In this document: piece by piece, positions 1 to 64,000 of the stretch
How positions within the stretch are numbered: position 1 is the first letter of the stretch
Layout of the letters: every line of letters starts with the position of its first letter
Assembly (NCBI GenBank): GCA_046290465.1
Contig: JBKAGP010000001.1
Span: forward strand, 2,688,001 to 2,752,000
Length of the DNA: 64,000 nt
Source of the DNA: Planctomycetota bacterium
Lineage (GTDB): Bacteria > Planctomycetota > UBA1135 > UBA2386
Direction: 5' to 3'
Made by a program: the position numbers and the translations under genes
Notes under the pieces: model-generated
What the model was told of the DNA's origin: nothing
The model's input: the letters and a program-made list of their open reading frames with translations, nothing else
Databases searched by the model: none

Positions 1-77
1 CCGAGGGGTGCATCGTATACGACGAATCCGGCGGACCGCCGAGACCGCCCTGGATTTCCCGCCGACCGAGCAGCCGA

Positions 78-92
78 CGGCATCGCGATCGC
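78..92 (+). promoter_or_regulatory. possible sigma-54 (-24/-12) promoter upstream of di-heme operon
   Basis: CGGCATCGCGATCGC has GG-N10-GC spacing but deviates from TGGCAC-N5-TTGC; weak in GC-rich DNA. Confidence 0.25.
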
Positions 93-282
93 GGTGTGAC
101 GTCCCGCGATCACGGGAATACCCAGCACCGAAGTGAGACTCCCCCGCCGACCCGACGTCGCGCCGCTGCCATCGACGCGTTGCTCCGCTTCCTCGGCAGC
201 CCCCTCGTCCCGCCGTCCCAGAGAGGTATCATCCTCCGTGTCTCGTCGCCGGACCGGCTCCGCCACCGGCACACCTGCCATC

Positions 283-1563
283 ATGAAAACGCCCATCGTC
301 CTGCTGACGCTCGGGACCGTGCTGCTGCTTCCCGCCTGTGGAAACAACTCGCCGGCCGCCGACCTCACCCCGGCTCCGCAGCCGGACCCGGATCCCGATC
401 CGGATCCCCAACCGAGCATCGAACTCGGCGACCCGATGCCCGGCCTGACCGAGGCGGAGCTGGCCGCGTTCAACCGGGGCAAGCAGGTCTTTCTCAAGCG
501 CTTCAAGCCGAGCGAAGGGCTGGGCCCGATGTACAACGCGACGTCGTGCAACTCGTGCCATAGCTCGCCCGTCGCGGGCGGCGGCAGCGACCTCTACCGC
601 AACTTCTACGTCGCCTCGTACGGCCAATTCCCGTTCCTGCTGCCGCTGCCCGGACTGGTCAGCCCGGTCGTGCCGGCCTTCGGCGCGCCGAGCCAGATCA
701 CGTTCAGCCTCGAGGTCGGTCGCCTGGTGATCCCCGAGCAGTTCGGTCCGTTCGACGTGCAGACCGACCAGCGCAACGGCATCCCGTTCTTCGGCGTCGG
801 CATGTTCGAGTTCGTCAGCGACGCGACGATCCTGGCCAACGCGGATCCGGACGACCTCGACAGCGACGGCATCAGCGGCCGCGCCAACAACGACGCGGCC
901 GGCCTCGGTCGCTTCGGCACCAAGGCGCAGGCCAACAACCTCGAACTGTTCACCCGCGCGCCATTGTTCAACCAGATGGGCATCACGACCAACCCGTTCC
1001 AGGGTTCGGCGGGCACGGTGAGCCTCGGCCACGCGGCGATGCTGCAGGGCTCGGCGACGCCGAACGCCCCGACCGTCGACAACGACGGCGTCGCCGACCC
1101 GGAGATGAACGCGGACGACCTCGGCGACCTGATCGCGTTCTCGCGCTTCATGGGCGCGCCGGTGGCCAAGCCGTTCAACGAAGCGGCGGTGCGCGGCGAG
1201 GCGCTGTTCGGCAACATCGGCTGCGCCAAGTGCCACATTCCCGAGCTCGAGTCGACCCGCGGCCCGGTGCGCGCCTTCACCGACCTGCTGATCCACGACA
1301 TGGGTCCGGACCTCGCCGGTGAGGTCAGCTTCGGCACCCCGCAGATGGGCACCAACGACCTGCCGACGACCGAAGCCGAGTGGCGCACCGCGCCGCTGTG
1401 GGGCATCGCCTCGGCCGCCCCCTACCTGCACGACGGCCGCGCCTCGACGCTCGACGACGCCATCCTCTGGCACGGCGGCGAAGCCCAGTCCATCCGCGAC
1501 GCGTACCAGGCCCTGACGGCCCAGGAACGCGAAGACATCCTCGAGTTCCTGAGGCACCTGTAA
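283..1563 (+). CDS. di-heme oxidoreductase (DHOR-like) c-type cytochrome lipoprotein
   Basis: Lipoprotein signal MKTPIVLL...LPAC, Pro/Asp linker, two CxxCH (CNSCH, CAKCH), GRFGxKA, TAPLWG and YLHDGRA motifs. Confidence 0.85.
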   Translation: MKTPIVLLTLGTVLLLPACGNNSPAADLTPAPQPDPDPDPDPQPSIELGDPMPGLTEAELAAFNRGKQVFLKRFKPSEGLGPMYNATSCNSCHSSPVAGGGSDLYRNFYVASYGQFPFLLPLPGLVSPVVPAFGAPSQITFSLEVGRLVIPEQFGPFDVQTDQRNGIPFFGVGMFEFVSDATILANADPDDLDSDGISGRANNDAAGLGRFGTKAQANNLELFTRAPLFNQMGITTNPFQGSAGTVSLGHAAMLQGSATPNAPTVDNDGVADPEMNADDLGDLIAFSRFMGAPVAKPFNEAAVRGEALFGNIGCAKCHIPELESTRGPVRAFTDLLIHDMGPDLAGEVSFGTPQMGTNDLPTTEAEWRTAPLWGIASAAPYLHDGRASTLDDAILWHGGEAQSIRDAYQALTAQEREDILEFLRHL

Positions 1564-2666
1564 TGCAGCTCAACCACATGATCCTGGGCGGGCTCGCTTG
1601 CATCACCGCCATCACCGTCGGCGTCGCCACGACGTCGTTCGTCGACGAACAGTTCGAGCGCGGCCAGGCCCTGTTCGACCATCGCTTCACGATCGAGGAA
1701 GGTCTCGGCGGCCCCGGCCTCAACGCCGACAGCTGCCGCGCCTGCCACCGCGACCCCGAGATGGGCGGCGCCGGCCCGCTCGAGCTCAACGTCTCGCGCA
1801 TCGGCCGTGACGAGAACGGCGCCGGTCCGTTCAGCAACGTCTCGGGTGGCCAGCTGCTCAGCAAGCTGTTCCCGCCGACGACGCACGGCCGCGAGGAGTA
1901 CGAGACGTTCGGTGCAAACGCCCCGGACGTGTTCGAGCAGCGGCAGACGCCGTCGCTGTTCGGCAGCGGCATGATCGACCAGATCCCCGGCGCGGTGATC
2001 ACCGCCAACGAGGACGTCAACGACGCCAACGGCGACGGCATCTTCGGCATCGCGCGGCGCATCGAGGTCGCGGGCGTGATCGAGATCGGTCGCTTCGGCT
2101 GGAAGGGGCAGATCCCGCGCCTCGCGGACTTCGTCGACGACGCGATGTTCGGCGAACTCGGCATGACGACGCCCGACAACGGTCGCGGCTTCGCGTTCTT
2201 GGCCGACGACGACAGCGTCGCCGACCCCGAGATCTCGGCGGACGAGGTCGCCGACATCGCGCACTTCATGAGCGAACTGCCGGCGCCCGAGCGCGGCGGC
2301 TCGACCGACCCGCGCGTCGCGCAGGGGCTGAGCCTGTTCGCCCAGGTCGGCTGCGCCAAGTGCCATACGCCGAGCCTGCCGAGCCCGATGGGTCCGGTCC
2401 CGCTCTACTCGAACCTGCTGCTGCACAACGTCATGGCGCCGGGCTTCCGCGGCATGGCCGAGCCGGGCGCCGGCTCCGGCTTCTACCGCACGCCGCCGCT
2501 GTGGGGCATCAAGGACACCGCACCCTACATGCACGACGGCCGCGCCGAAGACCTCGACGCCGCGATCCGCGCGCACGACGGTGAGGCCAGCACCGTGCGC
2601 GGCAACTACGAGGCGCTGTCGGACGAAGAACGCGAAGCGCTGCTGCTGTTCCTCGAGGACCTGTAG
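1563..2666 (+). CDS. second di-heme oxidoreductase (DHOR-like) paralog
   Basis: ATG overlaps upstream TAA (TAATG); signal peptide; CRACH and CAKCH; GRFGWKG, TPPLWG, YMHDGRA. Confidence 0.85.
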   Translation: MQLNHMILGGLACITAITVGVATTSFVDEQFERGQALFDHRFTIEEGLGGPGLNADSCRACHRDPEMGGAGPLELNVSRIGRDENGAGPFSNVSGGQLLSKLFPPTTHGREEYETFGANAPDVFEQRQTPSLFGSGMIDQIPGAVITANEDVNDANGDGIFGIARRIEVAGVIEIGRFGWKGQIPRLADFVDDAMFGELGMTTPDNGRGFAFLADDDSVADPEISADEVADIAHFMSELPAPERGGSTDPRVAQGLSLFAQVGCAKCHTPSLPSPMGPVPLYSNLLLHNVMAPGFRGMAEPGAGSGFYRTPPLWGIKDTAPYMHDGRAEDLDAAIRAHDGEASTVRGNYEALSDEEREALLLFLEDL

Positions 2667-2671
2667 CGCGC

Positions 2672-3715
2672 GTGCTGCGCCCCCGCACCGTGGCGCTCGC
2701 GTCGCTGGCGCTGCTCGGCGCCTGCCAGCAGCAGCCGACGGTTACGCCGGTCGACGCCGCGGCCACGCACTTCGCCGTGCGCGGCCGCTGGCCGGCCGAG
2801 CCCCGCATCCGCTGGCGGGCCGAGAGCGGCCCGATGCCGGTCGACGAGGCGACCTTCCGGGACGCGGTCGCGCGCGCCTGCGCGACCTGGAACGCGACCG
2901 GCTGCGTGACGTTCGTCCCGGCCGCGGCCGGCGACGACGCCGACGTCACGCTCGGCTGGCGCCGCGGCCACCACGGCGCGTGCGAGCCGTTCGGCATCAG
3001 CACGACGGTGGCGCACTCCGGACCGGTGCGGCCCGGCACGTTCGTGCACTTCGACGCCGACCGCAGCTGGGTCGCCGACGCGGCCGACGACGACCGCGCC
3101 TACTCGCTCTACGGCACCGCCCTGCACGAACTCGGCCACGTGCTCGGCCTCGGCCACAGTGCCGCCGACGACGCGGTGATGAAGACCGGCGAGGTGCGCT
3201 CGCTGCCGCTGTCGCCGTCGGACCGCTTCGGCCTGCAGTCGCTGTACGGCGGCGGCGACGACGCGCCGGGCGACGTGCGCGTGCTGCGGGACGACGGCAC
3301 CGCGCTGGCGACGTTGCGCGGCGTCGCGCCGATCGACCGCTGCGGGCTGGCGTGCTTTGACATCGACGGCGACGGTCGCTGCGAGCTGGTGGTCTGGCGC
3401 ACCGACCGTGACGGCGACGGCGTGATCATGTCCTACCACTTCGACAGCGACGGGCTGACGCGCACGACCGGCCCCTACTTCGCGATGGCGTCGGCCGCCG
3501 ACGGCGCGAGCAACGGCGTCGTGACCGCCGGCGGCTACCGCCTGTTCGTCACCCGGTTCGGCAACGGCCGGGTCATCGCGCGCCGGTTCGACGAGCACGG
3601 CCTGCTGGTCCCCCACAGCGCCGACGGCCTCGACGGGCCTGGCGAGCAGCCGCGCAGCGGCGACGTCGACGGCGACGGTCGCGCCGAGACGATCGTGCCC
3701 GTCGTCGGCAGCTGA
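2672..3715 (+). CDS. matrixin-like (M10/metzincin) metalloprotease lipoprotein with DxDGDG repeats
   Basis: LLGAC lipobox; HELGHVLGLGH zinc motif followed by Met-turn (AVM); DIDGDG/DVDGDG motifs. Confidence 0.8.
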   Translation: MLRPRTVALASLALLGACQQQPTVTPVDAAATHFAVRGRWPAEPRIRWRAESGPMPVDEATFRDAVARACATWNATGCVTFVPAAAGDDADVTLGWRRGHHGACEPFGISTTVAHSGPVRPGTFVHFDADRSWVADAADDDRAYSLYGTALHELGHVLGLGHSAADDAVMKTGEVRSLPLSPSDRFGLQSLYGGGDDAPGDVRVLRDDGTALATLRGVAPIDRCGLACFDIDGDGRCELVVWRTDRDGDGVIMSYHFDSDGLTRTTGPYFAMASAADGASNGVVTAGGYRLFVTRFGNGRVIARRFDEHGLLVPHSADGLDGPGEQPRSGDVDGDGRAETIVPVVGS

Positions 3716-3759
3716 ACGGTCGCTGGCGCCCCGCCCGCTGCACGGCGACAATCGCCCGC

Positions 3760-4794
3760 GTGTCGGACTCCTCCAGCAGAACCCGTTCGCTCGTCCTGCT
3801 CGGCCTGATCGGCGGCATCGTCGGCCTCGCGCTGGTGCTGCAGCAGCTGCGCCAGGAGCCCGGCGAGCAGCCGCGCGAACTGCCGTACGGCCGGCCGGTC
3901 GACCGCACCGCGACGCTCGAGCTCGAGGCCGTGCGCGCACCGCAGGACCTCGGCGAACTGGCCATGCACCACTGCCGCATCCTGGTCGGGTTCGGCCCGC
4001 GCTACTTCGGCCAGCCCGGCTGGTCGAAGCAGCTCGACCACATCGTGCAGACGCTGACCAACCAGGGGCTCGACGTCGATCGCGACACCTGGACCGATCG
4101 CATCCATCGCATCACCTTCAGCAACGTCGTCGCGACGATCCCCGGCAGGCGCAAGGAGCGCATCGTGCTGGCGTGCCACCACGACACCAAGTGCACGACC
4201 GGCCATCCGATCCAGCAGCACAACTTCGACTTCGTCGGCGCCAACGACGGCGCCAGCGGGGTCTCCCTGCTGCTGGCGCTCGCGCCCGAACTGCAGAAGC
4301 GCGCCAACGAGGCGACCATCGACCTGGTGTTCTTCGACGGCGAGGAGAGCCTCGACTTCGACTGGAACGACGACAAGGCGCTATTCGGCAGCAAGCGGTT
4401 CGTGCAGCGCCATCTGGCGGCGCGCGAACGCGGCGACGAGGCGCCGATCGCCGCGATGATCCTCGTCGACATGGTCGGCCGGATCGACCTGCACATCCAG
4501 GAGGAGCTGTGGTCGACCGAACGGCTGCGCAGGATCTGCTGGTCGGCGGCGAAGGCGACCGGCCACGAGCAGCAGTTCTATCGGGTCTCCGAAGGCGCCA
4601 AGGACGACCACGTTCCGTTCCTGCTCGCCGGCATCCCGGCGATCGACCTGATCGACCTGAAGGGCAACCCCTACTGGCACACGCCGCACGACACGCTCGA
4701 ATACATGTCGGCGGCCAGCATCCAGAAGGTGGCCGACGTCGTGCTGACGATGCTGCCCGCGGTCGAACGCACCTACGTCACAGCGCGGGACTGA
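3760..4794 (+). CDS. M28 family peptidase / glutaminyl-cyclase-like, membrane anchored
   Basis: N-terminal TM; HHDTK, GANDGASG, FDGEE, DMVG, DDHVPF, YWHT motifs. Confidence 0.85.
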   Translation: MSDSSSRTRSLVLLGLIGGIVGLALVLQQLRQEPGEQPRELPYGRPVDRTATLELEAVRAPQDLGELAMHHCRILVGFGPRYFGQPGWSKQLDHIVQTLTNQGLDVDRDTWTDRIHRITFSNVVATIPGRRKERIVLACHHDTKCTTGHPIQQHNFDFVGANDGASGVSLLLALAPELQKRANEATIDLVFFDGEESLDFDWNDDKALFGSKRFVQRHLAARERGDEAPIAAMILVDMVGRIDLHIQEELWSTERLRRICWSAAKATGHEQQFYRVSEGAKDDHVPFLLAGIPAIDLIDLKGNPYWHTPHDTLEYMSAASIQKVADVVLTMLPAVERTYVTARD

Positions 4795-4809
4795 CGGACC
4801 AGACTGCGG

Positions 4810-4885
4810 CACCGCATACCGAACCGGGTTCATCCTGCGCCACCTGCCGCCAGGCGGCAGGATGAACCCGGTTCGGTACGCGGTG
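4810..4885. repeat. REP-like long palindrome, copy 1
   Basis: 29-bp arms 4810-4838 and 4857-4885 are inverted with one mismatch; lies between convergent genes; near-identical arms recur at 40229-40297. Confidence 0.85.
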
Positions 4886-4886
4886 G

Positions 4887-4925
4887 CAGTCAGTAGTTCT
4901 GGGCCAGTCAGTAGTTCTGGGCCAG
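4887..4925. repeat. 18-bp tandem duplication of ABC permease 3' end
   Basis: CAGTCAGTAGTTCTGGGC at 4887-4904 and 4905-4922. Confidence 0.9.
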
Positions 4926-6308
4926 GTTGTCGGCGACCTGGGTCATCGAGCCCTTCACCGCCGGGGCGAGGCCGGCGATCGCGCCGATGCCGGTGACGCC
5001 GAGCAGCAGCCACAGCTCCCAGACGCGGAACTGGGCCCAGTCGAGGAACACGCCGGTCATGTCCTCGACGACGCCCTGCAGGCCGAACGCCGCGGCGTGG
5101 CACAGCACCAGGCCGAGCAGCGCACCGAAGAACGACAGCAGCGCCGCTTCGCCGGTGATGATCGTCAGGATCTGGAAGCGCCGCGCGCCGAGCGAACGCA
5201 TGATCGCGATCTCGCGGCGGCGTTCGTTCATCGTGTTGTAGATCGCGACCGTGATCGACACCGCGGCAACCAGCAGCACCAGCCATGCGATCACCGCCAG
5301 CGCATCGGCCGCGTTGCCGATCTGGCGCAGGAACTTCGGCACGACGTCCTGCGGCCACGCGACCTGCGCCTCGGGGTGCGAGCCGAACTCGCGCCGCAAG
5401 AACTGCGGGCCCAAGTGGTCGAGCGGGTCGGCGATCACCGCGGTCAGGCCGATCCGGCCGACGCTGGTCGGCATCGTCTCGATCTGCGCCGGGCTCTTGC
5501 CCGCGACCTGCGGGTCGACGAACACACCCTGCTCGTGGCCGTCGATCAGCAGGTGGATGCCGAGCGGCAGGTAGATGGTCGAGTCGATCGGCGAATTGGT
5601 CGGCGCCAGGATGCCGACGATCTCGCACGCCGCCTCCGGATGCTCGTGGCTGCCGAACTCGCCGGCCTTGCCGTGCACCGGCGTCACCACGCTGCCGATC
5701 TCGAGCCGCAGCGTCCGCGCGACCCGCGCGCCGATCACGCACTTGCGCCACTCCTTCTGCAGCAGCGGCCGCTTCGGCAGCTGCTCCGCACCGACCTCGG
5801 CACGCAGCGCGTTCTCGTAGACGGTCAGCTGCTCGGCCATCTCGATCAGCTGTTCGTAGCTGAACGCGAACGGCCCGCCCTCGGCGAACCGCAGCGGCTC
5901 CCGCTTCCACTCGAACTTCGAGAACATCTCGTCGATGGTCGCGATGACGGGGAAGTTGAAGCTGCTGATGCTGTCGCCGCGCGCCTGCGGGATCGCGTAG
6001 CGCACCTGGCTGCGGCGGCCGATGCCGCGGCCGGCGCGCAGCTTCTGGCACACCTCGAACGGAATCAGCCCCGGCGCCTCGCCGACGTTGAAGATCGTGT
6101 TGAGCACCAGCTCGAGTTCGCTGGCGCCGTTGGCCCCGGCGATCGCCTGGTAACCGCCGATGCTGCCCTCGTAGCGCGCCTCGGTCTGCTCCGCCATCGT
6201 CAGGATCGCGGCATAGAGCGCGGTCGCGACGATGATCGACATCATCGTCAGGACGGTCGCGACGAGGCGGATGCGCAGGTTGCGCATGCTGATCGAAACG
6301 AGCTTCAC
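4908..6308 (-). CDS. ABC transporter permease (FtsX/MacB-like)
   Basis: GTG start overlapping ATPase stop, GGAGG RBS; N-terminal TM, large periplasmic domain, ERRREIAIMRSLGA motif, three C-terminal TMs. Confidence 0.9.
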   Translation of the reverse strand: MKLVSISMRNLRIRLVATVLTMMSIIVATALYAAILTMAEQTEARYEGSIGGYQAIAGANGASELELVLNTIFNVGEAPGLIPFEVCQKLRAGRGIGRRSQVRYAIPQARGDSISSFNFPVIATIDEMFSKFEWKREPLRFAEGGPFAFSYEQLIEMAEQLTVYENALRAEVGAEQLPKRPLLQKEWRKCVIGARVARTLRLEIGSVVTPVHGKAGEFGSHEHPEAACEIVGILAPTNSPIDSTIYLPLGIHLLIDGHEQGVFVDPQVAGKSPAQIETMPTSVGRIGLTAVIADPLDHLGPQFLRREFGSHPEAQVAWPQDVVPKFLRQIGNAADALAVIAWLVLLVAAVSITVAIYNTMNERRREIAIMRSLGARRFQILTIITGEAALLSFFGALLGLVLCHAAAFGLQGVVEDMTGVFLDWAQFRVWELWLLLGVTGIGAIAGLAPAVKGSMTQVADNLAQNY

Positions 6309-6979
6309 TGCGCCACCTCCGCGCTGCGCAGCGTCGCCAGGTCGACCGTTCGCTGCATGCGTTGGGCCGACTCCGGATCGTGCGTCACCATCACGACGGT
6401 CTTGCCGTCGTCCGAGGCGATCTGCAGCATCAGGTCGAGCACCTGGCCACCGGTCGCCTTGTCCTGGTTGCCGAGCGGCTCGTCCATCAGCACCAGCGCC
6501 GGGTCGTTGATCAACGCGCGGCAGATCGCGACGCGCTGCACCTGGCCGACCGACAGCTCCGACGGACGGTGGTGCAGACGGTCCGCGAGCCCGACCTTCT
6601 GCAGCAGCGCCTCGGCGCGCAGCCGCGCATCGCCGCCGGCGCCGCGGCCGAACAGCGCCCCCATCAGCACGTTCTCGAGCGCCGAGAACGGCTGCAGCAG
6701 GTTGAACGTCTGGTAGACCATGCCGATGTGGTGGCCGCGATGGCGATCGCGCGCCGCCTCGCCGAGCTTGTCGAGGCGCTTGCCGACGACGTCGACCTCG
6801 CCGCGATCGGGCCGCAGGATGCCGGCCAGGATGTGCAGCAGCGTGGTCTTGCCGGTGCCGGAGCGCCCGATCAGCGCAACCTGCTCCCCGGCTTCGATAT
6901 CGAGGCGATCGACCGCGCATGCGAGCACGGCCTGCTCCCCTCGGGAGTAGCTCTTCTGGACGTCGCGGAGGTGGATCAT
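6305..6979 (-). CDS. ABC transporter ATP-binding protein (LolD-like)
   Basis: Walker A GRSGTGKT, LSVGQVQR signature, LMDEP Walker B, VTHD. Confidence 0.95.
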   Translation of the reverse strand: MIHLRDVQKSYSRGEQAVLACAVDRLDIEAGEQVALIGRSGTGKTTLLHILAGILRPDRGEVDVVGKRLDKLGEAARDRHRGHHIGMVYQTFNLLQPFSALENVLMGALFGRGAGGDARLRAEALLQKVGLADRLHHRPSELSVGQVQRVAICRALINDPALVLMDEPLGNQDKATGGQVLDLMLQIASDDGKTVVMVTHDPESAQRMQRTVDLATLRSAEVAQ

Positions 6980-7022
6980 GAGGGGTCGGGCGGCGCAGGA
7001 TACGCACCGTCGGCCCTCGCGG

Positions 7023-8168
7023 TCAGTTTTTCCAGAAAGCCGCGACCCAATCGAGTTCGCGCCGGATCCGCTGGTGCAGCGGCGCATCGCCGAACGTGTC
7101 CCCGAGCACCGACCAGGTGTAGGTCTCGACCTCGAGCAGCGGCACCGGAGCCGAGTCGGCCGCCAACGCCTCGAGCACGCGCCGCACCTGCTGCTGCGTC
7201 GAGCCGAACGGTCCGTCCTGGTCCCAGTCGAGCGGCACGTGGTAGTGCGTGCGCACGCGGCCGGCGCGTTCGAACTCGGCGCGTCGCGCGCGCACGCCGT
7301 CGAGGTCGAGCGAACGAAGGCCGTTCGCCGCCATCGTCTGGTGCAGGTAGCGCGGCTCCTCGAACGCCAGCAGCGGCTCGATGCCGTTGGCATGGCGCAC
7401 CTCGAGGCACGACGACACCTGGATCTTGGGCACCTCGATGCCGCGCCGCCGCAGCTCGGCGAGCGCAGCCAGCGGATCCTCGTCGAGCACCGCCAGGTGG
7501 CACAGGTCGACGCAGACGCCGAGATGGCGGCGCAGGTGCTCGGCCGGCACCGTCGTCCACGCCCCCTCTTCGAACAGCCAGCGGTCGAGGAAGTCGGCGG
7601 CCTGCGCGACCGTCTCGAGCAGGCAGTTCGGCTCCGGCTCGAGCGCCAGCACGCAGCGCACGCCGGTGTCCGCCTCGATCGCCGCCAGCATGCTGGCAGC
7701 GCGCGCCAGGTTGCGCGCCATCCGCCGCACGTCGGCCGGTGCCTCGCCGTCGCCGCGGTAGCCGAGCGGCAGCGTCGACATCGGCAGCACGTCCCCGCGC
7801 CCCAGCAGCTGCGCGCCGACCTCGGCGCAGCGACGCGTGTAGAGCAGCCGCTCCTCGTCGCCCCAGTCCGGCGCGTAGACCGCGGTCTTGACGACCTCCT
7901 GGTGGAAGTCGCCGAACGGGAACACGTTCAACGTCCACAGCGGCGCCCCGGCGTCGTCCATCGCACCGCGCAGCCGTGCTCGCGCGGCGGCGTCGGCGTG
8001 CAGCACCTCGACCAGCTGCATCGGCCACCAGCCGCCGAGCCCGAACGCGCGGCCCTCGGTGCGTGCGGCGGCTGCGACCGGCGCGACGTGGTCGCGCAGC
8101 GTCGCCAGCTGCTGGTCGAGGTCGGGCGCCGGATGCACGTTGGTGCAGTAGGTGATGCGGGGAGCCAC
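7023..8168 (-). CDS. eboE: metabolite traffic protein EboE (TIM barrel)
   Basis: YCTNVHP N-terminus, TLNVFPFGDFH, VKxxVYxPDW, LEPEP, DLCH, KIQVSS, EPRYLHQ, HYHVP, EVETYTW. Confidence 0.85.
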   Translation of the reverse strand: MAPRITYCTNVHPAPDLDQQLATLRDHVAPVAAAARTEGRAFGLGGWWPMQLVEVLHADAAARARLRGAMDDAGAPLWTLNVFPFGDFHQEVVKTAVYAPDWGDEERLLYTRRCAEVGAQLLGRGDVLPMSTLPLGYRGDGEAPADVRRMARNLARAASMLAAIEADTGVRCVLALEPEPNCLLETVAQAADFLDRWLFEEGAWTTVPAEHLRRHLGVCVDLCHLAVLDEDPLAALAELRRRGIEVPKIQVSSCLEVRHANGIEPLLAFEEPRYLHQTMAANGLRSLDLDGVRARRAEFERAGRVRTHYHVPLDWDQDGPFGSTQQQVRRVLEALAADSAPVPLLEVETYTWSVLGDTFGDAPLHQRIRRELDWVAAFWKN

Positions 8169-8231
8169 GGTGCTGCGATCATCGCGCGCCGTCGTCGGGG
8201 CGCAAGCCAACCGCTCGCGCCAGGCGGCCGA

Positions 8232-11027
<2,796 letters not shown>

Positions 11028-11083
11028 GGCCGCTCCTCGCGTCGCCTCGCGATGGTAGCATTGCCGGCGCTTCGTCCGCACCG

Positions 11084-11668
11084 ATGCGTTCCAGTCACGA
11101 TCTCGGCCTCGAGGCGTCGCGCGGCGACCGCGGCGCCGTCGAGGAGCTGCTCGTCCGCCACCTGCCGGGCCTGCGCAGCTACGTGCGACTCAAGGCCGGC
11201 CGGCTGGTCCGGGCGCGCGAGAACGAGTCCGACGTGGTGCAGTCGGTGTGCCGCGAGGTGCTGCAGGAAGCGGCGGCGTTCCGCTACGGCGGCGAGGCCG
11301 GCTTCCGGCACTGGCTGTACGCGACCGCGATGCGCAAGATCCTCGACAAGCACAAGCGTCACACCGCCGGCCGGCGCGACGTGCGACGCGAGGCGGCGTC
11401 GCCTTCGGAATCGGGGGATGGTGCGGCCCTGGCCGACCTGCGGTTCGCGTCGCCGTCGGGAGCCGCGATCGGCGCCGAACAGTTCGAACGGCTGGCCGCG
11501 GCGTTCGACGAACTGCCCGAGGACTACGCCGAGGTGATCCTGCTGTCGCGCGTCGTCGGCCTGCCCCGCAAGGACGTCGCGGCGGCGATGGCGCGGACCG
11601 AGGCCTCGGTGCGCAACCTGCTGCACCGAGGCCTCGCCGAACTGGCGCGCAGGTACGACGGCGGCTAG
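11084..11668 (+). CDS. ECF sigma-70 factor (kinase-associated type)
   Basis: Region 2 (SDVVQSV, FRHWL) and region 4 (LPEDYAEVILL...VRNLLHRG); SPS motif typical of planctomycete ECFs. Confidence 0.88.
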   Translation: MRSSHDLGLEASRGDRGAVEELLVRHLPGLRSYVRLKAGRLVRARENESDVVQSVCREVLQEAAAFRYGGEAGFRHWLYATAMRKILDKHKRHTAGRRDVRREAASPSESGDGAALADLRFASPSGAAIGAEQFERLAAAFDELPEDYAEVILLSRVVGLPRKDVAAAMARTEASVRNLLHRGLAELARRYDGG

Positions 11669-11759
11669 CTCGAAATCGATCCGGTGGTCGGCGCACGGGT
11701 GCATGCCCGGTCGATCGAGCGCGGGCCGTCGCCGTCTCGCGGCTCGTCACGGATTTCGA

Positions 11760-12671
11760 TCAGCTTCGGATCGCGACCGCTTCGGTCTCGGCCACGACGT
11801 GGTCGACGATCCACTCGATCACGCGTTCGGGGCCGACGAGGTCCTGCCAGGTCACACCGGCAGCCCTCGCCATGTCGATCAGCTCGGCCTGCAGCGAACG
11901 CACGGCATCGAAGCGGATCACGTGGCCGGCGCCCGAACCGGCCGGGTCGGACCGCATGCGACGCATCATCAGGCCGCGGTGCAGCGACTCGTCCTGCAGC
12001 GTCAGCAGCAACTCGAGCACCAGCGCGTCGCTGCCTCGTGCGGCCAGCGCGGCGCGCACGCCGCCCGGAACCAGGTGGGAGCCGACCAGGATCACGCTGC
12101 GACGTTCGTCGACCATGCGGCCGGCGACCGCAGCGGCAGCACCGCAGACCGCGCTGGCCTGGCGGTGGAAGCCCTGCGCGGCGCCGGCGCGATCCCGGCC
12201 CAGCGTCGCGTGCGCGGGCAGGTGCAGTTCTGGCAGCGCGGATTCGGGGATCGTCGTGCGCAGCACCTCGCGCAGGCCGTCGGTGGGGATCACCCGCCGG
12301 ACCCCCAGCGGTTCGGCGAGGCGGGTGGCGACGGTCGACTTGCCGACGCCCGGAGCCCCCATCAGGCACAGCACCAACGGCCGCCCGCTGTGGCGGAACC
12401 GCCGCCACGCGCGGAAGCGCTCGGCCCCCGATGCGCCGACCTCCGCTTCGAGGACCGCGGCGGCCAGCTCGGCGAGGTCGCCAGACGACAGCTCGTGTTC
12501 GTGCCGCTGGTGCAGGCCGTCAACGAGCTGGCCCGCCAGGCGGAAGGCGGTCGGCGCGTCGACGCCGGCGACGCGCAGGCTGGTCGCCAGCGTCTCCACC
12601 GAGAACGGCAGCGTCACGCCGGCACGGTTGCGGATCAATACGAGTTGCGATGAGCGGTTCTCGGCATGCAT
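11760..12671 (-). CDS. 2-phosphoglycerate kinase-like protein with ATP-cone
   Basis: N-terminal PFS...LA.SL ATP-cone-like segment; GAPGVGKST P-loop; TDGLREVLR; similarity to Pgk2 family recognised by eye. Confidence 0.7.
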   Translation of the reverse strand: MHAENRSSQLVLIRNRAGVTLPFSVETLATSLRVAGVDAPTAFRLAGQLVDGLHQRHEHELSSGDLAELAAAVLEAEVGASGAERFRAWRRFRHSGRPLVLCLMGAPGVGKSTVATRLAEPLGVRRVIPTDGLREVLRTTIPESALPELHLPAHATLGRDRAGAAQGFHRQASAVCGAAAAVAGRMVDERRSVILVGSHLVPGGVRAALAARGSDALVLELLLTLQDESLHRGLMMRRMRSDPAGSGAGHVIRFDAVRSLQAELIDMARAAGVTWQDLVGPERVIEWIVDHVVAETEAVAIRS

Positions 12672-12848
12672 GGTTCTTCCCCTTGTCGAGCGCGCGAACG
12701 CGCGACGCCCGTGTCGCACGGATCGCCGAGCCGGCCGCCGCGGTTGCATCGAACGTGCAGCCGTCCCGATGCGAGACGCGCCGCGCGGAGGCCCGATGGC
12801 AACGGGACGACCCGTCGATCTGCGGTGCCGCGCGGCCACGGCGCCCGG

Positions 12849-14345
12849 TCAGAACACACCGACCGTCAGCGAGAACGCATCGGTCGCCCACGCCGTCCCC
12901 AATCCGCCCGTCGCCGGAAGTTCGACGACCAGGGACTGGTGGTGCCAGCTCGCCCCCCCGAGCGACGGGTCCGCCGGCAACGTCCAGGTCCACGCGTGCT
13001 GCGTGCCCGTCGCGACCGCCAGGTCGACGAACTCGGGCTGCACGTGCAGCACGCAGCCGGCCGCCGCGGTCGGCAGCACGTTGCCGAGCGGCAGCGCGGC
13101 CGGGGTCGAACCGGCGACCAGGGCGACGATCGCCGGCGCGGCGATGCCCGTGACGTTCGCCGACCAGGTGCCGCCGGCGAACGACGTGCCGGCGTCGAGC
13201 GACGGGCCACCGCAGCCGGCCGCGAGCTGCGTGGCCGCCGCCGGACAGGTCGTGGTGCGGCGCGCCAGGTACGGACTGCTGACCCCGTTGACGGTCTGGA
13301 ACGACCCCGCCAGCACCAGCTCGCCCTCGAAGACCTCGCCGTCGCGCGCGCTGCCGGTCCCGAACGTGACGCCGAGCGAACTCCAGGTGGTCCCGTCCCA
13401 ACGGGCCGCGCCGCTGACCGGCACGCCGTTGAGCAGCGAGAAGAAGCCGAACGCACCGAGCGTGCCGTCGGGAAGCTCGACGAACCGGTTGACCACGTTG
13501 TTGCTCTGGTTCGACATCGAGTGCCAGGTGTTGCCCTCGAGCCGCGCCACCCGGTCCGCGGCCACGCCGTCGATCGACGTGAACCAACCGCTGACGACGA
13601 GGTCGCCGTCAGGCCGTTCGTGGATCGCGCGGATCGCGCCGTTGCAGGAAGAAGCCAGCGGCTGCCACGACGTGCCGTCCCAGCGCGCCAGCCGCTGGAT
13701 CGGCGTGCCGCCGGAGTTGAGGAACTGCCCGCCCGCGATCAGGTCGCCGTTGCTGCGCACGCACAGCACTTCGACGAGGTCGTCGAAGCCTGCCGCCATC
13801 GGGAACCAGGCACCGTTGCTGCGGCGCGCGATCCGGCTCGCGCTGACGCCGCCGGCCGCCGACAGGTAGCCGCCGACGACCAGGTCGCCGTTGGGCAGCA
13901 CGGCGTGGCAGTAGACGGCACCCTGCACGACGTAGCCCGCGCCCCAGCCGCTGCTGCCGAAGCGCGCCAGGTTGGCGCTCGGCTGGCCACCGGCCATCGA
14001 GAAGTCCCCGCCGATCAGCAGCGAACCGTCGGGCAGTTCGCCGAGCGTGCGGATGGTGCCGTTGACGCCGTTGGTCCCGACGCCCTGCAGGGCATGCCAC
14101 TGGCTGCCGTCCCAGCGCGCGATGCGATTGGCCGGCACGCCGCCGATCGAGGTCAGCCCGCCGGCGACGACCAGGTCCCCACCCCATCGTCGCACGTGCC
14201 AGAGCGAGTTGCCGGCGACGACCGACGTCTGGGTCGGGCCCGCCGCGATGCCGTGGCTCGGCAGCACGACGGGCTGGCACTGGCACGGCAGCACGCAAGC
14301 GGCCGACAGGACGGAGGCGAGGAAGACGGCACGAACGTGGTCCAT
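12849..14345 (-). CDS. secreted beta-propeller protein with ARWDG repeats and C-terminal Cys-containing domain
   Basis: Signal peptide; about 6 repeats of GDLVxGGxF...IARWDGxxW; C-terminal GCGG...GCVL...LTVGVF domain. Confidence 0.75.
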   Translation of the reverse strand: MDHVRAVFLASVLSAACVLPCQCQPVVLPSHGIAAGPTQTSVVAGNSLWHVRRWGGDLVVAGGLTSIGGVPANRIARWDGSQWHALQGVGTNGVNGTIRTLGELPDGSLLIGGDFSMAGGQPSANLARFGSSGWGAGYVVQGAVYCHAVLPNGDLVVGGYLSAAGGVSASRIARRSNGAWFPMAAGFDDLVEVLCVRSNGDLIAGGQFLNSGGTPIQRLARWDGTSWQPLASSCNGAIRAIHERPDGDLVVSGWFTSIDGVAADRVARLEGNTWHSMSNQSNNVVNRFVELPDGTLGAFGFFSLLNGVPVSGAARWDGTTWSSLGVTFGTGSARDGEVFEGELVLAGSFQTVNGVSSPYLARRTTTCPAAATQLAAGCGGPSLDAGTSFAGGTWSANVTGIAAPAIVALVAGSTPAALPLGNVLPTAAAGCVLHVQPEFVDLAVATGTQHAWTWTLPADPSLGGASWHHQSLVVELPATGGLGTAWATDAFSLTVGVF

Positions 14346-14388
14346 GCCGTCCCGATCGAGCGGCGCCGGGCCGCGTCTCGCAAAACCC

Positions 14389-14448
14389 CGAATCCCCCCA
14401 ACTCCCGAATACCCCCAACTCTCGAATACCCCCAACTCTCGAATACCC
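14389..14448. repeat. 17-bp tandem repeat, about 3.5 copies
   Basis: CGAAT(A/C)CCCCCAACTC(T/C) at 14389, 14406, 14423 and partial at 14440, in a divergent intergenic region. Confidence 0.9.
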
Positions 14449-14556
14449 GAGGTGCGCTTGCGCCGGACGGCCCCGGGGCCCAGTCTCGCGAGACCGGCAC
14501 AAGCCGGGACGCGGAAAAGCCGATGCCAACGACGGGCCAGTGGCCCGGAGCACCCG

Positions 14557-15456
14557 ATGACCGAGACCCCGAAGACCCCCACCCAGAACGACGCGCAGGC
14601 CCACAGCTACCGGATCGCCGCGATCCGGAACTCGACGTCCTACCGCCAGGCGCACACCGATCCGGACTTCATGGGTCGCAAGGAGCTGCGGCCGGTCCGC
14701 CTGCAGCTCGAGCTGCTGAAGCCGGAGCTGATCCAGGAGGAGGAGGGCGTGCGGTCGACGGTGGTCGTGTTCGGCGGCACCCGCGTCGTCGAACGCTCGG
14801 ACGGCGAACAGCGTCTCGCCGCCGCCCGCGAGGCGCTCGAGGCCGACCCGGACGATCCGAACAAGCAGCGCGCGGTGCGGATCGCCGAGAACGTGCTGAA
14901 GAAGGCCGGCTACTACGACGAGGCCCGCGAGTTCGGCCGGCTGGTGTCGGGCAGCTGCCAGATCGACCACACCTGCGACTACGTGATCAGCACCGGCGGC
15001 GGCCCCGGCATCATGGAGGCCGCCAACCGCGGCGCCTTCGACGTCGGCGCCAAGTCGATCGGGCTCAACATCACGCTGCCGTTCGAGCAGGAGCCCAACA
15101 GCTACATCACCCCGGCGCTGTGCTTCGAGTTCAAGTACTTCGCGATCCGCAAGATGCACTTCCTGATGCGGGCGAAGGCGATGGTCGCGTTCCCCGGCGG
15201 CTTCGGCACCATGGACGAACTGTTCGAGGCGCTGACGCTGATCCAGACCAAGCGCATGGAGCCGATCCCGGTGATCCTGTTCGGCCGTGACTACTGGAGC
15301 CGACTGGTCAACTGGGACCTGTTCGTCGAGGAGGGCACGATCTCGCCCAAGGACCTCGACCTGATCAGCTACGCCGAGAGCGCCGAGGAGTGCTGGCAGC
15401 TGATCAAGGACTTCTACAAGGACCGCGCCGGCGAGACGCTGCCGCGCGGCCAGTAG
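14557..15456 (+). CDS. LOG family (TIGR00730-type) nucleotide phosphoribohydrolase
   Basis: TGGGPGIMEAANRGA, FxYFxxRK, PGGFGTMDE motifs. Confidence 0.9.
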   Translation: MTETPKTPTQNDAQAHSYRIAAIRNSTSYRQAHTDPDFMGRKELRPVRLQLELLKPELIQEEEGVRSTVVVFGGTRVVERSDGEQRLAAAREALEADPDDPNKQRAVRIAENVLKKAGYYDEAREFGRLVSGSCQIDHTCDYVISTGGGPGIMEAANRGAFDVGAKSIGLNITLPFEQEPNSYITPALCFEFKYFAIRKMHFLMRAKAMVAFPGGFGTMDELFEALTLIQTKRMEPIPVILFGRDYWSRLVNWDLFVEEGTISPKDLDLISYAESAEECWQLIKDFYKDRAGETLPRGQ

Positions 15457-15468
15457 CGCCCGCGCCGC

Positions 15469-16281
15469 TCAGCGCTGCCGGAACAGCAGCGCCGACAGGT
15501 CGTCCGGCTTGCCGACGACGCGGCGGTCGGCCTGGGCCATGCGCTGCGAAGCGAGCGCGAGCAGGCGCTCCGCCGCGGCCGGCAGCGGCCCCTTGCGCAC
15601 CACCTCGACGACCTCGTCGACGGTCAGGTTGTCCCACAGCCCGTCGCTGGCCAGCACCACGGTGTCGAACGGCGCCAGCCGGATGGCGCTCGCCACCTCG
15701 ACGCGCATGCCCGCCATGCCGACGCAGTTGGACAGCAGGTGCCGGTCCTCGTGGCGCAGGCCGGCGCCGGCGTCGAGCATGCCGGACTCGACCGCGTAGC
15801 CGACCGGCGAATGGCTGACGGTGCGGTGCTTGACGCGACCGCGCTGGCCGACGACCAGCAGCTCGGAGTCGCCCGCGTGGCAGGTGCGCAGTTCGCCGCC
15901 CGCGACGATCGCGCACAGCACCGTGGTCGCGCTGCCGCCGCCGTCCTGCAGCAGACCCTGGTTGGTGTCCTCGATCGCCGCCATCGTCGCCGCGCGCAGC
16001 GCGCCGCCGTCGGGCGCGGCCTCGCTCCAGGCGGCCGACACGGCCTGCACGACCCTGCCGGCGGCCACGTGGCCGCGCGGCGCGCCGCCGACGCCGTCGG
16101 CGACCACCAGCGCGGTCGCCGTCGGCGACGACCAGACCGCCGCGGCGTCCTCGCACGGCTCGTCGCCGGTGCGCGTCGGCGAGCGCTGCAGCACCAGCAC
16201 GGCGCGCCCACCGGGCAGCTCGACCTGCTCGAGCGCCGGCGCGTCGGCCGCCAGCCAGCGCTTGCACGCAGCGGCGCTCAC
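15469..16281 (-). CDS. PP2C-family Ser/Thr phosphatase
   Basis: CED, VADGVGG, HAGDS, LASDGLWD, DD motifs; GTG overlaps kinase TGA. Confidence 0.88.
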   Translation of the reverse strand: MSAAACKRWLAADAPALEQVELPGGRAVLVLQRSPTRTGDEPCEDAAAVWSSPTATALVVADGVGGAPRGHVAAGRVVQAVSAAWSEAAPDGGALRAATMAAIEDTNQGLLQDGGGSATTVLCAIVAGGELRTCHAGDSELLVVGQRGRVKHRTVSHSPVGYAVESGMLDAGAGLRHEDRHLLSNCVGMAGMRVEVASAIRLAPFDTVVLASDGLWDNLTVDEVVEVVRKGPLPAAAERLLALASQRMAQADRRVVGKPDDLSALLFRQR

Positions 16282-17075
16282 GCCCGCCTCCCGTTGCGCA
16301 GCCGGCGGTCCAGCTGGCGACGCGCCTCGTCGAACGCACGCAGCATCTGCCCGGCGTCGCGGTAGCGCTTGCGCGCCTCGGGCTCGAGCGCGCGCTGCAG
16401 CACCGGCAGGAATTCGCGGGCGCGCCGACGGATCTTGTCGCGGCCGACCAGCGGCCAGCGATACGGCCATTCGGGCAGCACCCCGGCCAGCAGGCGGTAG
16501 ACGATCAAGCCCGCCGAGAACACGTCCGAACGCGCGCTGGGCCGCCCCATCGCCTGTTCGGGCGCCACGTAGCCGACCGTTCCGGACGACGAGGCCTGCA
16601 GGGTCCGCACCGAGTTCTTGGCCAGCCCGAAGTCGCCGAGCTGCGCGGTGCCGTCCTCGAACAGGATGACGTTGTCGGGCTTGACGTCGCAGTGGATGAC
16701 GCGGCGTTCGTGCGCGTAGGCCAGCGCCGCCAGCAGCTGCCGGCCGTAGCTGAGCGCGTTGTCGAGCGACATCCGGTACGACAGCCGTTCCTGCAGCGAG
16801 CGCTGCCCCATCGGGTAGGCCAGCGTCAGCCGGCCGTCGAGCATGTCCGCGTTCTTGAGGCGCAGCACGTTGGGGTGGTCGAGGCTGGCGCTGATGCGGA
16901 TCTCACGCTCGAAGTCGGCGCGAACGTCCGCGTCGAGCCGTTCGGCGAGCGGGACCTTCAGCGCGACGGTCAGCCGCTCGAGCGTGTCGTACGCCTCGAA
17001 CACATCGGCGAAGCCGCCGCGCGCCAGGCGGCGGCGAAGCTTGTACTTTCCGAGCCTGCCGCCCACACGCAACAT
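16278..17075 (-). CDS. single-domain cytoplasmic Ser/Thr kinase
   Basis: ARGGFADV, VALK, HCDVKPDN, DFGLA, APEQ, DVFSAG; no TM or sensor domain. Confidence 0.9.
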   Translation of the reverse strand: MLRVGGRLGKYKLRRRLARGGFADVFEAYDTLERLTVALKVPLAERLDADVRADFEREIRISASLDHPNVLRLKNADMLDGRLTLAYPMGQRSLQERLSYRMSLDNALSYGRQLLAALAYAHERRVIHCDVKPDNVILFEDGTAQLGDFGLAKNSVRTLQASSSGTVGYVAPEQAMGRPSARSDVFSAGLIVYRLLAGVLPEWPYRWPLVGRDKIRRRAREFLPVLQRALEPEARKRYRDAGQMLRAFDEARRQLDRRLRNGRRA

Positions 17076-17111
17076 CGTCGCCGCAGCATAGCGCGGCCAT
17101 CGGCCGCGGTT

Positions 17112-17552
17112 CTACTTGCCCTTCTTGCCCTTGGGCTCCTTCTTGGCCTTCTTGGCCTTCTTCGGCTTGGCGTCCTTCTTCGGCTCGCCCTTCTTGTCGG
17201 CCTTGGCCTGCAGCTCGGCGATCAGCTTCTCGGCGCCTTCCTTGTCGATCGACGGCTTGACGACCTTCATCTTCTTGGCCTTCGGCGCCGGCGTGGAGAA
17301 CTTCTCCTTGTTCTTCTTCGCCTCCTTGGCCGCTTCCTTGTGCTCGGCCACGGCCTTCTTGTGCTCGGCCTTCAGCTCCTTCTTGAGCTCGGCGACACCG
17401 GCCTTGGTGACGATGCGGTATTCCTGGTCGACCTGGACCACGGCGTAGAGCACCGGCTTGTCCTGGGTCTTCTTCTGCGCCACGGCGGGAGCCGCGGTGG
17501 CGGCGACGAGCAGGGACAGCAGAGCAACACGAGCGAACGGGATACGGGTCAT
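17112..17552 (-). CDS. exported lysine-rich hypothetical protein
   Basis: Signal peptide (AVA-Q), strong GC3 codon bias, GAGG RBS, KKAKKAKK tail. Confidence 0.75.
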   Translation of the reverse strand: MTRIPFARVALLSLLVAATAAPAVAQKKTQDKPVLYAVVQVDQEYRIVTKAGVAELKKELKAEHKKAVAEHKEAAKEAKKNKEKFSTPAPKAKKMKVVKPSIDKEGAEKLIAELQAKADKKGEPKKDAKPKKAKKAKKEPKGKKGK

Positions 17553-17553
17553 T

Positions 17554-18303
17554 TCAGTCGTCCTCCTTTGGACGTTGGGTGCCCTGGGCTAGCAACGTGT
17601 GTGCCGCGCCGGTCTCGGTCAGCCACGCACACCACTCGGACAGCGCCGCGAACACCCGTTCGCGCTGCTCCGGGTAGGCCGGGGAGGTCGTGCGCGACAG
17701 CTCGACCTGCACCCACGGCATGCGCTGGCCGTGCGTGCGGGTGATGTAGCCCCCGGCGAACGGCTCGTCGATGGTGACGTCGCCGCCGAAGTGCGCCGCG
17801 AACGCGTCGCGCAGCCGCTCGACCCAGGTCCGATCACAGCTCGCGCCTCCGACGTGGCCGAGGCACACCGCCGGACGCCGAACGCCCGGATCCGGACCGA
17901 TCGGAGGCCCGACGTCCGACATCGTGTGGCAGTCGACCCCGGCGAACACCGCGGTCGGCGCCGCCAGGAGCCGCTGGTGGTAATCCGTGTGCAGCTCCAG
18001 CAGCCGGGCGACGTCAGCCGGCTCCAGCGGCGTGCGCCAGACAGGCTCCTGCCAGCAGGTGGTGGTCTTGACGACCCCGTCGGCCCGCTCCTGGTCGTCG
18101 GGCGCGCGGTTCATGTCGAGCACGGCCCGGGCCACCGGCGTGCTCACGAACGCCGCGACGCGGTCGCGCAGGTCGTAGATCTGGCCGGCCCCGACGTCGC
18201 CGTCGGCGACCAGCTGGGCGTCGTCGAGCAGGCATCGCTCGCGCAGCCAGTCCGGCACCTGCAGGCCGGCGTGCGGCACCGACAGCAGCAGCGGCAGGAT
18301 CAC
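17554..18303 (-). CDS. N-formylglutamate amidohydrolase family protein
   Basis: LSVPHAG, DMNR, YH, DCHTM, PFAGGYIT, QVE motifs; GTG overlaps GGT stop. Confidence 0.85.
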   Translation of the reverse strand: MILPLLLSVPHAGLQVPDWLRERCLLDDAQLVADGDVGAGQIYDLRDRVAAFVSTPVARAVLDMNRAPDDQERADGVVKTTTCWQEPVWRTPLEPADVARLLELHTDYHQRLLAAPTAVFAGVDCHTMSDVGPPIGPDPGVRRPAVCLGHVGGASCDRTWVERLRDAFAAHFGGDVTIDEPFAGGYITRTHGQRMPWVQVELSRTTSPAYPEQRERVFAALSEWCAWLTETGAAHTLLAQGTQRPKEDD

Positions 18304-19850
18304 GCGCCCACCGCCGCGCCGTCCCGGCGCAGGTCGGCGACCCCGACCATGCCGTCGCGTTCGCGCGCCACGGCCTGCACACACCCGAGGTAGAACGAGA
18401 ACGGTTCGACCTCGCGCACCGTGAAGCCGCGCCGCAGCAGCGCCTTGGGGATGTCGGAGCGCATCCGGGACGCCTCGAGGGCGACCTGGCCGGCGACGCT
18501 GGTGTGCAGCCGCGGCGCCGAGATGGCGTCCATCAGCGACTGGCTGCGCAGCCGGTCGAGCACCTGCGCGACCGCCGAGACGATCCGTTCGCTGCCCGGT
18601 GAGCCGAGCACGACCTTGGGCCGCTTGCCCTGCATGACGATGGTCGGCGCGACGCTCGCCCACGGCACCGCGTTGGGCCGCAGGAAGTACGGGTGCGAGA
18701 TGTCCGAGTGCTCGAAGGCACTCATGTAGTTGTTGTAGAGGAAGCCGAGCTCCGGGCTGGCCGCGAACGAGCCGTAGACCCGCTCAATCGACTGCGTCAG
18801 CGCGACCGCGCAGCCGTCGGCATCCATCACCGACAGGTGCGTGGTCTCGCCCGAGGTGCGCACCCGCGCCCGGATCTGCCGGGCGACCACGCGGGCGTAG
18901 TCGTCGTCGAGCAGCCGGCGGTCCTGCACCTGCTGGAAGAAGTTCGGATCGAACGGCCGATCGTGCCGGTCGAGCATCGCCCGCCGCACGACCTCCGCGA
19001 GCACGATCGCGCCCTCGGCGGTGTCGGCCCGGCGTCGCTTCTCGGGGAACTGCTCGAGCAGCTTGAGGATGTGCAGCAGCGAGCGGCCGGCGCCGGCCGG
19101 CGGCATCGAGAACACCCGCATCGTCTCGAACCGGCCGCTGACCGGCCGGCGCTCGACCGGACGCGGCACCTGGGCCAGGTCGTCGAGCTGCAGCAGCCCG
19201 CCGTTGCGCTCCATGTCGGCGACGATCGCGCGCGCGGTCTCACCGAGGTAGAAGTCGTCGACGCCCTGCTCGGCCAGCCGCCGCAGCGTGCCCGCCAGCA
19301 CCGGCTGCCGGAACACCTCGCCGACCTCGTACGGGTCCTTGCCGTCCTTGAGGAAGAACCGCGCCGCGGTGCCGTTGCGCAGGTGCTCGAGCTCGCGCAG
19401 CGTCAGGCGGTGCTGCAGCGCCGAGACCTGGAAGCCGTCCTCGCACAGCGCGATCGCCGGCTCCAGCACCTTGGACCACTTCAGCTTGCCGTAGCGCTCG
19501 AGCACGTAGGCCAGCGCGGCCGGCGTGCTGGGCACCGTGGTCGCGCGGTGGCCGCGCAGCCGTTCTTCCTTCTCGAGCTCGGCCGGGGGCGTGCGGTGCG
19601 GGGCGCGCGACGAGCCGTCGATCGCGACCGTTCGCTGCCCCGGCACGTGCAGCATCATCATCGTCTGGCCGCCGAGGCCCGACGCCGCCGGCTCGCAGAC
19701 GCCGAGCGTCAGCGCGGTGGCGATCGCCGCGTCGACGGCGTTGCCGCCGGCCGCGAACATCGCGGCACCGGCCTCGCTGGCCTTGTAGTGCGCCGACGCG
19801 ACGACGCCTCGCTTGCCGAAGGCGACCCGCTGCGGGAAGACCTCGGTCAT
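18300..19850 (-). CDS. ggt: gamma-glutamyltransferase family protein (cytoplasmic)
   Basis: GGNAVDAA, SGLGG, ETTHLSV autocleavage Thr, GSPG, APRLH; no signal peptide. Confidence 0.9.
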   Translation of the reverse strand: MTEVFPQRVAFGKRGVVASAHYKASEAGAAMFAAGGNAVDAAIATALTLGVCEPAASGLGGQTMMMLHVPGQRTVAIDGSSRAPHRTPPAELEKEERLRGHRATTVPSTPAALAYVLERYGKLKWSKVLEPAIALCEDGFQVSALQHRLTLRELEHLRNGTAARFFLKDGKDPYEVGEVFRQPVLAGTLRRLAEQGVDDFYLGETARAIVADMERNGGLLQLDDLAQVPRPVERRPVSGRFETMRVFSMPPAGAGRSLLHILKLLEQFPEKRRRADTAEGAIVLAEVVRRAMLDRHDRPFDPNFFQQVQDRRLLDDDYARVVARQIRARVRTSGETTHLSVMDADGCAVALTQSIERVYGSFAASPELGFLYNNYMSAFEHSDISHPYFLRPNAVPWASVAPTIVMQGKRPKVVLGSPGSERIVSAVAQVLDRLRSQSLMDAISAPRLHTSVAGQVALEASRMRSDIPKALLRRGFTVREVEPFSFYLGCVQAVARERDGMVGVADLRRDGAAVGA

Positions 19851-22009
19851 CGCCCCCCGCCTTCGGACAGCAGCTGGGCGAGCGTCAGGGTGCGCTGCAC
19901 GACGCCGATGCGCTCGACGGACTCCTGCGCCGTGAACGTCTCGGTCGCGCTCGGCCCGACGCCGCAGACCACCGCCACGCCGTCGGGCACCAGGCCCGCC
20001 GGCGACGGCATCAGCGACGAGTCCTCGTCGAACGGCACTTCCCAGCGGCCGGCGGCCGTGCGGATCGCCTCGAGCAGCGGCTCGTTCTCGGGCCGCCGCT
20101 GCATCGACGGCCGATCGACCGCCTGCGTCCAGCGGACCTGCAGGCCGTCGCGCTTGTCGGTCAGCAGCGCGTGCACCTCACCGGCGACGCGGTCGGCGAC
20201 CGCCGGATCGACGTAGCTGACGACCACCTGCGCGACCACCTCGTGCGGCAGCAGGTTGGGGAAGCCGCGCGTCTTCAGGTCGGAGACCGACACCGCGACG
20301 CGATCGCGCTTGGACGACAGCGCGCACGCCTGCTCGAGGCGTTCCCACGCCCAGCGCAGCACGTCCGGCTGGCGGCCGCCCTGACCCGGACGGCGGGCGG
20401 TGCCACGGATGCGCAGGTCGAACCGGCGCAGGCCGCGGCGTTGCGTCAGGTAGCGGTCCCCGGAGTTGCCCGGTCGCAGCACCAGGACGCGCGACGCCCG
20501 CGCCGCGGCGCGGCGGATCTCGGCGGAGCTCTCGACGCAGTCGCGACCTTCGTCGCCGTAGTACATCACGCCCAGCCGCGTCTTCGACAGGCGTCGGCGG
20601 CTGCGCAGCGCCTGCAGCGCGAACTCCATCATCACCAGCGGCGCTCGCGAGCAGCCGATGCCCTCGCCGTGCAGCCGTTCGGGCTCGCGGTGGAACGACG
20701 GCACGAACGCGTCGAGCGCCATCGGCACGTCGACGTGGCCGAGCAGCAGCGTGCCGCCGTCGAGACCTGCCGAGGTCTCCCACAGCGCGGCCACCGGCGG
20801 CTCCTCCTCGATGCGCGAGCGGCGCAGGCCGAGGTCGGTCAGCGAACGGTCCAGCTCGTCGAACGCCGCGCGCACCCCGACGGTGTCGTCGGTGCGGCTC
20901 GAACGACGGGTCCAGACGTCGATGCGCTTCTCGATCCGTTCGCGGCGCGACGTCACCCACTCGAGCAGTTCGCGGCCCTCGCTGGCCGGAGCGCCCGCCT
21001 CGGGCATGCGCATCGGCGCCGGGGTGCCGAAGTAGCGGGTGCTGGCGACCTCGACCAGCCGGTTGACGAGCCCGCAGAAGTCGAGCCCCGCCGCAGCCGC
21101 GGCCTGCACGTAGCTGCCGTGCTCGCCGAGGCTCGGCAGGCTGTTGATCTCGAGGATGTAGGGGTTGCCCTGCTCGTCGAGGCGCATGTCGATGCGCGCA
21201 CAGTCGAGGCAGCCGAGCGCCTTGAACGCACCCGCCGCCAGCTCGCGCACCCGCGCCGAGGTCGCTTCGTCGAGGTCGGCCGGGCACTGCACCCGCACCT
21301 CGCGGCCGGACTTGCGGGTCTTGTCCTCATAGGTGTAGATCTGCGGCCCGTCGCCGAACACCAGCTCGGCCGGCGGCAGGGTCTCGACCGTGGCGCCGTT
21401 GCCGATCACGCCGACGTTGACCTCGCGGCCGCTGATGTAGCGCTCGACCAGCACCGGTTGCCGGAAGCGCTCGAAGATCACGCCGGCCGCCTCGCGCAGC
21501 TCGGCCGCGTCGTTGACGATCTTGATGCCGAACGAGACGGCCTCGTTGCGCGGCTTGACGATCAGCGGGTACTGCAGCTCCGGCACTTCGTCGTCGGGCC
21601 CCTGCAGCACCGCGAACTCGGGCGTCGGCAGCCCGTGCTGCACGAAGATCATCTTGGCGATGACCTTGTCGAGCGCCAGCGAGTGCGCCATCGGGCCGGA
21701 CCCGACGTAGGGGATGCCGACCATCTCGAGGATGCCCGGCACGTGCGTGTAGCGCGCCTCGCCCTGGATGCCGTAGGCCAGGTTGAAGGCCATGCCGGGG
21801 CGCTCGCCCTTGACGACGCGCGGCATGAACTCCTCCAGGTTGTCGATCAGGTCCTTGTCGCCCTCGAAGGCGACGACCTGGTGACCCCCCTGCTTCAGGC
21901 ACCCGACGATCCGGTTGATCGCCTTGAGGCCATAGCGTTCCTGGTTGCGCGTTCCGAACTCGTTGATGACGCGCTTGGACTTGGTGTTGTAGATGACCGC
22001 GACCTTCAT
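19847..22009 (-). CDS. D-Ala-D-Ala-ligase-like ATP-grasp enzyme fused to degenerate M20 peptidase domain
   Basis: IPYVGS, LDK, IVKP, VERYISGRE, RIDMR, LEINSLP (ATP-grasp); C-terminal GHVD and dimerisation domain of M20. Confidence 0.85.
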   Translation of the reverse strand: MKVAVIYNTKSKRVINEFGTRNQERYGLKAINRIVGCLKQGGHQVVAFEGDKDLIDNLEEFMPRVVKGERPGMAFNLAYGIQGEARYTHVPGILEMVGIPYVGSGPMAHSLALDKVIAKMIFVQHGLPTPEFAVLQGPDDEVPELQYPLIVKPRNEAVSFGIKIVNDAAELREAAGVIFERFRQPVLVERYISGREVNVGVIGNGATVETLPPAELVFGDGPQIYTYEDKTRKSGREVRVQCPADLDEATSARVRELAAGAFKALGCLDCARIDMRLDEQGNPYILEINSLPSLGEHGSYVQAAAAAGLDFCGLVNRLVEVASTRYFGTPAPMRMPEAGAPASEGRELLEWVTSRRERIEKRIDVWTRRSSRTDDTVGVRAAFDELDRSLTDLGLRRSRIEEEPPVAALWETSAGLDGGTLLLGHVDVPMALDAFVPSFHREPERLHGEGIGCSRAPLVMMEFALQALRSRRRLSKTRLGVMYYGDEGRDCVESSAEIRRAAARASRVLVLRPGNSGDRYLTQRRGLRRFDLRIRGTARRPGQGGRQPDVLRWAWERLEQACALSSKRDRVAVSVSDLKTRGFPNLLPHEVVAQVVVSYVDPAVADRVAGEVHALLTDKRDGLQVRWTQAVDRPSMQRRPENEPLLEAIRTAAGRWEVPFDEDSSLMPSPAGLVPDGVAVVCGVGPSATETFTAQESVERIGVVQRTLTLAQLLSEGGGR

Positions 22010-22057
22010 GATGCCTGTGTATCCGCGTGGTGGACTGCGGGCGAGCGCGGCCCGCAG

Positions 22058-22072
22058 GCAATCCCCGTGCCA
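22058..22072 (-). promoter_or_regulatory. sigma-54 promoter for ATP-grasp/GGT/FGase operon
   Basis: Minus strand TGGCACG-GGGA-TTGC, exact match to -24/-12 consensus, about 50 nt upstream of ATG at 22009. Confidence 0.85.
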
Positions 22073-22125
22073 GACGGCTACCACCTCGCGCTGCGCCCCC
22101 TGTTTGCACTAGCCTGTCCGCGCCC

Positions 22126-23576
<1,451 letters not shown>

Positions 23577-23580
<4 letters not shown>

Positions 23581-26500
23581 GGTTCGTCGAGCTGGTGCGA
23601 CCGCTGCTGGCGTTGCTGCTGGCGGCGGCGATCGCTGCACAGACACCGGCGCCGCAGGATCCCGGGCGACCCGAAGGCCTCGAGGCGGCGACGCTGGAGG
23701 CGCGCGCCACCGCGGTCAAGGAGCAGACCGGCCTCGACGAGGCCGTGCGCACCGACGCGGCGGCGAACTACACGCGCGCCGGCGAGGTGGCCCGGATCGG
23801 TGACAAGGCGCGCGCCGATGCCAAGCAGTTCGACGTGCAGAGGCAGACCGCGCCCGACCGCGCGACCGCCGCCAAGGCGAGCCTGGTCCAGCTGGGTCCG
23901 GCGGCGCCGGCGCCGGAACCGCCGGCCGGCGCGACCCTGGCCGACCTCGAGCAGCTCGCCGCCGGCGCGGCCGACGCGGCCAAGGCGGCCACCGCGGCGG
24001 TCACCGAGGCCGAGAAGGCGATCTCGACCCGTGCCGAACGACAACCCAAGCTGCAGCAGCTGATCACCGCCGCCAACGAGAAGGTCACCGCGGCCGAGGC
24101 CCAGCTGGCAACGCCGCAGCCGGAACCGATCGTCGAGCCGGAGCTGTCGCGACGCACGCTGCTGCGCGCCCAGCGCTACGCCGCCCAGCAGGAGGTCGCG
24201 GCGCTGCGCAGCGAACTGGCCTACTACGAGGGCGCCGACGAACTGCTGACCGTGCAGCGCGACCTCGCGACCCGCCGCGCCGAGCGCGCCAACCAGCTGG
24301 CCCGCCAGTGGCAGGAGCTGGTCACGCAACGCCGCACGCAGGAGGCGAAGGCCGCCCAGGAGGCCGCCGAGCGACAGGCCAGACGGGCGACCCAGGAGCA
24401 GCAGCACCCGCTGATCATCGAGCTGACCGGCGGCAACGCGGCGCTCGCCGGCCGCCGCGCCGAGGTCGCCACCGAGATCGGCGAGTTCGAACGTCGGATC
24501 GCGGCCAACACCGAAAGCATCCGCCAGACCGACGAGGACTTCGACGACGTCAAGCGACGCATCGAGCGGGTCGGCCTGACCGACGCGATGGGCGCGCTGC
24601 TGCGCGAACGGCGCTCGTCGCTGCCCCAGACCGACTCGCTGCGGCGCGAGATCGAGGGCCGCCGCGCGCGGCTGTCCGAGCTGCAGCTCGAGCGCTTCGA
24701 ACTCGAGGACGAGCTGCGCAAGCTCAAGGGCCCGGACCACCTGGCCAGGTTGCTCGCCGAGGCCGAGCCGCCGATCGCCGCCGAGGGCGCCGACGCAGCG
24801 ACCGTGGACCAGCTGCTGCAGGCGCGCCTGGCGATGCTGGAGGGGCTGCGCACCGACGGCGGCAAGCTGTTCGACAAGCTGGTGCGGCTGGACGGCACCG
24901 AGCAGCAGATGATCGGCAAGGTCGCCGAGTACGAGGCCTACATCAACGAGCGCGTGCTGTGGATCCGCAGCACCACGCCGATCTGGAGGCCGCGCCTGGA
25001 CGAGGCCGACAAGGCGTTCGCCTGGCTGGTCGACGGCGCCAACTGGCACGAGGTCTACACCACGCTGCTGCACGACCTCGACATCGAGACCCCGGCCTGG
25101 GCGTTCGCCGCGCTGATGCTGCTGTTGCTGCTCGGGCTGCAACCGAGGTTCCGCGGCGCGCTGACCGCGGCCGGCGAGAAGGCCGCGCGCCGCACGACGG
25201 TCTCGTTCGCGCCGACCGGTGCCGCGCTCGCGCTGACCGCGCTGGCGTCGCTGCCGATCCCGCTGCTGCTGTGGTTCGCCGGCTCGCGCCTCGCGCTGCC
25301 GACGCACACCGAGTTCCCGCGGGCGCTCGGCATGGCGCTGCTCGACACCGCTTCGCTGCTGGCGGCGCTGTCGCTGTTCCGCCAGGTCATCCGCCCGGCG
25401 GGGCTGGCCGAGAACCACTTCCAGTGGCCGCCGTCGACCCTGGCGTTCTACCGCCGGCACCTGCGCTGGGTGCTGCCGCTCGCCATCGTTACGGTCGCGT
25501 CGGTATCGCTGGTCACCAACGGCGGCCACGTCAGCTGGCGCAACGCCGTCGGCAGGCCGGCCCTGCTGGCGCTGCTCGGACCGCTGACGGCGCTGTTCTG
25601 GGTCATGCTGCACCCGCGAACGGGCCTCGCCGGCTCCGCGCGCCCCGACGCGCCGGACTGGGCGCGGCGCTTCCGGTTGCTCTGGTTCGTCGCCGGCGTC
25701 GGCATCCCGGCGACGCTGATCGTGCTGGCGGCGCTCGGCTTCCACTTCACGGCGCGGCAGCTGGCGTTCCACTTCGGTGCGACGGTCACGCTGACCGCGA
25801 GCCTGTTCCTGGTGCAGGACGTGGTGCTGCGCGCGCTGGTGCTGACCCGCCGCAAGATCGCGATGGCGCAGGGCGCCGAACGCCGGCGGGCCGCGGCCGC
25901 CGCCAGGGAACAGGGCGCCGAGCCGGCCTCCGTGCCGGTCGAGGAACAGCTGATCGACGTGCACTCGGTGGCGGCGCAGACGCGCAGCCTGGTGCGGTCG
26001 CTGCTCAGCTTCGCGATCGCGATCGGCGTCTGGGTGATCTGGGTCGACGTGCTGCCGGCACTCGGCATCTTCAAGACCGTCATCCTGTGGGAGAACATCA
26101 CGCTCGCCGATGCCCTGCTGGCGTCGATCGTGTTCGCGGTGACGATCCTGGCGGCGCGCAACCTGCCGGGCGTGATCCAGTTGACGATCCTGCAGCGGCT
26201 CGAGATGCACGGCGGCGAACGCCATGCGATCACGACGGTCGCGCGCTACGTCGTGATCCTGATCGGGGCGCTGATCGGCTTCTCGACGCTCGGCCTCGAG
26301 TGGTCCAAGCTGCAGTGGCTAGCGGCGGGTGTCTCGGTCGGCCTCGGCTTCGGCCTGCAGGAGGTGTTCGCCAACTTCGTCTCCGGCCTGATCATCCTGT
26401 TCGAGCGGCCGATCCGGATCGGGGACCTGGTCACGGTCAACGGCATCGACGGCTACGTGACGCGGATCCGCATGCGCGCGACCACGATCCGCGACTACAA

Positions 26501-26948
26501 CCGCAAGGAACTGATCATCCCGAACAAGGAGTTCATCACCGGCAGCGTGGTCAACTGGACGCTGTCGGACGCGGTCACGCGGCTGATCATCCGCGTCGGC
26601 GTGGCCTACGGCTCCGACACCGAAGCGACGCGCCGCATCCTGCTCGAGATCGCCGCCGACACGCCCGGCATCCTGGCGACGCCGAAGCCGAAGGCGCTGT
26701 TCCTGGCGTTCGGCGACAGCACGCTGAACTTCGAGCTGCGCGTGTTCACGGCCGACACCGACGTCTGGCCCGAGGCGATCGACCGGCTCAACCGGGAGAT
26801 CGACCGTCGCTTCCGCGACGCCAAGATCGAGATCGCGTTCCCGCAGCGGGACCTGCACATCCGTTCGGCGAAGCCGATCGTCGAGGCGCTGATGCAGCAG
26901 CGGCCGTCCCCCGCCGACCGGTCAGACGACGCGGAACCGGCGAAGTAG
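23577..26948 (+). CDS. MscK/KefA-like large mechanosensitive channel
   Basis: Signal peptide, long periplasmic coiled coil, multiple TMs, GLGFGLQEVFANFVSG, IIPN, GVAYGSD, IAFPQRD. Confidence 0.93.
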
Positions 26949-27830
26949 CCACAGCTCGAGCGCGGTCAGCGCAACCAGACCGGCGACCAGGATCCAGAAC
27001 GAGGCCGCCTCGGACGAGCCCGGGATGCCGGCGACGTTGACCCCGAGCAGGCCGGTGACGAACGACAGCGGCAGGAACACCGCGGCGATCACCGACATCA
27101 CGTACATGTTCCGGTTGAGCCGGACCGACACGTGGTGGTCGAGCTGGTCCTGCACGACCGCGGCCCGTTCGCGCACCGAGTCGAGCACCTCGACGTGGCG
27201 GGCGCTGCGGTCGGCGACCTCGCGCAGGTCGGCCGCCGCCTCGGCCGCGAACCACGACGGCAGCTCGCGCAGCATGCGCGACAGCGCGTCGCGCTGCGGC
27301 GCCAGGTGGCGGCGCAGCATCGTGACCATGCGGCGCAGCTCGCCGAGCCGCTGCGGCAGTTCGCCGAGGTCGCCGCGCAGGATCCGTTCCTGCAGGTCGT
27401 CGACGCCGTCGTCGAGCTCGTCGACGACCGGGTAGATGCGCCGTTCGATCGCCTGCGCCAGTTCGGCGATCAGCGCGCACGAGTCGGCGACCTCGCCGGC
27501 CTCCTGCATCCGGTGCACGTCCCCCACCGCGAACACGTGGCGCACGACGGCCGAGACGGCCCGCTTCGGCTCGATCCAGACGCGCACGGCGATCATGTCC
27601 TCGGGGTCGGCACCGCGGTTCATGTTGACGCCGCGCAGCACCAGCACGAAGCCGTCGCCGAACCGGGTGAAGCGCGGCCGTGCGGCGTTGGCGACCAGCG
27701 CCTCGGCGACGGTGGCGTCGAGATCCGCGGCGTCGGCCAGCGGCTCGGCGAGGTCGGCCTCGCAGCGGAAGTGCGTCCAGCGCGCGCCGTCGGCAAGCGG
27801 GACGTCGAACTCGGAGGTCAGTTCGTCCAT
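26922..27830 (-). CDS. zntB: ZntB-type zinc transporter (CorA family)
   Basis: RPR, LRGVN..PEDM.AVRVW, LAPQRDAL, FLPLSFVTGLLGVN (GVN signature). Confidence 0.85.
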   Translation of the reverse strand: MDELTSEFDVPLADGARWTHFRCEADLAEPLADAADLDATVAEALVANAARPRFTRFGDGFVLVLRGVNMNRGADPEDMIAVRVWIEPKRAVSAVVRHVFAVGDVHRMQEAGEVADSCALIAELAQAIERRIYPVVDELDDGVDDLQERILRGDLGELPQRLGELRRMVTMLRRHLAPQRDALSRMLRELPSWFAAEAAADLREVADRSARHVEVLDSVRERAAVVQDQLDHHVSVRLNRNMYVMSVIAAVFLPLSFVTGLLGVNVAGIPGSSEAASFWILVAGLVALTALELWLLRRFRVV

Positions 27831-27838
27831 CGTGATCC

Positions 27839-29236
27839 TCAGCGCATCGGCTGCAGGTCGACCGCGACGTTCGCGGCCGGAAGGAACGGCCCGAACGTCA
27901 GCGAACGGCTGAACGTCGGCCGCTGCGGGTCCAGCTGGGCGCCGCCGTAGCGTACCGTGACCCGCCCCTGCAAGCCCGCACGGAGCCGGGCCAGCAACCC
28001 GCCGCGCAGCTGCATCGGCATGCCGCGGCGACGCTCGGGACCGGCGGCGCGCACGACCTGCGTGTGCAGCGGCCCCCAGCGACCGTCGCGGCCGCGCACC
28101 TCGACCGCGTACTCAACGACCTCGACGTTGGGATCGCGCGGCTCCAGCGCCCACGTCGAGAACTCCAGCCTCGCCTGTTCGCCGGCACCGATCGGCTGCA
28201 CCTTGACGCGAAAGCGCCCCTTGCGCAGCGCGGCGCTCTGCGCGAACGGGCTGAGCTGCGGCGTGCGGATGTAGACGTCGTCGATCAGCAGCGCGCGGGT
28301 CGCGAACGCGGCGTGGTAGTCGAACAGGATCGTGCAGTAGCCCTCGTCCCCCCAGGTCCGTCCCCACGAGTTCTTGGCCAGGAAGCCGTGCGCGTCGTAG
28401 CCTACGATGGTCACGGCGTGGCCGCCGTAGAGCGACTTGCCCGGATCGGGGTCGGGGTGCTTCTCGACCTGGATGCGCCCCGCCCACAGCTCGGTCGCGA
28501 AGTCCTTGTCCGCCGGCAGCAGCAGCTTGACGACGCCGTAGTCCTGGAACGTCTTGGCGCCGGGCAGGCGGTAGCGGAACATCAGACCCGGGTGGATCGC
28601 GGTGCGGACGCGCTTTCCGTCGTCGTCGGCCGACGACCACTTGGGGCCATAGACCGAGTAGGTGACCGGGATCGCCAGACGCCCACCGTCGAGTTCCTTC
28701 TTGATGCGGGCCACGTCCCGCGCCTGCTGCTCGTCGAGCACGGTGCAGTCCTCGGCGCGGAAGCCGTACTTGCCGTAGGTGTCGCGGACCTTGTCGAGCG
28801 CCGGCTCGGTGAACTGCGCGAGTTCGAGGAAGCCACGGATCTCGACCGGCACGCTCTCGGGCAGGACCAGCGGGTTGGGGCTGTAGGGCAGGAACGCCTC
28901 GTGCGACGTGCCGACGTGCGAGAACAGCGGCACGTAGGTCTCGAACACGTTGCCGGCCTTCATCCGGGTCGCCTTGCCGAACTTGCGCAGCCACTTGTCG
29001 ACGCCGTTCTCGTGCCGCTTGACGGTCGCGTAGAGCAGCTGCTCGCTGAGATCGGTCGGCACGCCCGGAAACGTCTCGAGCGCGGCGCAGATCGAGAACG
29101 CCACGCAGGTGCCGCGGTTGGCCTGGTCCTTGACCGGCGACTGCGAGCGGCGATGGTCGACCTGGGCGACGGTCGCCCGACCGAGCACCAGGCAGCCGAT
29201 GCTGCACAGGGCGACGACGAGGCGCGACAGCTTCAT
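27839..29236 (-). CDS. secreted papain-like C1 cysteine peptidase
   Basis: Signal peptide; VKDQANRGTCVAF, LSEQ, GHAVTIVGY, KNSWG...WG..GY. Confidence 0.88.
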   Translation of the reverse strand: MKLSRLVVALCSIGCLVLGRATVAQVDHRRSQSPVKDQANRGTCVAFSICAALETFPGVPTDLSEQLLYATVKRHENGVDKWLRKFGKATRMKAGNVFETYVPLFSHVGTSHEAFLPYSPNPLVLPESVPVEIRGFLELAQFTEPALDKVRDTYGKYGFRAEDCTVLDEQQARDVARIKKELDGGRLAIPVTYSVYGPKWSSADDDGKRVRTAIHPGLMFRYRLPGAKTFQDYGVVKLLLPADKDFATELWAGRIQVEKHPDPDPGKSLYGGHAVTIVGYDAHGFLAKNSWGRTWGDEGYCTILFDYHAAFATRALLIDDVYIRTPQLSPFAQSAALRKGRFRVKVQPIGAGEQARLEFSTWALEPRDPNVEVVEYAVEVRGRDGRWGPLHTQVVRAAGPERRRGMPMQLRGGLLARLRAGLQGRVTVRYGGAQLDPQRPTFSRSLTFGPFLPAANVAVDLQPMR

Positions 29237-29370
29237 GGCGTGATCATCGAGCGCCGGGGCCGGGACGCAAGCGCGACGGGCCCCGCCGCGGAGCGGGCAG
29301 GCGAGCCGCGCGACACGTCGAACCCCGCGCCGACCGACGGTTCGACTCGACCGGATACGGAGGGCGCGGC

Positions 29371-29397
29371 GGTCGGCCAGCTGGTCGGCCAGCTGGT
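29371..29397. repeat. 12-bp direct repeat
   Basis: GGTCGGCCAGCT x2 plus GGT in the 466-bp divergent intergenic region. Confidence 0.7.
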
Positions 29398-29702
29398 GGG
29401 CACGACGACGCAGCACGACGAACCGGCGCGCAAAAGGGCACCAAACACGGGCTATATGCACGCCGCGGAAACATGTCGCGTTCGCTCTTCACGGGTCGAC
29501 AAGGCTGCGTCGTGGGGTAGCGTTCGGAGCATGCTGCAGCGCACTCTATGCCCCTCGCCCCACACCGCGCTGCAGCGGTACGACTCCTTCACCTGATCGG
29601 CCCACGCCTCGTCGGCAGTGGCACGGTCGTGCTGCATCTCCACCTGAGTGCAGATCGCAGAGCGTGGTGTCCGTCGACGAGGTCGACCCAACGACACCAT
29701 CC

Positions 29703-30593
29703 ATGCAAGATCCTCGCGCATGCAGCAAGGGAGACCAGTGCTCCTGCTCGCCTCCGTCCCAGCCTGACCAGCAGCAGGCCGGCGTCGACCGCCGCAAGTT
29801 CCTGACCGGTGCCGCGGCCGCAGCCGCCGTCGCCGGCGGCGCCGCGGCCCAGGACCCGAAGGGCCAGGTCCGCAGCGACCTGTTCCTCAAGGAGGAGCAC
29901 TGGAAGGAGCGCATGCAGGCTCCCGACGACGGCAAGAAGTTCGGCTGGGTCGTCGACGTGCGCCGCTGCTTCGGCTGCCACGGCTGCGAGGTCGCCTGCA
30001 AGGCGGAGAACGACGTGCCGCTCGGCAGCTACATCCGCCAGACGATCTACCACGACTACGAGAAGTCGCAAGGCGGCCTGGCGCGCATCATGGTGCCGAT
30101 GGCGTGCCAGCACTGCGAGGACGCGCCGTGCATCAAGGCGTGCCCGTGCGGCGCGATGCACAAGGGGGCCGGCGGTTCGGTCCAGGTCGACTACGACTCG
30201 TGCTCGGGCCACGGCGCGTGCAAGGAGGCCTGCCCCTACGGCGCGATCTACATCGACCCGGTCGCCAACCAGGCGATCAAGTGCCACAACTGCACGCACC
30301 GCGTCGAGGTCGGCATGGAGCCGGCCTGCGTGTCGACGTGCCCGAGCGAGGCGCTCTACTTCGGCGACCTCAACGACCCGGAGTCGTCGGTCAGCAAGAT
30401 GAAGGCGCGCCTCGAGGCCGAGAACGAACTCGGCCAGCTGCGCCCGGAGAAGGGCACGCGGCCGCGCATGTGGTTCGGCCACAACGAGGACCGGCCGATC
30501 GACGAGTTCGAGCCGAAGATCCCGAAGGAAGGCGAGAGCTACCACAACGACGCCTACAGCGTCTACCACTGGAAGAAGGGAGGTGCGCAATGA
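29703..30593 (+). CDS. Tat-exported four-cluster Fe-S subunit (PsrB/NrfC/TtrB-like)
   Basis: DRRKFL twin-arginine motif; CFGCHGC, CQHC..PC, CSGHGAC, KCHNC...PACVSTCP. Confidence 0.9.
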   Translation: MQDPRACSKGDQCSCSPPSQPDQQQAGVDRRKFLTGAAAAAAVAGGAAAQDPKGQVRSDLFLKEEHWKERMQAPDDGKKFGWVVDVRRCFGCHGCEVACKAENDVPLGSYIRQTIYHDYEKSQGGLARIMVPMACQHCEDAPCIKACPCGAMHKGAGGSVQVDYDSCSGHGACKEACPYGAIYIDPVANQAIKCHNCTHRVEVGMEPACVSTCPSEALYFGDLNDPESSVSKMKARLEAENELGQLRPEKGTRPRMWFGHNEDRPIDEFEPKIPKEGESYHNDAYSVYHWKKGGAQ

Positions 30594-33397
30594 GCAACGG
30601 CAACCAAAGGGACCGCCGCAATGGCCCGCGCAGCAGCCGCCGCGGCTTCCTGCGCCTCGGCGCGGCGCTCGCCGCCGGCTCGACGGTGGCCGCGTGCGCC
30701 GGCTCGCCGCAGGGGCGCGGCGGCAACCGCGACATGGTCTCCAAGGAGGAGAGCCTGCGCATCTGGGAGGAGGGCAAGGGTGTGCCGTACGAGATCGGCG
30801 ACCAGCACATGCCCGGTGTCTGCCAGCTGCCCGGCCCCAACCGCAAGGTTCGCTTCCCGGACCCGGACAAGTACAAGAACACCACCCAGGTGCACGGCAT
30901 GTGCCAGCTGTGCTCGACGGTGTGTGGCATCACCGGCCACGTCAAGGACGGCCGCATCCTCAAGGTCGACGGCAACCCCAACGACCCGAACTCGCGCGGC
31001 AAGCTGTGCGCGCGCGGCCAGGCGGCGCTCAACCACCAGTACCACCCCGAGCGGCTGCTCTACCCGCTGAAGCGGGTCGGCCCGCGCGGCAGCGGCCAGT
31101 GGCGACGGATCACCTGGGAGGAGGCCTACGACGAGCTCGCGACGCGGCTCAAGCAGGTCAAGGAGTCCGGCAAGCCCGAGGAGTTCGCGTTCCACCAGGG
31201 CCGCAACCGCAGCAAGGACGCCGTCAACCGCTTCCTGCGCGCGTTCGGCACCAACACCGCGCTCAACCACCGCGGCCTGTGCTCGGCGTCGCGCCGCGCG
31301 GCGGCGCTGACGTACCTGTTCGAGAGCGACTGGGACCTCGGCGACTACGAGCGCTCGAAGTACATCCTGAACTTCGGCTCGAACATGTTCGAGGCGCACC
31401 AGGGCCACGTCGCCGGCGCGCAGCGCATCCAGCGCGGCCGCTTCGAGAACGGCGCCAAGCTGGTGACGTTCGACGTGCGGATGTCGAACACGGCCGGCAA
31501 CTCGGACGAGTTCTACATGCCCGCGCCCGGCACCGACGGCGCCGTCGCGCTCGGCATGGCGCACACGATCATCAGCGAGAAGCTCTACGACGCCGAGTTC
31601 TTCGAGGACTGGGCCAACGTGCCGCTCGCGGAGCTCTGGGAGCAGATCAAGCAGTACACGCCCGAGTGGGCCGAGCAGACCTCGACGATTCCGGCGGACA
31701 CGATCCGTCGCATCGCGCGCGAGTTCGCGGCGGCAGCGCCGGCCGCGACCACGATGTGCAACCGCGGCTCGAGCGCGCACATCAACGGCTACACCAACGA
31801 CCGCTGCATCATCCTGCTCAACGTGCTGGTCGGCTCGGTCGGCAAGCCCGGCGGCCTGTGCTGGATGTGGACCGGCGGCTACGACAAGAAGCGGTTCCCC
31901 GAGCCGAAGATGCCGCCTTCGCCGAAGACGCCGTCGCTGCTCGCCGACCCGCCGGAGTTCGTGCTGTCGAACGTCTGGAACAAGATGAAGGTCGGCGAGA
32001 TCGTCTACCACTACCTGCAGCAGGACCGCGCGCACATCCAGTTGTACATGACGTACAACATCGACTCGCCGCTGACCTGGCCGGAGACCAAGACGACCAA
32101 GAACGTGCTGCTCGACGAGAGCAAGATCGCGTTCCATGTCTGCATCAACCCGTTCCTCAACGAGACGGCGTCGTTCGCGGACATGGTGCTGCCGTGGGCG
32201 ACCTACATGGAGCGTTGGGACGTCGACGCGCGCGGCGCCTACAACCTGAAGCCGTACCTGTCGATGCGCCGGCCGATGGTCGAGTCGCTCGGCGAGGCCA
32301 AGGACGTGCGCGAGATCTTCGCCGAGATCGCGCACCGCGTCGGTCCCGAGATGGCGCAGTGGTATCCGGAGAAGACCGACATCCGCGCCTACATGGCGAA
32401 GCACACCAAGAACGTTCCCTACGACGCGTCGAAGTACGACTCGCCGATGGCGTTCCTGGAGGCCGAGGGCGCCTACGAGGACCCCGAGCAGAAGCCGTAC
32501 TTCGCGCCCTACCTCGAGCCGCTGTCGGCGGCCGAGATGGACGGCAGCGAGACCGACCCCGAGACCGGCATCATCACCAAGGACGGCAAGGGCATCGGCA
32601 TCCTGCACAAGGGCAAGCCGGTGCGCGGCTTCAAGACGCCGTCGCGCAAGCTCGAGGTCAAGTCGGACTTCGTGCCGATGCTCGGCCGCAACGAGGACGT
32701 CAGCAAGCTCGCGGCGCTGGCCAACAGCAAGGGCAAGAACCGCCCGTCGTACCACAAGGGCCACGAGTACGACCTGCCGGCGTGGCCGACCTGGACCCAG
32801 GTCGAGGAGCACGTCGGCATGGCCGACGACGAACTGGTGATGACGTCGTTCAAGTGGAACGTGCACAACCACGGCCGCACCGCCAACCTCAAGTGGTGCT
32901 CCGAGATCGTGCACAGCAACCCGGCGTGGCTGCACCCCGAGACGGCGGCGAAGTTCGGCGTCAAGGACGGCGACTTCGTGCGGCTGAAGGCCTGGCGCAG
33001 CAAGCACATCGACAACATGGCGCCGAAGCTCGGGCTCGGGCAGGGCACGGTCGACGGCGAGCTCGAACTGCCGGTCTACGTCACCAGAGCCGTGCACCCG
33101 CGCGCCATCGCCATCAGCAACTCGCTCGGCCACTTCGCCTACACGTCGGTGGCGCAAGCCAAGCGCAACCGCGACCTCGGCGACGAGGCCAACGGCTACG
33201 AGAACGTCGCGATGCGCGACGCCGACTGGGAGCGCAACATGTGGTGGGAGGACCAGAGCGGCGGCGACCCCGAGAAGTGGGTGCAGAACACCGGCAACGG
33301 CTGGGCCCAGAACAACGTGCTGCCGATCGCGCCGGACCCGATCTCCGGCCAGCAGGCGTTCAACAGCACCGTCGTGAAGGTGACCAAGGTCACGTGA
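30590..33397 (+). CDS. Mo/W-bisPGD (DMSO reductase family) catalytic subunit, Psr/Arr/Ttr-like
   Basis: SRRGFL Tat signal plus VAAC lipobox; CQLCSTVC...C FS0 motif; HRGLC putative Mo-ligand Cys; C-terminal MGD-binding domain (LHPETA). Confidence 0.92.
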   Translation: MSNGNQRDRRNGPRSSRRGFLRLGAALAAGSTVAACAGSPQGRGGNRDMVSKEESLRIWEEGKGVPYEIGDQHMPGVCQLPGPNRKVRFPDPDKYKNTTQVHGMCQLCSTVCGITGHVKDGRILKVDGNPNDPNSRGKLCARGQAALNHQYHPERLLYPLKRVGPRGSGQWRRITWEEAYDELATRLKQVKESGKPEEFAFHQGRNRSKDAVNRFLRAFGTNTALNHRGLCSASRRAAALTYLFESDWDLGDYERSKYILNFGSNMFEAHQGHVAGAQRIQRGRFENGAKLVTFDVRMSNTAGNSDEFYMPAPGTDGAVALGMAHTIISEKLYDAEFFEDWANVPLAELWEQIKQYTPEWAEQTSTIPADTIRRIAREFAAAAPAATTMCNRGSSAHINGYTNDRCIILLNVLVGSVGKPGGLCWMWTGGYDKKRFPEPKMPPSPKTPSLLADPPEFVLSNVWNKMKVGEIVYHYLQQDRAHIQLYMTYNIDSPLTWPETKTTKNVLLDESKIAFHVCINPFLNETASFADMVLPWATYMERWDVDARGAYNLKPYLSMRRPMVESLGEAKDVREIFAEIAHRVGPEMAQWYPEKTDIRAYMAKHTKNVPYDASKYDSPMAFLEAEGAYEDPEQKPYFAPYLEPLSAAEMDGSETDPETGIITKDGKGIGILHKGKPVRGFKTPSRKLEVKSDFVPMLGRNEDVSKLAALANSKGKNRPSYHKGHEYDLPAWPTWTQVEEHVGMADDELVMTSFKWNVHNHGRTANLKWCSEIVHSNPAWLHPETAAKFGVKDGDFVRLKAWRSKHIDNMAPKLGLGQGTVDGELELPVYVTRAVHPRAIAISNSLGHFAYTSVAQAKRNRDLGDEANGYENVAMRDADWERNMWWEDQSGGDPEKWVQNTGNGWAQNNVLPIAPDPISGQQAFNSTVVKVTKVT

Positions 33398-33930
33398 GCG
33401 AGCACGCAGAGACCGACCACCTCAGCGCCGCCGCCCGCCTGTTCGGGCGGCTGCTGCTGCGCGAGCTCGACGAGCCGACGCTCGCCGAGCTGCGCCAGGA
33501 CGACGTGCGCGCCGCGCTCGCGGACCTCGACGTCACGGTCCCGCGCGACGACCAGCTGCCGGCCCTCGGCCAGCGATTCTTCGAGCTGTTCCTGCACCCG
33601 CAAGGCGCCGTGCCGCCGGTGCAGTCGCTGTGGCGCGACGGCCAGTACGACGGCGACCCGGCGGCCGGCGTGCGCCGCATCGCCGACGCCGCCAACCTGC
33701 AGCTTGCCGACGCAGCGCGCGGCGCCGCCCCCGACCACCTCGGCTGCATCCTGCTGCTGTGGGCCGAGCTGCGCGAGCCGCGCCCGGAACTCGCCGAACT
33801 GCTGCGCGAGCACCACCTGGCCTGGGCCGAACTGGCCCTGCAACACACCCTGGCGGACGACGGCTTCTACGGCGCCGTCTGCCGCGCCTGCGTGTCGCTG
33901 GTGCGCGCACTGCGCGCCGGCGACGACTGA
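33394..33930 (+). CDS. TorD/DmsD family maturation chaperone
   Basis: GTG overlaps upstream TGA; LF..P...PP.QS.W, PDHLG, HHLAW, GFY motifs. Confidence 0.88.
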   Translation: MSEHAETDHLSAAARLFGRLLLRELDEPTLAELRQDDVRAALADLDVTVPRDDQLPALGQRFFELFLHPQGAVPPVQSLWRDGQYDGDPAAGVRRIADAANLQLADAARGAAPDHLGCILLLWAELREPRPELAELLREHHLAWAELALQHTLADDGFYGAVCRACVSLVRALRAGDD

Positions 33931-33985
33931 AGCCCCTCTCTACCTCTCCATCCCCTCTTTCCGTTCCCCCTCGCTACCAACGACC

Positions 33986-35341
33986 GTGAACCGTACCAAG
34001 TCCTCCGCCGTGCAGCTGCTCGCTGGCGCAGCCGCCTTCGTCACGCTCTCCTCGACGCCGCTGCTGGCGCAAGACCCGCCGAAGAAGGAACCGATCCGCC
34101 TCGACAACTGGATCGGTGGCCCGAGCTGGATCAAGTTCAGCGGCCAGCACCGCACCCGCTTCGAGTCGCTCAACGGCCAGTTCCGCAGCAGCGCGCTGCG
34201 CAACACCGAGGACCAGCTGTTCAACCGCAGCATCCTGCGCGCCGACATCGACACCGACAGCATCGACGCGGTGCTCGAGGGCATGGACGCCCGCGCGTTC
34301 GGCACCAAGGCCGACTCGTTCGCCAACACGACGACCGTCAACACCTTCGACGTGCTGCAGGCCAACGTGGTCTTCCCGGTCGGCGACGGCCACCTGACCG
34401 TCGGTCGCTACACGATGGACATCGGTAGCCGCCGCCTGAGCGCGCGCAACAAGTACCGCAACACGATCAACTCGTTCAACGGCTTCCGTTACGACAAGAC
34501 CGACGAGGACGGCAACAAGCTGCGCGTGTTCTGGAACATGCCGACCATTCGCCGCCCGAGCGCGCGCATGGAGCTGGTCGACAACGAGCACGACTGGGAC
34601 CGCCAGTCGTCCGACCTGCAGTTCTACGGCGTGCACGCGACCCGCGTGCTCAGCGAGGACTCGCACGGCGAGATGTACCTGCTCGGCCTCAACGACAACC
34701 GCGACGGCAGCGCCGACCGCGACCTGCTGACCACCGGCGTGCGCTTCCTGCAACAGAAGAAGCCCGGCCAGTTCTTCGGCGAGGCCGAGGCGGCGTTCCA
34801 GTTCGGCGAACGCAACAACGAGGACGTGTCGGCCTGGTTCGCGCACGGCTCGGTCGGCTACGTCGGCGAAGGTGAGTGCCGTCCGACGTTCCGCCTCGCC
34901 TACGACCACGCGACCGGCGACAGCAGCAGCACGGACGGCGACTACAACCGCTTCGACACGCTGTTCGGTGCCCGCCGCTTCGAGTACGGCCCGACCGGCA
35001 TCTACGGCGCGATCGGCCGACGCAACATCAGCTCGCCCGAGATCCGCTTCGACTTCAAGCCGTCCGCGACGACCTGGGTGATGGTCGCCTACCGCCACCT
35101 GATGCTGGCTTCGGACAACGACGCCTGGGTCGAGGCGGGCCTCTCGGATCCGACCGGCGCCGCCGGCACCACCGTCGGCAGCCAGATCGAGTGCCGCCTG
35201 CGCTGGGAGCCGTGCAAGAAGCAGGTCCGCATCGAAGGCGGCGGCGCCTACTTCGCCGGCGGCAGCTTCCGCGACGCGACCCAGCCGGTCGGTGGCGGCG
35301 ACACCCGCTACGGCTTCCTGGAAGTCATCTTCTGGTTCTGA
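33986..35341 (+). CDS. alginate-export (AlgE-like) family outer-membrane beta-barrel 1
   Basis: Signal peptide, R.R.E, GRxxxxxGSRRL..RN.YRNTINSF, F..LFG, terminal aromatic-x-Phe (FWF). Confidence 0.85.
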   Translation: MNRTKSSAVQLLAGAAAFVTLSSTPLLAQDPPKKEPIRLDNWIGGPSWIKFSGQHRTRFESLNGQFRSSALRNTEDQLFNRSILRADIDTDSIDAVLEGMDARAFGTKADSFANTTTVNTFDVLQANVVFPVGDGHLTVGRYTMDIGSRRLSARNKYRNTINSFNGFRYDKTDEDGNKLRVFWNMPTIRRPSARMELVDNEHDWDRQSSDLQFYGVHATRVLSEDSHGEMYLLGLNDNRDGSADRDLLTTGVRFLQQKKPGQFFGEAEAAFQFGERNNEDVSAWFAHGSVGYVGEGECRPTFRLAYDHATGDSSSTDGDYNRFDTLFGARRFEYGPTGIYGAIGRRNISSPEIRFDFKPSATTWVMVAYRHLMLASDNDAWVEAGLSDPTGAAGTTVGSQIECRLRWEPCKKQVRIEGGGAYFAGGSFRDATQPVGGGDTRYGFLEVIFWF

Positions 35342-35348
35342 TCGCGAC

Positions 35349-35372
35349 GGATCCGCGCCGATGCGCGGATCC
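35349..35372. terminator. GC-rich hairpin after porin 1
   Basis: GGATCCGCGC-CGAT-GCGCGGATCC perfect 10-bp stem; no U-tract. Confidence 0.45.
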
Positions 35373-35410
35373 CGGCGCGCTCAGGACCTGGCCCGCAGCC
35401 TGCGGCTGCG

Positions 35411-35448
35411 CGCGGCGGTTCTGGGATCGCGGCGATTCTGGGATCGCG
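35411..35448. repeat. 17-bp direct repeat x2
   Basis: CGCGGCG(G/A)TTCTGGGAT at 35411 and 35428. Confidence 0.75.
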
Positions 35449-35598
35449 ATCGGCGGCGAACGGAGCCCCGCTCCACCCGACGCACCGACGAGTGCGCAAG
35501 ACCTCGCGACATTGTGCGCGGGTCGGTGGGGTCTTCGCGCTACGTTCGCATGCACCTCGCGCCTCACACGCGCGAGGTCCAGGAACCCGACGCCCTCC

Positions 35599-36984
35599 AT
35601 GAAGACCGCCACGCTTCGTGCGGCTGCGAGCATGCTCGCGGTGCTCGCCAGCCCCCTCTCGATCCAGGCCCAGCAGCAGGGCCGCGATCCCAAGCCCTGG
35701 CGCCTCGACGAGGCCGTCGGCACGCCGGACTGGGTCCGGCTGAGCGGCCGCCACCGCACCCGCTTCGAGTCGCTCAACAAGCAGTTCCGCGCGGGCAACC
35801 GGCCGGTCGCCGAGGACCAGTGGTTCACGCGGACCAGCGTGCGCGCCGACTTCGACTTCGGCACGTTGGGCGGCACGGCCGAGCTGATGGACTCGCGCGC
35901 GTGGGGCGACAACCCCAACCGCCAGGCGAGCACGAGCTTCAGCAACGTCACCGACTTCGTCGAACTCAACGCGATCTACGACTTCGGCGCGCCCGAGGGC
36001 CACACCAGCCGGCTGCTCGCCGGCCGCTACACGATGTCGCTCGGCAGCCGCCGCTTCGTGATCCGCAACGGCTTCCGCAACACGGTCAACACGTTCGACG
36101 GCGTCGACTACCTGTGGCAGGACGACCAGGGCCAGCAGCTGCGGCTGTTCTGGACCATGCCGGTCCGCCGCCGCCCGTTCGACGCGCCGTCGCTGCGCGA
36201 CAACGACTTCGAGTGGGACGACCAGGACAAGGACCTGCAGTTCTTCGGCGTGTTCGGCGCGCGCAACCTCGACGAGCACTCCCAGCTCGAGGGCTACGTC
36301 TTCGGCCTGCACGAGGACGCGACCGACTCGCGCAACCGCCGCCTGATCACCCCCGGCGTGCGCATCCACCGACCGGCGAGGAAGGGCGCGTTCTTCGGCC
36401 AGGCCGAGGCGGCGTTCCAGTTCGGCGATTCGCAGGCGAGCAGCGGCACTTCGCCGACGCTCGACCACAGCGCGTGGTTCGGCCACGCCTCGCTCGGCTA
36501 TCGCTTCGACTGCGCCTGCGACTTCACCGTGCGCGTCGCCTACGACTACGCGACCGGCGACCGCGACCCGAGCGACGGCGAGAACAACCGCTTCGACCGG
36601 CTGTATGGCGCGCCGCGCTTCGAATACACGCCGACCGGCCTGTGGGGCGCGATCCAGCGCAGCAACTTCAAGACGCCGGAGCTGCGCGTGTCGTTCCGGC
36701 CGACGCGGCTCTCGTGGATCATGCTCGCCTATCGCAACCTCGAACTGGCGTCCGCGACCGACCAGTGGATCGCCTCGGGCGTGCGCGATGCGACCGGCGC
36801 GTCCGGGGACAACGTCGGCCAGCAGATCGAGCTGCGCGCGCGGTACGACTTCTTGCCGAACAACATGTTCCTCGAGGTCGGCGGCGTCTACTTCGTCAGC
36901 GGCAGCTTCCTCGAGCGCGCCCCGAACTCGCCGGGGGGAGCGGATCGCAAGTACGGGTTCGTCGAGATGCGCTGGACGTTCTGA
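35599..36984 (+). CDS. alginate-export (AlgE-like) family outer-membrane beta-barrel 2 (paralog)
   Basis: Signal peptide; shares SGxHRTRFESLN, FWxMP, AEAAFQFG, YD.ATGD with porin 1; ends WTF. Confidence 0.85.
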   Translation: MKTATLRAAASMLAVLASPLSIQAQQQGRDPKPWRLDEAVGTPDWVRLSGRHRTRFESLNKQFRAGNRPVAEDQWFTRTSVRADFDFGTLGGTAELMDSRAWGDNPNRQASTSFSNVTDFVELNAIYDFGAPEGHTSRLLAGRYTMSLGSRRFVIRNGFRNTVNTFDGVDYLWQDDQGQQLRLFWTMPVRRRPFDAPSLRDNDFEWDDQDKDLQFFGVFGARNLDEHSQLEGYVFGLHEDATDSRNRRLITPGVRIHRPARKGAFFGQAEAAFQFGDSQASSGTSPTLDHSAWFGHASLGYRFDCACDFTVRVAYDYATGDRDPSDGENNRFDRLYGAPRFEYTPTGLWGAIQRSNFKTPELRVSFRPTRLSWIMLAYRNLELASATDQWIASGVRDATGASGDNVGQQIELRARYDFLPNNMFLEVGGVYFVSGSFLERAPNSPGGADRKYGFVEMRWTF

Positions 36985-36996
36985 GTCCGGCCAGCG

Positions 36997-37335
36997 CTAC
37001 AGCCAGCTGTCGAGCTTGTCGGCCACGACGTCGGCGCTCTGCATGCCGACCAGGCGATCGACCGGCTGGCCGTCCCTGAACACGATCAGGGTCGGGATCG
37101 AGCTGACCCCGAGCTGGCCGGCAAGCTCCTGGTTCTGGTCGATGTCGAGCTTGCCGATGGTCGCCTTGCCCTGGTAGCGCCTGGCAACGGCGTCCACGGT
37201 CGGGGCCAGCGCGCGGCAGGGGCCGCACCAATCGGCGTAGAAGTCGACGAGCGTCACGCCGCCGGCCTGCAGCTGCTGCTGCAGCGACTGGCGATCGAAC
37301 GTGACGGCGGCGGGAAGGTTCTGCGTGTTGGTCAT
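36997..37335 (-). CDS. trxA: thioredoxin
   Basis: DFYADWCGPC, SIPTL; GAGG RBS. Confidence 0.93.
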   Translation of the reverse strand: MTNTQNLPAAVTFDRQSLQQQLQAGGVTLVDFYADWCGPCRALAPTVDAVARRYQGKATIGKLDIDQNQELAGQLGVSSIPTLIVFRDGQPVDRLVGMQSADVVADKLDSWL

Positions 37336-37383
37336 CTGTCGTTTCCTCGGTCGGGCGAGCAGGAGGCGCTCGCACGCCGGTTG

Positions 37384-37410
37384 GATGCCGGCCGGCCGAC
37401 CGATGTGACA
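37384..37410 (-). promoter_or_regulatory. putative ECF-type promoter upstream of thioredoxin
   Basis: Minus strand TGTCACA-N16-CATC, resembling the TGTCACA-N16-CGTC ECF promoter type. Confidence 0.5.
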
Positions 37411-37427
37411 GCGTGACGCAAGAAAAC

Positions 37428-37736
37428 TCAGCCGCGGGCCGAGCCGCCGCCCCCACCGGCCTTGCGCGCCTTCAGGATCGCGTCGACCAGCTCCTGCGGC
37501 AGCGGCCGTTCCTGCTCGCTGCGCAGCCGTTCTCCACCATCGCGGCACAGTTCGGCAGCCTGCTTGTAGTTCTCGACGTAGTCCTCGCACGCCGGACAGA
37601 ACGCGACGTGCGACTCGAACTGGAACCGCTGCTCGGCGGGGAGGCGGCCGTCGACGTAGTCGAGCAGGAACTCGACGCACTCCTCACAGCGCACCCTGGC
37701 AGCAGCCTCGGGACACGGATCACGGTCGTTGCTCAT
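37428..37736 (-). CDS. zinc-finger (ZAS, zf-HC2) anti-sigma factor
   Basis: CEEC...YVDG.L...HVAFCPAC (HxxxCxxC); overlaps sigma stop. Confidence 0.88.
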   Translation of the reverse strand: MSNDRDPCPEAAARVRCEECVEFLLDYVDGRLPAEQRFQFESHVAFCPACEDYVENYKQAAELCRDGGERLRSEQERPLPQELVDAILKARKAGGGGGSARG

Positions 37737-38356
37737 GTCGGATGGTCCTCCATCACCGGGCGCAGCAGACGGGTCAGGGCCTGGCGGCCACGATGCAGAC
37801 GCTGGCGCACGGTATCGTCGCGGACACCGAGTTGCGTCGCGACGTCCTTGGACTCCATGCCCTCGAGATCGCGCATCACCACCACCTCGCGGTAGCCGTC
37901 GGGCAGCTGCTCGAGCGCGCCCCAGAGCGCGTCGTGGCGCTCCCGCCGCACCGCCTCGGCGCTGGCGTCCTCGGCGAGCGGCTGCCAGCGGGGCATGGTC
38001 TGCTCGTGGTGGCCGTCGACGAACGTCGGCAACAGCGCGTCGATGTCGCGCATCGGCTGCGATCGCCGCGCCCGTAGCCGCATCAGCGCCGTGTTGACGA
38101 CGATACGATGCAGCCAGGTCGACAGTCGCGACCTGCCGTCGAAGTCCGCCAGCTTGCCGAACGCCGAGACGAACGCCTCCTGCAGCACGTCCTCGGCGTC
38201 GCTGTCGTCGCGGGTGATCCGGCGCGCGACCGCCAGCAGCCGGCCACCGTGGGCCTCGACCAGTTCGCGGAAGGCGTCGTCGTCACCGGACCGCAACCGC
38301 GCGAGCAGGTGCTGCTCGTCCAAAGGAACGGCCTGGGTGCGGGGCGAACGGTCCAT
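37733..38356 (-). CDS. ECF sigma-70 factor
   Basis: AEDVLQEAF, STWLHRIVVN, LP..YR.V..RD.EG, VRQRLHRGR. Confidence 0.93.
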   Translation of the reverse strand: MDRSPRTQAVPLDEQHLLARLRSGDDDAFRELVEAHGGRLLAVARRITRDDSDAEDVLQEAFVSAFGKLADFDGRSRLSTWLHRIVVNTALMRLRARRSQPMRDIDALLPTFVDGHHEQTMPRWQPLAEDASAEAVRRERHDALWGALEQLPDGYREVVVMRDLEGMESKDVATQLGVRDDTVRQRLHRGRQALTRLLRPVMEDHPT

Positions 38357-38371
38357 CGGCAGCCTTCTGGG

Positions 38372-39043
38372 TCACGTCGCCATCGCAATCCAGATGGTGC
38401 GCCGCGGCCCCTTGGTGCGGCGCGCCTTGACGTGGTGGATGCGCACCTGGAACCGCCCCTTGCGCAGGCGGGCGTCGAACGCGCCGTCGTCGGCGGCCGA
38501 CCAGACGCCGAGCACGCCCCCCTGCTTGAGCGACGCGCGCAGTAGCCGCAGGCCGGGCTTGCCGTAGAGGCTGTCGTTCTTGGGCCGCGACAGGCCTTCG
38601 GGGCCGTTGTCGACGTCGAGCAGCACGATGTCGTAGGCGTTCTCGTTCTGCTCGAGCACCTCGCGAACGTCGCCGACGATCAGGTTGGTGCGCGGGTCGT
38701 CGAGCGGCTTGCCGGCGCAATGGCCGAACAGGTCGCGATTCCAGGTGACGATCTCGGGCACCAGTTCGGCGACGTCGACGACCGCGCGCTCGGGCAGCAG
38801 CGCCAGCGTGCGGGCCAGCGTGAAGCCCATGCCGAGGCCACCGATCAGGACGCGCGGCGCCTTGCGCGGCCCGAGCCGTTCGACCGCGAACTCGGCCAGC
38901 ATCTCCTCCGAGCCGTAGACCCGGGTGCTCATCAGTTCGGTGTGGTCGACCCACACCTCATCGGCGCCATCGTGATGAAAACAACGCAGCTCGCCGGTGT
39001 GTCCGGGGATCTCGGCGGTGGCGATCAGGTCGCGGGGCTTCAC
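38372..39043 (-). CDS. spermidine-synthase-like SAM-dependent methyltransferase
   Basis: LMS...SE..LA, IGGLGMGFT, LLDVDNGP, VWS. Confidence 0.82.
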   Translation of the reverse strand: MKPRDLIATAEIPGHTGELRCFHHDGADEVWVDHTELMSTRVYGSEEMLAEFAVERLGPRKAPRVLIGGLGMGFTLARTLALLPERAVVDVAELVPEIVTWNRDLFGHCAGKPLDDPRTNLIVGDVREVLEQNENAYDIVLLDVDNGPEGLSRPKNDSLYGKPGLRLLRASLKQGGVLGVWSAADDGAFDARLRKGRFQVRIHHVKARRTKGPRRTIWIAMAT

Positions 39044-39151
39044 GCGAACCAGTATGCCAACGGTCCGGCCGCGCGTCCTCATCCGAGATGGCCGGCGCTG
39101 CGTCGAAACATCGCCGCGGCGAGCCCGTATGATGCGCGACACGGAGACCCC

Positions 39152-39892
39152 ATGTTCCTGCTCGATCTGCTGCGCAAACGAAGTCGCGAAGGCGACCATC
39201 ACAAGGACCAGGTGCACTACCTGACGACGCTACGGGGCGTCATCGGCATGCTGCGCAACCCCGAGGGCACCGAGTCGGTGTTCGACATCGAGGACGGCCT
39301 CAAGGACATCCGCGCCGCCGACGGCGTGGTGACCCGGGTCAGCCAGGATCCGGAGGTCGTCGCGATGATGAGCGAGCGCTACCTGGCCGAGCCGGTGGAC
39401 CTCGACGAGCTGGAGCGACTGCCCGACGGCAGCCTCGGCAACGCGTTCGCCCGGCACATCATCGACCACGGCTTCGACCCCGACTACTACCGCAAGCTCG
39501 ACGTCGAGACCGACCTGGACTGGGTGATGATGCGGATGCGGCAGACGCACGACATCTGGCACGTGGTGACCGGCATCGGCACCAGCCGCCTCGGCGAGAT
39601 GGCGGTCAAGGCGTTCGAACTGGCGCAGACCTGGCGACCGCTCGCGGCGGTGATCACCTGCGGCGGCATGATGCGCTACCTGATGAAGGACCCCGACCAG
39701 CTCGGCGACGCGATGACGAACATCAGCCACGGCTACCAGCTCGGGCGGTTGGCGAAGCCGTTCCTGGCGCAGAAGTGGGAGCTCGGCTGGGAGCGTTCGC
39801 TGGCCGACTGGCGCATCGCCGTGAACCTGCCCGCGGACGTGCCAGCGGCCGGGCAGTGGCAACCGCCGTGCATGCCGGCGGAGAACGCGTGA
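39152..39892 (+). CDS. Coq4 family protein
   Basis: L..LP.GSLG, HDIWHVVTG.......GE metal motif. Confidence 0.82.
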   Translation: MFLLDLLRKRSREGDHHKDQVHYLTTLRGVIGMLRNPEGTESVFDIEDGLKDIRAADGVVTRVSQDPEVVAMMSERYLAEPVDLDELERLPDGSLGNAFARHIIDHGFDPDYYRKLDVETDLDWVMMRMRQTHDIWHVVTGIGTSRLGEMAVKAFELAQTWRPLAAVITCGGMMRYLMKDPDQLGDAMTNISHGYQLGRLAKPFLAQKWELGWERSLADWRIAVNLPADVPAAGQWQPPCMPAENA

Positions 39893-39894
39893 GC

Positions 39895-40227
39895 ATGCGT
39901 CGCGACATCCCGACGTTCGAGGAGTTCTGGCCGCTCTACCTGCTGGAGCACTCGTGCGTGCGCTGCCGCTTCGTGCACTACATCGCGGCGACCGCCGTGC
40001 TGACGATCGCCGTGACCTCGATGTGCATGAGCTGCTGGTGGCTGCTGCTGACGGCGCCGCTGGTGGCCTACGGCTTCGCCTGGTTCGGCCACTTCGTGTT
40101 CGAGAAGAACCGCCCCGCGACCTGGGTCTACCCCTGGTGGTCGCTGCGCGCCGAGTGGCGCATGTTCTTCCTCGCCATGACCCGCCGCCTCAAGCACCAC
40201 CTGCCCCCCGACAAGAACGCCCCCTGA
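39895..40227 (+). CDS. DUF962/Mpo1-like membrane protein
   Basis: FEEFWP.YL.EH, H, YGFAW.GHF.FEKNRPAT..YP.WS. Confidence 0.88.
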   Translation: MRRDIPTFEEFWPLYLLEHSCVRCRFVHYIAATAVLTIAVTSMCMSCWWLLLTAPLVAYGFAWFGHFVFEKNRPATWVYPWWSLRAEWRMFFLAMTRRLKHHLPPDKNAP

Positions 40228-40228
40228 T

Positions 40229-40297
40229 CCGGACACCGCATACCGAACCGGGCGTCAGCCTGCGCAGGATGAACCCGGTTCGGTATGCGGTGTCCGG
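40229..40297. repeat. REP-like long palindrome, copy 2
   Basis: Perfect 24-bp inverted arms 40229-40252 and 40274-40297 sharing CACCGCATACCGAACCGGG with copy 1; between convergent genes. Confidence 0.85.
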
Positions 40298-40317
40298 CGC
40301 CATCATCCATCGCGGCA

Positions 40318-43300
40318 TCAGGGCATCGAGACGTGGTCGCCGTCGCGCACGCCGTGGCCGGCCGCGACCAGCAGGTCGACGCCGCGGGCCATGACCTCGC
40401 GCACGTTGCTGCCGAGCCGCGAGATGCCGAAGCAGCGCGCGCACTCGCGCATCAGGTCTTCGGCGGCCAGGGCGTGGTGCTGCCGCAGCAGCCAGACCAT
40501 CGCGTGGGTGACCTCCACCATCGGCAGTTCCTCGGCGCTGCGCTCGCTGCGTTCGTCCTCCGGCACGCGGAAGCCACGGAACGCGGCGCGCTGCTCATCG
40601 CCGGCCCAGACGGTGTCGTGCTCGCTCTGCGATCCCGGCGGCAGCGCCGCGCGCACGCGAGCGCGCACCCTGTCGGTGACGCGCGAGACGTCCCAGGCCT
40701 CGGCGAGGCGGCGCACCAGCCGTTCGAACACCATCGGCGCCTCGACCTCGAGCATGCGGCGCACGGCGTCGACGTCGTCGCTGGCGCACGCTCCCTGGAG
40801 CAACTCGTGCGGACGCGGACCGTCCGGATCCGGCGGCGGAACGTGCGCGGACTCCGGTTCGCCGTCGTTCGCAGCATCCCCATCCGGCCCCTCCGGACTC
40901 TGCCGATCCTCGTCCGACGCGTCCTGGTCCCCCGAATCCCGGCACGACGGATCCCGGAGCAACGGATCCCGAAGTGACGAACCCTCGGGCGACGCATCCT
41001 CGCCCACCGCTCGGTCCGGTTCCGAAGACGCCCCCGGCGCCGGCTCGTCCGCGCCATCCGCCTCGCCGATCACCGCCGCGCCGGCCAGCCTGGGTTCGTC
41101 GGCCCGCGCCCGCGCCGCCGTCTCGGCGCGCTGCGCTTCCTCTTCGACGCGCGCCTGCTCGATCAGGACCTCGAGCCGCTCGAGTTCGCCGTCCGCGTCC
41201 TGCCAGTAGTCGGTCGACCAGACCCGCACCAGCCGCCAGCCGAGCCCGCGCAGCACCGCCGCGCGCAGCCGGTCGCGGTCGCGCGCGGTGGCCGCACGGT
41301 GGTAGGTCGCGCCATCGCACTCGATGCCGAGCAGGTAGCTGCCGGGCCGCGCCGGATCCTCGACCGCGAGGTCGATGCGATAGCCGCTGCAGCCGATCTG
41401 CGTGTGCACGGTGTGGCCGCGCGCGACCAGGGCGTCGCGCACCGACGCCTCGAACGGCGAGTCGACGTCGCGCGACGGGTCGCGTTCGATCGCGCCGACC
41501 AGCGCCGCCTCACCGCGCAGCGCGTAGTCGAGGAAGTGCCGCAGGTGCCGCGCTCCGGTCGCCGTCGAACGGTTCGCGACCTGCTCCGGACCGACCGACG
41601 AGAACACGACCAGCTCGCGGCGCGCCCGCGTCACGGCGACGTTGAGGCGACGCTCGCCACCCTGCAGGTTGAGCGGACCGTAGTTCTCGTAGACCTTGCC
41701 GGCCGCGTCCGGGCCGTAGCAGATCGAGAACAGGATCACGTCGCGCTCGTCCCCCTGCACGTTCTCGAGGTTCTTGACGAACAACTCCTCGTCGGCCTCG
41801 GCGAGCACCGTGTCGAGCGACGGATCGGCGCGCCGTTCGGCGTCGAGCAGATCCTCGATCAGGCTCTGCTGCGCGCGCGAGAACGTCACGATGCCGATGC
41901 TGCGGCGGGCGAGTTCCGGATCGCGCAGGCGACGCACGACGGCTGCGACCAGCGCCTCGGCCTCGGCCTTGTTCTGCTGCGACGCGGCGCGGTCGTAGAC
42001 GCCGTCGACGCGCACGCAGCGCACCCCGGCGCCGTCGTCGGCCGGCTCCGGTGCTGGGAACGTCAACAGCCGGTTCTGGTAGTAGTGGTGGTTGCTGAAC
42101 GCGATCAGCGACTCGTGCCGGCTGCGGTAGTGCCAGTCGAGGTGCATGCGCGGCAGGCCGGCCGCGGCGCACTCGTCGAGCACGCTCTCGAGGTCCTCGG
42201 GCACGTCGTCGACCTCGACGTCGTCGTCCGACGCGACCCGCTGGAAGAAGCTCGTCGGCGGCAGCTGCTTGCTGTCGCCGACGACGATCAGCGATTCGCC
42301 GCGGCCGATCGCACCGACCGCGTCCCACATCGGAATCTGCGAGGCCTCGTCGAACACCACCAGGTCGAAGCGCTGCGCGTCCCGATCGAGGAACTGCGCG
42401 ACCGACAGCGGGCTCATCAGCACGCACGGCGACAGCCGCGGCCACAGCCCGCGGATCTCGGCCAGCAGCCGACGCACCGGCTTGTGCCGCCGCTGCTTCT
42501 TGAGCTCCCGCTCGAGGATGCCCAGCTCGCTGCTCGCGACCTGCGTATCGCGAAGGCGCGGCAGCTTGGCGGCGAGCCGCGCGACCACGACCTTGGCGCC
42601 GAGTTCGATCGCCTTGCGGTCGAGTTCGGCGAACCGCGCGATCGCCGCCTCGTGGTCCTGACCGCGGAACCGCGCCAGCTCCGGCTCCTGCTGGTGCACG
42701 AGGTCCAGCCAGCCCTCATAGACGCTGCGGTCGAACGCCGCCCGCAGCTCGCGCGCCAGCAGTTCGCCGCTCGCGTGCGCTGTGACCAGCGCGCCGAGGT
42801 GCGCCTGCTCGGCCGCCGCTGCGGCGCGGCGATAGGCACACTGGTCGCGCAGCCCGGCCTCGTGGCGCAGCCAGCCTTCGACGCGCTGCGACACGCGGTC
42901 CAGATAGCCGGGCTCGACGTCGACACCAAACGCCTGCTCGAGGTCGAGGTCCAGGTGCTGCCCCACCTGCTGCCGCGCCGCCGCGAACTCGTCGTGCGCG
43001 GCGAACAGCTCCCCGCACAGCTGCGGCAGCGGACTCGCGCCGTCGTGCTGCGCGTCGACGTGCGTGGCGAGCGTCGCGAGCAGCTGCGCATCGGGCTGCA
43101 GCGAACCCGGCAGCAGCCGCAGCACCAGCTGGCGCAGTTCGCGGGCCTGCCGCAGCCAGCCGTCGACGGCGCCCCAGTCGGCGAGCCCGTCGCGCCAGTG
43201 GCTGCCGAGCCCGGTCGCCGCGGTCGCACAGCCGCGCAGTTCGCGCTCCTCATCGCGCACCCGCAGCGCCCGTTCGAGGTCGTCGCGGATCGACGCCGGC

Positions 43301-46300
43301 GCGCCGAGCGGTCCGGCCGCGACGCCGGCGAGCACCGGCTTGAGCTTGCGCAGGCGCCACCAGCGGAACACGAAGAACGTCTCCGCGTGCATCCGGTAGC
43401 TGGCGGCGAACGAGCCCAGGTCGAGCGCCAGCAGGTCGCGACGCCAGCGCGGCTCGAGCTGGGACCACAGGTCGTCGCGACGCCGGCCGATCGCGATGGC
43501 GCGCTCGAGGTCCTCGTCGAACTCGCGCCAGTCCGGCAGCCGCAGCCACGACGCCGGCGGCAGCGACGGCGCCTGCAGCGCACGCAGCAGCGCCAGCAGC
43601 GTCAACAGCTGTTCGTGGCTCGGGCCGACCTCGCCGAACGCCGCCTGCAGCGACAGCGCGTCGACGAGCGGCTGCACCGTGACGCGCAGGCCGTCGACCG
43701 CGCGCTGCAGCCGTTCGGCCATCGGGCGGAAGTCGCGCGTCACCGCCGGCGTCCAGTCGCCGCGCCGCACGCCCCACCACGGCGCCTGGTCGGGCACGCC
43801 GAGCGACGCGGACGCGACCACCAGCGCACCGACCGCCTCGCGCGCCGTCGCGACGACCTCGGGCGTGCTCGCCAGCAGCTCCGGCAGCGGCAGGCGCGTC
43901 GCGTCGCGCAGCTGCACCAGCTGCGACATCGCCTGGTGCACCGACCAACCGTGTTCGCGGCGGCGGTGCAGCGCGTGCACGAAGTCGTTGAGCTCGCCGC
44001 GCTGCGTCTGCAGCCGATCGGCGACGTCCTGCCACTCCTCGGGCGCGCGCCGGTAGCCGAGTTCGAGCGTCATGCGCAGCTGCTCGAGCACCGCCTTCGG
44101 GCCGCTCTTGGTCGAGTGCAGCTCGAGACAGAACGGCCCGAGGCCGACGTCGGCGAGACGGTGGTGCACGACCTCCAGCGCGGCCCGCTTCTCGGCGACG
44201 AACAGCACCCGCTTGCCGTTGGCGAGGCTCTGCGCAATCAGGTTGGTGATCGTCTGCGACTTGCCGGTGCCGGGCGGGCCCTCGAGCACGAACGACCGGC
44301 CGGCGCTGCCGGCCATCACCGCCGACAGCTGCGAGCTGTCGGCATCCTTGGGACAGAACACCTCGCTCGGGTCGAGCTCGTCGAGTTCCTCGCGCGGGAA
44401 CGCCCCGACCTCCTGCGGCAGCGCCGCACCGGGCGCCTCGATCAGGTGCCGCAGCACCGCGCTCTGCAGCAGCTCGTCCCGGTTCTTGAGGTCGAGCCAC
44501 ATCAGGTACTTGGTGAACGAGAAGAAGCCGAGGTGGGCGACGTCCTCGACCTCCCACCGCGGCATCGCCAGCGCCGTGCGGCGGAACACGTCGAGCACCT
44601 TGCCGACGTCGACGCCACGTTCGTCCTCCGGCAGCGGGTCGCCGATCGGCACCGACAGATCGAAGTCGCGCTCGAGCAGCTGCAGCAGCGTCGTGTTGAC
44701 GCGCACCTCGGCGTCGTCCATCACGAACCGGTAGCCCTCCTGCACCGACAGGCGTTCGATCACGATCGGCACCAGCAGCAGCGGCGCCCGCCGCGGCTTC
44801 TGCGACGAGTCGCTCTCGAACCAGCGCAGGAAGCCGAGAGAGAGGTAGAGCGTGTTGGCGCCGCTCTCCTCGATCGACGTGCGCGCGTGGCGGAAGATCT
44901 CGGTAAGCCGGGTGTCGAGCGCGTCGTGGTCGAGTTCGCAGCGCCAGCGGCCGGCGCGCAGCTCCTCGGCCAGGTACTCGGCGACCACGTCGGTGCCGGT
45001 GCGCTGCGACTCCAGCTCGAGGTCGCGCGGATCGTCGTCGGCGCCGAGCCGCGGCTTCGCGTGCAGCCGCATGCGCGCGCCCGACTGCAGGCGGTCCTCG
45101 ATCGCGCCGAGGTCGTGGCCGCTCAGCCGCACCGTCTTCTTGGTCTCGACGAAGTTCAGCAGCCGGTTGAACATCGACAGGTCGAGCAGCTTGTGCTGCC
45201 AGTGCTCGAGCCGGTCGCGGGCGTGGTTGGCGGGCGGCGGCGGCAGCTCGACCGGCGTCGGCAACGCGGCAGCCGGCACCGGTGCGCCGGGCTCGAGCAG
45301 TTCGATCGCGTCGGCCTCGGAGCCTTCGACGGTGCGATAGGCCGAGGTGCGCAGCGGCAGCGGCCGCATGCCGACCCGGCGAGCCGCGGCGATGTCGACC
45401 GCGACGCAGAACGCCTGCTCGTCGTCGAGGCGCTGGTCGCCGGCGGCGCGAGCACGCTGCGGCGACTGCGGCGGCACGACGCAGGCGACCGTCGACTCGA
45501 TCACCACCGCGACGCCGGCCTTGACCGCCTTGCGCAGTTCGAGTGCGGAGCCGAACGTCGGTTCGTCCAGCGACTGCCGTTCGACCCAGCAGCCGACCAG
45601 CGCATGGCCGCGCTGCACGATCACGAACGGATCGAGGCCGATGTGCTCACACAGCGCCGCGTAGAGCAGCGCCAGGTCGAGGCAGGTGCCCAGCCGTTCG
45701 CCGACGACCTGCTCCGGCAACCGGACCTTCTGGCCGACCTCCTCGAAGCTCGGCGGCGGGCTGACGTAGCGCACCCCGATCGACGAGACCGCCACGTGCA
45801 CGGCATCGAGCGTCGCGCGCACGCGCTCGGGATCGCCCTTCTGGTAGCCGTCGAGCGCGCCGTCGCCGGTCGCCCGTTCGAGCCGTTCTGCGACCGCGTG
45901 CAGCACCGGCGACAGCGCCGGATGGTTCGGCGACACGAACGCGGCCAGCAGCGACGGCAGCGCCTCGAGCCCCGGCCATTCGTTGTAGGCGAGCACGTCG
46001 ATCGGTTGCGTGCGCTGCGCCAGCACGTCGTCGCCGTCGAGCACCTGCACGACCAGCTCGGTGCGTGCGCGTTCGAGCAGGCTGGCGAACGCGTCCGCAC
46101 GCAGCGGCAGGTCGGGTGCATCGAGTTCGAGCGACGCGCCGGCCGGCAGCGAGTCGACGCGGCACTCGACACGTTCGGAGAAGTCGACGAGCTCGACCTT
46201 GACCACGAGCTCGCGCAGCGCCTCGTCGCCGTCGTTGTGCAGCGTCAGTTGGTGCAGCCACGGGACCGCGCTCTGCTGCATCGCGTAGCACAGGCGGTCC

Positions 46301-46338
46301 GCGTGGCGGACCTCGATGGCGAGCCCGGAAGTCGTCAC
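40318..46338 (-). CDS. DUF4011 - SF1 (Upf1-like) helicase - Vsr/MTES_1575-like nuclease - DUF3320 protein (Hhe-type defence candidate)
   Basis: WQHKLLDLS.FNRLLNF (DUF4011), GPPGTGKS, FDEASQ, GD.KQLPP, HYRS, ENVQGDERD, RLNVAVTRAR, RIDLAV..GIECDG..YH. Confidence 0.9.
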   Translation of the reverse strand: MTTSGLAIEVRHADRLCYAMQQSAVPWLHQLTLHNDGDEALRELVVKVELVDFSERVECRVDSLPAGASLELDAPDLPLRADAFASLLERARTELVVQVLDGDDVLAQRTQPIDVLAYNEWPGLEALPSLLAAFVSPNHPALSPVLHAVAERLERATGDGALDGYQKGDPERVRATLDAVHVAVSSIGVRYVSPPPSFEEVGQKVRLPEQVVGERLGTCLDLALLYAALCEHIGLDPFVIVQRGHALVGCWVERQSLDEPTFGSALELRKAVKAGVAVVIESTVACVVPPQSPQRARAAGDQRLDDEQAFCVAVDIAAARRVGMRPLPLRTSAYRTVEGSEADAIELLEPGAPVPAAALPTPVELPPPPANHARDRLEHWQHKLLDLSMFNRLLNFVETKKTVRLSGHDLGAIEDRLQSGARMRLHAKPRLGADDDPRDLELESQRTGTDVVAEYLAEELRAGRWRCELDHDALDTRLTEIFRHARTSIEESGANTLYLSLGFLRWFESDSSQKPRRAPLLLVPIVIERLSVQEGYRFVMDDAEVRVNTTLLQLLERDFDLSVPIGDPLPEDERGVDVGKVLDVFRRTALAMPRWEVEDVAHLGFFSFTKYLMWLDLKNRDELLQSAVLRHLIEAPGAALPQEVGAFPREELDELDPSEVFCPKDADSSQLSAVMAGSAGRSFVLEGPPGTGKSQTITNLIAQSLANGKRVLFVAEKRAALEVVHHRLADVGLGPFCLELHSTKSGPKAVLEQLRMTLELGYRRAPEEWQDVADRLQTQRGELNDFVHALHRRREHGWSVHQAMSQLVQLRDATRLPLPELLASTPEVVATAREAVGALVVASASLGVPDQAPWWGVRRGDWTPAVTRDFRPMAERLQRAVDGLRVTVQPLVDALSLQAAFGEVGPSHEQLLTLLALLRALQAPSLPPASWLRLPDWREFDEDLERAIAIGRRRDDLWSQLEPRWRRDLLALDLGSFAASYRMHAETFFVFRWWRLRKLKPVLAGVAAGPLGAPASIRDDLERALRVRDEERELRGCATAATGLGSHWRDGLADWGAVDGWLRQARELRQLVLRLLPGSLQPDAQLLATLATHVDAQHDGASPLPQLCGELFAAHDEFAAARQQVGQHLDLDLEQAFGVDVEPGYLDRVSQRVEGWLRHEAGLRDQCAYRRAAAAAEQAHLGALVTAHASGELLARELRAAFDRSVYEGWLDLVHQQEPELARFRGQDHEAAIARFAELDRKAIELGAKVVVARLAAKLPRLRDTQVASSELGILERELKKQRRHKPVRRLLAEIRGLWPRLSPCVLMSPLSVAQFLDRDAQRFDLVVFDEASQIPMWDAVGAIGRGESLIVVGDSKQLPPTSFFQRVASDDDVEVDDVPEDLESVLDECAAAGLPRMHLDWHYRSRHESLIAFSNHHYYQNRLLTFPAPEPADDGAGVRCVRVDGVYDRAASQQNKAEAEALVAAVVRRLRDPELARRSIGIVTFSRAQQSLIEDLLDAERRADPSLDTVLAEADEELFVKNLENVQGDERDVILFSICYGPDAAGKVYENYGPLNLQGGERRLNVAVTRARRELVVFSSVGPEQVANRSTATGARHLRHFLDYALRGEAALVGAIERDPSRDVDSPFEASVRDALVARGHTVHTQIGCSGYRIDLAVEDPARPGSYLLGIECDGATYHRAATARDRDRLRAAVLRGLGWRLVRVWSTDYWQDADGELERLEVLIEQARVEEEAQRAETAARARADEPRLAGAAVIGEADGADEPAPGASSEPDRAVGEDASPEGSSLRDPLLRDPSCRDSGDQDASDEDRQSPEGPDGDAANDGEPESAHVPPPDPDGPRPHELLQGACASDDVDAVRRMLEVEAPMVFERLVRRLAEAWDVSRVTDRVRARVRAALPPGSQSEHDTVWAGDEQRAAFRGFRVPEDERSERSAEELPMVEVTHAMVWLLRQHHALAAEDLMRECARCFGISRLGSNVREVMARGVDLLVAAGHGVRDGDHVSMP

Positions 46339-46351
46339 GCCGACAACGGTA

Positions 46352-47107
46352 CTAGGAGGTCGCGCGCCGATCGAGGTGCGTGTAGCCCCCGTCCACGAAC
46401 AGGATCTGCCCAGTCGTGTGCGACGAACGCGGCGACGCCACGAACGCGACGGTGGCCGCGATCTCGCCGGCGGTGGTGAAGCGCTGGCCGAGCGGGACCG
46501 AGCGCTCGATCCGGGCCCGCTCGCCCGAGGGATCCGGCTGCGTCGCCAGCCACGACTCGTAGAGCGGCGTCCACACCTCCGCGGGCAGCACCGCGTTGAC
46601 GCGCACCCCGTCGCCAGCCAGCTCGAGCGCCCATTCGCGGGTCAGCGCCACGACGCCACCCTTGGCCGCCGCGTAGCCCGAAGTGCCGCCCTGGCCGGTG
46701 ACCGCGACCTTGGAGCCGACGTTGACGATGCTGCCGCTTGACCGCGCGAGGTGCGGCCGCGCGAGGTGCGCCATGGTGTAGACGTGCACGAGGTTCTGCT
46801 GCAGCGACGCGGCGAACGCCTCGGGCCCGGCGTCGAGGCCGACGCCGTCGTTGCGGCCGGCGTTGTTGACCAGCACGTCGATCGAACCGAACTCCATCAC
46901 CGCGTCGGCGACGGCGCGGCGGCAGGTCTCGGGGTCGGCGAGGTCGCCGCGCACGCAGTGCACGCGCGGGCCTTCCGCCGGGCACGGGTCGCGGTCGACG
47001 ACCACGACCTTCATGCCTTCGTCGACCAGCAGTTCGACGATCGCGAGACCGATGCCGCTGCTGCCGCCGGTCACCACCGCCACCTTGTCCGTCAGCCCGA
47101 GGTCCAT
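46352..47107 (-). CDS. SDR oxidoreductase (L-fucose dehydrogenase-like)
   Basis: MDLGL.DKV, TGGSSGIG, NNAG.ND.VGL, TGQG.TSGYAAAKG, TTGQ..FVDGGY.HLDR. Confidence 0.88.
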   Translation of the reverse strand: MDLGLTDKVAVVTGGSSGIGLAIVELLVDEGMKVVVVDRDPCPAEGPRVHCVRGDLADPETCRRAVADAVMEFGSIDVLVNNAGRNDGVGLDAGPEAFAASLQQNLVHVYTMAHLARPHLARSSGSIVNVGSKVAVTGQGGTSGYAAAKGGVVALTREWALELAGDGVRVNAVLPAEVWTPLYESWLATQPDPSGERARIERSVPLGQRFTTAGEIAATVAFVASPRSSHTTGQILFVDGGYTHLDRRATS

Positions 47108-47117
47108 GCCGTTCCTG

Positions 47118-47720
47118 CTACCGCCCCTCGGCGCGACGCACGAGCATCGCCGCCTCCTCGTGGAACCCGGCCGGATGCGGGATGCGGCCGAACTCGTCGG
47201 GCCACTGCCAGCGAACGTCCTCGAACAGCTCACGCATGCGCTCGATCGGGCAGTCGAACGGCGGCCCGCCCTCGGCGCCGGTCTGCATGAACAGCGCGAA
47301 CAGCGGCGCCCCGGGCTCGAGCCAGGTCGCGAGCCGCAGCTCGTAGGCCTTCCAGTGCAGCGGGTCGAGCGCGCACAGGCAGGTCTGCTCGTAGATCGCG
47401 GCGAACGGCTGCTCCGGCCGCCACGACAGCAGATCCGCCTGCACGACGTGCGCCTCGAGACCTTCTGCCGCGAGCTGCTCGCGCAGCCTCGCCACCGGCT
47501 GGTCGGCGATGTCGACGGCCGTGACGTCGCAGCCGTAGCGTACCAGCTCGACGACCTCGTGGCCGTTGCCGCAGCCCGGCACCAGCACACGCCCCTTCGG
47601 CATCGCGCCGACCGCCAGCCACGCGCGCAGCGCCGCGCTCGCCTCGCCGCGATCCCAATGGGTCCGCCCCTGCTCGTAGCGCTGCTCCCAGTCGGCGCGC
47701 CGCTCGTTGGTTTCCGTCAT
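47118..47720 (-). CDS. thiopurine S-methyltransferase-like (TPMT) protein
   Basis: W..RY..G.T.WD.G, VLVPGCG.G, YEQT.LCAL, GPPF. Confidence 0.85.
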   Translation of the reverse strand: MTETNERRADWEQRYEQGRTHWDRGEASAALRAWLAVGAMPKGRVLVPGCGNGHEVVELVRYGCDVTAVDIADQPVARLREQLAAEGLEAHVVQADLLSWRPEQPFAAIYEQTCLCALDPLHWKAYELRLATWLEPGAPLFALFMQTGAEGGPPFDCPIERMRELFEDVRWQWPDEFGRIPHPAGFHEEAAMLVRRAEGR

Positions 47721-47747
47721 CGCACGCACGTTACACTGCCGCCCCAC

Positions 47748-48194
47748 ATGGGCACCGTCGAAGCCGTCTTCCTGCGCCCGTCGGCGCGCACCCCGGTCCG
47801 TTCGGTGGACGCCGCGAACGTCCTCGCCGGCATCGGCATCGAGGGCGACCACGCCGGCGGCGGCAAGCGGCAGATCACGATCCTGTCGCGCGAAGCCTGG
47901 CAGCAGGCGTGCCGCGAACTCGGCAAGGAACTCGACCCGTCGATCCGCCGCGCCAACGTGCTGGTCTCGGGGGTCGACCTGGCCGCGACGATCGGCAGCA
48001 CGCTGCGCATCGGTGACGTCGTCATCGACGTCAACGGCGAGACGCGTCCGTGCGAACTGATGGACGACGACGGCCGGGTCGGCCTGTGCGCGACGCTGCA
48101 GCCCGATCGCCGCGGCGGCGTGCACGGCATCGTGCGCGAAGGCGGCTCGCTGCGCGTCGGGGACCCCGTCGTCGTCGAGCCGCCTGGTGCATGA
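47748..48194 (+). CDS. MOSC domain protein
   Basis: GIEGD, RQITI, RRAN..V.G, PC, RGG, GD.V. Confidence 0.85.
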   Translation: MGTVEAVFLRPSARTPVRSVDAANVLAGIGIEGDHAGGGKRQITILSREAWQQACRELGKELDPSIRRANVLVSGVDLAATIGSTLRIGDVVIDVNGETRPCELMDDDGRVGLCATLQPDRRGGVHGIVREGGSLRVGDPVVVEPPGA

Positions 48195-48321
48195 ACAGCT
48201 GCGACCGGTCCTCGACCGCGGGCATCCGCCGGGTCCCGCGGGCTCGACGACCACGGCGTGCTCGCGAACGGCATCCTGACGACGGCTTCGGTGCAGCAAG
48301 CCGGCCCACGCCTCCGCTTAC

Positions 48322-48370
48322 ATGCACTGTATCGCAGCATCCGAGCTGCGAATGATGCGATATCCTGCTT
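48322..48370. promoter_or_regulatory. putative BoxR/BzdR-type operator pair
   Basis: ATGCA-CTGTAT-CGCAG (48322-48337) and ATGCG-ATATCC-TGCTT (48355-48370), degenerate TGCA-N6-TGCA in AT-richer DNA upstream of boxC. Confidence 0.4.
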
Positions 48371-48435
48371 GCGATCAAGAGCTGAGGATCCGACACTGTT
48401 TCCCCTCACTTTCAGGCTCTCAGATCGCTGGCCGC

Positions 48436-50073
48436 ATGACCGACTTCAACCGACACCCCGACACCTACCACCACTGGAAGCTCGAGTTCGACGGCGACGT
48501 CGCGCACCTGCGCATGAACGTCAACCCGGACCACCCCTTCCGTGACGGCTACGAACTCAAGCTCAACAGCTACGACCTGTCGGTCGACATGGAGCTGGCG
48601 GACGCGATCCAACGCCTGCGCTTCGAGCACCCCAACGTCAAGGCGCTGGTCGTCGGCAGCGGCCAGGAGCGCGCGTTCTGCGCGGGCGCGAACATCGTGA
48701 TGCTCAAGAGCAGCACGCACCCCTTCAAGGTGAACTTCTGCAAGTTCACCAACGAGACGCGCCTGAGCCTCGAGGACTACAGCCAGAACTCGGGCGTGCG
48801 TTCGGTGTGCGCGATCAACGCGGCGTGCGCCGGTGGCGGCTACGAGCTGGCGCTGGCCTGCGACGAGATCCACCTGGTCAACGACAACAACTCGGCCGTG
48901 TCGCTGCCCGAGGTGCCGCTGCTGGGCGTGCTGCCGGGCACCGGCGGCCTGACCCGCCTGGTCGACAAGCGCAAGATCCGCCGCGACCACGCCGACGTGT
49001 TCTGCACGATGGCCGAGGGCCTGCGCGGCAAGAAGGCGCTCAAGTGGAACTTCGTCGACGCGATCTGGCCGAAGTCGAAGTTCACCGACGCGATCGCCAA
49101 CCGCGCCAGCGAGATCGCCGGCGAGGCCAAGGACAAGGGTGCTGCCAAGGGCATCGAACTGAAGCCGATCGCCTATGAGAAGAGCGAAGAAGACGGCAAG
49201 ACCACGATGAAGTGGGAGCACGTCGAGGTCGTCGTCGAGCCGGGCCAGCGCCTGGCGCGCATCACGTTCACCGGCCCGATCGGCGACCAGCCGAAGGACG
49301 GCGCCGGCTTCGAGGCCGCGGGCTGCGACACCTGGGCGCTCAAGGCCTGGCGCGAGTTCGACGACGCGCTGCTGCAGCTGCGCTTCGACTACGAGGAGAT
49401 CGGCCTGGTCGTGCTCGAGACCCGCGGCGACCGCGGCGCGCTGGTCGAACTCGAGAAGACGCTCGACGCCAACCAGAACCACTGGCTCTGCAAGGAGATC
49501 CTGCTGCACATGGCGCGGGTCTGCCGCCGCTGGGACCTGATGGCGCGCTCGACCTACGCGCTGGTCGACGAGAAGGGCTGCGCCGCCGGCGCGTTCCTCG
49601 AGCTGATGATGGCCTGCGACCGCATCTACGCCAACGACGTCGACGAGGTCGAGTTCGTTGTCGGCCCGCTGAGCGACGGCGACCTGCCGATGAGCCACGG
49701 CCTCAGCCGCCTGCACAACCGCTTCCTGGCGACGCCCGAGCAGGGCGAGAAGCTCGCCAAGGAGCAGCCGACGCTGATCGCGCCCGAAGCCGACGAAGAA
49801 GGCCTCGTCACCTACCTGCTCGACCCGCTCGACTGGGAGGACGACGTGCGCATCGCGCTCGAGGAGCGGGTCTCGATGTCGCCCGATGCCCTCACCGGCA
49901 TGGAGGCCTCGCTCCGCTTCGGCGGCGCCGAGAACTGCGACAGCAAGATCTTCGGCCGCCTCAGCGCCTGGCAGAACTGGATCTTCACGCGTCCGAACGC
50001 CACCGGCGACGAAGGCGCACTCACCCGCTACGGCGCGCCCGAGGGCGCGCAGTTCGACTGGCGCCGCACCTAA
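48436..50073 (+). CDS. boxC: 2,3-epoxybenzoyl-CoA dihydrolase
   Basis: YxHWKL, LKLNSYDL.VD.EL, KVNFCKFTNETR, LPEVPLLGVLPGTGG, SPDALTGME, FGRL.AWQNWIF.RPNA. Confidence 0.96.
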   Translation: MTDFNRHPDTYHHWKLEFDGDVAHLRMNVNPDHPFRDGYELKLNSYDLSVDMELADAIQRLRFEHPNVKALVVGSGQERAFCAGANIVMLKSSTHPFKVNFCKFTNETRLSLEDYSQNSGVRSVCAINAACAGGGYELALACDEIHLVNDNNSAVSLPEVPLLGVLPGTGGLTRLVDKRKIRRDHADVFCTMAEGLRGKKALKWNFVDAIWPKSKFTDAIANRASEIAGEAKDKGAAKGIELKPIAYEKSEEDGKTTMKWEHVEVVVEPGQRLARITFTGPIGDQPKDGAGFEAAGCDTWALKAWREFDDALLQLRFDYEEIGLVVLETRGDRGALVELEKTLDANQNHWLCKEILLHMARVCRRWDLMARSTYALVDEKGCAAGAFLELMMACDRIYANDVDEVEFVVGPLSDGDLPMSHGLSRLHNRFLATPEQGEKLAKEQPTLIAPEADEEGLVTYLLDPLDWEDDVRIALEERVSMSPDALTGMEASLRFGGAENCDSKIFGRLSAWQNWIFTRPNATGDEGALTRYGAPEGAQFDWRRT

Positions 50074-50150
50074 CGGCCCGGACGCCAACACCCAACCGAT
50101 CACCTTTCCCTGAGGGGCATCCTTTCCTCACGGATTTCCAAGGCAACCTG

Positions 50151-51569
50151 ATGAGCAGCGTCGACCTCGAAGCAAAGATCCCGAACAACGTCGGACTCCG
50201 CGACAACAAGCGCCTGATGATGGCGCTCGAAAAGTGGCAGCCGAAGTTCCTCGACTGGTGGAAGACTGTCGGCCCGACGGACTTCAACGAGGACCAGATC
50301 TACCTGCGCACCGCCGTCGGCGTCGGCAAGGGCGGCTGGGCGCACTTCGACTACGTGAAGATGCCGGACTACCGCTGGGGCATCTTCCTCGCGGACGGGC
50401 CGGACGATCGCAAGATCCACTTCGGTGACAACATGGGCAGCGACGCCTGGCAGACCGTGCCGGGTGAGTTCCGCAACCGCCTGCGTCGCCTGATCGTCAC
50501 GCAGGGCGACACCGAGCCGGCGTCGGTCGAGCAGCAGCGCATGCTGGGCCACACCTGCCCGTCGCTCTACGACCTTCGCTCGCTGTTCCAGGTCAACGTC
50601 GAGGAAGGCCGCCACCTGTGGGCGATGGTCTACCTGCTGCAGACCTACTTCGGTGCCGACGGCCGCGACGAGGCCGAGGCGCTGCTCGAGCGCAACTCCG
50701 GCGACGTCGACAACCCGCGCATCCTCGAGGCGTTCAACTACCCGGTCACCAACTGGCTGGACTTCTTCTGCTTCACGGCCTTCATGGACCGGGACGGCAA
50801 GTACCAGCTGTCGTCGCTGGCCGAGTCGAGCTTCGACCCGCTGGCGCGTTCGACGCAGTTCATGCTGGCCGAGGAGGCCTACCACCTGCAGACCGGTGAG
50901 AACGGCGTCGGCCGCATCGTCAAGCGCACCGGTGAGCTGATGGCCGAGGGCAAGGACCCGCGCACCGAAGGCGCGATCCCGCTCGACATGATCCAGCGCT
51001 ACTGCAACTTCTGGTTCACCGGCTCGATGGACCTGTTCGGCGGCGAGGACTCGACCAACGCCGCCGAGGCGTTCGCGATGGGCCTGAAGGGCCGCTACCG
51101 CGAGTCGGACGGCATCTACAAGGACCCGAAGGCGCTCAACGCCGAGTACCGCCTGCAGGTGCCGACCGACGACGGCAAGCTCGAGGATAAGGACATCCCG
51201 CTGCGCCGCGCGATGAACGCGGTCCTGCTGGACGCCTACATCGCCGACTGCAGCCGCATCGTGCAGCGCTGGAACCGCGAGCTGAAGAAGCTCGGCGTCG
51301 ACCAGACGATCCAGTTGCCCGACCGCAAGTTCAACCGCCACCAGGGCGTCTACGCCGGCTACAAGTTCAACCCGCAGGGTGAGCTGATCGACGAGGCGAC
51401 CTGGACGCACGAGCACACCAAGTGGCTGCCGACGCAGGCGGACCGCGAGTACGTCGACTCCTGCATGGTCAAGGTCACCGAGCCCGGCAAGTTCGCGAAC
51501 TACATCGCGCCGCCGCAGAACGGCCCGAACAACCAGCCGATCGACTTCGAGTACGTCAAGTTCCACTAG
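50151..51569 (+). CDS. boxB: benzoyl-CoA 2,3-epoxidase di-iron subunit
   Basis: KIPNNV, YLRTAV, MPDYRWGIF, QGDTEPASVEQQ, EEGRH, DRDGKYQL, EEAYH. Confidence 0.96.
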   Translation: MSSVDLEAKIPNNVGLRDNKRLMMALEKWQPKFLDWWKTVGPTDFNEDQIYLRTAVGVGKGGWAHFDYVKMPDYRWGIFLADGPDDRKIHFGDNMGSDAWQTVPGEFRNRLRRLIVTQGDTEPASVEQQRMLGHTCPSLYDLRSLFQVNVEEGRHLWAMVYLLQTYFGADGRDEAEALLERNSGDVDNPRILEAFNYPVTNWLDFFCFTAFMDRDGKYQLSSLAESSFDPLARSTQFMLAEEAYHLQTGENGVGRIVKRTGELMAEGKDPRTEGAIPLDMIQRYCNFWFTGSMDLFGGEDSTNAAEAFAMGLKGRYRESDGIYKDPKALNAEYRLQVPTDDGKLEDKDIPLRRAMNAVLLDAYIADCSRIVQRWNRELKKLGVDQTIQLPDRKFNRHQGVYAGYKFNPQGELIDEATWTHEHTKWLPTQADREYVDSCMVKVTEPGKFANYIAPPQNGPNNQPIDFEYVKFH

Positions 51570-51737
51570 CCGGCTTGGCTCGCGGAGCGAGCCGGACCGA
51601 CTGGGTTCCACTTCGGATCGTGGCTACGTGGAGGCATCCTCCGCGAGGCCATCCGCAACCGGCCCGCTGCCGCGATCCTCGGCCTCGCTTCGCGAGGCGA
51701 TGCGCCTTCGGCGCTCCCCTGTTGCGCCTGAATCCTG

Positions 51738-52073
51738 ATGACGAATCGTCTTTGTTATGTCTGTGAAGGCGGCGACTGCACCGAGAAGGGCAGCGGCGAC
51801 CTGTTCGACAAGCTCCGCGACCTGGTCAAGCAGTTCGACCCGGACGAGGAGCGCATCAAGGTGCGCCGCTACCCGTGCTTCGGCGCGTGCGAGCAGGGCA
51901 TCAACGTGACGCTGTTCCCCGACAAGGTGTTCTACAGCACCGTCACCGAGAACGACCTCGCCGAGATCGTCGCGCACATCAAGGGCGAGGGCGAGGTCCC
52001 CGAACGCCTGACCGGCAAGTGCGAGCCGGACGTCGAGCAGATCATCTGGGACATGCTCGACAGTCCTTACTAG
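51738..52073 (+). CDS. thioredoxin-like (NuoE-type) [2Fe-2S] ferredoxin
   Basis: C9-x4-C14-x32-C47-x3-C51, G.N..P..V.Y..V...D...IV..H. Confidence 0.88.
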   Translation: MTNRLCYVCEGGDCTEKGSGDLFDKLRDLVKQFDPDEERIKVRRYPCFGACEQGINVTLFPDKVFYSTVTENDLAEIVAHIKGEGEVPERLTGKCEPDVEQIIWDMLDSPY

Positions 52074-52105
52074 CTGGCCTTGCTGGCTGGCCTTGCTGGC
52101 TGGCC
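52073..52105. repeat. 13-bp tandem repeat, about 2.5 copies
   Basis: GCTGGCCTTGCTG at 52073 and 52086, partial at 52099. Confidence 0.75.
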
Positions 52106-52234
52106 GGCTTGCTGGCCCCGCCAGACCGATTTCTTGTCCGCCGGTGCCCCCCGGTGACGTTCTTCTCGGTTGGAGACCGTCCGCAAGGACGGGAGACAGG
52201 AGAAGAAGAAGAGATCAGAGAGACACGCAGGTCA

Positions 52235-52273
52235 GGCGGCAGCCATCACGAGTGGCTGCCGCCAATTTTCTTC
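52235..52273 (+). terminator. intrinsic terminator of box operon
   Basis: GGCGGCAGCCA-N7-TGGCTGCCGCC 11-bp stem followed by AATTTTCTTC. Confidence 0.7.
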
Positions 52274-52400
52274 GCGCCCTGCGCTCGACGCGCCAGCGCC
52301 CGGCGCGCCTGCGGACGACCCGCCCCACCGTCACACCTTCACGCAGCGCTCACGGCGCCTCCATACCCGCGTGCAGAACAGTTCTCTCGGACGTTCTGCA

Positions 52401-53318
52401 ATGGGTTGGATACTGCGAGGTCGACGCCCCTGGCGCCGGAAGGGCCGGGTCCTGCTGCTGCTGGGCCTGTCCGCGTGCGCCGTCTGGGCCACGTCGACCC
52501 ACGGCGGCCGCGCCACGGTCGTCCCGGCGAGCCACCCGATGCGCGTGGCCGCCAGCGAGCAGGTGCGCATCCAGACGCTCAACGTGTTCGGGCTGCCGTG
52601 GCCGCTGGCCCCCGACGTCGAGCCGCGCTGCCAGCGCATCGCGCAGCAGATCGCCAGCGACAGCGCCGACGTGATCGCGCTGCAGGAGGCGTGGGGCGAG
52701 GACGCGAGCGCGCCGTTCGCGATGCCCTACCACCACCGCGCGTCGTGCCGCCAGCCCGCCTGCCTCTACGGATCGAGCGGCCTGATGACGCTGTCGCGGC
52801 ATCCGATCCGGCACGCCGAGTCGCGCTTCTTCCGCGCCGGTGACGGCATCGAGACGATCGTCTCCAAGGGCATCCTTCGCACGATCGTGACGCTGCCCGA
52901 CGGCGAACTCGACGTCTGGAACCTGCATCTGCAGAGCGGCCTCGACGACGTCGCCATCCGCATAGCACAGATCGCCGAGCTGCTGCAGTGGATCGAGCAG
53001 GACGGGGACGTGCGCCGGGCCGCGATCGTCGGCGACTTCAACTGCGCCCCCGGCGACCCGGAGTTCGCGACGCTGCTGGCCGGCATGGAGCGGCTCGGCT
53101 TCGTGCACGCGTCCTGCGGCAAGCCCACCTACGACGCCACCGTCAACCCGCTGGCGATGAAGGAACGGCCGAAGGAGATCGACCACATCTTCGTGCGCGG
53201 CCACGGCCGGTCGGTGGCCGCCGACCGCGTCTTCGACCAGCCGATCGACGGCCAGCTGCCATCCGACCACTTCGGGGTCGAGGCGGTGCTGACCGCGGCC
53301 TACTCGTCGCGCAGGTAG
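52401..53318 (+). CDS. endonuclease/exonuclease/phosphatase family (sphingomyelinase-like), exported
   Basis: TLNV, LQE, SGL..LSR.PI, KG, HL, GDFN, IDH, SDH. Confidence 0.85.
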   Translation: MGWILRGRRPWRRKGRVLLLLGLSACAVWATSTHGGRATVVPASHPMRVAASEQVRIQTLNVFGLPWPLAPDVEPRCQRIAQQIASDSADVIALQEAWGEDASAPFAMPYHHRASCRQPACLYGSSGLMTLSRHPIRHAESRFFRAGDGIETIVSKGILRTIVTLPDGELDVWNLHLQSGLDDVAIRIAQIAELLQWIEQDGDVRRAAIVGDFNCAPGDPEFATLLAGMERLGFVHASCGKPTYDATVNPLAMKERPKEIDHIFVRGHGRSVAADRVFDQPIDGQLPSDHFGVEAVLTAAYSSRR

Positions 53319-54559
53319 CGCCGTCGGCAGAAGAAGAAGCCGTCGTGCAGGTAGTGCACGAGCAGCAGCGAGAAGCCGAGCAGGTAGTAGGCGAGCAGCA
53401 CCGAACCGGGTCGGTAGAGCTCCTTGCCGGCCGCGTCGCGCAGCGGCTCGTCGTGGCCGAACATCGCGAACTGGCCGTTGCTGGTCGCGGCGATCAACCA
53501 CGCCGCACCGAGCAGCACGACGATCGCACCGAGCGTCGCGAACAGCGCCGAGCGGTAGAAGCGCCAGTGCCGCCCCTCGCCCATGTTGCGGTCGAAGAAG
53601 CCGTACGAGATCTCGTTCTTCTGCTTGCTGCGTTCGTTCATCAGCCACAGCACGCCCAGGTACTGGAAGCTGTGCCAGGCGTTGAGGCCCTGGAATGCGC
53701 TGTCGAGGTTGGGCAGCAGCGGCACGGTCGAGCCGAGCAGCGCCATCGCGACGACCAGTTGGAAGCGGCGACGGACCAGCGTGCCTTCGCGGTATTCGCG
53801 CAGGCTCTTCCACGCGAACAGCGCCACCGACACCAAGAACGCGGTCGTGATCGCGATCCACAGCGCCGGGTGCATCAGGAACTCGGGCAGCAGCGGCGCG
53901 ACCCGGCCGATCTTGAAGATGTACTCGTCGGCGAACTCCTGGCTGCCGGACAGCCACGTGACGATCTGCGTCGCCAGCGCGTCCGGGTTGGCTCCGCGCA
54001 TCGTCAGGTCCGTCTTGTCGATCATCGACATGCGGAAGAACGACGCCGGATACATCGCAAACAGCAGCACGGCGTAGTCGACCCACGCCAGCCGCTGCGC
54101 CTTCTGGCCGTAGGCGCTCGCCACGAAGCTGTGCTGGTGCACGATGTGCACGCCGGCCCAGAAGAAAAAGAACGTCAGGATGTAGCGGATCGGCGGCGAG
54201 CCGGCGATCAGCACGTCGAAGAACGCCGAGCTGATCGCGGCACCGACGACGACCAGCGGCACGCACAGCCCGAGCACGAACAGCAGCGGTTCCTGCTTGC
54301 GGAAGCGTGGGTTGAAGTAGGTGCGCGTGTAGGTCGCGAACACGTGCGGGCCGCCGAGCGGCACCATCACCAGCAGCGTGACCATGTCCTCGGCCGCCGA
54401 CACGCCCGCGCCGAGCGCGCGGAACAGGTAGAACGCGAGGATCGGAACGGGCACCAGCCACGCGCCGCCGGCCACGAAGAACTTGTCCCACGTGCGGCTG
54501 CGCAACTGCTGCGTCGGTTGGACTTCGGCCCCGAGGGCTCCAGGTGCGAGCGTGGTCAT
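53300..54559 (-). CDS. polytopic membrane protein with conserved His motifs
   Basis: About 10 hydrophobic segments; PHVFATY, HIVHQH, WHSFQY, HYLHDG. Confidence 0.75.
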   Translation of the reverse strand: MTTLAPGALGAEVQPTQQLRSRTWDKFFVAGGAWLVPVPILAFYLFRALGAGVSAAEDMVTLLVMVPLGGPHVFATYTRTYFNPRFRKQEPLLFVLGLCVPLVVVGAAISSAFFDVLIAGSPPIRYILTFFFFWAGVHIVHQHSFVASAYGQKAQRLAWVDYAVLLFAMYPASFFRMSMIDKTDLTMRGANPDALATQIVTWLSGSQEFADEYIFKIGRVAPLLPEFLMHPALWIAITTAFLVSVALFAWKSLREYREGTLVRRRFQLVVAMALLGSTVPLLPNLDSAFQGLNAWHSFQYLGVLWLMNERSKQKNEISYGFFDRNMGEGRHWRFYRSALFATLGAIVVLLGAAWLIAATSNGQFAMFGHDEPLRDAAGKELYRPGSVLLAYYLLGFSLLLVHYLHDGFFFCRRRYLRDE

Positions 54560-54688
54560 GACTCTGTCGCTGAGGAGTACCGCGAACCGCACGGCACTGC
54601 GAGTCCCGGCGCGTGTTTTCCCACGCCGGGCGGACCGATCGGGAGAATGGCGTACCCTCTGGCCTTTCCCGGGCATCCATCGGGAGCC

Positions 54689-55228
54689 ATGAAGAACGCC
54701 ACGATGACCCCAACGCCCGACACCGGACGCGCCCGGCTGGTCGCGTTCGTCGAACGGCACCAGCGCGGCCTGCGCCGCTGGCTGCTGTCGCTCGGCGCAG
54801 ATCCGATGTCGGCGGAGGATCACTGCCAGGAGACCCTGCTCGCGGCCATGCACCACGGCGTCGCCGACTGGACCGGCCGGCGGGCGTGGGCCTGGCTGCG
54901 CACGACCGCGCAGAACTTCTTGCGCATGCAGCTGCGGCGCGAGCGACGCGCGCCGCTGCAGTCGCTCGACGACGTCGAGCAGGCCTGGCACCGCGCCGGT
55001 GGCGACGACGACGGCGGCAACGCCGCGCTCGACGCGCTGCGGCGCTGCCTCGAGCAGGCCGACGGGCGCGACCGCGAGCTGCTCGACCGGCGCTACGCCG
55101 ACGGCCAGGGGCGCGGCGAGATGGCGCGGGCGCTCGGCCTCGGCGAGGCCGGCGTCAAGCAGGCCCTGCGGCGCGCGCGCGCCCGCCTGCGCACCTGCAT
55201 GGAACACCGGATGGAGGAGCAACGATGA
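54689..55228 (+). CDS. ECF sigma-70 factor
   Basis: AED..QE, AWLR.TA.N, L..CL..., RY..G, VK..L.R.R..LR.C. Confidence 0.85.
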   Translation: MKNATMTPTPDTGRARLVAFVERHQRGLRRWLLSLGADPMSAEDHCQETLLAAMHHGVADWTGRRAWAWLRTTAQNFLRMQLRRERRAPLQSLDDVEQAWHRAGGDDDGGNAALDALRRCLEQADGRDRELLDRRYADGQGRGEMARALGLGEAGVKQALRRARARLRTCMEHRMEEQR

Positions 55229-56562
55229 GCGAGGGACATCAGGGCCGCGACGCGTTCGTGCACGCGCTGCTGCAGGAGGAGCTGGGCAGCGAGCCGCGGC
55301 CGGCGAGCGCCGACGAACTGCTGCAACGCCTCGAGCTCGGCGACGGCGCCCGCGCGTTCGCCCGTGCCGCCGGCCAGGCGCCGGCACGGCAGCGCAGCTG
55401 GATCGCGCGGAGGTGGCCGCTGGTCGCGGCGGCGGTCGCGGTGGTCGCCGTCGGAGCGACGTTCGCGCAGGACTGGTTCGGTGGCAATGCGCCGTCCGAC
55501 GACGAGGTCGATCGACCCGAGGTCCCGAACGACCAGGACCCGCAGCCAGAGGACCGGACCGTCCCGATCCGCGATCTCGCCCACTTCGAGCAGCTGGTGC
55601 CGCAGATCCGCGGCGTGTCGGTCGAGGTCCTGCGGCTGCACGACGCCAACCTGCCGTTCGAGGTCGAGGTCGCGGGCCACCCGATCGGGATGACGCAGCA
55701 CGCGTGCGAGCCGTTCGTCGCGGCGCTGGCCGACGACCTCGCGTTGCTCGAGCCGGCCGCGGCGGAATGGCAGAACCAGCTGACGTTCGAACTGAAGGAC
55801 GGCCGCTCGATCGAGGGCGCCATCTATCCCTACGGCGGCGCTGGCGTGCTGCGCGTGCACCTGCAGGGTCTGAAGGGCGATCTCGGGGTCGGCGGCACGG
55901 CCGGCAACATGCTGCGCGACCTGCTGAAGGACGGCGTCTTCCAGGCTTGCTACCAGCGAGGCATCGTGACCCGGGGCCGACCGCTGAAGGAGGTCCCGCG
56001 CGACGCGACCGCGCTGCGGATCTTCCAGCAGAGCGACGAGGACCTGAGGCTGCTGTCGGAGTTCTCACGGCTGACGAAGCTCGACGTCTCCGGCCTTCGC
56101 AACACGCTCGGCGAAGTCGGGCATGGCGCGATCGCCAAGGCCTGCCCGCAGCTCGAGGAGCTGGTGCTCGACGGCGCGATGCTGCCGGACACCACACTGC
56201 GCGTGCTCGGCGACCTGACGAAGCTGAAGCGGCTGTCGCTGCGCGGCGTGCGCGGCTTCGCCGGCACCGGCTTCGAGCACTACACCCATAGCCAGAAGCA
56301 CCGCGACGGTCCGACCGAGGTCGACCTGTCCTACTGCAAGTCGCTGTCCGACGCGGGCCTCAGGGCGATCTGTGCCTGGGATCCCGAGGTGTTGCGGCTG
56401 CAGGGAGCCGGCGCCGGGATCACACGCAGCGGCTTCGAGGCCCTGCAGAGGACCCGGCGACTGCGCGAACTCGACCTGCGGTCGTTCTCGATGAAGGACA
56501 AGGGCATGCTGCCGGTCCTCAACGCGCTGCTCCGGCGCGAGGGGCTGAAGGTGCTGCGCTAG
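55225..56562 (+). CDS. membrane-anchored putative anti-sigma factor with C-terminal leucine-rich repeats
   Basis: ATGA overlap with sigma; single TM; LRR units LTKLDVSG, LEELVLDG, LKRLSLRG, VDLSYC, LRELDL. Confidence 0.75.
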   Translation: MSEGHQGRDAFVHALLQEELGSEPRPASADELLQRLELGDGARAFARAAGQAPARQRSWIARRWPLVAAAVAVVAVGATFAQDWFGGNAPSDDEVDRPEVPNDQDPQPEDRTVPIRDLAHFEQLVPQIRGVSVEVLRLHDANLPFEVEVAGHPIGMTQHACEPFVAALADDLALLEPAAAEWQNQLTFELKDGRSIEGAIYPYGGAGVLRVHLQGLKGDLGVGGTAGNMLRDLLKDGVFQACYQRGIVTRGRPLKEVPRDATALRIFQQSDEDLRLLSEFSRLTKLDVSGLRNTLGEVGHGAIAKACPQLEELVLDGAMLPDTTLRVLGDLTKLKRLSLRGVRGFAGTGFEHYTHSQKHRDGPTEVDLSYCKSLSDAGLRAICAWDPEVLRLQGAGAGITRSGFEALQRTRRLRELDLRSFSMKDKGMLPVLNALLRREGLKVLR

Positions 56563-56670
56563 AAGACCGCGGCCGCAGAAGAAGCTCTGGTCCTCGTCCA
56601 GCCCGGTCGCGCCGATGCCGCTACCCGCGAACAGGTAGCTGTAGCCGCCGAAGAGCGAGACGTACACGAA
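56559..56670 (-). pseudogene. 3' relic of an AlgE-like outer-membrane porin gene
   Basis: FVYVSLFGGYSYLFAGSGIGATGLDEDQSFF, then with a one-base frameshift AAAVF-stop; resembles the final two beta-strands of this porin family. Confidence 0.5.
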
Positions 56671-56696
56671 GACGCGCCGGGCAATGCCGGCGCGTC
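56671..56696 (-). terminator. hairpin downstream of S46 gene
   Basis: GACGCGCCGG-N6-CCGGCGCGTC 10-bp stem. Confidence 0.55.
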
Positions 56697-56727
56697 GTCA
56701 CGTTGGGCAGGCTGCCAGCAGCTGCGC

Positions 56728-58380
56728 CTACTTGGCGCCGGTCAGCTCCTGCAGCAGCGCCTTCTCCTCGTAGATCTTGTCGAGGGCCTCGACCATGATC
56801 GCCGTGTGCACGCCGACGCAGCGGTTGACCTCTTCGTCGAACCAGTAGTTGCCCGGCAGCGACTCGATGTTGCCGTCGAACACCAGGCCGACGACCTTCG
56901 CGTTGCGGTCCAGGATCGGGCTACCCGAGTTGCCGCCGATGATGTCGCAGGTGCAGACGAAGTTGTACGGCGTGTTCCAGTCGAGCTTGCCCTTGGCGTC
57001 GAGCCACTGCTTGGGCAGATCGAACGGGTGCTCGTTGTCGAACGCGGCGTTGCGCTCGTAGAGGCCGTGCACGGTGGTCTTCGGCGAGACCTTGGTGGTG
57101 CCCGCTTCGTAGCCCTTGACGGTGCCGTAGGCCAGACGCAGCGTGAACGTCGCGTCGGGGTAGTTCTTGTCGCCGTAGACGTCGAAGCGCGCCTTGTTGA
57201 TCGTCGACTTGTGCTCGGCGACCGCCTCGGTGGCCGCCGCCATGTCGCGGCGCATGACCTGGAAGTTGACGCGCTCACCCGAGTGCTTGGCGACCAGCTT
57301 CTCCATCTCTTCCTTGATCGCGGCGAACGCGGCCTTGACCTCTTCCTTGCCCGACTGCTCGATCAGCTCTTCGTCGCGCGCCTTGATCAGCGCCATTCGA
57401 TCCTCGTCGAGCAGGCCGTTGAGGTGGCCGGTGAACGCCTTGAGGCTGTTCATCTGGCCGAAGTAGGTGTCGCGCAGGCGGAACGCCGCCTCTTCGCTCT
57501 GCTCCATGCGCTGCTTGATGACCTTGACGTTGTTGGTCAGCAGCGCGACGACCTGCGGGGTCCACAGGTCGCGGTGCATCACCATCTCGTCGTAGGTCAG
57601 CGAACGCTCGGTGCCGCCCGGGTGGCCCGACACGAACACGAGGTCGTCGGCCTTGGCGCCCTCGGTCTCGAACTGGAAGTACCACTTCGACGAGTCGATC
57701 GGCTTGCCGTCCTCGTAGACGCGGAAGAACGCGCAGTCGAGGCACCACCGCGGGTAGGTGAAGTTGTCGTAGTCACCGCCGTAGAACGCGACCTGCTTGG
57801 CGGGCGCGAACACCAGGCGCACGTCGTCGTAGACGTGGTAGACGTAGGCGCGGTACTGGTTGCCGTCGTAGAGCGACACCGGCTGCGCTTCGAGGTGCTT
57901 GCTCTCGTCGCTGAGGCCGTCGCAGATCTCGGTCAGCTTCGCCTCGACGTCGCCGTCCTCCTCGGCCTTGACCGCCATGATCTCGGCGGTGATGTCCTTG
58001 ACGTCGACGAGCTGGCGCAGCACCAGGTCGGTGCCGGGCACTTCCTTGCCGTAGAGGCGCGCGCTGAAGCCCGGCTCGACCCAGTCCTTCTCGGGCGTCG
58101 AGACCTTCTGGATGGTCTCGAGCGCGACGTGGTGGTTGGTCATGACCAGACCGTTCGGCGAGACGAACGAGCCCGAGCCGCCGGTGTCGAAGCGCACCGA
58201 GCCGAGGCGCACGTGGTCGAGCCACTCCTTGGTCGGCTCGAAGTCGTACTTCTCCTTCAGCTGCTTGAGCGGCAGGCTGTCGAACGGCCACATGCCCTCG
58301 TCGGGGCGGGTCGATTCGGGGAGGGTCGTGCCGAGCGCCAGAACGGCGAGGGCGAACGGGATGACAGGGGTGAATTGCAT
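56728..58380 (-). CDS. S46 family dipeptidyl peptidase (compact)
   Basis: Signal peptide, DEGMW, TNHHV, GGD.DNF.YPR, PDA.FTLRL.YG.VKGY, DIIGGNSGSP, FDGN. Confidence 0.92.
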   Translation of the reverse strand: MQFTPVIPFALAVLALGTTLPESTRPDEGMWPFDSLPLKQLKEKYDFEPTKEWLDHVRLGSVRFDTGGSGSFVSPNGLVMTNHHVALETIQKVSTPEKDWVEPGFSARLYGKEVPGTDLVLRQLVDVKDITAEIMAVKAEEDGDVEAKLTEICDGLSDESKHLEAQPVSLYDGNQYRAYVYHVYDDVRLVFAPAKQVAFYGGDYDNFTYPRWCLDCAFFRVYEDGKPIDSSKWYFQFETEGAKADDLVFVSGHPGGTERSLTYDEMVMHRDLWTPQVVALLTNNVKVIKQRMEQSEEAAFRLRDTYFGQMNSLKAFTGHLNGLLDEDRMALIKARDEELIEQSGKEEVKAAFAAIKEEMEKLVAKHSGERVNFQVMRRDMAAATEAVAEHKSTINKARFDVYGDKNYPDATFTLRLAYGTVKGYEAGTTKVSPKTTVHGLYERNAAFDNEHPFDLPKQWLDAKGKLDWNTPYNFVCTCDIIGGNSGSPILDRNAKVVGLVFDGNIESLPGNYWFDEEVNRCVGVHTAIMVEALDKIYEEKALLQELTGAK

Positions 58381-58491
58381 TGGAGTCCTCTACGTGCGCA
58401 GCCGGCTCGTGCGAGCTGCGGGGGGAGGATCATATGCAAACGGAGGCCGGGGTACGCGGTTCGTTCGGGGCACTTTGTGGCGGAGAGTTGG

Positions 58492-58513
58492 AGGATGAAC
58501 CAGGTACCGTACG
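58492..58513. repeat. degenerate half copy of REP-like element
   Basis: AGGATGAACCAGGTACCGTACG versus AGGATGAACCCGGTTCGGTACG in copy 1. Confidence 0.5.
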
Positions 58514-58591
58514 GCAACCGTACGTGGAGCGGCCCGCTGCATCTTGCGATGGAGCGGGCCGCTTGTGGGGATGGATCGCGAGGGTGGGCGG

Positions 58592-59686
58592 CTACTTGTC
58601 GCCGCCGTCCTCGGTCATCTTGGCGACGAGGTCCTTGGCGATGCGGGTCGCCTCCTCGCCGTCGTGGCCGCGGTAGTGGATCTTGAACTCGCTGTCCAGG
58701 ATCACGACCGTCGGCCAGCCCTTGACCGCCCAGTCGGTGGAGATCTTCTCCGGCCGACCTTCGTTCTGGTTCTGGAAGCTGCGCCAGTTGAGCTTGTTCT
58801 CGGCGATGGCCTTCTTGGCGCGCTCGATCGTGCTGTCACTGTTGACACCGACCAGAGCGAACGGCTTGTCCTTCATCTCTTCCACGAGCGACCGCTCGTG
58901 CGGGTACATGGCCCGGCAAGGGCCTCACCAGTCGCCCCAGAAGTCGAGGAAGATGACCTTGCCCTTGTAGTCGCTCAGCTTGAACGCCACGCCGTCGAGG
59001 TCGACGCCCGCGATGTCGGGGGCCGTGCAGCCGATCCCGAACTTCTCGCGCTCGTCGATCGCGCCGTTGATCTGGCCGACGAGGCCCTTGTCCTCGACCT
59101 TCCCGGCGATCGCGAGCAGCTTGGCGCGCGCCGCCTGGTACTCGTCACCCTCGATGTCGGCCGAGGTGATCGTCTTCTGGTGCGTCGCGAACAACGCCCA
59201 ACCGCGAACGTCCACCGACTTGCTCTGCATGAGCTTCGCGCGGGCGTCCTTGGCGAACTCCGGCGACACGATGCGATCGAGGAACGGGATCATGCGACCC
59301 ATCGCCGCCAGCTTGGGGCTGTCGATGTGGTCCTTCAGCAGCACCTCGAGGGCCGGACGCGCCTTCTGCTGGTCGAGGTTCACGACCATCATCAGGAAGT
59401 CGATGGCCTCGTCCTTGCCGGCGTAGTCCTTCGCGTATTCCAGCGCCTTGTCGGCGACCGGACCGAAGTCGGGGCGCATGCGCATCGCGCGAACGGGCTT
59501 GCCGTCCTGCGGCTTCTGCGCCTGCTTCATCGAATCGCGCCACTCCTTGACCGCCTGCTGCTGCAGGTCATTGAGCTCCTGCATGCGCTCGGCGGCGCTC
59601 GGCGCCTTGGTGACGGGTTTGGCGGGCTCCTGCGCGGCGACCGTGCCGAGCAGCAGAACCCCCGCCAGGAGGGATAGGGTCTTCAT
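58592..59686 (-). CDS. exported TlpA/ResA-like thiol-disulfide oxidoreductase, selenoprotein (UGA at 58925-58927 read as Sec; U-G-P-C)
   Basis: ORFs 58925-59686 and 58592-58909 are in frame and joined by TGA-GGC-CCT-TGC, giving LDFWGDW-U-GPC; downstream GVNSD and WPT..ILD complete the fold; 364 aa. Confidence 0.9.
58883..58924 (-). promoter_or_regulatory. putative bacterial SECIS element
   Basis: After UGA: GGCCC-UUGCC-GGGCC hairpin, then CACGAGC-GGUC-GCUCGUG stem-loop whose G-initiated loop starts 32 nt after UGA. Confidence 0.65.
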
Positions 59687-59844
59687 GTGGGTATCTCCGA
59701 GAACGTGTTCGCGCCAACCGGGCGCGACCCGACCACTCTGGACAGACGGACCCCGCGGTGCAACTCCAGCGTGGCCGGCCGCCGCGCCGTGTTACAGGGA
59801 TGACAAGGCTGCGGCGGCACCGCGGTCCACCGTAGGATGACGCC

Positions 59845-60669
59845 GTGACCGTCCGCTCCCGTGTGCACCAGGTGCTCGAAGGCCACCACGAGCCGATCGG
59901 CAGCATCGTGCGCTGGCTGCTCGCCGCGCTGATCGTTGCCAACGTCTTCGCCGTGGTCATGGAGACCGTGCCGTCGTTCCGCGCCCGCCACGCGACGGCG
60001 CTGGCCAACTTCGAGGCGGCATCGCTGGCGGTGTTCTCGATCGAATACGGGCTGCGCATGTGGTCGGCCGGCGAACACGCGCGCTTCCAAGGCCTGCTCG
60101 GCCGCCTGCGCTGGATGTTCACGCTCGGCGCGATCATCGACCTGCTGGCGATCGTCCCGGCGGTGTTCGTCACCGACATGCGGCTGGTGCGGCTGCTGCG
60201 CCTGGCCCGCCTGATCCGCATCGCCAAGCTCGGCCGCTACTCGCTCGCCCTGCGCACGCTGCGGCACGTGATGTTCGCGCGGCTGCCCGACCTGGTGTCG
60301 CTGAGCTTCGTGCTGCTGATCCTGCTGGTGCTCAGCTCGTCGCTGATGTTCCACCTCGAACACGACGCGCAACCGGAGCAGTTCTCGAGCATCCCGGCGA
60401 CGATGTGGTGGGGCATCGTCACGCTGACCACGATCGGTTACGGCGACATGGCACCGATCACGGTCGAAGGCCGCCTGCTCGGCGCGGTCGTCGCGGTGCT
60501 CGGCATCGGCATGTTCGCGCTGCCGGCCGGCCTGCTCGGCGGTGCGTTCGTCGAGGAGCTTGGCAAGGCCCGCCGGCAGGCGCGCGAACAGCGCGCGGCG
60601 GCGGTGGCCGAAACCCCGACGCAGTGCCCCCACTGCAACCGGCCGCTGTCCGCGGACGCAACCCCGTGA
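59845..60669 (+). CDS. voltage-gated potassium channel (6TM ion transporter)
   Basis: S4 RLVRLLRLARLIRIAK, pore TLTTIGYGD, C-terminal CPHC. Confidence 0.93.
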   Translation: MTVRSRVHQVLEGHHEPIGSIVRWLLAALIVANVFAVVMETVPSFRARHATALANFEAASLAVFSIEYGLRMWSAGEHARFQGLLGRLRWMFTLGAIIDLLAIVPAVFVTDMRLVRLLRLARLIRIAKLGRYSLALRTLRHVMFARLPDLVSLSFVLLILLVLSSSLMFHLEHDAQPEQFSSIPATMWWGIVTLTTIGYGDMAPITVEGRLLGAVVAVLGIGMFALPAGLLGGAFVEELGKARRQAREQRAAAVAETPTQCPHCNRPLSADATP

Positions 60670-60679
60670 CGCCATCGAC

Positions 60680-62002
60680 ATGAAGGGCTCCCGCCTGCAC
60701 AAGCTCTGGGACCAGCTGACCTCGAGCTACTGGTTCGTGCCGCTGGTCGTGACCGGCATGATGATCGCGCTGGGCTTCGCGCTGGTCGCGCTCGACCGCT
60801 CGCCGACATCGGTCGACTGGATCTCGTGGATGGACGCGAGCCAGCCAGAAGGCGCGCGCGCGCTGCTGTCGACGATCGCCGGGGCGACGATCACGATCGC
60901 CAGCCTGACGTTCTCGATCACGATCGTGGCGCTGACGCTGGCGTCGGGGCAGTTCGGCAACCGACTGCTCTACAAGTTCATGCGCAGCCGGGTCAGCCAG
61001 TGCGCGCTCGGCACGTTTGTCGGCGTGTTCGCGTACTGCCTGGTGGTGCTGCAGAGCGTGCGCTCGGGGCCGGCCGAGCCGTTCGTACCCCGGCTGGCGA
61101 CGAGCCTCGCGGTGGCGTTCGCGATCGCCGGCGTCGGGCTGCTGGTCTACTTCATCCACCACGTCGCGCTGTCGATCCAGGCGACCACGATCATCGCGTC
61201 GGTCAGCGAGGACCTGCGCGACAGCATCGAGCGCTTCTTCCCGGCGGATCGGGACGGATCGCGCGACGACGACGACCGCGAGGCCTCGGCGGCGCCCGAC
61301 GGCCAGGCGGTGCGCGCGGCCCGCGGCGGCATCCTGCAGGTCGTCGAGGCCGACGGGCTGGTGGCGATCGCGAAGGAACACGGCGCCTGCTTCCACCTCG
61401 AGCGACGGCCGGGCGACTACGTCGTCGAAGGAACGGCGCTCGCGCGGCTCTGTGGCGACACGCGGGTCGACGACGACGTGCTGCAGCGCGCCGCGCAGCA
61501 GTTCGTGCTCGGTCGCCGGCGCACGCTGATCCAGGACGTCGAGTTCGCGCTGCAGCAGCTGGTCGAGATCGCCGTGCGCGCACTGTCGCCGGGCATCAAC
61601 GATCCGTTCACCGCCTGCTCGTGCATCGACGAGCTGGCCTCGGCCCTGGCGCGCATCATGACCAAGGGCGAGCTGCCTGGCGGCATCCGCGATCAGGACG
61701 GCGTGCTGCGCGTCGCGCTCGACGTCACCGGCTTCGACGGCCTGACGGCCGCGGCGTTCGACCAGATCCGCCAGCACGCCGCGCGCAGCGTCGCCGTACG
61801 CATCCGCCTGCTCGACCGCCTGCGAGTGCTGGCCGGCCTCGCGGCGCGCGACGAACACCTCGCCGCGATCGAGCAACAGGCGGTCGCGACGTTCGACGGC
61901 GAAGGCGACGGCCTGGTCGACAAGGACCTGAGAGACCTGCGCGCCCGACGCGAACGGTTCGACCGGACGCTGGCGCAGCGACGCGGCGAACTTTCGGCGT
62001 GA
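60680..62002 (+). CDS. DUF2254 family membrane protein
   Basis: SYWFVP, AR.LLSTIAG, LTLASGQF..RL, FIHH, QLVEIAVRALSPGINDPFTA. Confidence 0.9.
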   Translation: MKGSRLHKLWDQLTSSYWFVPLVVTGMMIALGFALVALDRSPTSVDWISWMDASQPEGARALLSTIAGATITIASLTFSITIVALTLASGQFGNRLLYKFMRSRVSQCALGTFVGVFAYCLVVLQSVRSGPAEPFVPRLATSLAVAFAIAGVGLLVYFIHHVALSIQATTIIASVSEDLRDSIERFFPADRDGSRDDDDREASAAPDGQAVRAARGGILQVVEADGLVAIAKEHGACFHLERRPGDYVVEGTALARLCGDTRVDDDVLQRAAQQFVLGRRRTLIQDVEFALQQLVEIAVRALSPGINDPFTACSCIDELASALARIMTKGELPGGIRDQDGVLRVALDVTGFDGLTAAAFDQIRQHAARSVAVRIRLLDRLRVLAGLAARDEHLAAIEQQAVATFDGEGDGLVDKDLRDLRARRERFDRTLAQRRGELSA

Positions 62003-62106
62003 GTGCTGCGTGCGGTGGTTGCCCGCCACCCGCACCAGCCGGCCCCTCTGGGCGGTGTGTCCGTGCCGACGGCGGCCTGACGCCGGCACGGCAGCTAGGC
62101 ACAGCC

Positions 62107-62502
62107 TCAACTCCAGTAGCTCGTGTGACCCGGGTTCTGCCCCTGTAGCACGACGGACTTCCAGCGGCCATCGGGCTCGAGCGTGATGTCGAGCAAGCTG
62201 CCACCTTCCGTCAGCATCGTGTAGCCACTGCCGTTGTTCGCCGCGTAGCCGCTCTCGTCCTCGAGCCAGATCGCGACGTTGTCGACCACGAGCCAGACGT
62301 CGACCCGGAAATTCCCTCGCTGCCCACCGACCGGCGCGACGGCGATGACGAGGTCACCCATGGTCGAGATCGGATCGCCCGCGGCGTCCGTGACCTCGTA
62401 GGTCGCCGGCCCGAGCGACGGCGGAGAACCAGCCGGTGCCGCAGCCCGAGCGCTGGAGACGAGAGTGAGGAGCAGGATGAGCAGCGAAGCGATGCGAATC
62501 AT
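62107..62502 (-). CDS. small secreted hypothetical protein
   Basis: Signal peptide (ARA-A) and beta-rich mature region; fills the gap between genes. Confidence 0.6.
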   Translation of the reverse strand: MIRIASLLILLLTLVSSARAAAPAGSPPSLGPATYEVTDAAGDPISTMGDLVIAVAPVGGQRGNFRVDVWLVVDNVAIWLEDESGYAANNGSGYTMLTEGGSLLDITLEPDGRWKSVVLQGQNPGHTSYWS

Positions 62503-62650
62503 GGGATCGTGCAGATGCCGGGATCGAGTCGTGCCGTTCGGACGACCAGTGGTCCGAACCGTCGCACGAGTTCGTCATGCCCCGGTCGCCACGGATGTTT
62601 CGGAAACACGTCCCTTTCCCCGCGGAAGCCCGCCGGCCTACCATCTCCGC

Positions 62651-63886
62651 GTGCCATCGCCTGCGCTGCTGCTCCCCGAACGATCCTCCACCGAGCCCGA
62701 GGGCCTGGCCGAATACCGCCAGCGCGGCGGCTACCAGGGCCTTTCCGCCGTCCAGCAGCGCGGTCCCGCGTGGCTGTGCGACGAGGTCGAGGCGTCGGGG
62801 CTGCGCGGGCGCGGTGGCGCGGCGTTCCCGACGATCCGCAAGTGGCGCCTGGCGGCGGATGCCGAGGGCGGCGAGAAGTACATCGTCGCCAATGGCGGCG
62901 AGCACGAGCCGGGCAGCAACAAGGACCGCCATCTGGTCGAACGGCATCCACACGCGGTGCTCGAGGGCCTGCTGTGTGCGGGCCTCGCGACCGGGGCGAG
63001 CAAGGGCTACCTGTACCTGATCGAGGACATGGATGGCCCGCGCAGGAGCGCCGAGATGGCGGTGCGCGAGGCGGAGCAAGCGGGGTTGCTGCCGTTTCCG
63101 GTCGAGATCCACCTCGGGCCGACGACCTACGTCGCCGGTGAGGAGACCGCGGCGCTCAACTCGATCGAGGGCCAGCCGGCCAAGCCTCGCAAGAAGCCGC
63201 CGTTCCCCGGCGAAGCGGGGCTGTTCGGCAAGCCGACGACGGTGAACAACACCGAGACGCTGGCGCACGTCGCGTGGATCGCGCGCGAGGGCAGCGCGCC
63301 GTTCGCCGCGATCGGCACCGCCGAGAGCAAGGGCACGCTGCTGTTCACGCTCGGCGACGAGGTGAACCGGCCCGGCGTCTACGAGTTGCCGTTCGGCGCC
63401 AGCTACCGCGACCTGATCGAGGGCTGCGGCGGCGGCGTCCGGGACGGCAAGGCGATCCGCGCGATCCTGCCGGCGATGTCGGCGCCGTTCCTGCACGCGA
63501 GCCTGCTCGACGTGCCGATCGGCTACGAGACGCTCGCCGCGCACGGCAGCGGCCCCGGCTGCGGCGGGGTGCGCATCGTGACCGAGGACACCGACGTGGT
63601 CGCGATGACGATCGAGATCGCCGAGTTCTTCATGAAGGAGCAGTGCGGCCAGTGCCCGCCGTGTCGCATGGAGACCAACCAGTTCGTGCACATCCTCAAG
63701 GCCGTGCAGGCCGGCAAGGGGCCGGGCTACGACGCCAAGCTGACCAGGCTGGCGACGTTCTCGCGCCGCAAGGGCCACTGCTCGTTGATCGAGATGGCGG
63801 CGGCTCCCGTGGTCAGCGCGCTGAGCGTGTTCGCCGACGACTTCGCCGCGGCCGCCGGCCCGGGCACGCCCGACGCCGACAGCTAG
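62651..63886 (+). CDS. stand-alone NuoF-like NAD(P)H-binding FMN/[4Fe-4S] protein
   Basis: SGLRGRGGAAFP, EPG..KDR, YVAGEETA, KPP.P...GL.GKPT.VNN.ETL, CGQCPPC...C. Confidence 0.9.
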   Translation: MPSPALLLPERSSTEPEGLAEYRQRGGYQGLSAVQQRGPAWLCDEVEASGLRGRGGAAFPTIRKWRLAADAEGGEKYIVANGGEHEPGSNKDRHLVERHPHAVLEGLLCAGLATGASKGYLYLIEDMDGPRRSAEMAVREAEQAGLLPFPVEIHLGPTTYVAGEETAALNSIEGQPAKPRKKPPFPGEAGLFGKPTTVNNTETLAHVAWIAREGSAPFAAIGTAESKGTLLFTLGDEVNRPGVYELPFGASYRDLIEGCGGGVRDGKAIRAILPAMSAPFLHASLLDVPIGYETLAAHGSGPGCGGVRIVTEDTDVVAMTIEIAEFFMKEQCGQCPPCRMETNQFVHILKAVQAGKGPGYDAKLTRLATFSRRKGHCSLIEMAAAPVVSALSVFADDFAAAAGPGTPDADS

Positions 63887-63888
63887 CC

Positions 63889-64000
63889 GTGCCACGCTTC
63901 TACGCAGCCTGCACCCTCGGCCTCGAGGAAGTGCTCGTCGACGAACTGCACGGCGTCGAGGCGTCGAACATCCGCGCCCGCCGCGGCGGCGTCGAGTTCA
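63889..64000 (+). CDS. THUMP-domain RNA methyltransferase (RlmL-like), 5' part, truncated by window end
   Basis: VPRFYAACTLGLEEVL.DEL...GGVEF N-terminus. Confidence 0.7.
   Translation, partial: MPRFYAACTLGLEEVLVDELHGVEASNIRARRGGVEF

Follow-up and report, generated by a model that had tools for sequence, protein, structure and literature searches.

A molybdoenzyme clade of Planctomycetota encoded without a membrane anchor and lacking the second FS4 cysteine

Within the window analyzed here, a stretch of 64,000 nucleotides from a Planctomycetota bacterium (contig JBKAGP010000001.1, positions 2,688,001 to 2,752,000), a molybdoenzyme operon is followed by two porin genes, which raises the questions of what kind of enzyme this is, where its electrons go, and whether the porins belong to it. 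The gene order proposed in the initial annotation (Fe-S subunit, catalytic subunit, chaperone, two beta-barrels) was borne out in both coordinates and families, with all genes on the plus strand. The B subunit (29703..30593; 296 aa) matches Fer4_11 and carries four Fe-S cysteine groups; the Mo/W-bisPGD subunit A (30590..33397; 935 aa) has Molybdopterin, Molybdop_Fe4S4, and Molydop_binding domains; and D (33394..33930; 178 aa), a TorD/DmsD-family chaperone, matches Nitrate_red_del and, weakly, DmsD. The Tat motif and VAAC lipobox (Cys36) described earlier for A were likewise recovered, and A further contains a conserved N-terminal arm with Cys78, FS0 cysteines (C105/108/112/140), and the active-site residues G204-R205, H227, ligand C231, and R235-R236; its AF2 prediction (pLDDT 90.7) gave 2vpw and 6cz7 as best fold matches. 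Overlooked in the first reading were a Tat signal on B itself (DRRKFL...AAA/QD), the FS4 motif CSGHGAC of B (C167-S-G-H170-G-A-C173, with His at the second ligand position), and a pair of extra cysteines, Cys78 of A and Cys149 of B, the latter within C147-P-C149. A promoter scan returned 0 sites and was uninformative, and an RNA run from a relative (X5; contigs only) contained 0.05 of the words, mostly less than 95% alike and located over B-A-D, with next to none over the porins.

What is conserved at this locus is B-A-D, not B-A-D-porin-porin. The three-gene unit recurs across Planctomycetota in 76 genome loci and 80 metagenome loci (counts that are not independent, since the two gene sets share species), with identities within the branch of about 55 to 94%. 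A D homolog adjoins A in 65 of the 76 genome loci and B lies upstream of A in 66, nine of the ten exceptions being contig edges; B is also absent at a contig edge in sister locus L154 (L149 and L153 fall outside the sister-locus comparison). The hosts are mostly oxygen-breathing planctomycetes and include a cultured organism with a complete genome, Saltatorellus ferox Poly30. A metagenome scan with P0378 as the query gave no match, and an ESM Atlas search returned generic molybdopterin clusters only. No paper on the clade was found in a search of the literature accessible without subscription, while the supplements of Wells 2020/2023 may contain members.

With its bisPGD fold, FS0 motif, and Cys molybdenum ligand, A belongs to the Cys-ligated chalcophile branch of the DMSO reductase (MopB) superfamily; both ligand C231 and G204-R205 are invariant in 69/69 sequences. 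The earlier statement that its active-site segments match no known motif was too strong. When A is aligned to ArrA, HQGRNR corresponds to RGRY and NHRGLCSASRR to SHSSVCAEAHK, so that A retains the ArrA-type Gly-Arg, His, ligand Cys, and basic residue at C+5, with G204-R205 aligning to R165 at the ArrA substrate site. Passages of one report (PMC12949373) describe the Gly-Arg motif in all As enzymes compared and its absence from Ttr. The fold of A also resembles that of Shewanella ANA-3 ArrAB (PDB 6cz7; TM 0.78 by target). ArrAB and ArxAB nevertheless differ from the present enzyme: they form a separate clade, the RY/RGWG motif is absent from A, no ars or arx regulators lie near the operon, and FS4 of ArrB/ArxB has four cysteines.

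In our trees, A makes up a separate clade that falls within the "Unk" radiation (Duval 2008) and sits on the side of Arr/Arx/Ttr/Soe, not with Psr/Phs, so that the Psr-like identity first given to the operon finds no support there. The radiation was recovered as a 31-row group that includes the EbN1-type and the no-Tat/large-B type (SH-aLRT 99, from a quick IQ-TREE run without bootstrap and with one long-branched member pair). A is thus not nested in a characterized clade, as judged against references without bona fide ArrA, AnrA, SrrA, or Wolinella PsrA; one of the two IQ-TREE trees was built without three rows, and the earlier sequence set was without TtrA-like and sister rows. ArxA references and a Proteus TtrA scoring over its cut-off both branch apart. 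A falls below every NCBIfam cut-off, the best being PhsA (364 versus 694 bits); it scores 151/1600 bits with the ArrA model, for which the best of any tested relative reached 193, and 87.5/1750 bits with TtrA/SrdA, and the operon has no TtrC. No named AnrA occurred among the 120 matches listed. The separate clade of A and its scores below all NCBIfam cut-offs support the earlier proposal of a novel, anchor-less, Cys-ligated Mo-bisPGD enzyme of oxyanion type, and the B-A-D branch is supported as an undescribed and uncharacterized molybdoenzyme clade.

Its closest described counterpart is the Unk enzyme of Aromatoleum aromaticum EbN1 (P0167, CAI09802.1), which lies in the same 99-supported radiation (35% identity to A over 851 columns) and shares the B-before-A order, the Cys ligand, and the Tat signal on A. 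We take the antimonate reductase AnrA to lie near EbN1/Dechloromonas-type enzymes, a placement with which the ars-linked operon of Azoarcus KH32C agrees. A SoeABC-like sulfite dehydrogenase (P0426, a label that we assume from motifs and the A-B-DmsC order) shares with A the Gly-Arg, the His before the ligand Cys, and an RG..AH.N segment but has no Tat signal, a DmsC-type anchor, and a long separate branch; since Gly-Arg and His are present in this protein too, these residues are not arsenic specific. While the B-A-D loci follow the Unk B(C)A gene order, the Unk types described in the relevant part of PMC2500031 are either B-C-A with an anchor or anchor-less without Tat and with an oversized B. 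In contrast, the B-A-D enzyme combines the lack of an anchor with Tat signals on both subunits, a lipobox, a B of normal size (296 aa, not about 60 kDa), a His at FS4, and paired extra cysteines.

Locus scans confirmed an operon without an NrfD/PsrC anchor or cytochrome: no NrfD/PhsC/ActC-like gene was matched in the 76 loci or in 93 further loci. That a cognate anchor might be encoded elsewhere had been named as a finding that would count against a novel system, and none was found in the genome that carries the operon (G000) by NrfD, NapC, DmsC, and Ni_hydr_CYTB searches. There, NrfD matched nothing but ActC and an FeS-NrfD fusion encoded close to a different Mo enzyme (the NrfD_2 profile, which had no match in any control genome, was uninformative), and the single NrfD match in the complete S. 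ferox genome lies within an act-cox cluster.

The features that are new here are an FS4 group without its second Cys and the conserved A-C78/B-C149 pair. The second FS4 Cys is absent from B in 137/137 A-B pairs, with His in 132: 65/65 in a first set (62 His) and 72/72 in further pairs (70 His), where anchored relatives have CIGC. This Cys is likewise missing from PcrB and EbdB, and ferredoxins with a CXXHXXC motif are described in part of PMC6237146 as carrying [3Fe-4S] clusters with more positive potentials. Both C78 and C149 are present in 64 of the 65 first pairs (both lost in one) and in 70 of the 72 further pairs (both lost in one, with one discordant pair, L251, that has B-C149 and not A-C78), so the two cysteines were lost together twice; in L072, C78, C149, H170, and the lipobox are all gone. 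Since sister member L156 keeps an NrfD gene alongside a three-Cys FS4, and since an ActB-type protein has such an FS4 too, a three-Cys FS4 is no proof of quinone independence.

On these grounds our preferred reading, held tentatively, is a periplasmic AB enzyme, lipid tethered or soluble, that couples at the level of cytochrome c, probably oxidizes a reduced oxyanion, and does not require the porins. B and A would be exported by Tat, with D as the maturation chaperone of A, to give an AB oxidoreductase without a quinol-binding subunit, membrane tethered via the N-terminal lipid of A in the majority of members, with some members having a soluble enzyme instead. Electrons would pass from Mo through FS0, FS1, FS2, and FS3 to FS4, probably a high-potential, three-Cys [3Fe-4S] cluster (or a His-ligated one), beside which an A-C78/B-C149 disulfide probably pins the N-terminal arm of A (a putative contact). 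We infer that FS4 most likely trades electrons with c-type cytochromes feeding ACIII-aa3 or cbb3 oxidases; G000 encodes an aa3-type oxidase beside an act-type cluster as well as a cbb3 oxidase, and no cytochrome partner for the AB enzyme was identified. Such an electron exit makes oxidative O-atom transfer the likeliest direction, with arsenite or antimonite as the first candidate substrates and a sulfite-type oxyanion as the second. A relative in the same radiation adjoins arsA, acr3, and a PhnD/kinase/sigma54 trio. However, two pocket tyrosines of ArrA, whose numbering we assume, are missing from A in the alignment, and an arsenic-island link was rejected: the 101 flanking genes scanned (126 picked) included neither an ars gene nor a regulator that recurred, acr3 of G000 lies about 2 Mb from the operon, and no AioA scored over the cut-off in G000. 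A bolder version, in which the His/three-Cys site and the disulfide form a new electron port that took the place of the quinol anchor in aerobic planctomycetes and serves O2-linked oxidation of a reduced oxyanion of a metalloid or the phosphorus group (arsenite, antimonite, or even phosphite), or electron exchange with periplasmic thiols, we consider rather unlikely.

Of the alternatives, the one that survives best, although we still regard it as unlikely, is that the same anchor-free periplasmic AB enzyme reduces an oxyanion of high potential (selenate, iodate, antimonate, or arsenate), being fed by a c-type cytochrome or borrowing ActC. Ser and Pcr reductases are fed by c-type cytochromes, and PcrB likewise has a three-Cys FS4; selD is present in G000; and NrfD-type genes, mostly ActC sized, occur in 33 of the 37 clade or sister genomes. 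That some ArrAB reductases also lack an anchor is stated in part of PMC2500031. Against a reductase, NapC/CymA was not found in G000, and by redox potentials As(V) reduction by cytochrome c is energetically uphill. A selenium link proved weak: in 4/76 loci the operon is bordered by an ABC cluster of the TIGR04553-like "putative selenate" kind, yet this transporter is family wide irrespective of the enzyme (43/61 genomes at E<=0.001, 14 over the cut-off).

Automatic annotation, including the JGI names, makes A a thiosulfate/polysulfide reductase chain A, although the tree argues otherwise. In keeping with those names, PhsA is the best NCBIfam match, and PsrABC/PhsABC (PDB 2vpw) gives the best sequence matches for A and B (by fold, a near tie with ArrA). 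We nonetheless find a Psr/Phs-like reductase improbable, given the score of A relative to the PhsA cut-off, the position of PhsA outside the 99-supported group in both IQ-TREE trees, the lack of Gly-Arg in PhsA, and an operon that has neither the ABC order nor the obligatory PsrC, which Psr requires for quinol.

It is very improbable that FS4 and C78/C149 form a redox-active cluster-disulfide relay by which thiol-disulfide carriers of the periplasm, rather than quinones or cytochromes, are connected with the Mo site. Ferredoxin:thioredoxin reductase provides a precedent, C147-P-C149 sets a free Cys beside a ligand of the cluster that H170 also adjoins, C78 and C149 covary, and in L072 the residues C78, C149, and H170 have disappeared along with the lipobox; yet sister lineages, without C78/C149, are anchor free too, and no conserved thiol-disulfide gene lies among the 101 flanking genes scanned. 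The thioredoxin gene in the window is on the opposite strand, with no signal peptide evident.

As for the porins, P1 (33986..35341) and P2 (35599..36984) are AlgE-fold proteins, about 45% identical, with PF13372 scores of 132 and 146 bits (cut-off 25.2); the P2 model is an 18-strand barrel with AlgE as top fold-search matches. Shewanella DmsEFAB is an outer membrane system in which a beta-barrel gene accompanies a Tat lipoprotein Mo subunit, as is the case here, and the initial annotation had accordingly proposed that the porins import substrate for, or position, an enzyme at the outer membrane. Consistent with this proposal are the D-P1 gap of 55 bp without a plus-strand terminator-like site, adjacency in 9/11 decidable same-genus genomes, Arg-rich barrels (many of the Arg of P2 being conserved), a lipoprotein position +2 without Asp, and an OprO/P porin inside the operon of a deeper relative (L157). 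However, adjacency is not conserved across the clade: porins adjoin the enzyme in only 8/59 genome and 3/48 metagenome loci with downstream room, all close kin in one genus-level synteny block, in which an unrelated methyltransferase-like gene on the opposite strand is retained at least as often. No porin match was obtained in 8/28 clade genomes, in two complete genomes hundreds of kilobases or more separate the porins and the operon, G007 (85% complete) keeps the syntenic porin without the enzyme, and elsewhere the neighbors vary. Moreover, the loci contain no multiheme conduit such as the decaheme DmsE, the barrels are not of the MtrB type, the Mo ligand is Cys rather than the Ser of Shewanella Dms, about 10/62 metagenome members miss the lipobox, and a Tat lipobox lacking Asp+2 occurs on the ActB-type protein of G000 as well. 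Porin coupling, the least credible of the readings, is therefore rejected by synteny, and the porins look like bystanders, genus-level neighbors instead of a clade feature.

The function of the Unk radiation has been unknown since it was flagged in 2008, and with three genes sufficing, direct expression and assay of a member are feasible. From the remodeled FS4 and the paired cysteines one would see how a complex iron-sulfur molybdoenzyme leaves the quinone pool. If the bolder version holds, ordinary heterotrophs of oxic waters would have a third route, next to Aio and Arx, by which arsenite/antimonite is oxidized; and if arsenite, antimonite, or sulfite is oxidized via cytochrome c, planctomycetes would be unrecognized players in those cycles.

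Five forward-strand genes make up the operon: B (29703 to 30593), encoding an Fe-S protein with four clusters; A (30590 to 33397), the bisPGD molybdopterin subunit; D (33394 to 33930), a TorD/DmsD-type chaperone; and P1 (33986 to 35341) and P2 (35599 to 36984), both PF13372 barrels. Coordinates and Pfam assignments agree with the order in the initial annotation (Fe-S subunit, catalytic subunit, chaperone, two AlgE-like barrels). The B-A and A-D junctions each overlap by 4 bp, while D and P1 are 55 bp apart and P1 and P2 257 bp; GC-rich repeated or inverted motifs occupy 35341 to 35460 between the porins, where one strain has a 17-base deletion. P2 was modeled as an 18-strand barrel, with AlgE as its closest fold. 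Sequence inspection confirmed the Tat motif and lipobox (Cys36) on A and revealed a separate, previously overlooked Tat motif on B. No NCBIfam cutoff was passed by A (PhsA, 364/694 bits; ArrA, 151/1600; TtrA, 88/1750), and its model (pLDDT, 90.7) matched the folds of PsrA (2vpw) and ArrA (6cz7) equally. Elsewhere in the window lie a gene pair with two CxxCH motifs apiece, the first encoding a lipoprotein (283 to 2666), which we take to be di-heme peroxidase-like, and a run including a small ferredoxin-like gene (48436 to 52073), presumably resembling boxC/boxB of benzoyl-CoA oxidation.

A genome scan with A (281 relatives, best 80 kept) gave 76 loci, nearly all from Planctomycetota and 55 to 94% identical. 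Among these loci from the best 80 of 281 relatives, B lies upstream of A in 66 (of the ten exceptions, nine fall at contig edges) and D adjoins A in 65; metagenomes contributed 80 further loci (best 80 of 109), every one carrying B and 54 of them also D. The resulting clade of planctomycete enzymes is present in 14 of 401 sampled genomes of the phylum, including the window's own genome, G000; 12 of the 15 genomes from the window's genus carry it. Seven anchor queries (NrfD, PhsC, and ActC types) found no match in the 76 genome loci or in 93 further loci, and the flanking genes, heterogeneous in the 101 scanned of 126 picked, include no recurring cytochrome or regulator. NrfD matches in G000 (94% complete) are limited to ActC and a fused FeS-NrfD close to another Mo enzyme, searches for NapC, DmsC, and Ni_hydr_CYTB found none there, and the complete genome of S. 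ferox has a single NrfD match, within an act-cox cluster. Since none of these searches yielded a cognate anchor, the lack of one is, within the anchor families searched, a trait of the clade. The absence of an NrfD/PsrC anchor or cytochrome first noted in this operon is thereby borne out, and no cognate anchor encoded elsewhere was found in G000.

In the active site, HQGRNR aligns to RGRY of ArrA and NHRGLCSASRR to SHSSVCAEAHK; the original statement that these segments match no known motif was therefore overstated. G204, R205, R207, H227, R228, C231, R235, and R236 are invariant in all 69 A sequences. In the available text of PMC12949373, the Gly-Arg pair (As(V)-binding R165 in ArrA) occurs in all As enzymes compared but not in Ttr. 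PhsA, unlike A, lacks Gly-Arg, whereas a SoeA-like protein shares both Gly-Arg and the His. The presumed pocket tyrosines of ArrA are missing from A. Because the pocket is strongly cationic, an oxyanion can soundly be predicted as the substrate; arsenic in particular cannot, given the shared SoeA-like residues and the missing tyrosines.

The electron exit is altered as well. In B, the third of the Cys groups has the sequence CSGHGAC, and position 2 of the terminal cluster, FS4, is non-Cys in 65/65 A/B pairs (62 His) and in 72/72 further distinct pairs (70 His), two sets that overlap in species. The same Cys is missing from PcrB and EbdB; anchored relatives (Azoarcus, Phs, Arx, and loci L157 and L158) read CIGC. 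As far as the available text of PMC6237146 goes, CXXHXXC ferredoxins hold [3Fe-4S] clusters with more positive potentials. All eight B proteins read from the sister lineages lack this Cys, yet one (L156) retains NrfD, the other seven being anchor-free, which suggests that the FS4 change preceded anchor loss. By the usual ligation scheme, FS4 is presumably held by C167, C173, and C147, which would place the clade-specific C149 beside it. A conserved N-terminal arm of A (W59, Y67, P75-G76-x-C78), not found in the sister sequences compared, carries a Cys present in 116/119 database homologs (109 by pattern, 7 by eye). A-C78 and B-C149 co-vary: both are Cys in 64/65 pairs (L072 lacks both) and in 70/72 further pairs (L227 lacks both; L251 is discordant). 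The simplest reading is an intersubunit disulfide that would pin the lipid-bearing arm at the would-be anchor face. At L072 (7122 to 10766), lipobox, A-C78, B-C149, and H170 are all lost together; at L069, A has no lipobox and the 5 kb upstream of it contain no B gene.

FS4, probably of high potential, would trade electrons with c-type hemes, the most economical wiring given this potential and the lack of a quinol site. Such a potential makes it downhill to oxidize As(III), Sb(III), or sulfite but not to reduce As(V); the enzyme would run toward oxidation of one of the former. Next to an act-type cluster, whose labels are presumptive and draw on gene order and NrfD/Qrc-type matches, G000 carries genes for an aa3-type oxidase, and a cbb3 oxidase is encoded as well. 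The genome also contains two clusters of large multiheme cytochromes (C1:2620166-2631215 and 5004974-5012274; 7 to 23 CxxCH per protein). That the enzyme is periplasmic, anchor-free, and porin-independent we consider likely; that it works in the oxidation direction is slightly favored. The combination of an anchor-free periplasmic AB enzyme, cytochrome c-level coupling, and oxidation of a reduced oxyanion is tentative. A strong rival, if on the whole an unlikely one, is that the enzyme reduces selenate, iodate, or Sb(V): in 4/76 loci (best 80 of 281 relatives) the operon is flanked by an ABC cluster putatively for selenate, but such clusters are common across the family. Selenocysteine machinery is present in G000 (C1:1309619-1311927, selD with an in-frame TGA beside a selA-like gene).

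The porins fared differently. One follows the operon in 8/76 genome loci (best 80 of 281 relatives), or 8/59 when only loci with 1.6 kb or more of downstream sequence are counted, each of them ≥83% identical, and adjoins 3/48 metagenome loci (best 80 of 109), all at ≥87%. Within the genus, adjacency holds in 9/11 decidable genomes, with a tandem pair in only two. Since 10 loci retain a methyltransferase-like gene on the opposite strand within that block, this adjacency is ordinary genus-level synteny. The block also retains a 2,006-aa helicase-like gene with a C-terminal nuclease-like region (40318 to 46338), possibly a defense gene. Porins lie elsewhere in the enzyme-bearing G001 and G014, at least 0.5 Mb from the operon in two complete clade genomes, and as an unlinked tandem pair in G326; 8 of 28 other clade genomes searched gave no match, and in G007 (85% complete) the syntenic site retains the porin but not the enzyme. 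The proposal that conserved porins import substrate for, or position, an outer-membrane, Dms-like enzyme is thus very unlikely: an Arg-rich barrel, the lack of a forward-strand terminator-like site after D (cotranscription within the genus is possible), and an OprO/P porin inside one deeper relative's operon (L157) favor it, but the neighborhood is confined to close kin, and surface display is improbable because no multiheme wire is encoded with the operon, the lipobox (found in 62/63 of the genome members whose Tat motif could be read) is absent from about 10/62 metagenome members (11 were flagged, one or more of them through a pattern mispick), and the ActB-type protein of G000 bears the same signal type.

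The clade is a single full-length 50% cluster among 1.84 billion representatives, the next matches reaching only 41 to 45%. In two quick IQ-TREE trees, with SH-aLRT support only and without bona fide ArrA, AnrA, SrrA, or Wolinella PsrA, the clade (100) joins its sisters (99 to 100) inside a 31-row radiation (99) that includes an A. aromaticum enzyme (strain EbN1 inferred), an Azoarcus KH32C plasmid enzyme encoded beside arsA/acr3 and a PhnD-kinase-sigma54 trio, and the second Mo enzyme of G000. The radiation sides with Arx, Ttr, and SoeA-like enzymes; a separate clade thus stands, and the suggested Psr-like placement does not, PhsA branching outside in both trees. Many radiation members (P0010 to P0052 and similar; e.g., P0010, P0011, P0014, and P0017) have no Mo-ligand Cys, which suggests cofactor-less or noncatalytic subunits. 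The second, Unk-type enzyme of G000 (C1:502071-510779, outside the window) lacks a Tat signal and is preceded on its own strand, at a distance of about 4.4 kb, by a fused FeS-NrfD gene; comparable matches occur in many relatives. L157 (5752 to 16999; genome G130) reads B, OprO/P porin, membrane subunit, A, D, then an Nqr/Rnf-like operon, and adjoins a sigma54 two-component system and a PhnD-like gene. The KH32C operon (L077, 1 to 14546), B-NrfD-A-TorD with the arsA/acr3 genes and trio alongside, belongs to a large betaproteobacterial family and is possibly AnrA-type. Such B(C)A enzymes, EbN1 included, were named "Unk," of unknown function, by Duval 2008 (PMC2500031), whose anchor-less subgroup, in the text available, has no Tat signal and a large B, unlike the clade on both counts. 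Wells 2023 (PMC10100899) notes unnamed Cys-ligated lineages, with no mention of planctomycetes in the main text available, and our literature search, made in article texts, found the clade nowhere described. What is new is not the porins but the enzyme, with its rebuilt FS4 face.

Follow-up and report, generated by a model that had tools for sequence, protein, structure and literature searches.

The closest described relatives of the locus reported here are the BoxABC(D) systems of Aromatoleum (Azoarcus) evansii and the Burkholderiales, for which BoxB structures are available (3PER, 3PF7, 3PM5 and 3Q1G), the canonical Box gene order being boxR-boxC-boxB-boxA. No BoxB reductase other than BoxA is described in the literature that we searched. 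Among di-iron enzymes more generally, toluene 4-monooxygenase is a three-component monooxygenase with a separate ferredoxin. The phenylacetyl-CoA epoxidase PaaABCE is also a di-iron epoxidase fed by flavin and [2Fe-2S] carriers, in this case by PaaE, an FNR-type FAD/[2Fe-2S] fusion (PMC4498308). Neither of these two types is known to use a flavoprotein of the NuoF type or a ferredoxin with the thioredoxin fold. BoxA itself contains FAD and two [4Fe-4S] clusters, uses NADPH, and acts transiently and in small amounts (PMC4498308); clusters without BoxA have been read as incomplete (PMC10803450).

In the window, the whole 64,000-nucleotide stretch of DNA analysed here, from a likely Planctomycetota bacterium, boxC (48436..50073), boxB (50151..51569) and the gene of a thioredoxin-like [2Fe-2S] ferredoxin (51738..52073) follow one another on the + strand, with the ferredoxin in the place of boxA. 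BoxC (545 residues, with ECH_1) scored 700 bits against TIGR03222, for which the cut-off is 712.3, over positions 2-547 of the 548 in the profile; the next family reached 88.9 bits. BoxB is full length (472 residues), exceeds the TIGR03225 cut-off of 499.1 with 671.8 bits (profile positions 1-471) and matches structure 3PER at E 1.3e-171. When the active-site residues named in PMC5489048 were tabulated, all six di-iron ligands (E120, E150, H153, D211, E240 and H243) were present, as were six of the seven benzoyl-pocket residues (Q116, T119, S123, F193, F203, F206 and T210), the exception being Thr210, which is Met here and in 11 close relatives. The product of boxB is predicted to be a benzoyl-CoA 2,3-epoxidase. 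The locus shares with BoxABC(D) this full-length BoxB with every iron ligand, BoxC encoded directly upstream, a BoxD in the genome and an electron-transfer gene directly after boxB. It differs in the replacement of Thr210, in lacking BoxA and having instead the ferredoxin and an FMN/[4Fe-4S] NuoF-like protein, in the dispersal of boxR, boxD and the flavoprotein gene across the genome, and in that no benzoate-CoA ligase was found.

The spacer between boxB and the ferredoxin gene (51570..51737, + strand; 168 bp) has a good predicted RNA fold in its first 150 bases (z = -3.58; 2/200 shuffles), and the corresponding gap ranges from 6 to 302 bp in relatives. The possibility that it is a repeat element was rejected, as blastn gave a single match in the genome. 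Downstream of the ferredoxin lies an intrinsic-terminator-like hairpin (52235..52273, + strand) with a 12-bp stem and a U-rich tail (z = -5.26; 0/200 shuffles); the region holds five terminator-like sites, close to the chance expectation of 4.0. No sigma-70-like promoter was found in 46000-54000. Profile scores, coordinates and hairpin together bear out the initial annotation, which had described boxC, boxB, a thioredoxin-like [2Fe-2S] ferredoxin and then a terminator. The neighbouring MOSC, methyltransferase, SDR and endonuclease/phosphatase genes are kept in only a few close relatives and were not counted as part of the system. Expression data, from 4 of 24 listed runs and in the form of contigs throughout, were kept out of the evidence: in RNA run X8 a contig from a relative reaches from the last part of boxB into the ferredoxin gene, and run X5 has short stretches nearly identical to boxC and boxB, but contigs can prove neither transcription nor a single transcript.

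The absence of boxA from the window, already pointed out in the initial annotation, extends to the genome as a whole, which is a single contig and 94% complete. The sole match to TIGR03224 was NqrF (41.9 bits, where the cut-off is 459.2), tblastn with a real BoxA returned NqrF only, and FNR-type NAD-binding domains were limited to NqrF and a 261-residue PyrK-like protein. A hidden or divergent boxA was therefore rejected, since neither the family HMM, nor a real BoxA, nor the FNR NAD-binding family revealed one. BoxA was likewise over the cut-off in 0/61 genomes (this one and 60 relatives) and in none of 351 Planctomycetota genomes. The accompanying statement that boxR and a benzoate-CoA ligase gene are missing holds for the window, but BoxR (NF006015, over the cut-off, at C1:5032703) and BoxD (NF008868, 635 bits, at C1:737115) are encoded elsewhere in the genome. 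The ligase was not found there either, the best match (206 bits against 375.25) being acetyl-CoA-synthetase-like by our reading; searches of the genome for an aminobenzoate-type ligase and for a class III CoA-transferase also yielded none, and no source of benzoyl-CoA was found. Benzoate-CoA ligase occurs in 5/37 genomes of the family. The genome does contain a salicylyl-CoA 5-hydroxylase-type gene, which is over the cut-off, and genes that we read as kynureninase-like and tryptophan-dioxygenase-like.

The ferredoxin is an acidic protein of 111 residues with a conserved C-terminal helix (97-107). It falls just below the PF01257 cut-off (E 4e-05; 23.9 bits against 24.8), and its cysteine pattern, C9-x4-C14...C47-x3-C51, is invariant in 22/22 aligned orthologues; the protein is predicted to carry a [2Fe-2S] cluster. 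The structure model (pLDDT 88.9) has a thioredoxin-like fold with Foldseek matches to 1F37, 1M2A and 7Q4V_B. The label 'NuoE-type' given to it initially proved loose: the model begins at the first strand, without the N-terminal helical domain of NuoE, TIGR01958 gives 19.5 bits where 142.4 is required, and the protein matches free thioredoxin-like ferredoxins and HydB's N-terminal domain best. With the free ferredoxins (Aquifex aeolicus 1F37/1M2A, Azotobacter FeSI 5ABR and the Clostridium pasteurianum type) it shares size and fold (TM about 0.7), but it differs from them in the shorter spacing of the first cysteines (x4), in the conserved acidic C-terminal helix, in its fixed place between BoxB and NuoF-like genes, and in scoring far under the NF041612 and NF041613 cut-offs. 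Fusion of this subfamily to BoxB or to the NuoF-like flavoprotein was seen in 0/13 longer matches, an absence that is weak evidence; these were proteins of the HydB/NfnB type carrying the standard motif, except for one joined to part of a ribonucleotide reductase on a contig of 1.4 kb, which is probably an artefact.

The candidate reductase is a stand-alone, 411-residue NuoF/HydB-core-like flavoprotein (62651..63886, + strand), encoded 10.6 kb downstream of the ferredoxin, past the terminator, and adjoining an rRNA-methyltransferase-like gene. Its Pfam domains are Complex1_51K, SLBB and NADH_4Fe-4S (an FMN/NAD(P)H domain, SLBB and a [4Fe-4S] domain), Cys332, 335, 338 and 377 are invariant across 13 aligned rows, and the TIGR01959 score is 345 bits, below the cut-off of 558.65. 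Complex I NuoE/NuoF and FdsG/FdsB have the same NuoF domain architecture, the four [4Fe-4S] cysteines and the C-x4-C plus C-x3-C ferredoxin motif; here, however, both proteins lie below the family cut-offs, the NuoE helical domain is lacking, the genome has no NuoD, and the flavoprotein belongs to a separate clade. The best PDB sequence matches of both proteins are instead to HydB/NfnB (Bfu-family) subunits of electron-bifurcating enzymes (7Q4V, 7T2R and 9BOV), ferredoxin and flavoprotein matching residues 9-104 and 124-524, respectively, of one HydB chain (7T2R_B). An N-terminal thioredoxin-like [2Fe-2S] domain and an FMN/[4Fe-4S] core are common to both (domain layout from PMC10021017), but here they are encoded by two genes, have no HydC/HydA partner and carry altered motifs (NGGE[H/D]EPGS in place of NADEGDPG). 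The C-terminal 2x[4Fe-4S] domain is also lacking, the flavoprotein ending after the [4Fe-4S] bundle, and the sole match in a genome-wide PF01257 search was the fds gamma subunit. The pair is closer to a HydB that has been split and truncated than to NuoE. A predicted complex of the two scored 0.37, compared with 0.00 for the best control (contacts agreeing at >=81%; partner pLDDT 82); the mark applied was reached by 116/157 solved and 2/215 mismatched pairs, and at <=0.60 by 18/157 solved pairs and both mismatches. The prediction lends weak support to the pairing, and may reflect likeness to solved HydB/NuoEF.

A survey of boxB neighbourhoods showed that the ferredoxin is conserved there. An orthologue is present in 43/61 genomes, and in 42 of these it follows boxB within 302 bp, indicating that the arrangement does not reflect chance. 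The NuoF-like orthologue is found in 40/43 ferredoxin genomes compared with 1/18 of the others, the three exceptions being G007 (85% complete), G037 (93%) and G049 (90%). In all 28 genomes where the two genes share a contig the NuoF-like gene is downstream on the same strand, within 31 kb in 27 of them and within 100 bp in five; in our organism's own genus the distance is 4-30 kb in 10/10 such genomes. Divergent boxR, boxC, boxB, ferredoxin and nuoF-like genes are contiguous in G023, G042, G055, G059 and G398, as are the last four in G019, and BoxR is divergent in 19/39 loci fetched. In a BoxB tree that included only one BoxA-linked sequence, the full-length BoxBs with the ferredoxin form a single clade, and the 43 genomes therefore count as about one event. 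In G398, from another order, all of the genes are present, with BoxB and the NuoF-like protein both nested among sequences of our organism's order, while in G027, from the same family as our organism, BoxB falls outside the clade and neither ferredoxin nor flavoprotein is present. Across the 351 Planctomycetota genomes boxB occurs in 117, with ten ferredoxin orthologues, each directly behind boxB, and nine NuoF-like orthologues, all in boxB genomes.

The same ferredoxin occurs in Acidobacteriota and Binatota, where a sister clade of the flavoprotein is encoded behind it, mostly with a short BoxB. Among 80 loci of this type, the NuoF-like gene lies <=300 bp downstream in 70, a short BoxB <=400 bp upstream in 61 and both partners are present in 54, with boxA in 0/80; in 15/80, ferredoxin and flavoprotein are kept but the flanking sequence retrieved contains nothing resembling boxB. 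The ferredoxin-linked flavoproteins group in a single clade (SH-aLRT 100) that excludes complex I NuoF and the beta subunits of formate dehydrogenase.

The initial annotation had proposed an alternative electron route to BoxB, and, given the lack of a canonical boxA and the strict retention of the ferredoxin behind boxB, this is the best reading. A ferredoxin alone, however, cannot accept electrons from NAD(P)H, and the proposal was incomplete, as the likely reductase at 62651-63886 had not been linked to it; the route itself is inferred. We consider it likely that this is a BoxA-less boxC-boxB module in which the ferredoxin carries electrons to BoxB from the NuoF-like protein, a route not found in the literature searched. 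NAD(P)H would donate hydride to the FMN of the flavoprotein (a literature search on the residue for NADH versus NADPH specificity returned no paper), electrons would pass singly from FMN, or via the [4Fe-4S] cluster, to the ferredoxin, and the ferredoxin would reduce the di-ferric site of BoxB twice. BoxB with O2 would then epoxidize benzoyl-CoA or a close analogue, with ring opening by BoxC and aldehyde oxidation by the unlinked BoxD. Ferredoxin and flavoprotein are the equivalents of HydB's N-terminal thioredoxin domain and its core, encoded separately, and without the C-terminal 2x[4Fe-4S] domain bifurcation is not expected. The transient action of BoxA in small amounts (PMC4498308) makes an unlinked reductase gene plausible. 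Several observations speak against the proposed route: most boxB genomes of the phylum lack this module as well as BoxA, the full-length cases go back to about one event, three ferredoxin genomes are without the flavoprotein, 15 of the distant loci show no BoxB-like neighbour, the flavoprotein gene lies beyond the terminator here, and no benzoate-CoA ligase or class III CoA-transferase was found.

It could be argued that the ferredoxin feeds BoxB but receives its electrons from a housekeeping enzyme, and that the NuoF-like protein serves another purpose or is one donor among several. The 3/43 ferredoxin genomes without the flavoprotein, its 4-30 kb separation in our organism's own genus, and three or four distant loci in which BoxB and ferredoxin have no adjoining flavoprotein despite downstream room all favour such a view. 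We regard it as quite improbable, however, in light of the co-occurrence (40/43 versus 1/18), the direct adjacency in 70/80 loci of other phyla, the single flavoprotein clade tied to the ferredoxin, and the limitation of FNR-type NAD-binding domains to NqrF and the PyrK-like protein. That the two proteins are subunits of complex I or formate dehydrogenase displaced to the vicinity of boxB by accident is very improbable and was rejected: family resemblance alone favours this view, whereas NuoD is absent from the genome and from 28/36 family members, five relatives that carry both genes also possess a nuo operon with separate nuoE and nuoF, gamma and beta subunits are already encoded in the fds operon, and the flavoproteins form a separate clade. 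Some ferredoxins, such as XylT, YfaE and FeSII, serve to reactivate oxygenases or to protect enzymes, and may offer precedents for an accessory role. The pair would then repair or reactivate the di-iron site, assist in its metallation or shield it from O2, and the electrons for turnover would come from the unlinked donor of other BoxA-less Planctomycetota. About 107 of the 117 boxB genomes in the phylum have neither BoxA nor the ferredoxin/flavoprotein module, and BoxB is thus evidently reducible by something unlinked; in one family a GBBH-like_N protein stands behind boxB instead of the ferredoxin. The accessory role nevertheless seems unlikely, as the genes occupy the exact boxA position, the pair is a complete two-electron to one-electron converter, as BoxA is (PMC4498308), and no shared unlinked donor came to light. 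A linked donor common to the other BoxA-less Planctomycetota was not found either, in 48 loci examined.

Compatible with electron delivery by the ferredoxin and flavoprotein is a different substrate, a substituted benzoyl-CoA such as might arise in the breakdown of tryptophan/anthranilate or of salicylate. The missing benzoate-CoA ligase, the Met at position 210 and the salicylyl-CoA 5-hydroxylase-type, kynureninase-like and tryptophan-dioxygenase-like genes point in this direction. Against it, 12/13 named active-site residues are kept, selectivity has been ascribed to the Thr210-Asp211 peptide (PMC5489048), Thr is retained in 20/24 ferredoxin-linked BoxBs in a second tree, BoxC, BoxD and BoxR are all in the genome, and an aminobenzoate-type ligase is equally missing; we therefore view such a substrate as a tentative, minority possibility.

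More broadly, we lean towards the view that BoxB-family di-iron epoxidases have a dedicated class of reductase that is so far undescribed, a split, truncated HydB/NuoF-type diaphorase made up of an FMN/[4Fe-4S] flavoprotein and a thioredoxin-like [2Fe-2S] shuttle encoded separately. It would serve two distant lineages of BoxB across three or more phyla, having been grafted once onto full-length BoxB and having travelled with it as a cassette thereafter. On this reading BoxA is the exception in Planctomycetota, and its occurrence in 0/117 boxB genomes would imply at least one further donor. Because BoxB is full length here and lies beside BoxC, an established assay and a probable substrate are available, which makes this locus the most convenient one for testing the module; elsewhere the module accompanies short BoxB proteins without a known substrate. 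If the module works as proposed, many BoxA-less clusters would be functional, aerobic benzoyl-CoA catabolism would be common in Planctomycetota (boxB in 117 of 351 genomes sampled), free thioredoxin-like ferredoxins could gain a defined partner, and the NADH module of complex I would gain a new use, powering an oxygenase.

The gene order claimed in the initial annotation, in which boxC and boxB are followed by a thioredoxin-like [2Fe-2S] ferredoxin and a terminator, is present in full: boxC (48436-50073; TIGR03222), boxB (50151-51569; TIGR03225) and the gene for the 111-aa ferredoxin (51738-52073; assigned from its cysteine motif and modelled fold) all lie on the + strand, and a terminator-like hairpin with a 12-bp stem and a U-rich tail occupies 52235-52273. 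BoxB scores 671.8 bits against a TIGR03225 cut-off of 499.1 and retains 12 of the 13 residues named in PMC5489048, Thr210 being replaced by Met; BoxC covers the TIGR03222 profile completely at 700 bits (cut-off 712.3). The four ferredoxin cysteines (C9-x4-C14...C47-x3-C51) do not vary among the 22 aligned orthologues, and the model of the protein (pLDDT 88.9) is closest to thioredoxin-like [2Fe-2S] ferredoxins and the N-terminal domain of HydB, NuoE being a weaker match. The earlier label 'NuoE-type' was loose, as the helical domain of NuoE is missing and the TIGR01958 score is 19.5, with a cut-off of 142.4. In six close loci the region upstream of boxC encodes what reads as a helicase-like protein of 2006 aa whose C-terminal part resembles a restriction endonuclease (40318-46338 of the window, - strand). 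Elsewhere in the window, a 935-aa molybdopterin oxidoreductase (29703-33930, +) sits between genes labelled from their sequences as a 296-aa protein with a Tat-like N terminus and a TorD-like protein, and at 58592-59686 (-) two in-frame ORFs join through one TGA, giving an exported, TlpA-like product of 364 aa that carries a U-G-P-C motif and is likely a selenoprotein.

Named close homologues carry Planctomycetota labels, from which alone the phylum assignment is drawn. Genes in the genome, a single contig that is 94% complete, were called with a purpose-built codon model that performs poorly on low-GC loci. The absence of boxA held genome-wide: the family profile search matched only NqrF, which was also the sole tblastn match to Mycetohabitans BoxA, and only two FNR-type NAD-binding domains were present. 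The initial annotation saw neither boxR nor a benzoate-CoA ligase in the window; no ligase exceeded the cut-off anywhere in the genome, and boxR, like boxD, scores above its family cut-off elsewhere on the contig. Neither a class III CoA-transferase nor the complex I subunit NuoD was found in this genome, which carries an Na+-NQR operon near C1:5946000. It also contains a salicylyl-CoA 5-hydroxylase-type gene above cut-off and an acyl-CoA dehydrogenase/hydratase/SDR trio (C1:3230320-3232554 and 4704914-4707699, respectively), yet no aryl-CoA ligase was found in the genome.

When the genes around boxB were clustered across 40 fetched stretches, three families recurred alongside boxC: the ferredoxin, boxR in divergent orientation (19 of 39 boxB loci) and, in 13 loci, a NuoF-like protein of 410 aa. 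The last is encoded in the window at 62651-63886, on the same (+) strand as the ferredoxin and 10.6 kb beyond it. This flavoprotein has FMN, SLBB and [4Fe-4S] domains with four invariant cysteines, falls below the NuoF family cut-off, and finds HydB cores as its top PDB matches; within a single chain, 7T2R_B, residues 9-104 match the ferredoxin and residues 124-524 the flavoprotein. The genome holds only one further NuoF homologue, the beta subunit encoded by a formate dehydrogenase operon with a gamma subunit of its own. The alternative electron-delivery route proposed initially, a genomic inference, is thus partly supported, in that no boxA was found and the ferredoxin is kept behind boxB, but the initial annotation had overlooked this candidate reductase in the same window.

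Among 61 genomes (this one and 60 relatives), boxB exceeded its cut-off in 48 and boxA in none. With orthologue limits placed at gaps in identity (ferredoxin at least 52%, next match 38%; flavoprotein at least 50%, next 44%; three flavoproteins partial, at contig ends), the ferredoxin occurs in 43 genomes and comes after boxB, at no more than 302 bp, in 42 of them, the remaining case being divided by contig ends; its conservation beside boxB is thereby borne out. The flavoprotein is found in 40 of these 43 genomes as opposed to 1 of the 18 others (a 69% complete assembly, G024), and in all 28 shared contigs it lies downstream on the same strand, within 31 kb in 27 and within 100 bp in 5. Five relatives that carry both genes of this module have their own nuoE and nuoF inside a nuo operon; NuoD is missing in 28 of 36 family members.

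The module also extends to other phyla. Distant members of the ferredoxin subfamily emerged from a profile search, and a scan of genome contigs yielded 226 relatives, of which the best 80, mostly Binatota and Acidobacteriota, were kept. In 70 of these 80 the start of the NuoF-like gene is no more than 300 bp downstream, a gene for a short, ~365-aa BoxB-like protein ends within 400 bp upstream in 61 (at 405 bp in one more), both neighbours are present in 54 and neither in 3, and boxA is found in none. The derived motifs NGGE[H/D]EPGS and CGQCP[P/A]CRME are common to the flavoprotein studied here and the distant ones. In a tree of 59 chosen rows, none of them HydB, these flavoproteins group into a single clade (SH-aLRT 100) to which neither the 12 NuoF sequences of complex I nor the 11 of formate-dehydrogenase type or other kinds belong. 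In three Acidobacteriota loci (L116:7559-8284, L160:4984-5709, L174:7614-8338) a second PaaA_PaaC-family gene (241 aa) lies 3' of the NuoF-like gene, so that two di-iron-like genes flank the module. A separate pairing of the thioredoxin-like ferredoxin fold with the BoxB/PaaA family occurs in five relatives, where a second, Aquifex-type ferredoxin lies directly 5' of a 230-240-aa PaaA_PaaC-family di-iron-like gene (L086:13247-14370, L087:14062-15176, L088:6861-7915, L091:6979-8026, L094:6573-7633), mostly inside an acyl-CoA dehydrogenase/enoyl-CoA hydratase/kynureninase-like cluster. A divergent BoxB-like protein of 417-421 aa, with all iron ligands kept and a changed pocket, was also seen (L098:6167-7432, L099:7539-8792, L100:7875-9128), its gene adjoining enoyl-CoA hydratase and dehydrogenase genes in the latter two loci.

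Every full-length BoxB linked to the ferredoxin falls in a single clade (31 of 31 rows, support 99; 24 of 24, support 100, in a second tree from which 18 rows were left out as near-identical or very distant). This clade sits inside Planctomycetota BoxBs that have no ferredoxin, with deeper nodes only moderately supported and a single BoxA-linked BoxB included; the short BoxBs occupy a separate long branch. Most simply, the module would have been grafted onto a full-length BoxB once. In G398, from another order, the arrangement is boxR-boxC-boxB-ferredoxin-flavoprotein, and both BoxB and flavoprotein nest within sequences of the order studied here, while the BoxB of G318, in the same family, is unrelated. 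In G027, of our own family (85% complete), both module genes are missing and the BoxB falls outside the clade. These two genomes fit a unit that travels and disappears as one.

It could be argued that the module is accessory and that BoxB may draw its electrons from an unlinked donor. In 351 Planctomycetota genomes at least 85% complete, part of the family searches scoring five candidates per genome, boxB exceeded its cut-off in 117, boxA in none, and orthologues of the ferredoxin and flavoprotein occurred in only 10 and 9. About 107 of the 117 thus carry neither BoxA nor module, and inspection of 48 such loci, 46 of them lacking the module, showed no redox gene recurring downstream of boxB; BoxB is therefore reducible by another, unlinked donor. 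In one family (f33) a gene for a small GBBH-like_N (PF06155) Cys protein is found at the end of boxB or close to it (L230, L238, L242, L245, L247, L253, L255). A dedicated link to BoxB is further weakened by the position of the flavoprotein gene outside the boxB operon in this genome, by three ferredoxin genomes without the flavoprotein, and by fifteen of the 80 distant loci in which ferredoxin and flavoprotein have no BoxB-like gene in their flanks. Also counting against the proposed route are the ligase, above cut-off in no more than 5 of 37 genomes of the family, and the methionine at position 210, though the other 12 named residues are kept. Prediction of a ferredoxin-flavoprotein complex (0.37; best control 0.00; contacts agreeing at least 81%; partner pLDDT 82) lends weak support. 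Of 157 solved pairs 116 attained the mark, as did 2 of 215 mismatched ones, but at 0.60 or below only 18 of the solved pairs did so, along with both mismatches; resemblance to solved HydB or NuoEF structures may explain the score.

Clusters without BoxA have been noted and interpreted as incomplete (PMC10803450), and PMC4782131 describes a ligase-boxB-boxC cluster without mention of boxA. No ferredoxin or NuoF-type donor for BoxB appeared in the titles and abstract openings searched, mostly of papers outside subscription journals, so that a passing remark on boxA-less clusters could have been missed. Ferredoxins such as XylT, YfaE and FeSII serve to reactivate oxygenases or to shield enzymes, and toluene 4-monooxygenase is a three-component di-iron enzyme that uses a separate ferredoxin.

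Set against a purely accessory role, the conserved linkage and the absence of BoxA suggest that the NuoF-like flavoprotein and the ferredoxin probably feed electrons to BoxB in place of BoxA. NAD(P)H would reduce the FMN of the flavoprotein, single electrons would pass to the ferredoxin, and the ferredoxin would twice reduce di-ferric BoxB, which with O2 would epoxidize benzoyl-CoA or a close analogue ahead of BoxC and then BoxD. In HydABC, mobile thioredoxin-like domains hold [2Fe-2S] clusters beside an FMN core (PMC10021017, PMC12018979), which fits a shuttle role for the ferredoxin; BoxA itself is described as acting transiently and in small amounts (PMC4498308). The arrangement is real and conserved, a version of the Box system with a likely NuoF-type reductase and a thioredoxin-like ferredoxin, and a known assay allows this route to BoxB to be tested directly.

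Follow-up and report, generated by a model that had tools for sequence, protein, structure and literature searches.

A predicted exported TlpA-like selenoprotein encoded across an in-frame TGA codon in a Planctomycetota genome

Two adjacent open reading frames (ORFs) in the 64,000-nucleotide window (the whole stretch of DNA analysed here) very probably belong to a single gene, in which an in-frame UGA codon would be read as selenocysteine (Sec). The product is predicted to be an exported, 364-residue thiol-disulfide oxidoreductase of the TlpA/ResA type with U-G-P-C at its active site. That one selenoprotein spans both ORFs had been proposed in a preliminary description of this DNA; the retention of the TGA in relatives, the presence of Sec genes and a hairpin linked to the TGA all argue for it.

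Gene layout and predicted protein

Translation of positions 59686–58592 yields 253 residues ending in LDFWGDW, a TGA codon (58927–58925), and then GPCRAMYPHERSLV... in the same frame up to a stop codon; with the TGA read as a residue, the protein has 364 amino acids. Both pieces are present in the ORF list, as proteins of 253 and 105 residues, the latter beginning at a Met six codons past the TGA. The preliminary description had noted the continuous frame and placed the UGA at the first Cys of a W-x-G-P-C motif; retranslation reproduced both observations, with the UGA at codon 254 of 364, and located the gene on the minus strand, a direction absent from that description. The whole gene (58592–59686; this and the features below are all on the minus strand) comprises 364 codons with one in-frame TGA, at 58925–58927, whose predicted selenocysteine would be the nucleophile of U-G-P-C in the local sequence WGDWUGPC. 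The Cys that completes the UxxC motif, Cys257 (58916–58918), is kept in all 70 aligned rows. A Shine-Dalgarno-like GGAG (59695–59698), which probably acts as such, lies 8 nt 5' of the ATG.

Contigs from three other public runs (X3, X8 and X12) span codon 254, and no other letter occurs at 58925–58927; because these independent assemblies agree, the TGA is not a sequencing error, which settles the question of TGC or TGT in reads raised in the preliminary description. Public runs containing at least half of the sequence words include, by label, algae, marine, coral and aquaculture metagenomes. The RNA run X15 gave one 217-nt contig at 59036–59252, which stops short of the UGA. Promoter and terminator scans of 56500–60000 found nothing.

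The gene is flanked by genes for an S46 peptidase (downstream; 56728–58380, minus strand), a voltage-gated K+ channel-type protein (upstream; 59845–60669, plus strand) and a DUF2254 membrane protein (60680–62002, plus strand). Among 29 other loci in relatives, the S46 peptidase gene is adjacent in 10 and the K+ channel gene in eight, all in the same genus, and these neighbourhoods gave no functional or substrate lead. No cytochrome c maturation genes adjoin the gene described here. Elsewhere in the window, ORFs at 48322–52073 and 62465–63886 (plus strand) resemble boxC, boxB and genes for a small ferredoxin and a flavoprotein of the NuoF type.

The protein begins with a predicted signal peptide for the general secretory pathway (residues 1–18; 59633–59686), with a basic start, a hydrophobic core and V-A-A before Q19. 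Hydropathy analysis found only one strongly hydrophobic stretch, at residues 2–20, and most homologs have similar N-termini by eye. A single-sequence AlphaFold model was poor (pLDDT 50.7) and was replaced by an AlphaFold2 model built on a 70-row alignment (mean pLDDT 94). In this model, an all-helical N-terminal domain of nine helices (about residues 31–216; 59039–59596), which the preliminary description had anticipated, is followed by a TlpA/ResA-type thioredoxin domain (about residues 216–361; 58604–59041) with G-W-P325 at the cis-Pro position; the predicted fold is thus TlpA/ResA-like with a helical N-terminal domain. No Pfam match was found for the helical domain of this protein, and across 70 members of the family HEAT_2 was matched in two and TPR in one, all weakly.

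Matches to Pfam Redoxin (PF08534), AhpC-TSA (PF00578) and Thioredoxin_8, the first two over their cut-offs, cover residues 218–345 and span the TGA. The best structure and profile matches are ResA/DsbE/TlpA reductases, ranked above peroxiredoxins. Fold searches were dominated by the thioredoxin domain (mainly residues 212–362), and the sole match reaching into the helical domain was 4yod (residues 116–354, rmsd 6.0). The TlpA/ResA fold, the motif at the CxxC position and the cis-Pro loop are those of the TlpA-like group (cd02966). Met260 aligns with a conserved Glu of ResA (E in the 2lrn alignment), which we take to be Glu80, a residue with a role in ResA.

Conservation of the TGA codon and the downstream hairpin

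Searching the genome itself with tblastn gave 10 hits. Besides the gene there are three close paralogs that have the TGA and hairpin as well, a close Cys paralog in which the hairpin is missing, and a more distant TlpA that has a TGA without this hairpin; Cys thioredoxins account for the other four. Matches occur in 33 of 41 related genomes, with up to 11 family matches within one genome; the TGA is present in 97 of 100 matches and stands at the codon-254 position in all 30 inspected loci. Across the order and phylum, the active-site codon is TGA at 71 of 77 sites, drawn from loci L021–L093 (30 related-genome loci, three from a search with the Cys protein P0114 and 40 hand-chosen regions). In metagenomes, a pattern that put no constraint on the last base of the active-site codon and ended before the hairpin loop retrieved at least 120 loci; among the matches listed, this codon is TGA in 108 of 121 and TGC or TGT in 13. 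Close homologs therefore keep the UGA, which the preliminary description had allowed might be a simple nonsense mutation peculiar to this gene.

The thioredoxin domain was matched at E ≤ 1e-30 in 36 genomes of a 151-genome sample of the phylum, with TGA in 65 of 69 matches. The 34 genomes with the TGA form are all among the 110 with selA, and the gene turned up in none of the 41 genomes that gave no selA match. Since kin are not independent and selA is common (110/151), this co-occurrence is consistent with Sec insertion and not decisive.

The named homologs in protein databases are labelled Planctomycetota. As the preliminary description had predicted, annotation splits the gene: 109 of the 120 homologs listed (423 found; lengths 200–637 only) end exactly at DFWG[D/N]W. 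The other 11 comprise five with Cys at the Sec position (P0084, P0105, P0114, P0115 and P0119), one each with Leu and Arg, three starting just past the site and one without the site. Together with the Cys paralog in the same genome and the 13 Cys codons among the listed metagenome matches, these proteins bear out the alternation of Cys and UGA that the preliminary description had suggested looking for; as in bacterial selenoproteins, the UGA aligns with Cys in homologs and is kept in more than one organism.

Cys forms were otherwise scarce. Strict Cys-form patterns had no match in the metagenomes and none in 401 phylum genomes, the latter a weak result as there was no matched TGA control on those genomes, and a DNA search with P0114 gave only three loci, one of them Cys. 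This one, L051, has TGC, is 83% identical to P0114, and has a frame broken 58 codons upstream and intact hairpin DNA; its contig is titled an Actinomycetota MAG, possibly through misbinning or transfer. In three full-length homologs (P0023, P0095 and L077), the Sec position holds Leu, Arg or Val, through either loss of the nucleophile or base-calling errors. Tandem or fused copies were also seen (P0083, P0091 and P0092; L060, L083 and L091), including loci with two or three family copies in a row, and the database proteins that begin right past the UGA run into a second helical domain and a thioredoxin domain without Cys. In a tree of 76 rows and 132 columns, made by a quick method after masking the codons of the active site and the hairpin, 41 of 73 inner branches stayed open; the number of gains or losses of Sec or of the hairpin is not recoverable from it.

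The predicted bacterial SECIS element (58883–58900), assigned from conservation and the consensus model, has the sequence CACGAGC-GGUC-GCUCGUG, forms a 7-bp stem with a GGUC loop and encodes H-E-R-S-L-V. The preliminary description had reported this stem-loop with its loop 32 nt after the UGA; the loop indeed occupies +32 to +35, a UGA-to-loop spacing of 31 nt. In the portions of PMC13188914 covered, Fig. 2A gives the bacterial consensus as a loop of 3–9 nt with G in its first two nucleotides, a stem of 4–16 bp, a distance of 16–37 nt from the UGA and an energy of at most −7.5 kcal/mol; the hairpin lies within all of these limits, with −14 kcal/mol for a 43-nt piece. The folding proposed in the preliminary description thus agreed with the consensus, whereas the energy was not beyond chance: compared with shuffled sequences, the 43-nt piece had a z of −1.50 and was equalled by 13 of 200 shuffles, while three longer pieces were weaker. 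Since stability was not significant in any of the four folds, it is not used as support. At the same distance, only 21 of 8000 in-frame TGAs drawn at random from the genome are followed by a stem of at least seven pairs that ends in an NGUN tetraloop.

The hairpin stands out by its conservation. The GGUC loop is present in 63 of the 71 TGA forms of the 77-site set, that is, in every TGA form encoding R-S-L, and these residues are encoded by CGG TCG CTC in 63 of 63, versus usages of 19, 27 and 46% for the same codons elsewhere in these genes; nearby Gly, Pro, Leu and Ser columns, equally conserved in the protein, vary freely in codon. Among the metagenome matches listed (121 minus two that were too short and one duplicate), the exact hairpin core occurs in 100 of 106 distinct TGA forms, one more has a G-U pair and five lack it, versus none of the 12 Cys forms, which read HEREL, HEREM, HERDL or HERKL. 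By this contrast the hairpin travels with the UGA, and it likely costs the protein a Glu-to-Ser change. Covariation adds thin support because the hairpin is almost invariant: L042 has the one double change seen in the stem (C-G to A-U), and pairing survives single changes in L057, L087 and L125.

Eight of the 71 TGA forms lack the hairpin and share no common substitute. Hairpin-less TGA forms (L083, L084, L086, L089, L090 and L092; L126, L137, L162, L170 and L208) mostly have F-W-G-F-W before the TGA. HERSLV is kept in four of the Cys database proteins (P0105, P0114, P0115 and P0119); these and L051, with its hairpin beside TGC, may be recent reversions. Directly 3' of the UGA, folding also gives a short GGCCC/GGGCC hairpin (58909–58924); the Arg codon inside it is mostly CGG (93% of 61, and 97 of 118 among the metagenome matches listed).

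Selenocysteine machinery, other candidate genes and alternative readings

The genome, a single contig of 6.59 Mb with 70% GC and 94% completeness, encodes the machinery for Sec insertion, as the preliminary description had considered necessary. A genome search found selA (E 1e-109) as well as selB and selD, both exceeding their cut-offs; selD carries one in-frame TGA of its own, in S-A-G-U-A-A-K. With tRNA-Sec (Rfam RF01852; 72.8 bits, cut-off 47; anticodon UCA), selA, selB, selC and selD are all present. Only one of 58 tRNAs predicted by ARAGORN has a UCA anticodon, namely tRNA-Sec. TGA is the commonest stop codon, and since it terminates 1676 of 2794 long training ORFs, it is not reassigned in this genome.

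A codon-model screen of the genome gave 28 strict and 109 relaxed candidates, from which 17 further TGA sites were hand-picked and scanned; in 14 of these a family match extends across the TGA, in two there is no match, and one (G000:4902100) was rejected as the true stop between the RNase PH and Ham1 genes. The candidate selenoproteome numbers about 19 proteins, including SelD and four genes of the TlpA-like family; the screen was rough, and the figure is a minimum. Stems with AGUU, AGUUC or GGUC loops lie 19–27 nt past the TGA in other candidate genes. Twelve of the TGA sites (G000:C1 positions 4807444, 2767596, 3818597, 3206721, 1724890, 2322227, 6461678, 5433827, 3350466, 1490290, 3216888 and 1207500) are spanned by matches to MsrA, BCP-type and AhpC-type peroxiredoxins, a thioredoxin-like, a SelL-related, two deiodinase-like and an AhpD-like protein, ArsC, a DG zinc ribbon, a heavy-metal-binding protein and a second TlpA type.

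A DsbD-like gene (G000:C1:4520491, plus strand; L096) encodes two N-terminal DsbD_N-type repeats, a membrane domain and a C-terminal thioredoxin domain with U-G-S-C. It is matched in 27 of 41 related genomes, with TGA in 26 of 29 matches; its GGUC hairpin lies 44 nt past the TGA, outside the 16–37 nt consensus. An FG-GAP repeat protein with a signal peptide (G000:C1:3756620, plus strand; L106) has an in-frame TGA in N-W-U-C-I-G, followed 19 nt downstream by an 8-bp stem with an AGUUC loop. Its family is matched in 22 of 41 related genomes, with one TGA in each of 27 matches, at the same site in 12 of 12 loci (L111–L122). Two exported-looking proteins (G000:C1:1516015 and 3141743, both plus strand; L107 and L109), with TGA in G-I-G-G-U-S and G-C-T-U-N, have no Pfam or NCBIfam match and are possibly undescribed selenoproteins.

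Three readings compete with Sec insertion. Decaying paralogs occur in high-GC genomes, and the frame of one relative, L051, is broken, so a nonsense mutation leaving a pseudogene, or a miscalled TGC or TGT, might be considered; however, both halves of the gene are intact, three other assemblies agree, and the conservation of TGA at the same codon (30/30 loci, 71/77 sites) refutes this explanation, to which we give practically no credence. Gene callers annotate two genes, an exported helical protein of 253 residues and a 105-residue protein from the internal Met; a Met stands six codons past the TGA in 24 of 30 loci, and UGA termination under selenium shortage would also free the 253-residue piece. 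Yet the cut falls within the thioredoxin fold, past its first strand, the 105-residue piece has neither of the active-site residues and no signal peptide, there is no Met at that point in six of 30 loci, frame and spacing never change, and Cys forms with this architecture occur at full length (P0114, 34% identical across 358 columns), which makes two genes very improbable. Only slightly less improbable is that the UGA is read through as Cys or Trp, or independently of the hairpin, as the minority of TGA forms without a hairpin might suggest; against this, the sole UCA-anticodon tRNA found is tRNA-Sec, TGA is the main stop codon, and every genome with a TGA form in the phylum sample is selA-positive.

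The function of the protein is a separate matter. That the selenoprotein scavenges peroxide or selenol, works as an isomerase, or serves through its helical domain as a redox-gated chaperone in the manner of CnoX, rather than being a DsbD-fed reductase, is compatible with Sec insertion because it concerns function only. The large helical domain, with its weak HEAT/TPR signal in three of 70 members, Met260 in place of the conserved Glu of ResA, and neighbouring genes for an S46 peptidase and a K+ channel in place of ones for cytochrome c maturation would fit such a role, while the invariant resolving Cys and the ranking of ResA/DsbE/TlpA reductases as best matches speak against it; we regard it as an appreciable, if unlikely, alternative to the periplasmic reductase role, which is the most likely one.

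Predicted function and comparison with known systems

SelB/SECIS decoding and TlpA/ResA chemistry are established, and by analogy SelB carrying Sec-tRNA would bind the GGUC loop 31 nt downstream and decode the UGA. The signal peptide would export the protein, Sec254 would attack a substrate disulfide, and Cys257 would resolve the intermediate, leaving a selenenylsulfide that a DsbD-type membrane protein may re-reduce. This partnership is proposed from what is known of the two families. The DsbD-like gene of this genome also has a TGA in its UxxC motif; the two genes are not neighbours. The helical domain may select or hold substrates. One could tentatively extend this to a selenium-based periplasmic relay, in which Sec-DsbD would feed four or five exported Sec-TlpA paralogs whose helical domains would each choose different substrates, within a selenoproteome of at least about 19 proteins that includes an FG-GAP W-U-C family outside the 119-family inventory, and in which the SECIS element would have overwritten the protein (H-E-R-S-L-V in Sec forms versus H-E-R-E-L/M-V in Cys forms).

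The extracytoplasmic reductases ResA, DsbE/CcmG and TlpA use Cys and are mostly membrane-anchored single domains. Identity to them (PDB 1st9, 3gl3, 4grf and 1jfu) is only 19–32%, and scores are below the cut-offs of NF002854 ResA (67.8/170), NF047696 TlpA (51.3/230) and TIGR00385 DsbE (35.1/123). NF041054 (ResA-like WAxxUGC; 35.8/300) and NF053656 (TUGYCR; 25.1/100) likewise model thioredoxin-fold selenoproteins, and the protein is a member of neither; no NCBIfam model reaches its cut-off. CnoX is a thioredoxin-TPR chaperedoxin with holdase activity; the points of comparison with it are the weak TPR and HEAT_2 matches described above. As 109 of the 120 homologs listed end at the UGA and the family is without an NCBIfam model, these enzymes are entered as hypothetical proteins, and recognising the Sec codon corrects a systematic annotation error.

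A literature search, with most subscription journals outside its coverage, returned nothing on this subfamily or its hairpin, nothing on a Planctomycetota selenoproteome and nothing relevant on HERSLV; for bacterial FG-GAP selenoproteins nothing relevant appeared by title, and for TlpA, DsbD or periplasmic selenoproteins nothing on this family by title or start of abstract. In the portions covered, PMC4807772 (2016) reports Sec machinery in planctomycetes and lists in Table S9 two split "thiol-disulfide isomerase-like thioredoxin" candidates from planctomycete P1. Like the gene described here, these are planctomycete genes that are cut in two (by IMG) and have a Cys homolog (in Singulisphaera), but the table gives them no SECIS element by bSECISearch, and the comparison is one of annotation. 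The same portions describe four FG-GAP/ASPIC-UnbV candidates, with Gly aligned at the site, which may belong to the L106 family or to another.

UxxC TlpA-like selenoproteins are already a listed family, and this gene belongs to that kind. As far as the portions covered extend, the first report is PMC1088965, with four UxxC thiol-disulfide isomerase-like sequences in the Sargasso Sea set; Prx-like thiol:disulfide oxidoreductases are among the selenoproteins of PMC1794560; and Table 1 of PMC13188914 lists a "Thiol-disulfide isomerase-like protein" (TlpA-like; cd02966), a "Prx-like thiol:disulfide oxidoreductase" (PF00578) and a "Redoxin family protein" (PF08534), all UxxC and all predicted without experimental verification, with no FG-GAP family in that table and no occurrence of "Planctomycet" in those portions. 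Compared with the descriptions of these three families, the gene shares the TlpA-like fold, U at the first CxxC position and a coding-region hairpin after the UGA, and differs in its 190-residue helical N-terminal domain, the near-invariant GGUC hairpin that fixes HERSLV, and the expansion of paralogs in Planctomycetota. It reveals no new decoding mechanism or catalytic motif; it is a clean example of how a coding-region SECIS element holds its codons constant along with one amino acid (Ser in place of Glu), and it adds Planctomycetota to the lineages that are likely heavy users of selenium for redox reactions outside the cytoplasm. What is added to the known UxxC families is the hairpin contrast between Sec and Cys forms, a TGA-bearing DsbD as candidate partner, and the FG-GAP W-U-C lead.
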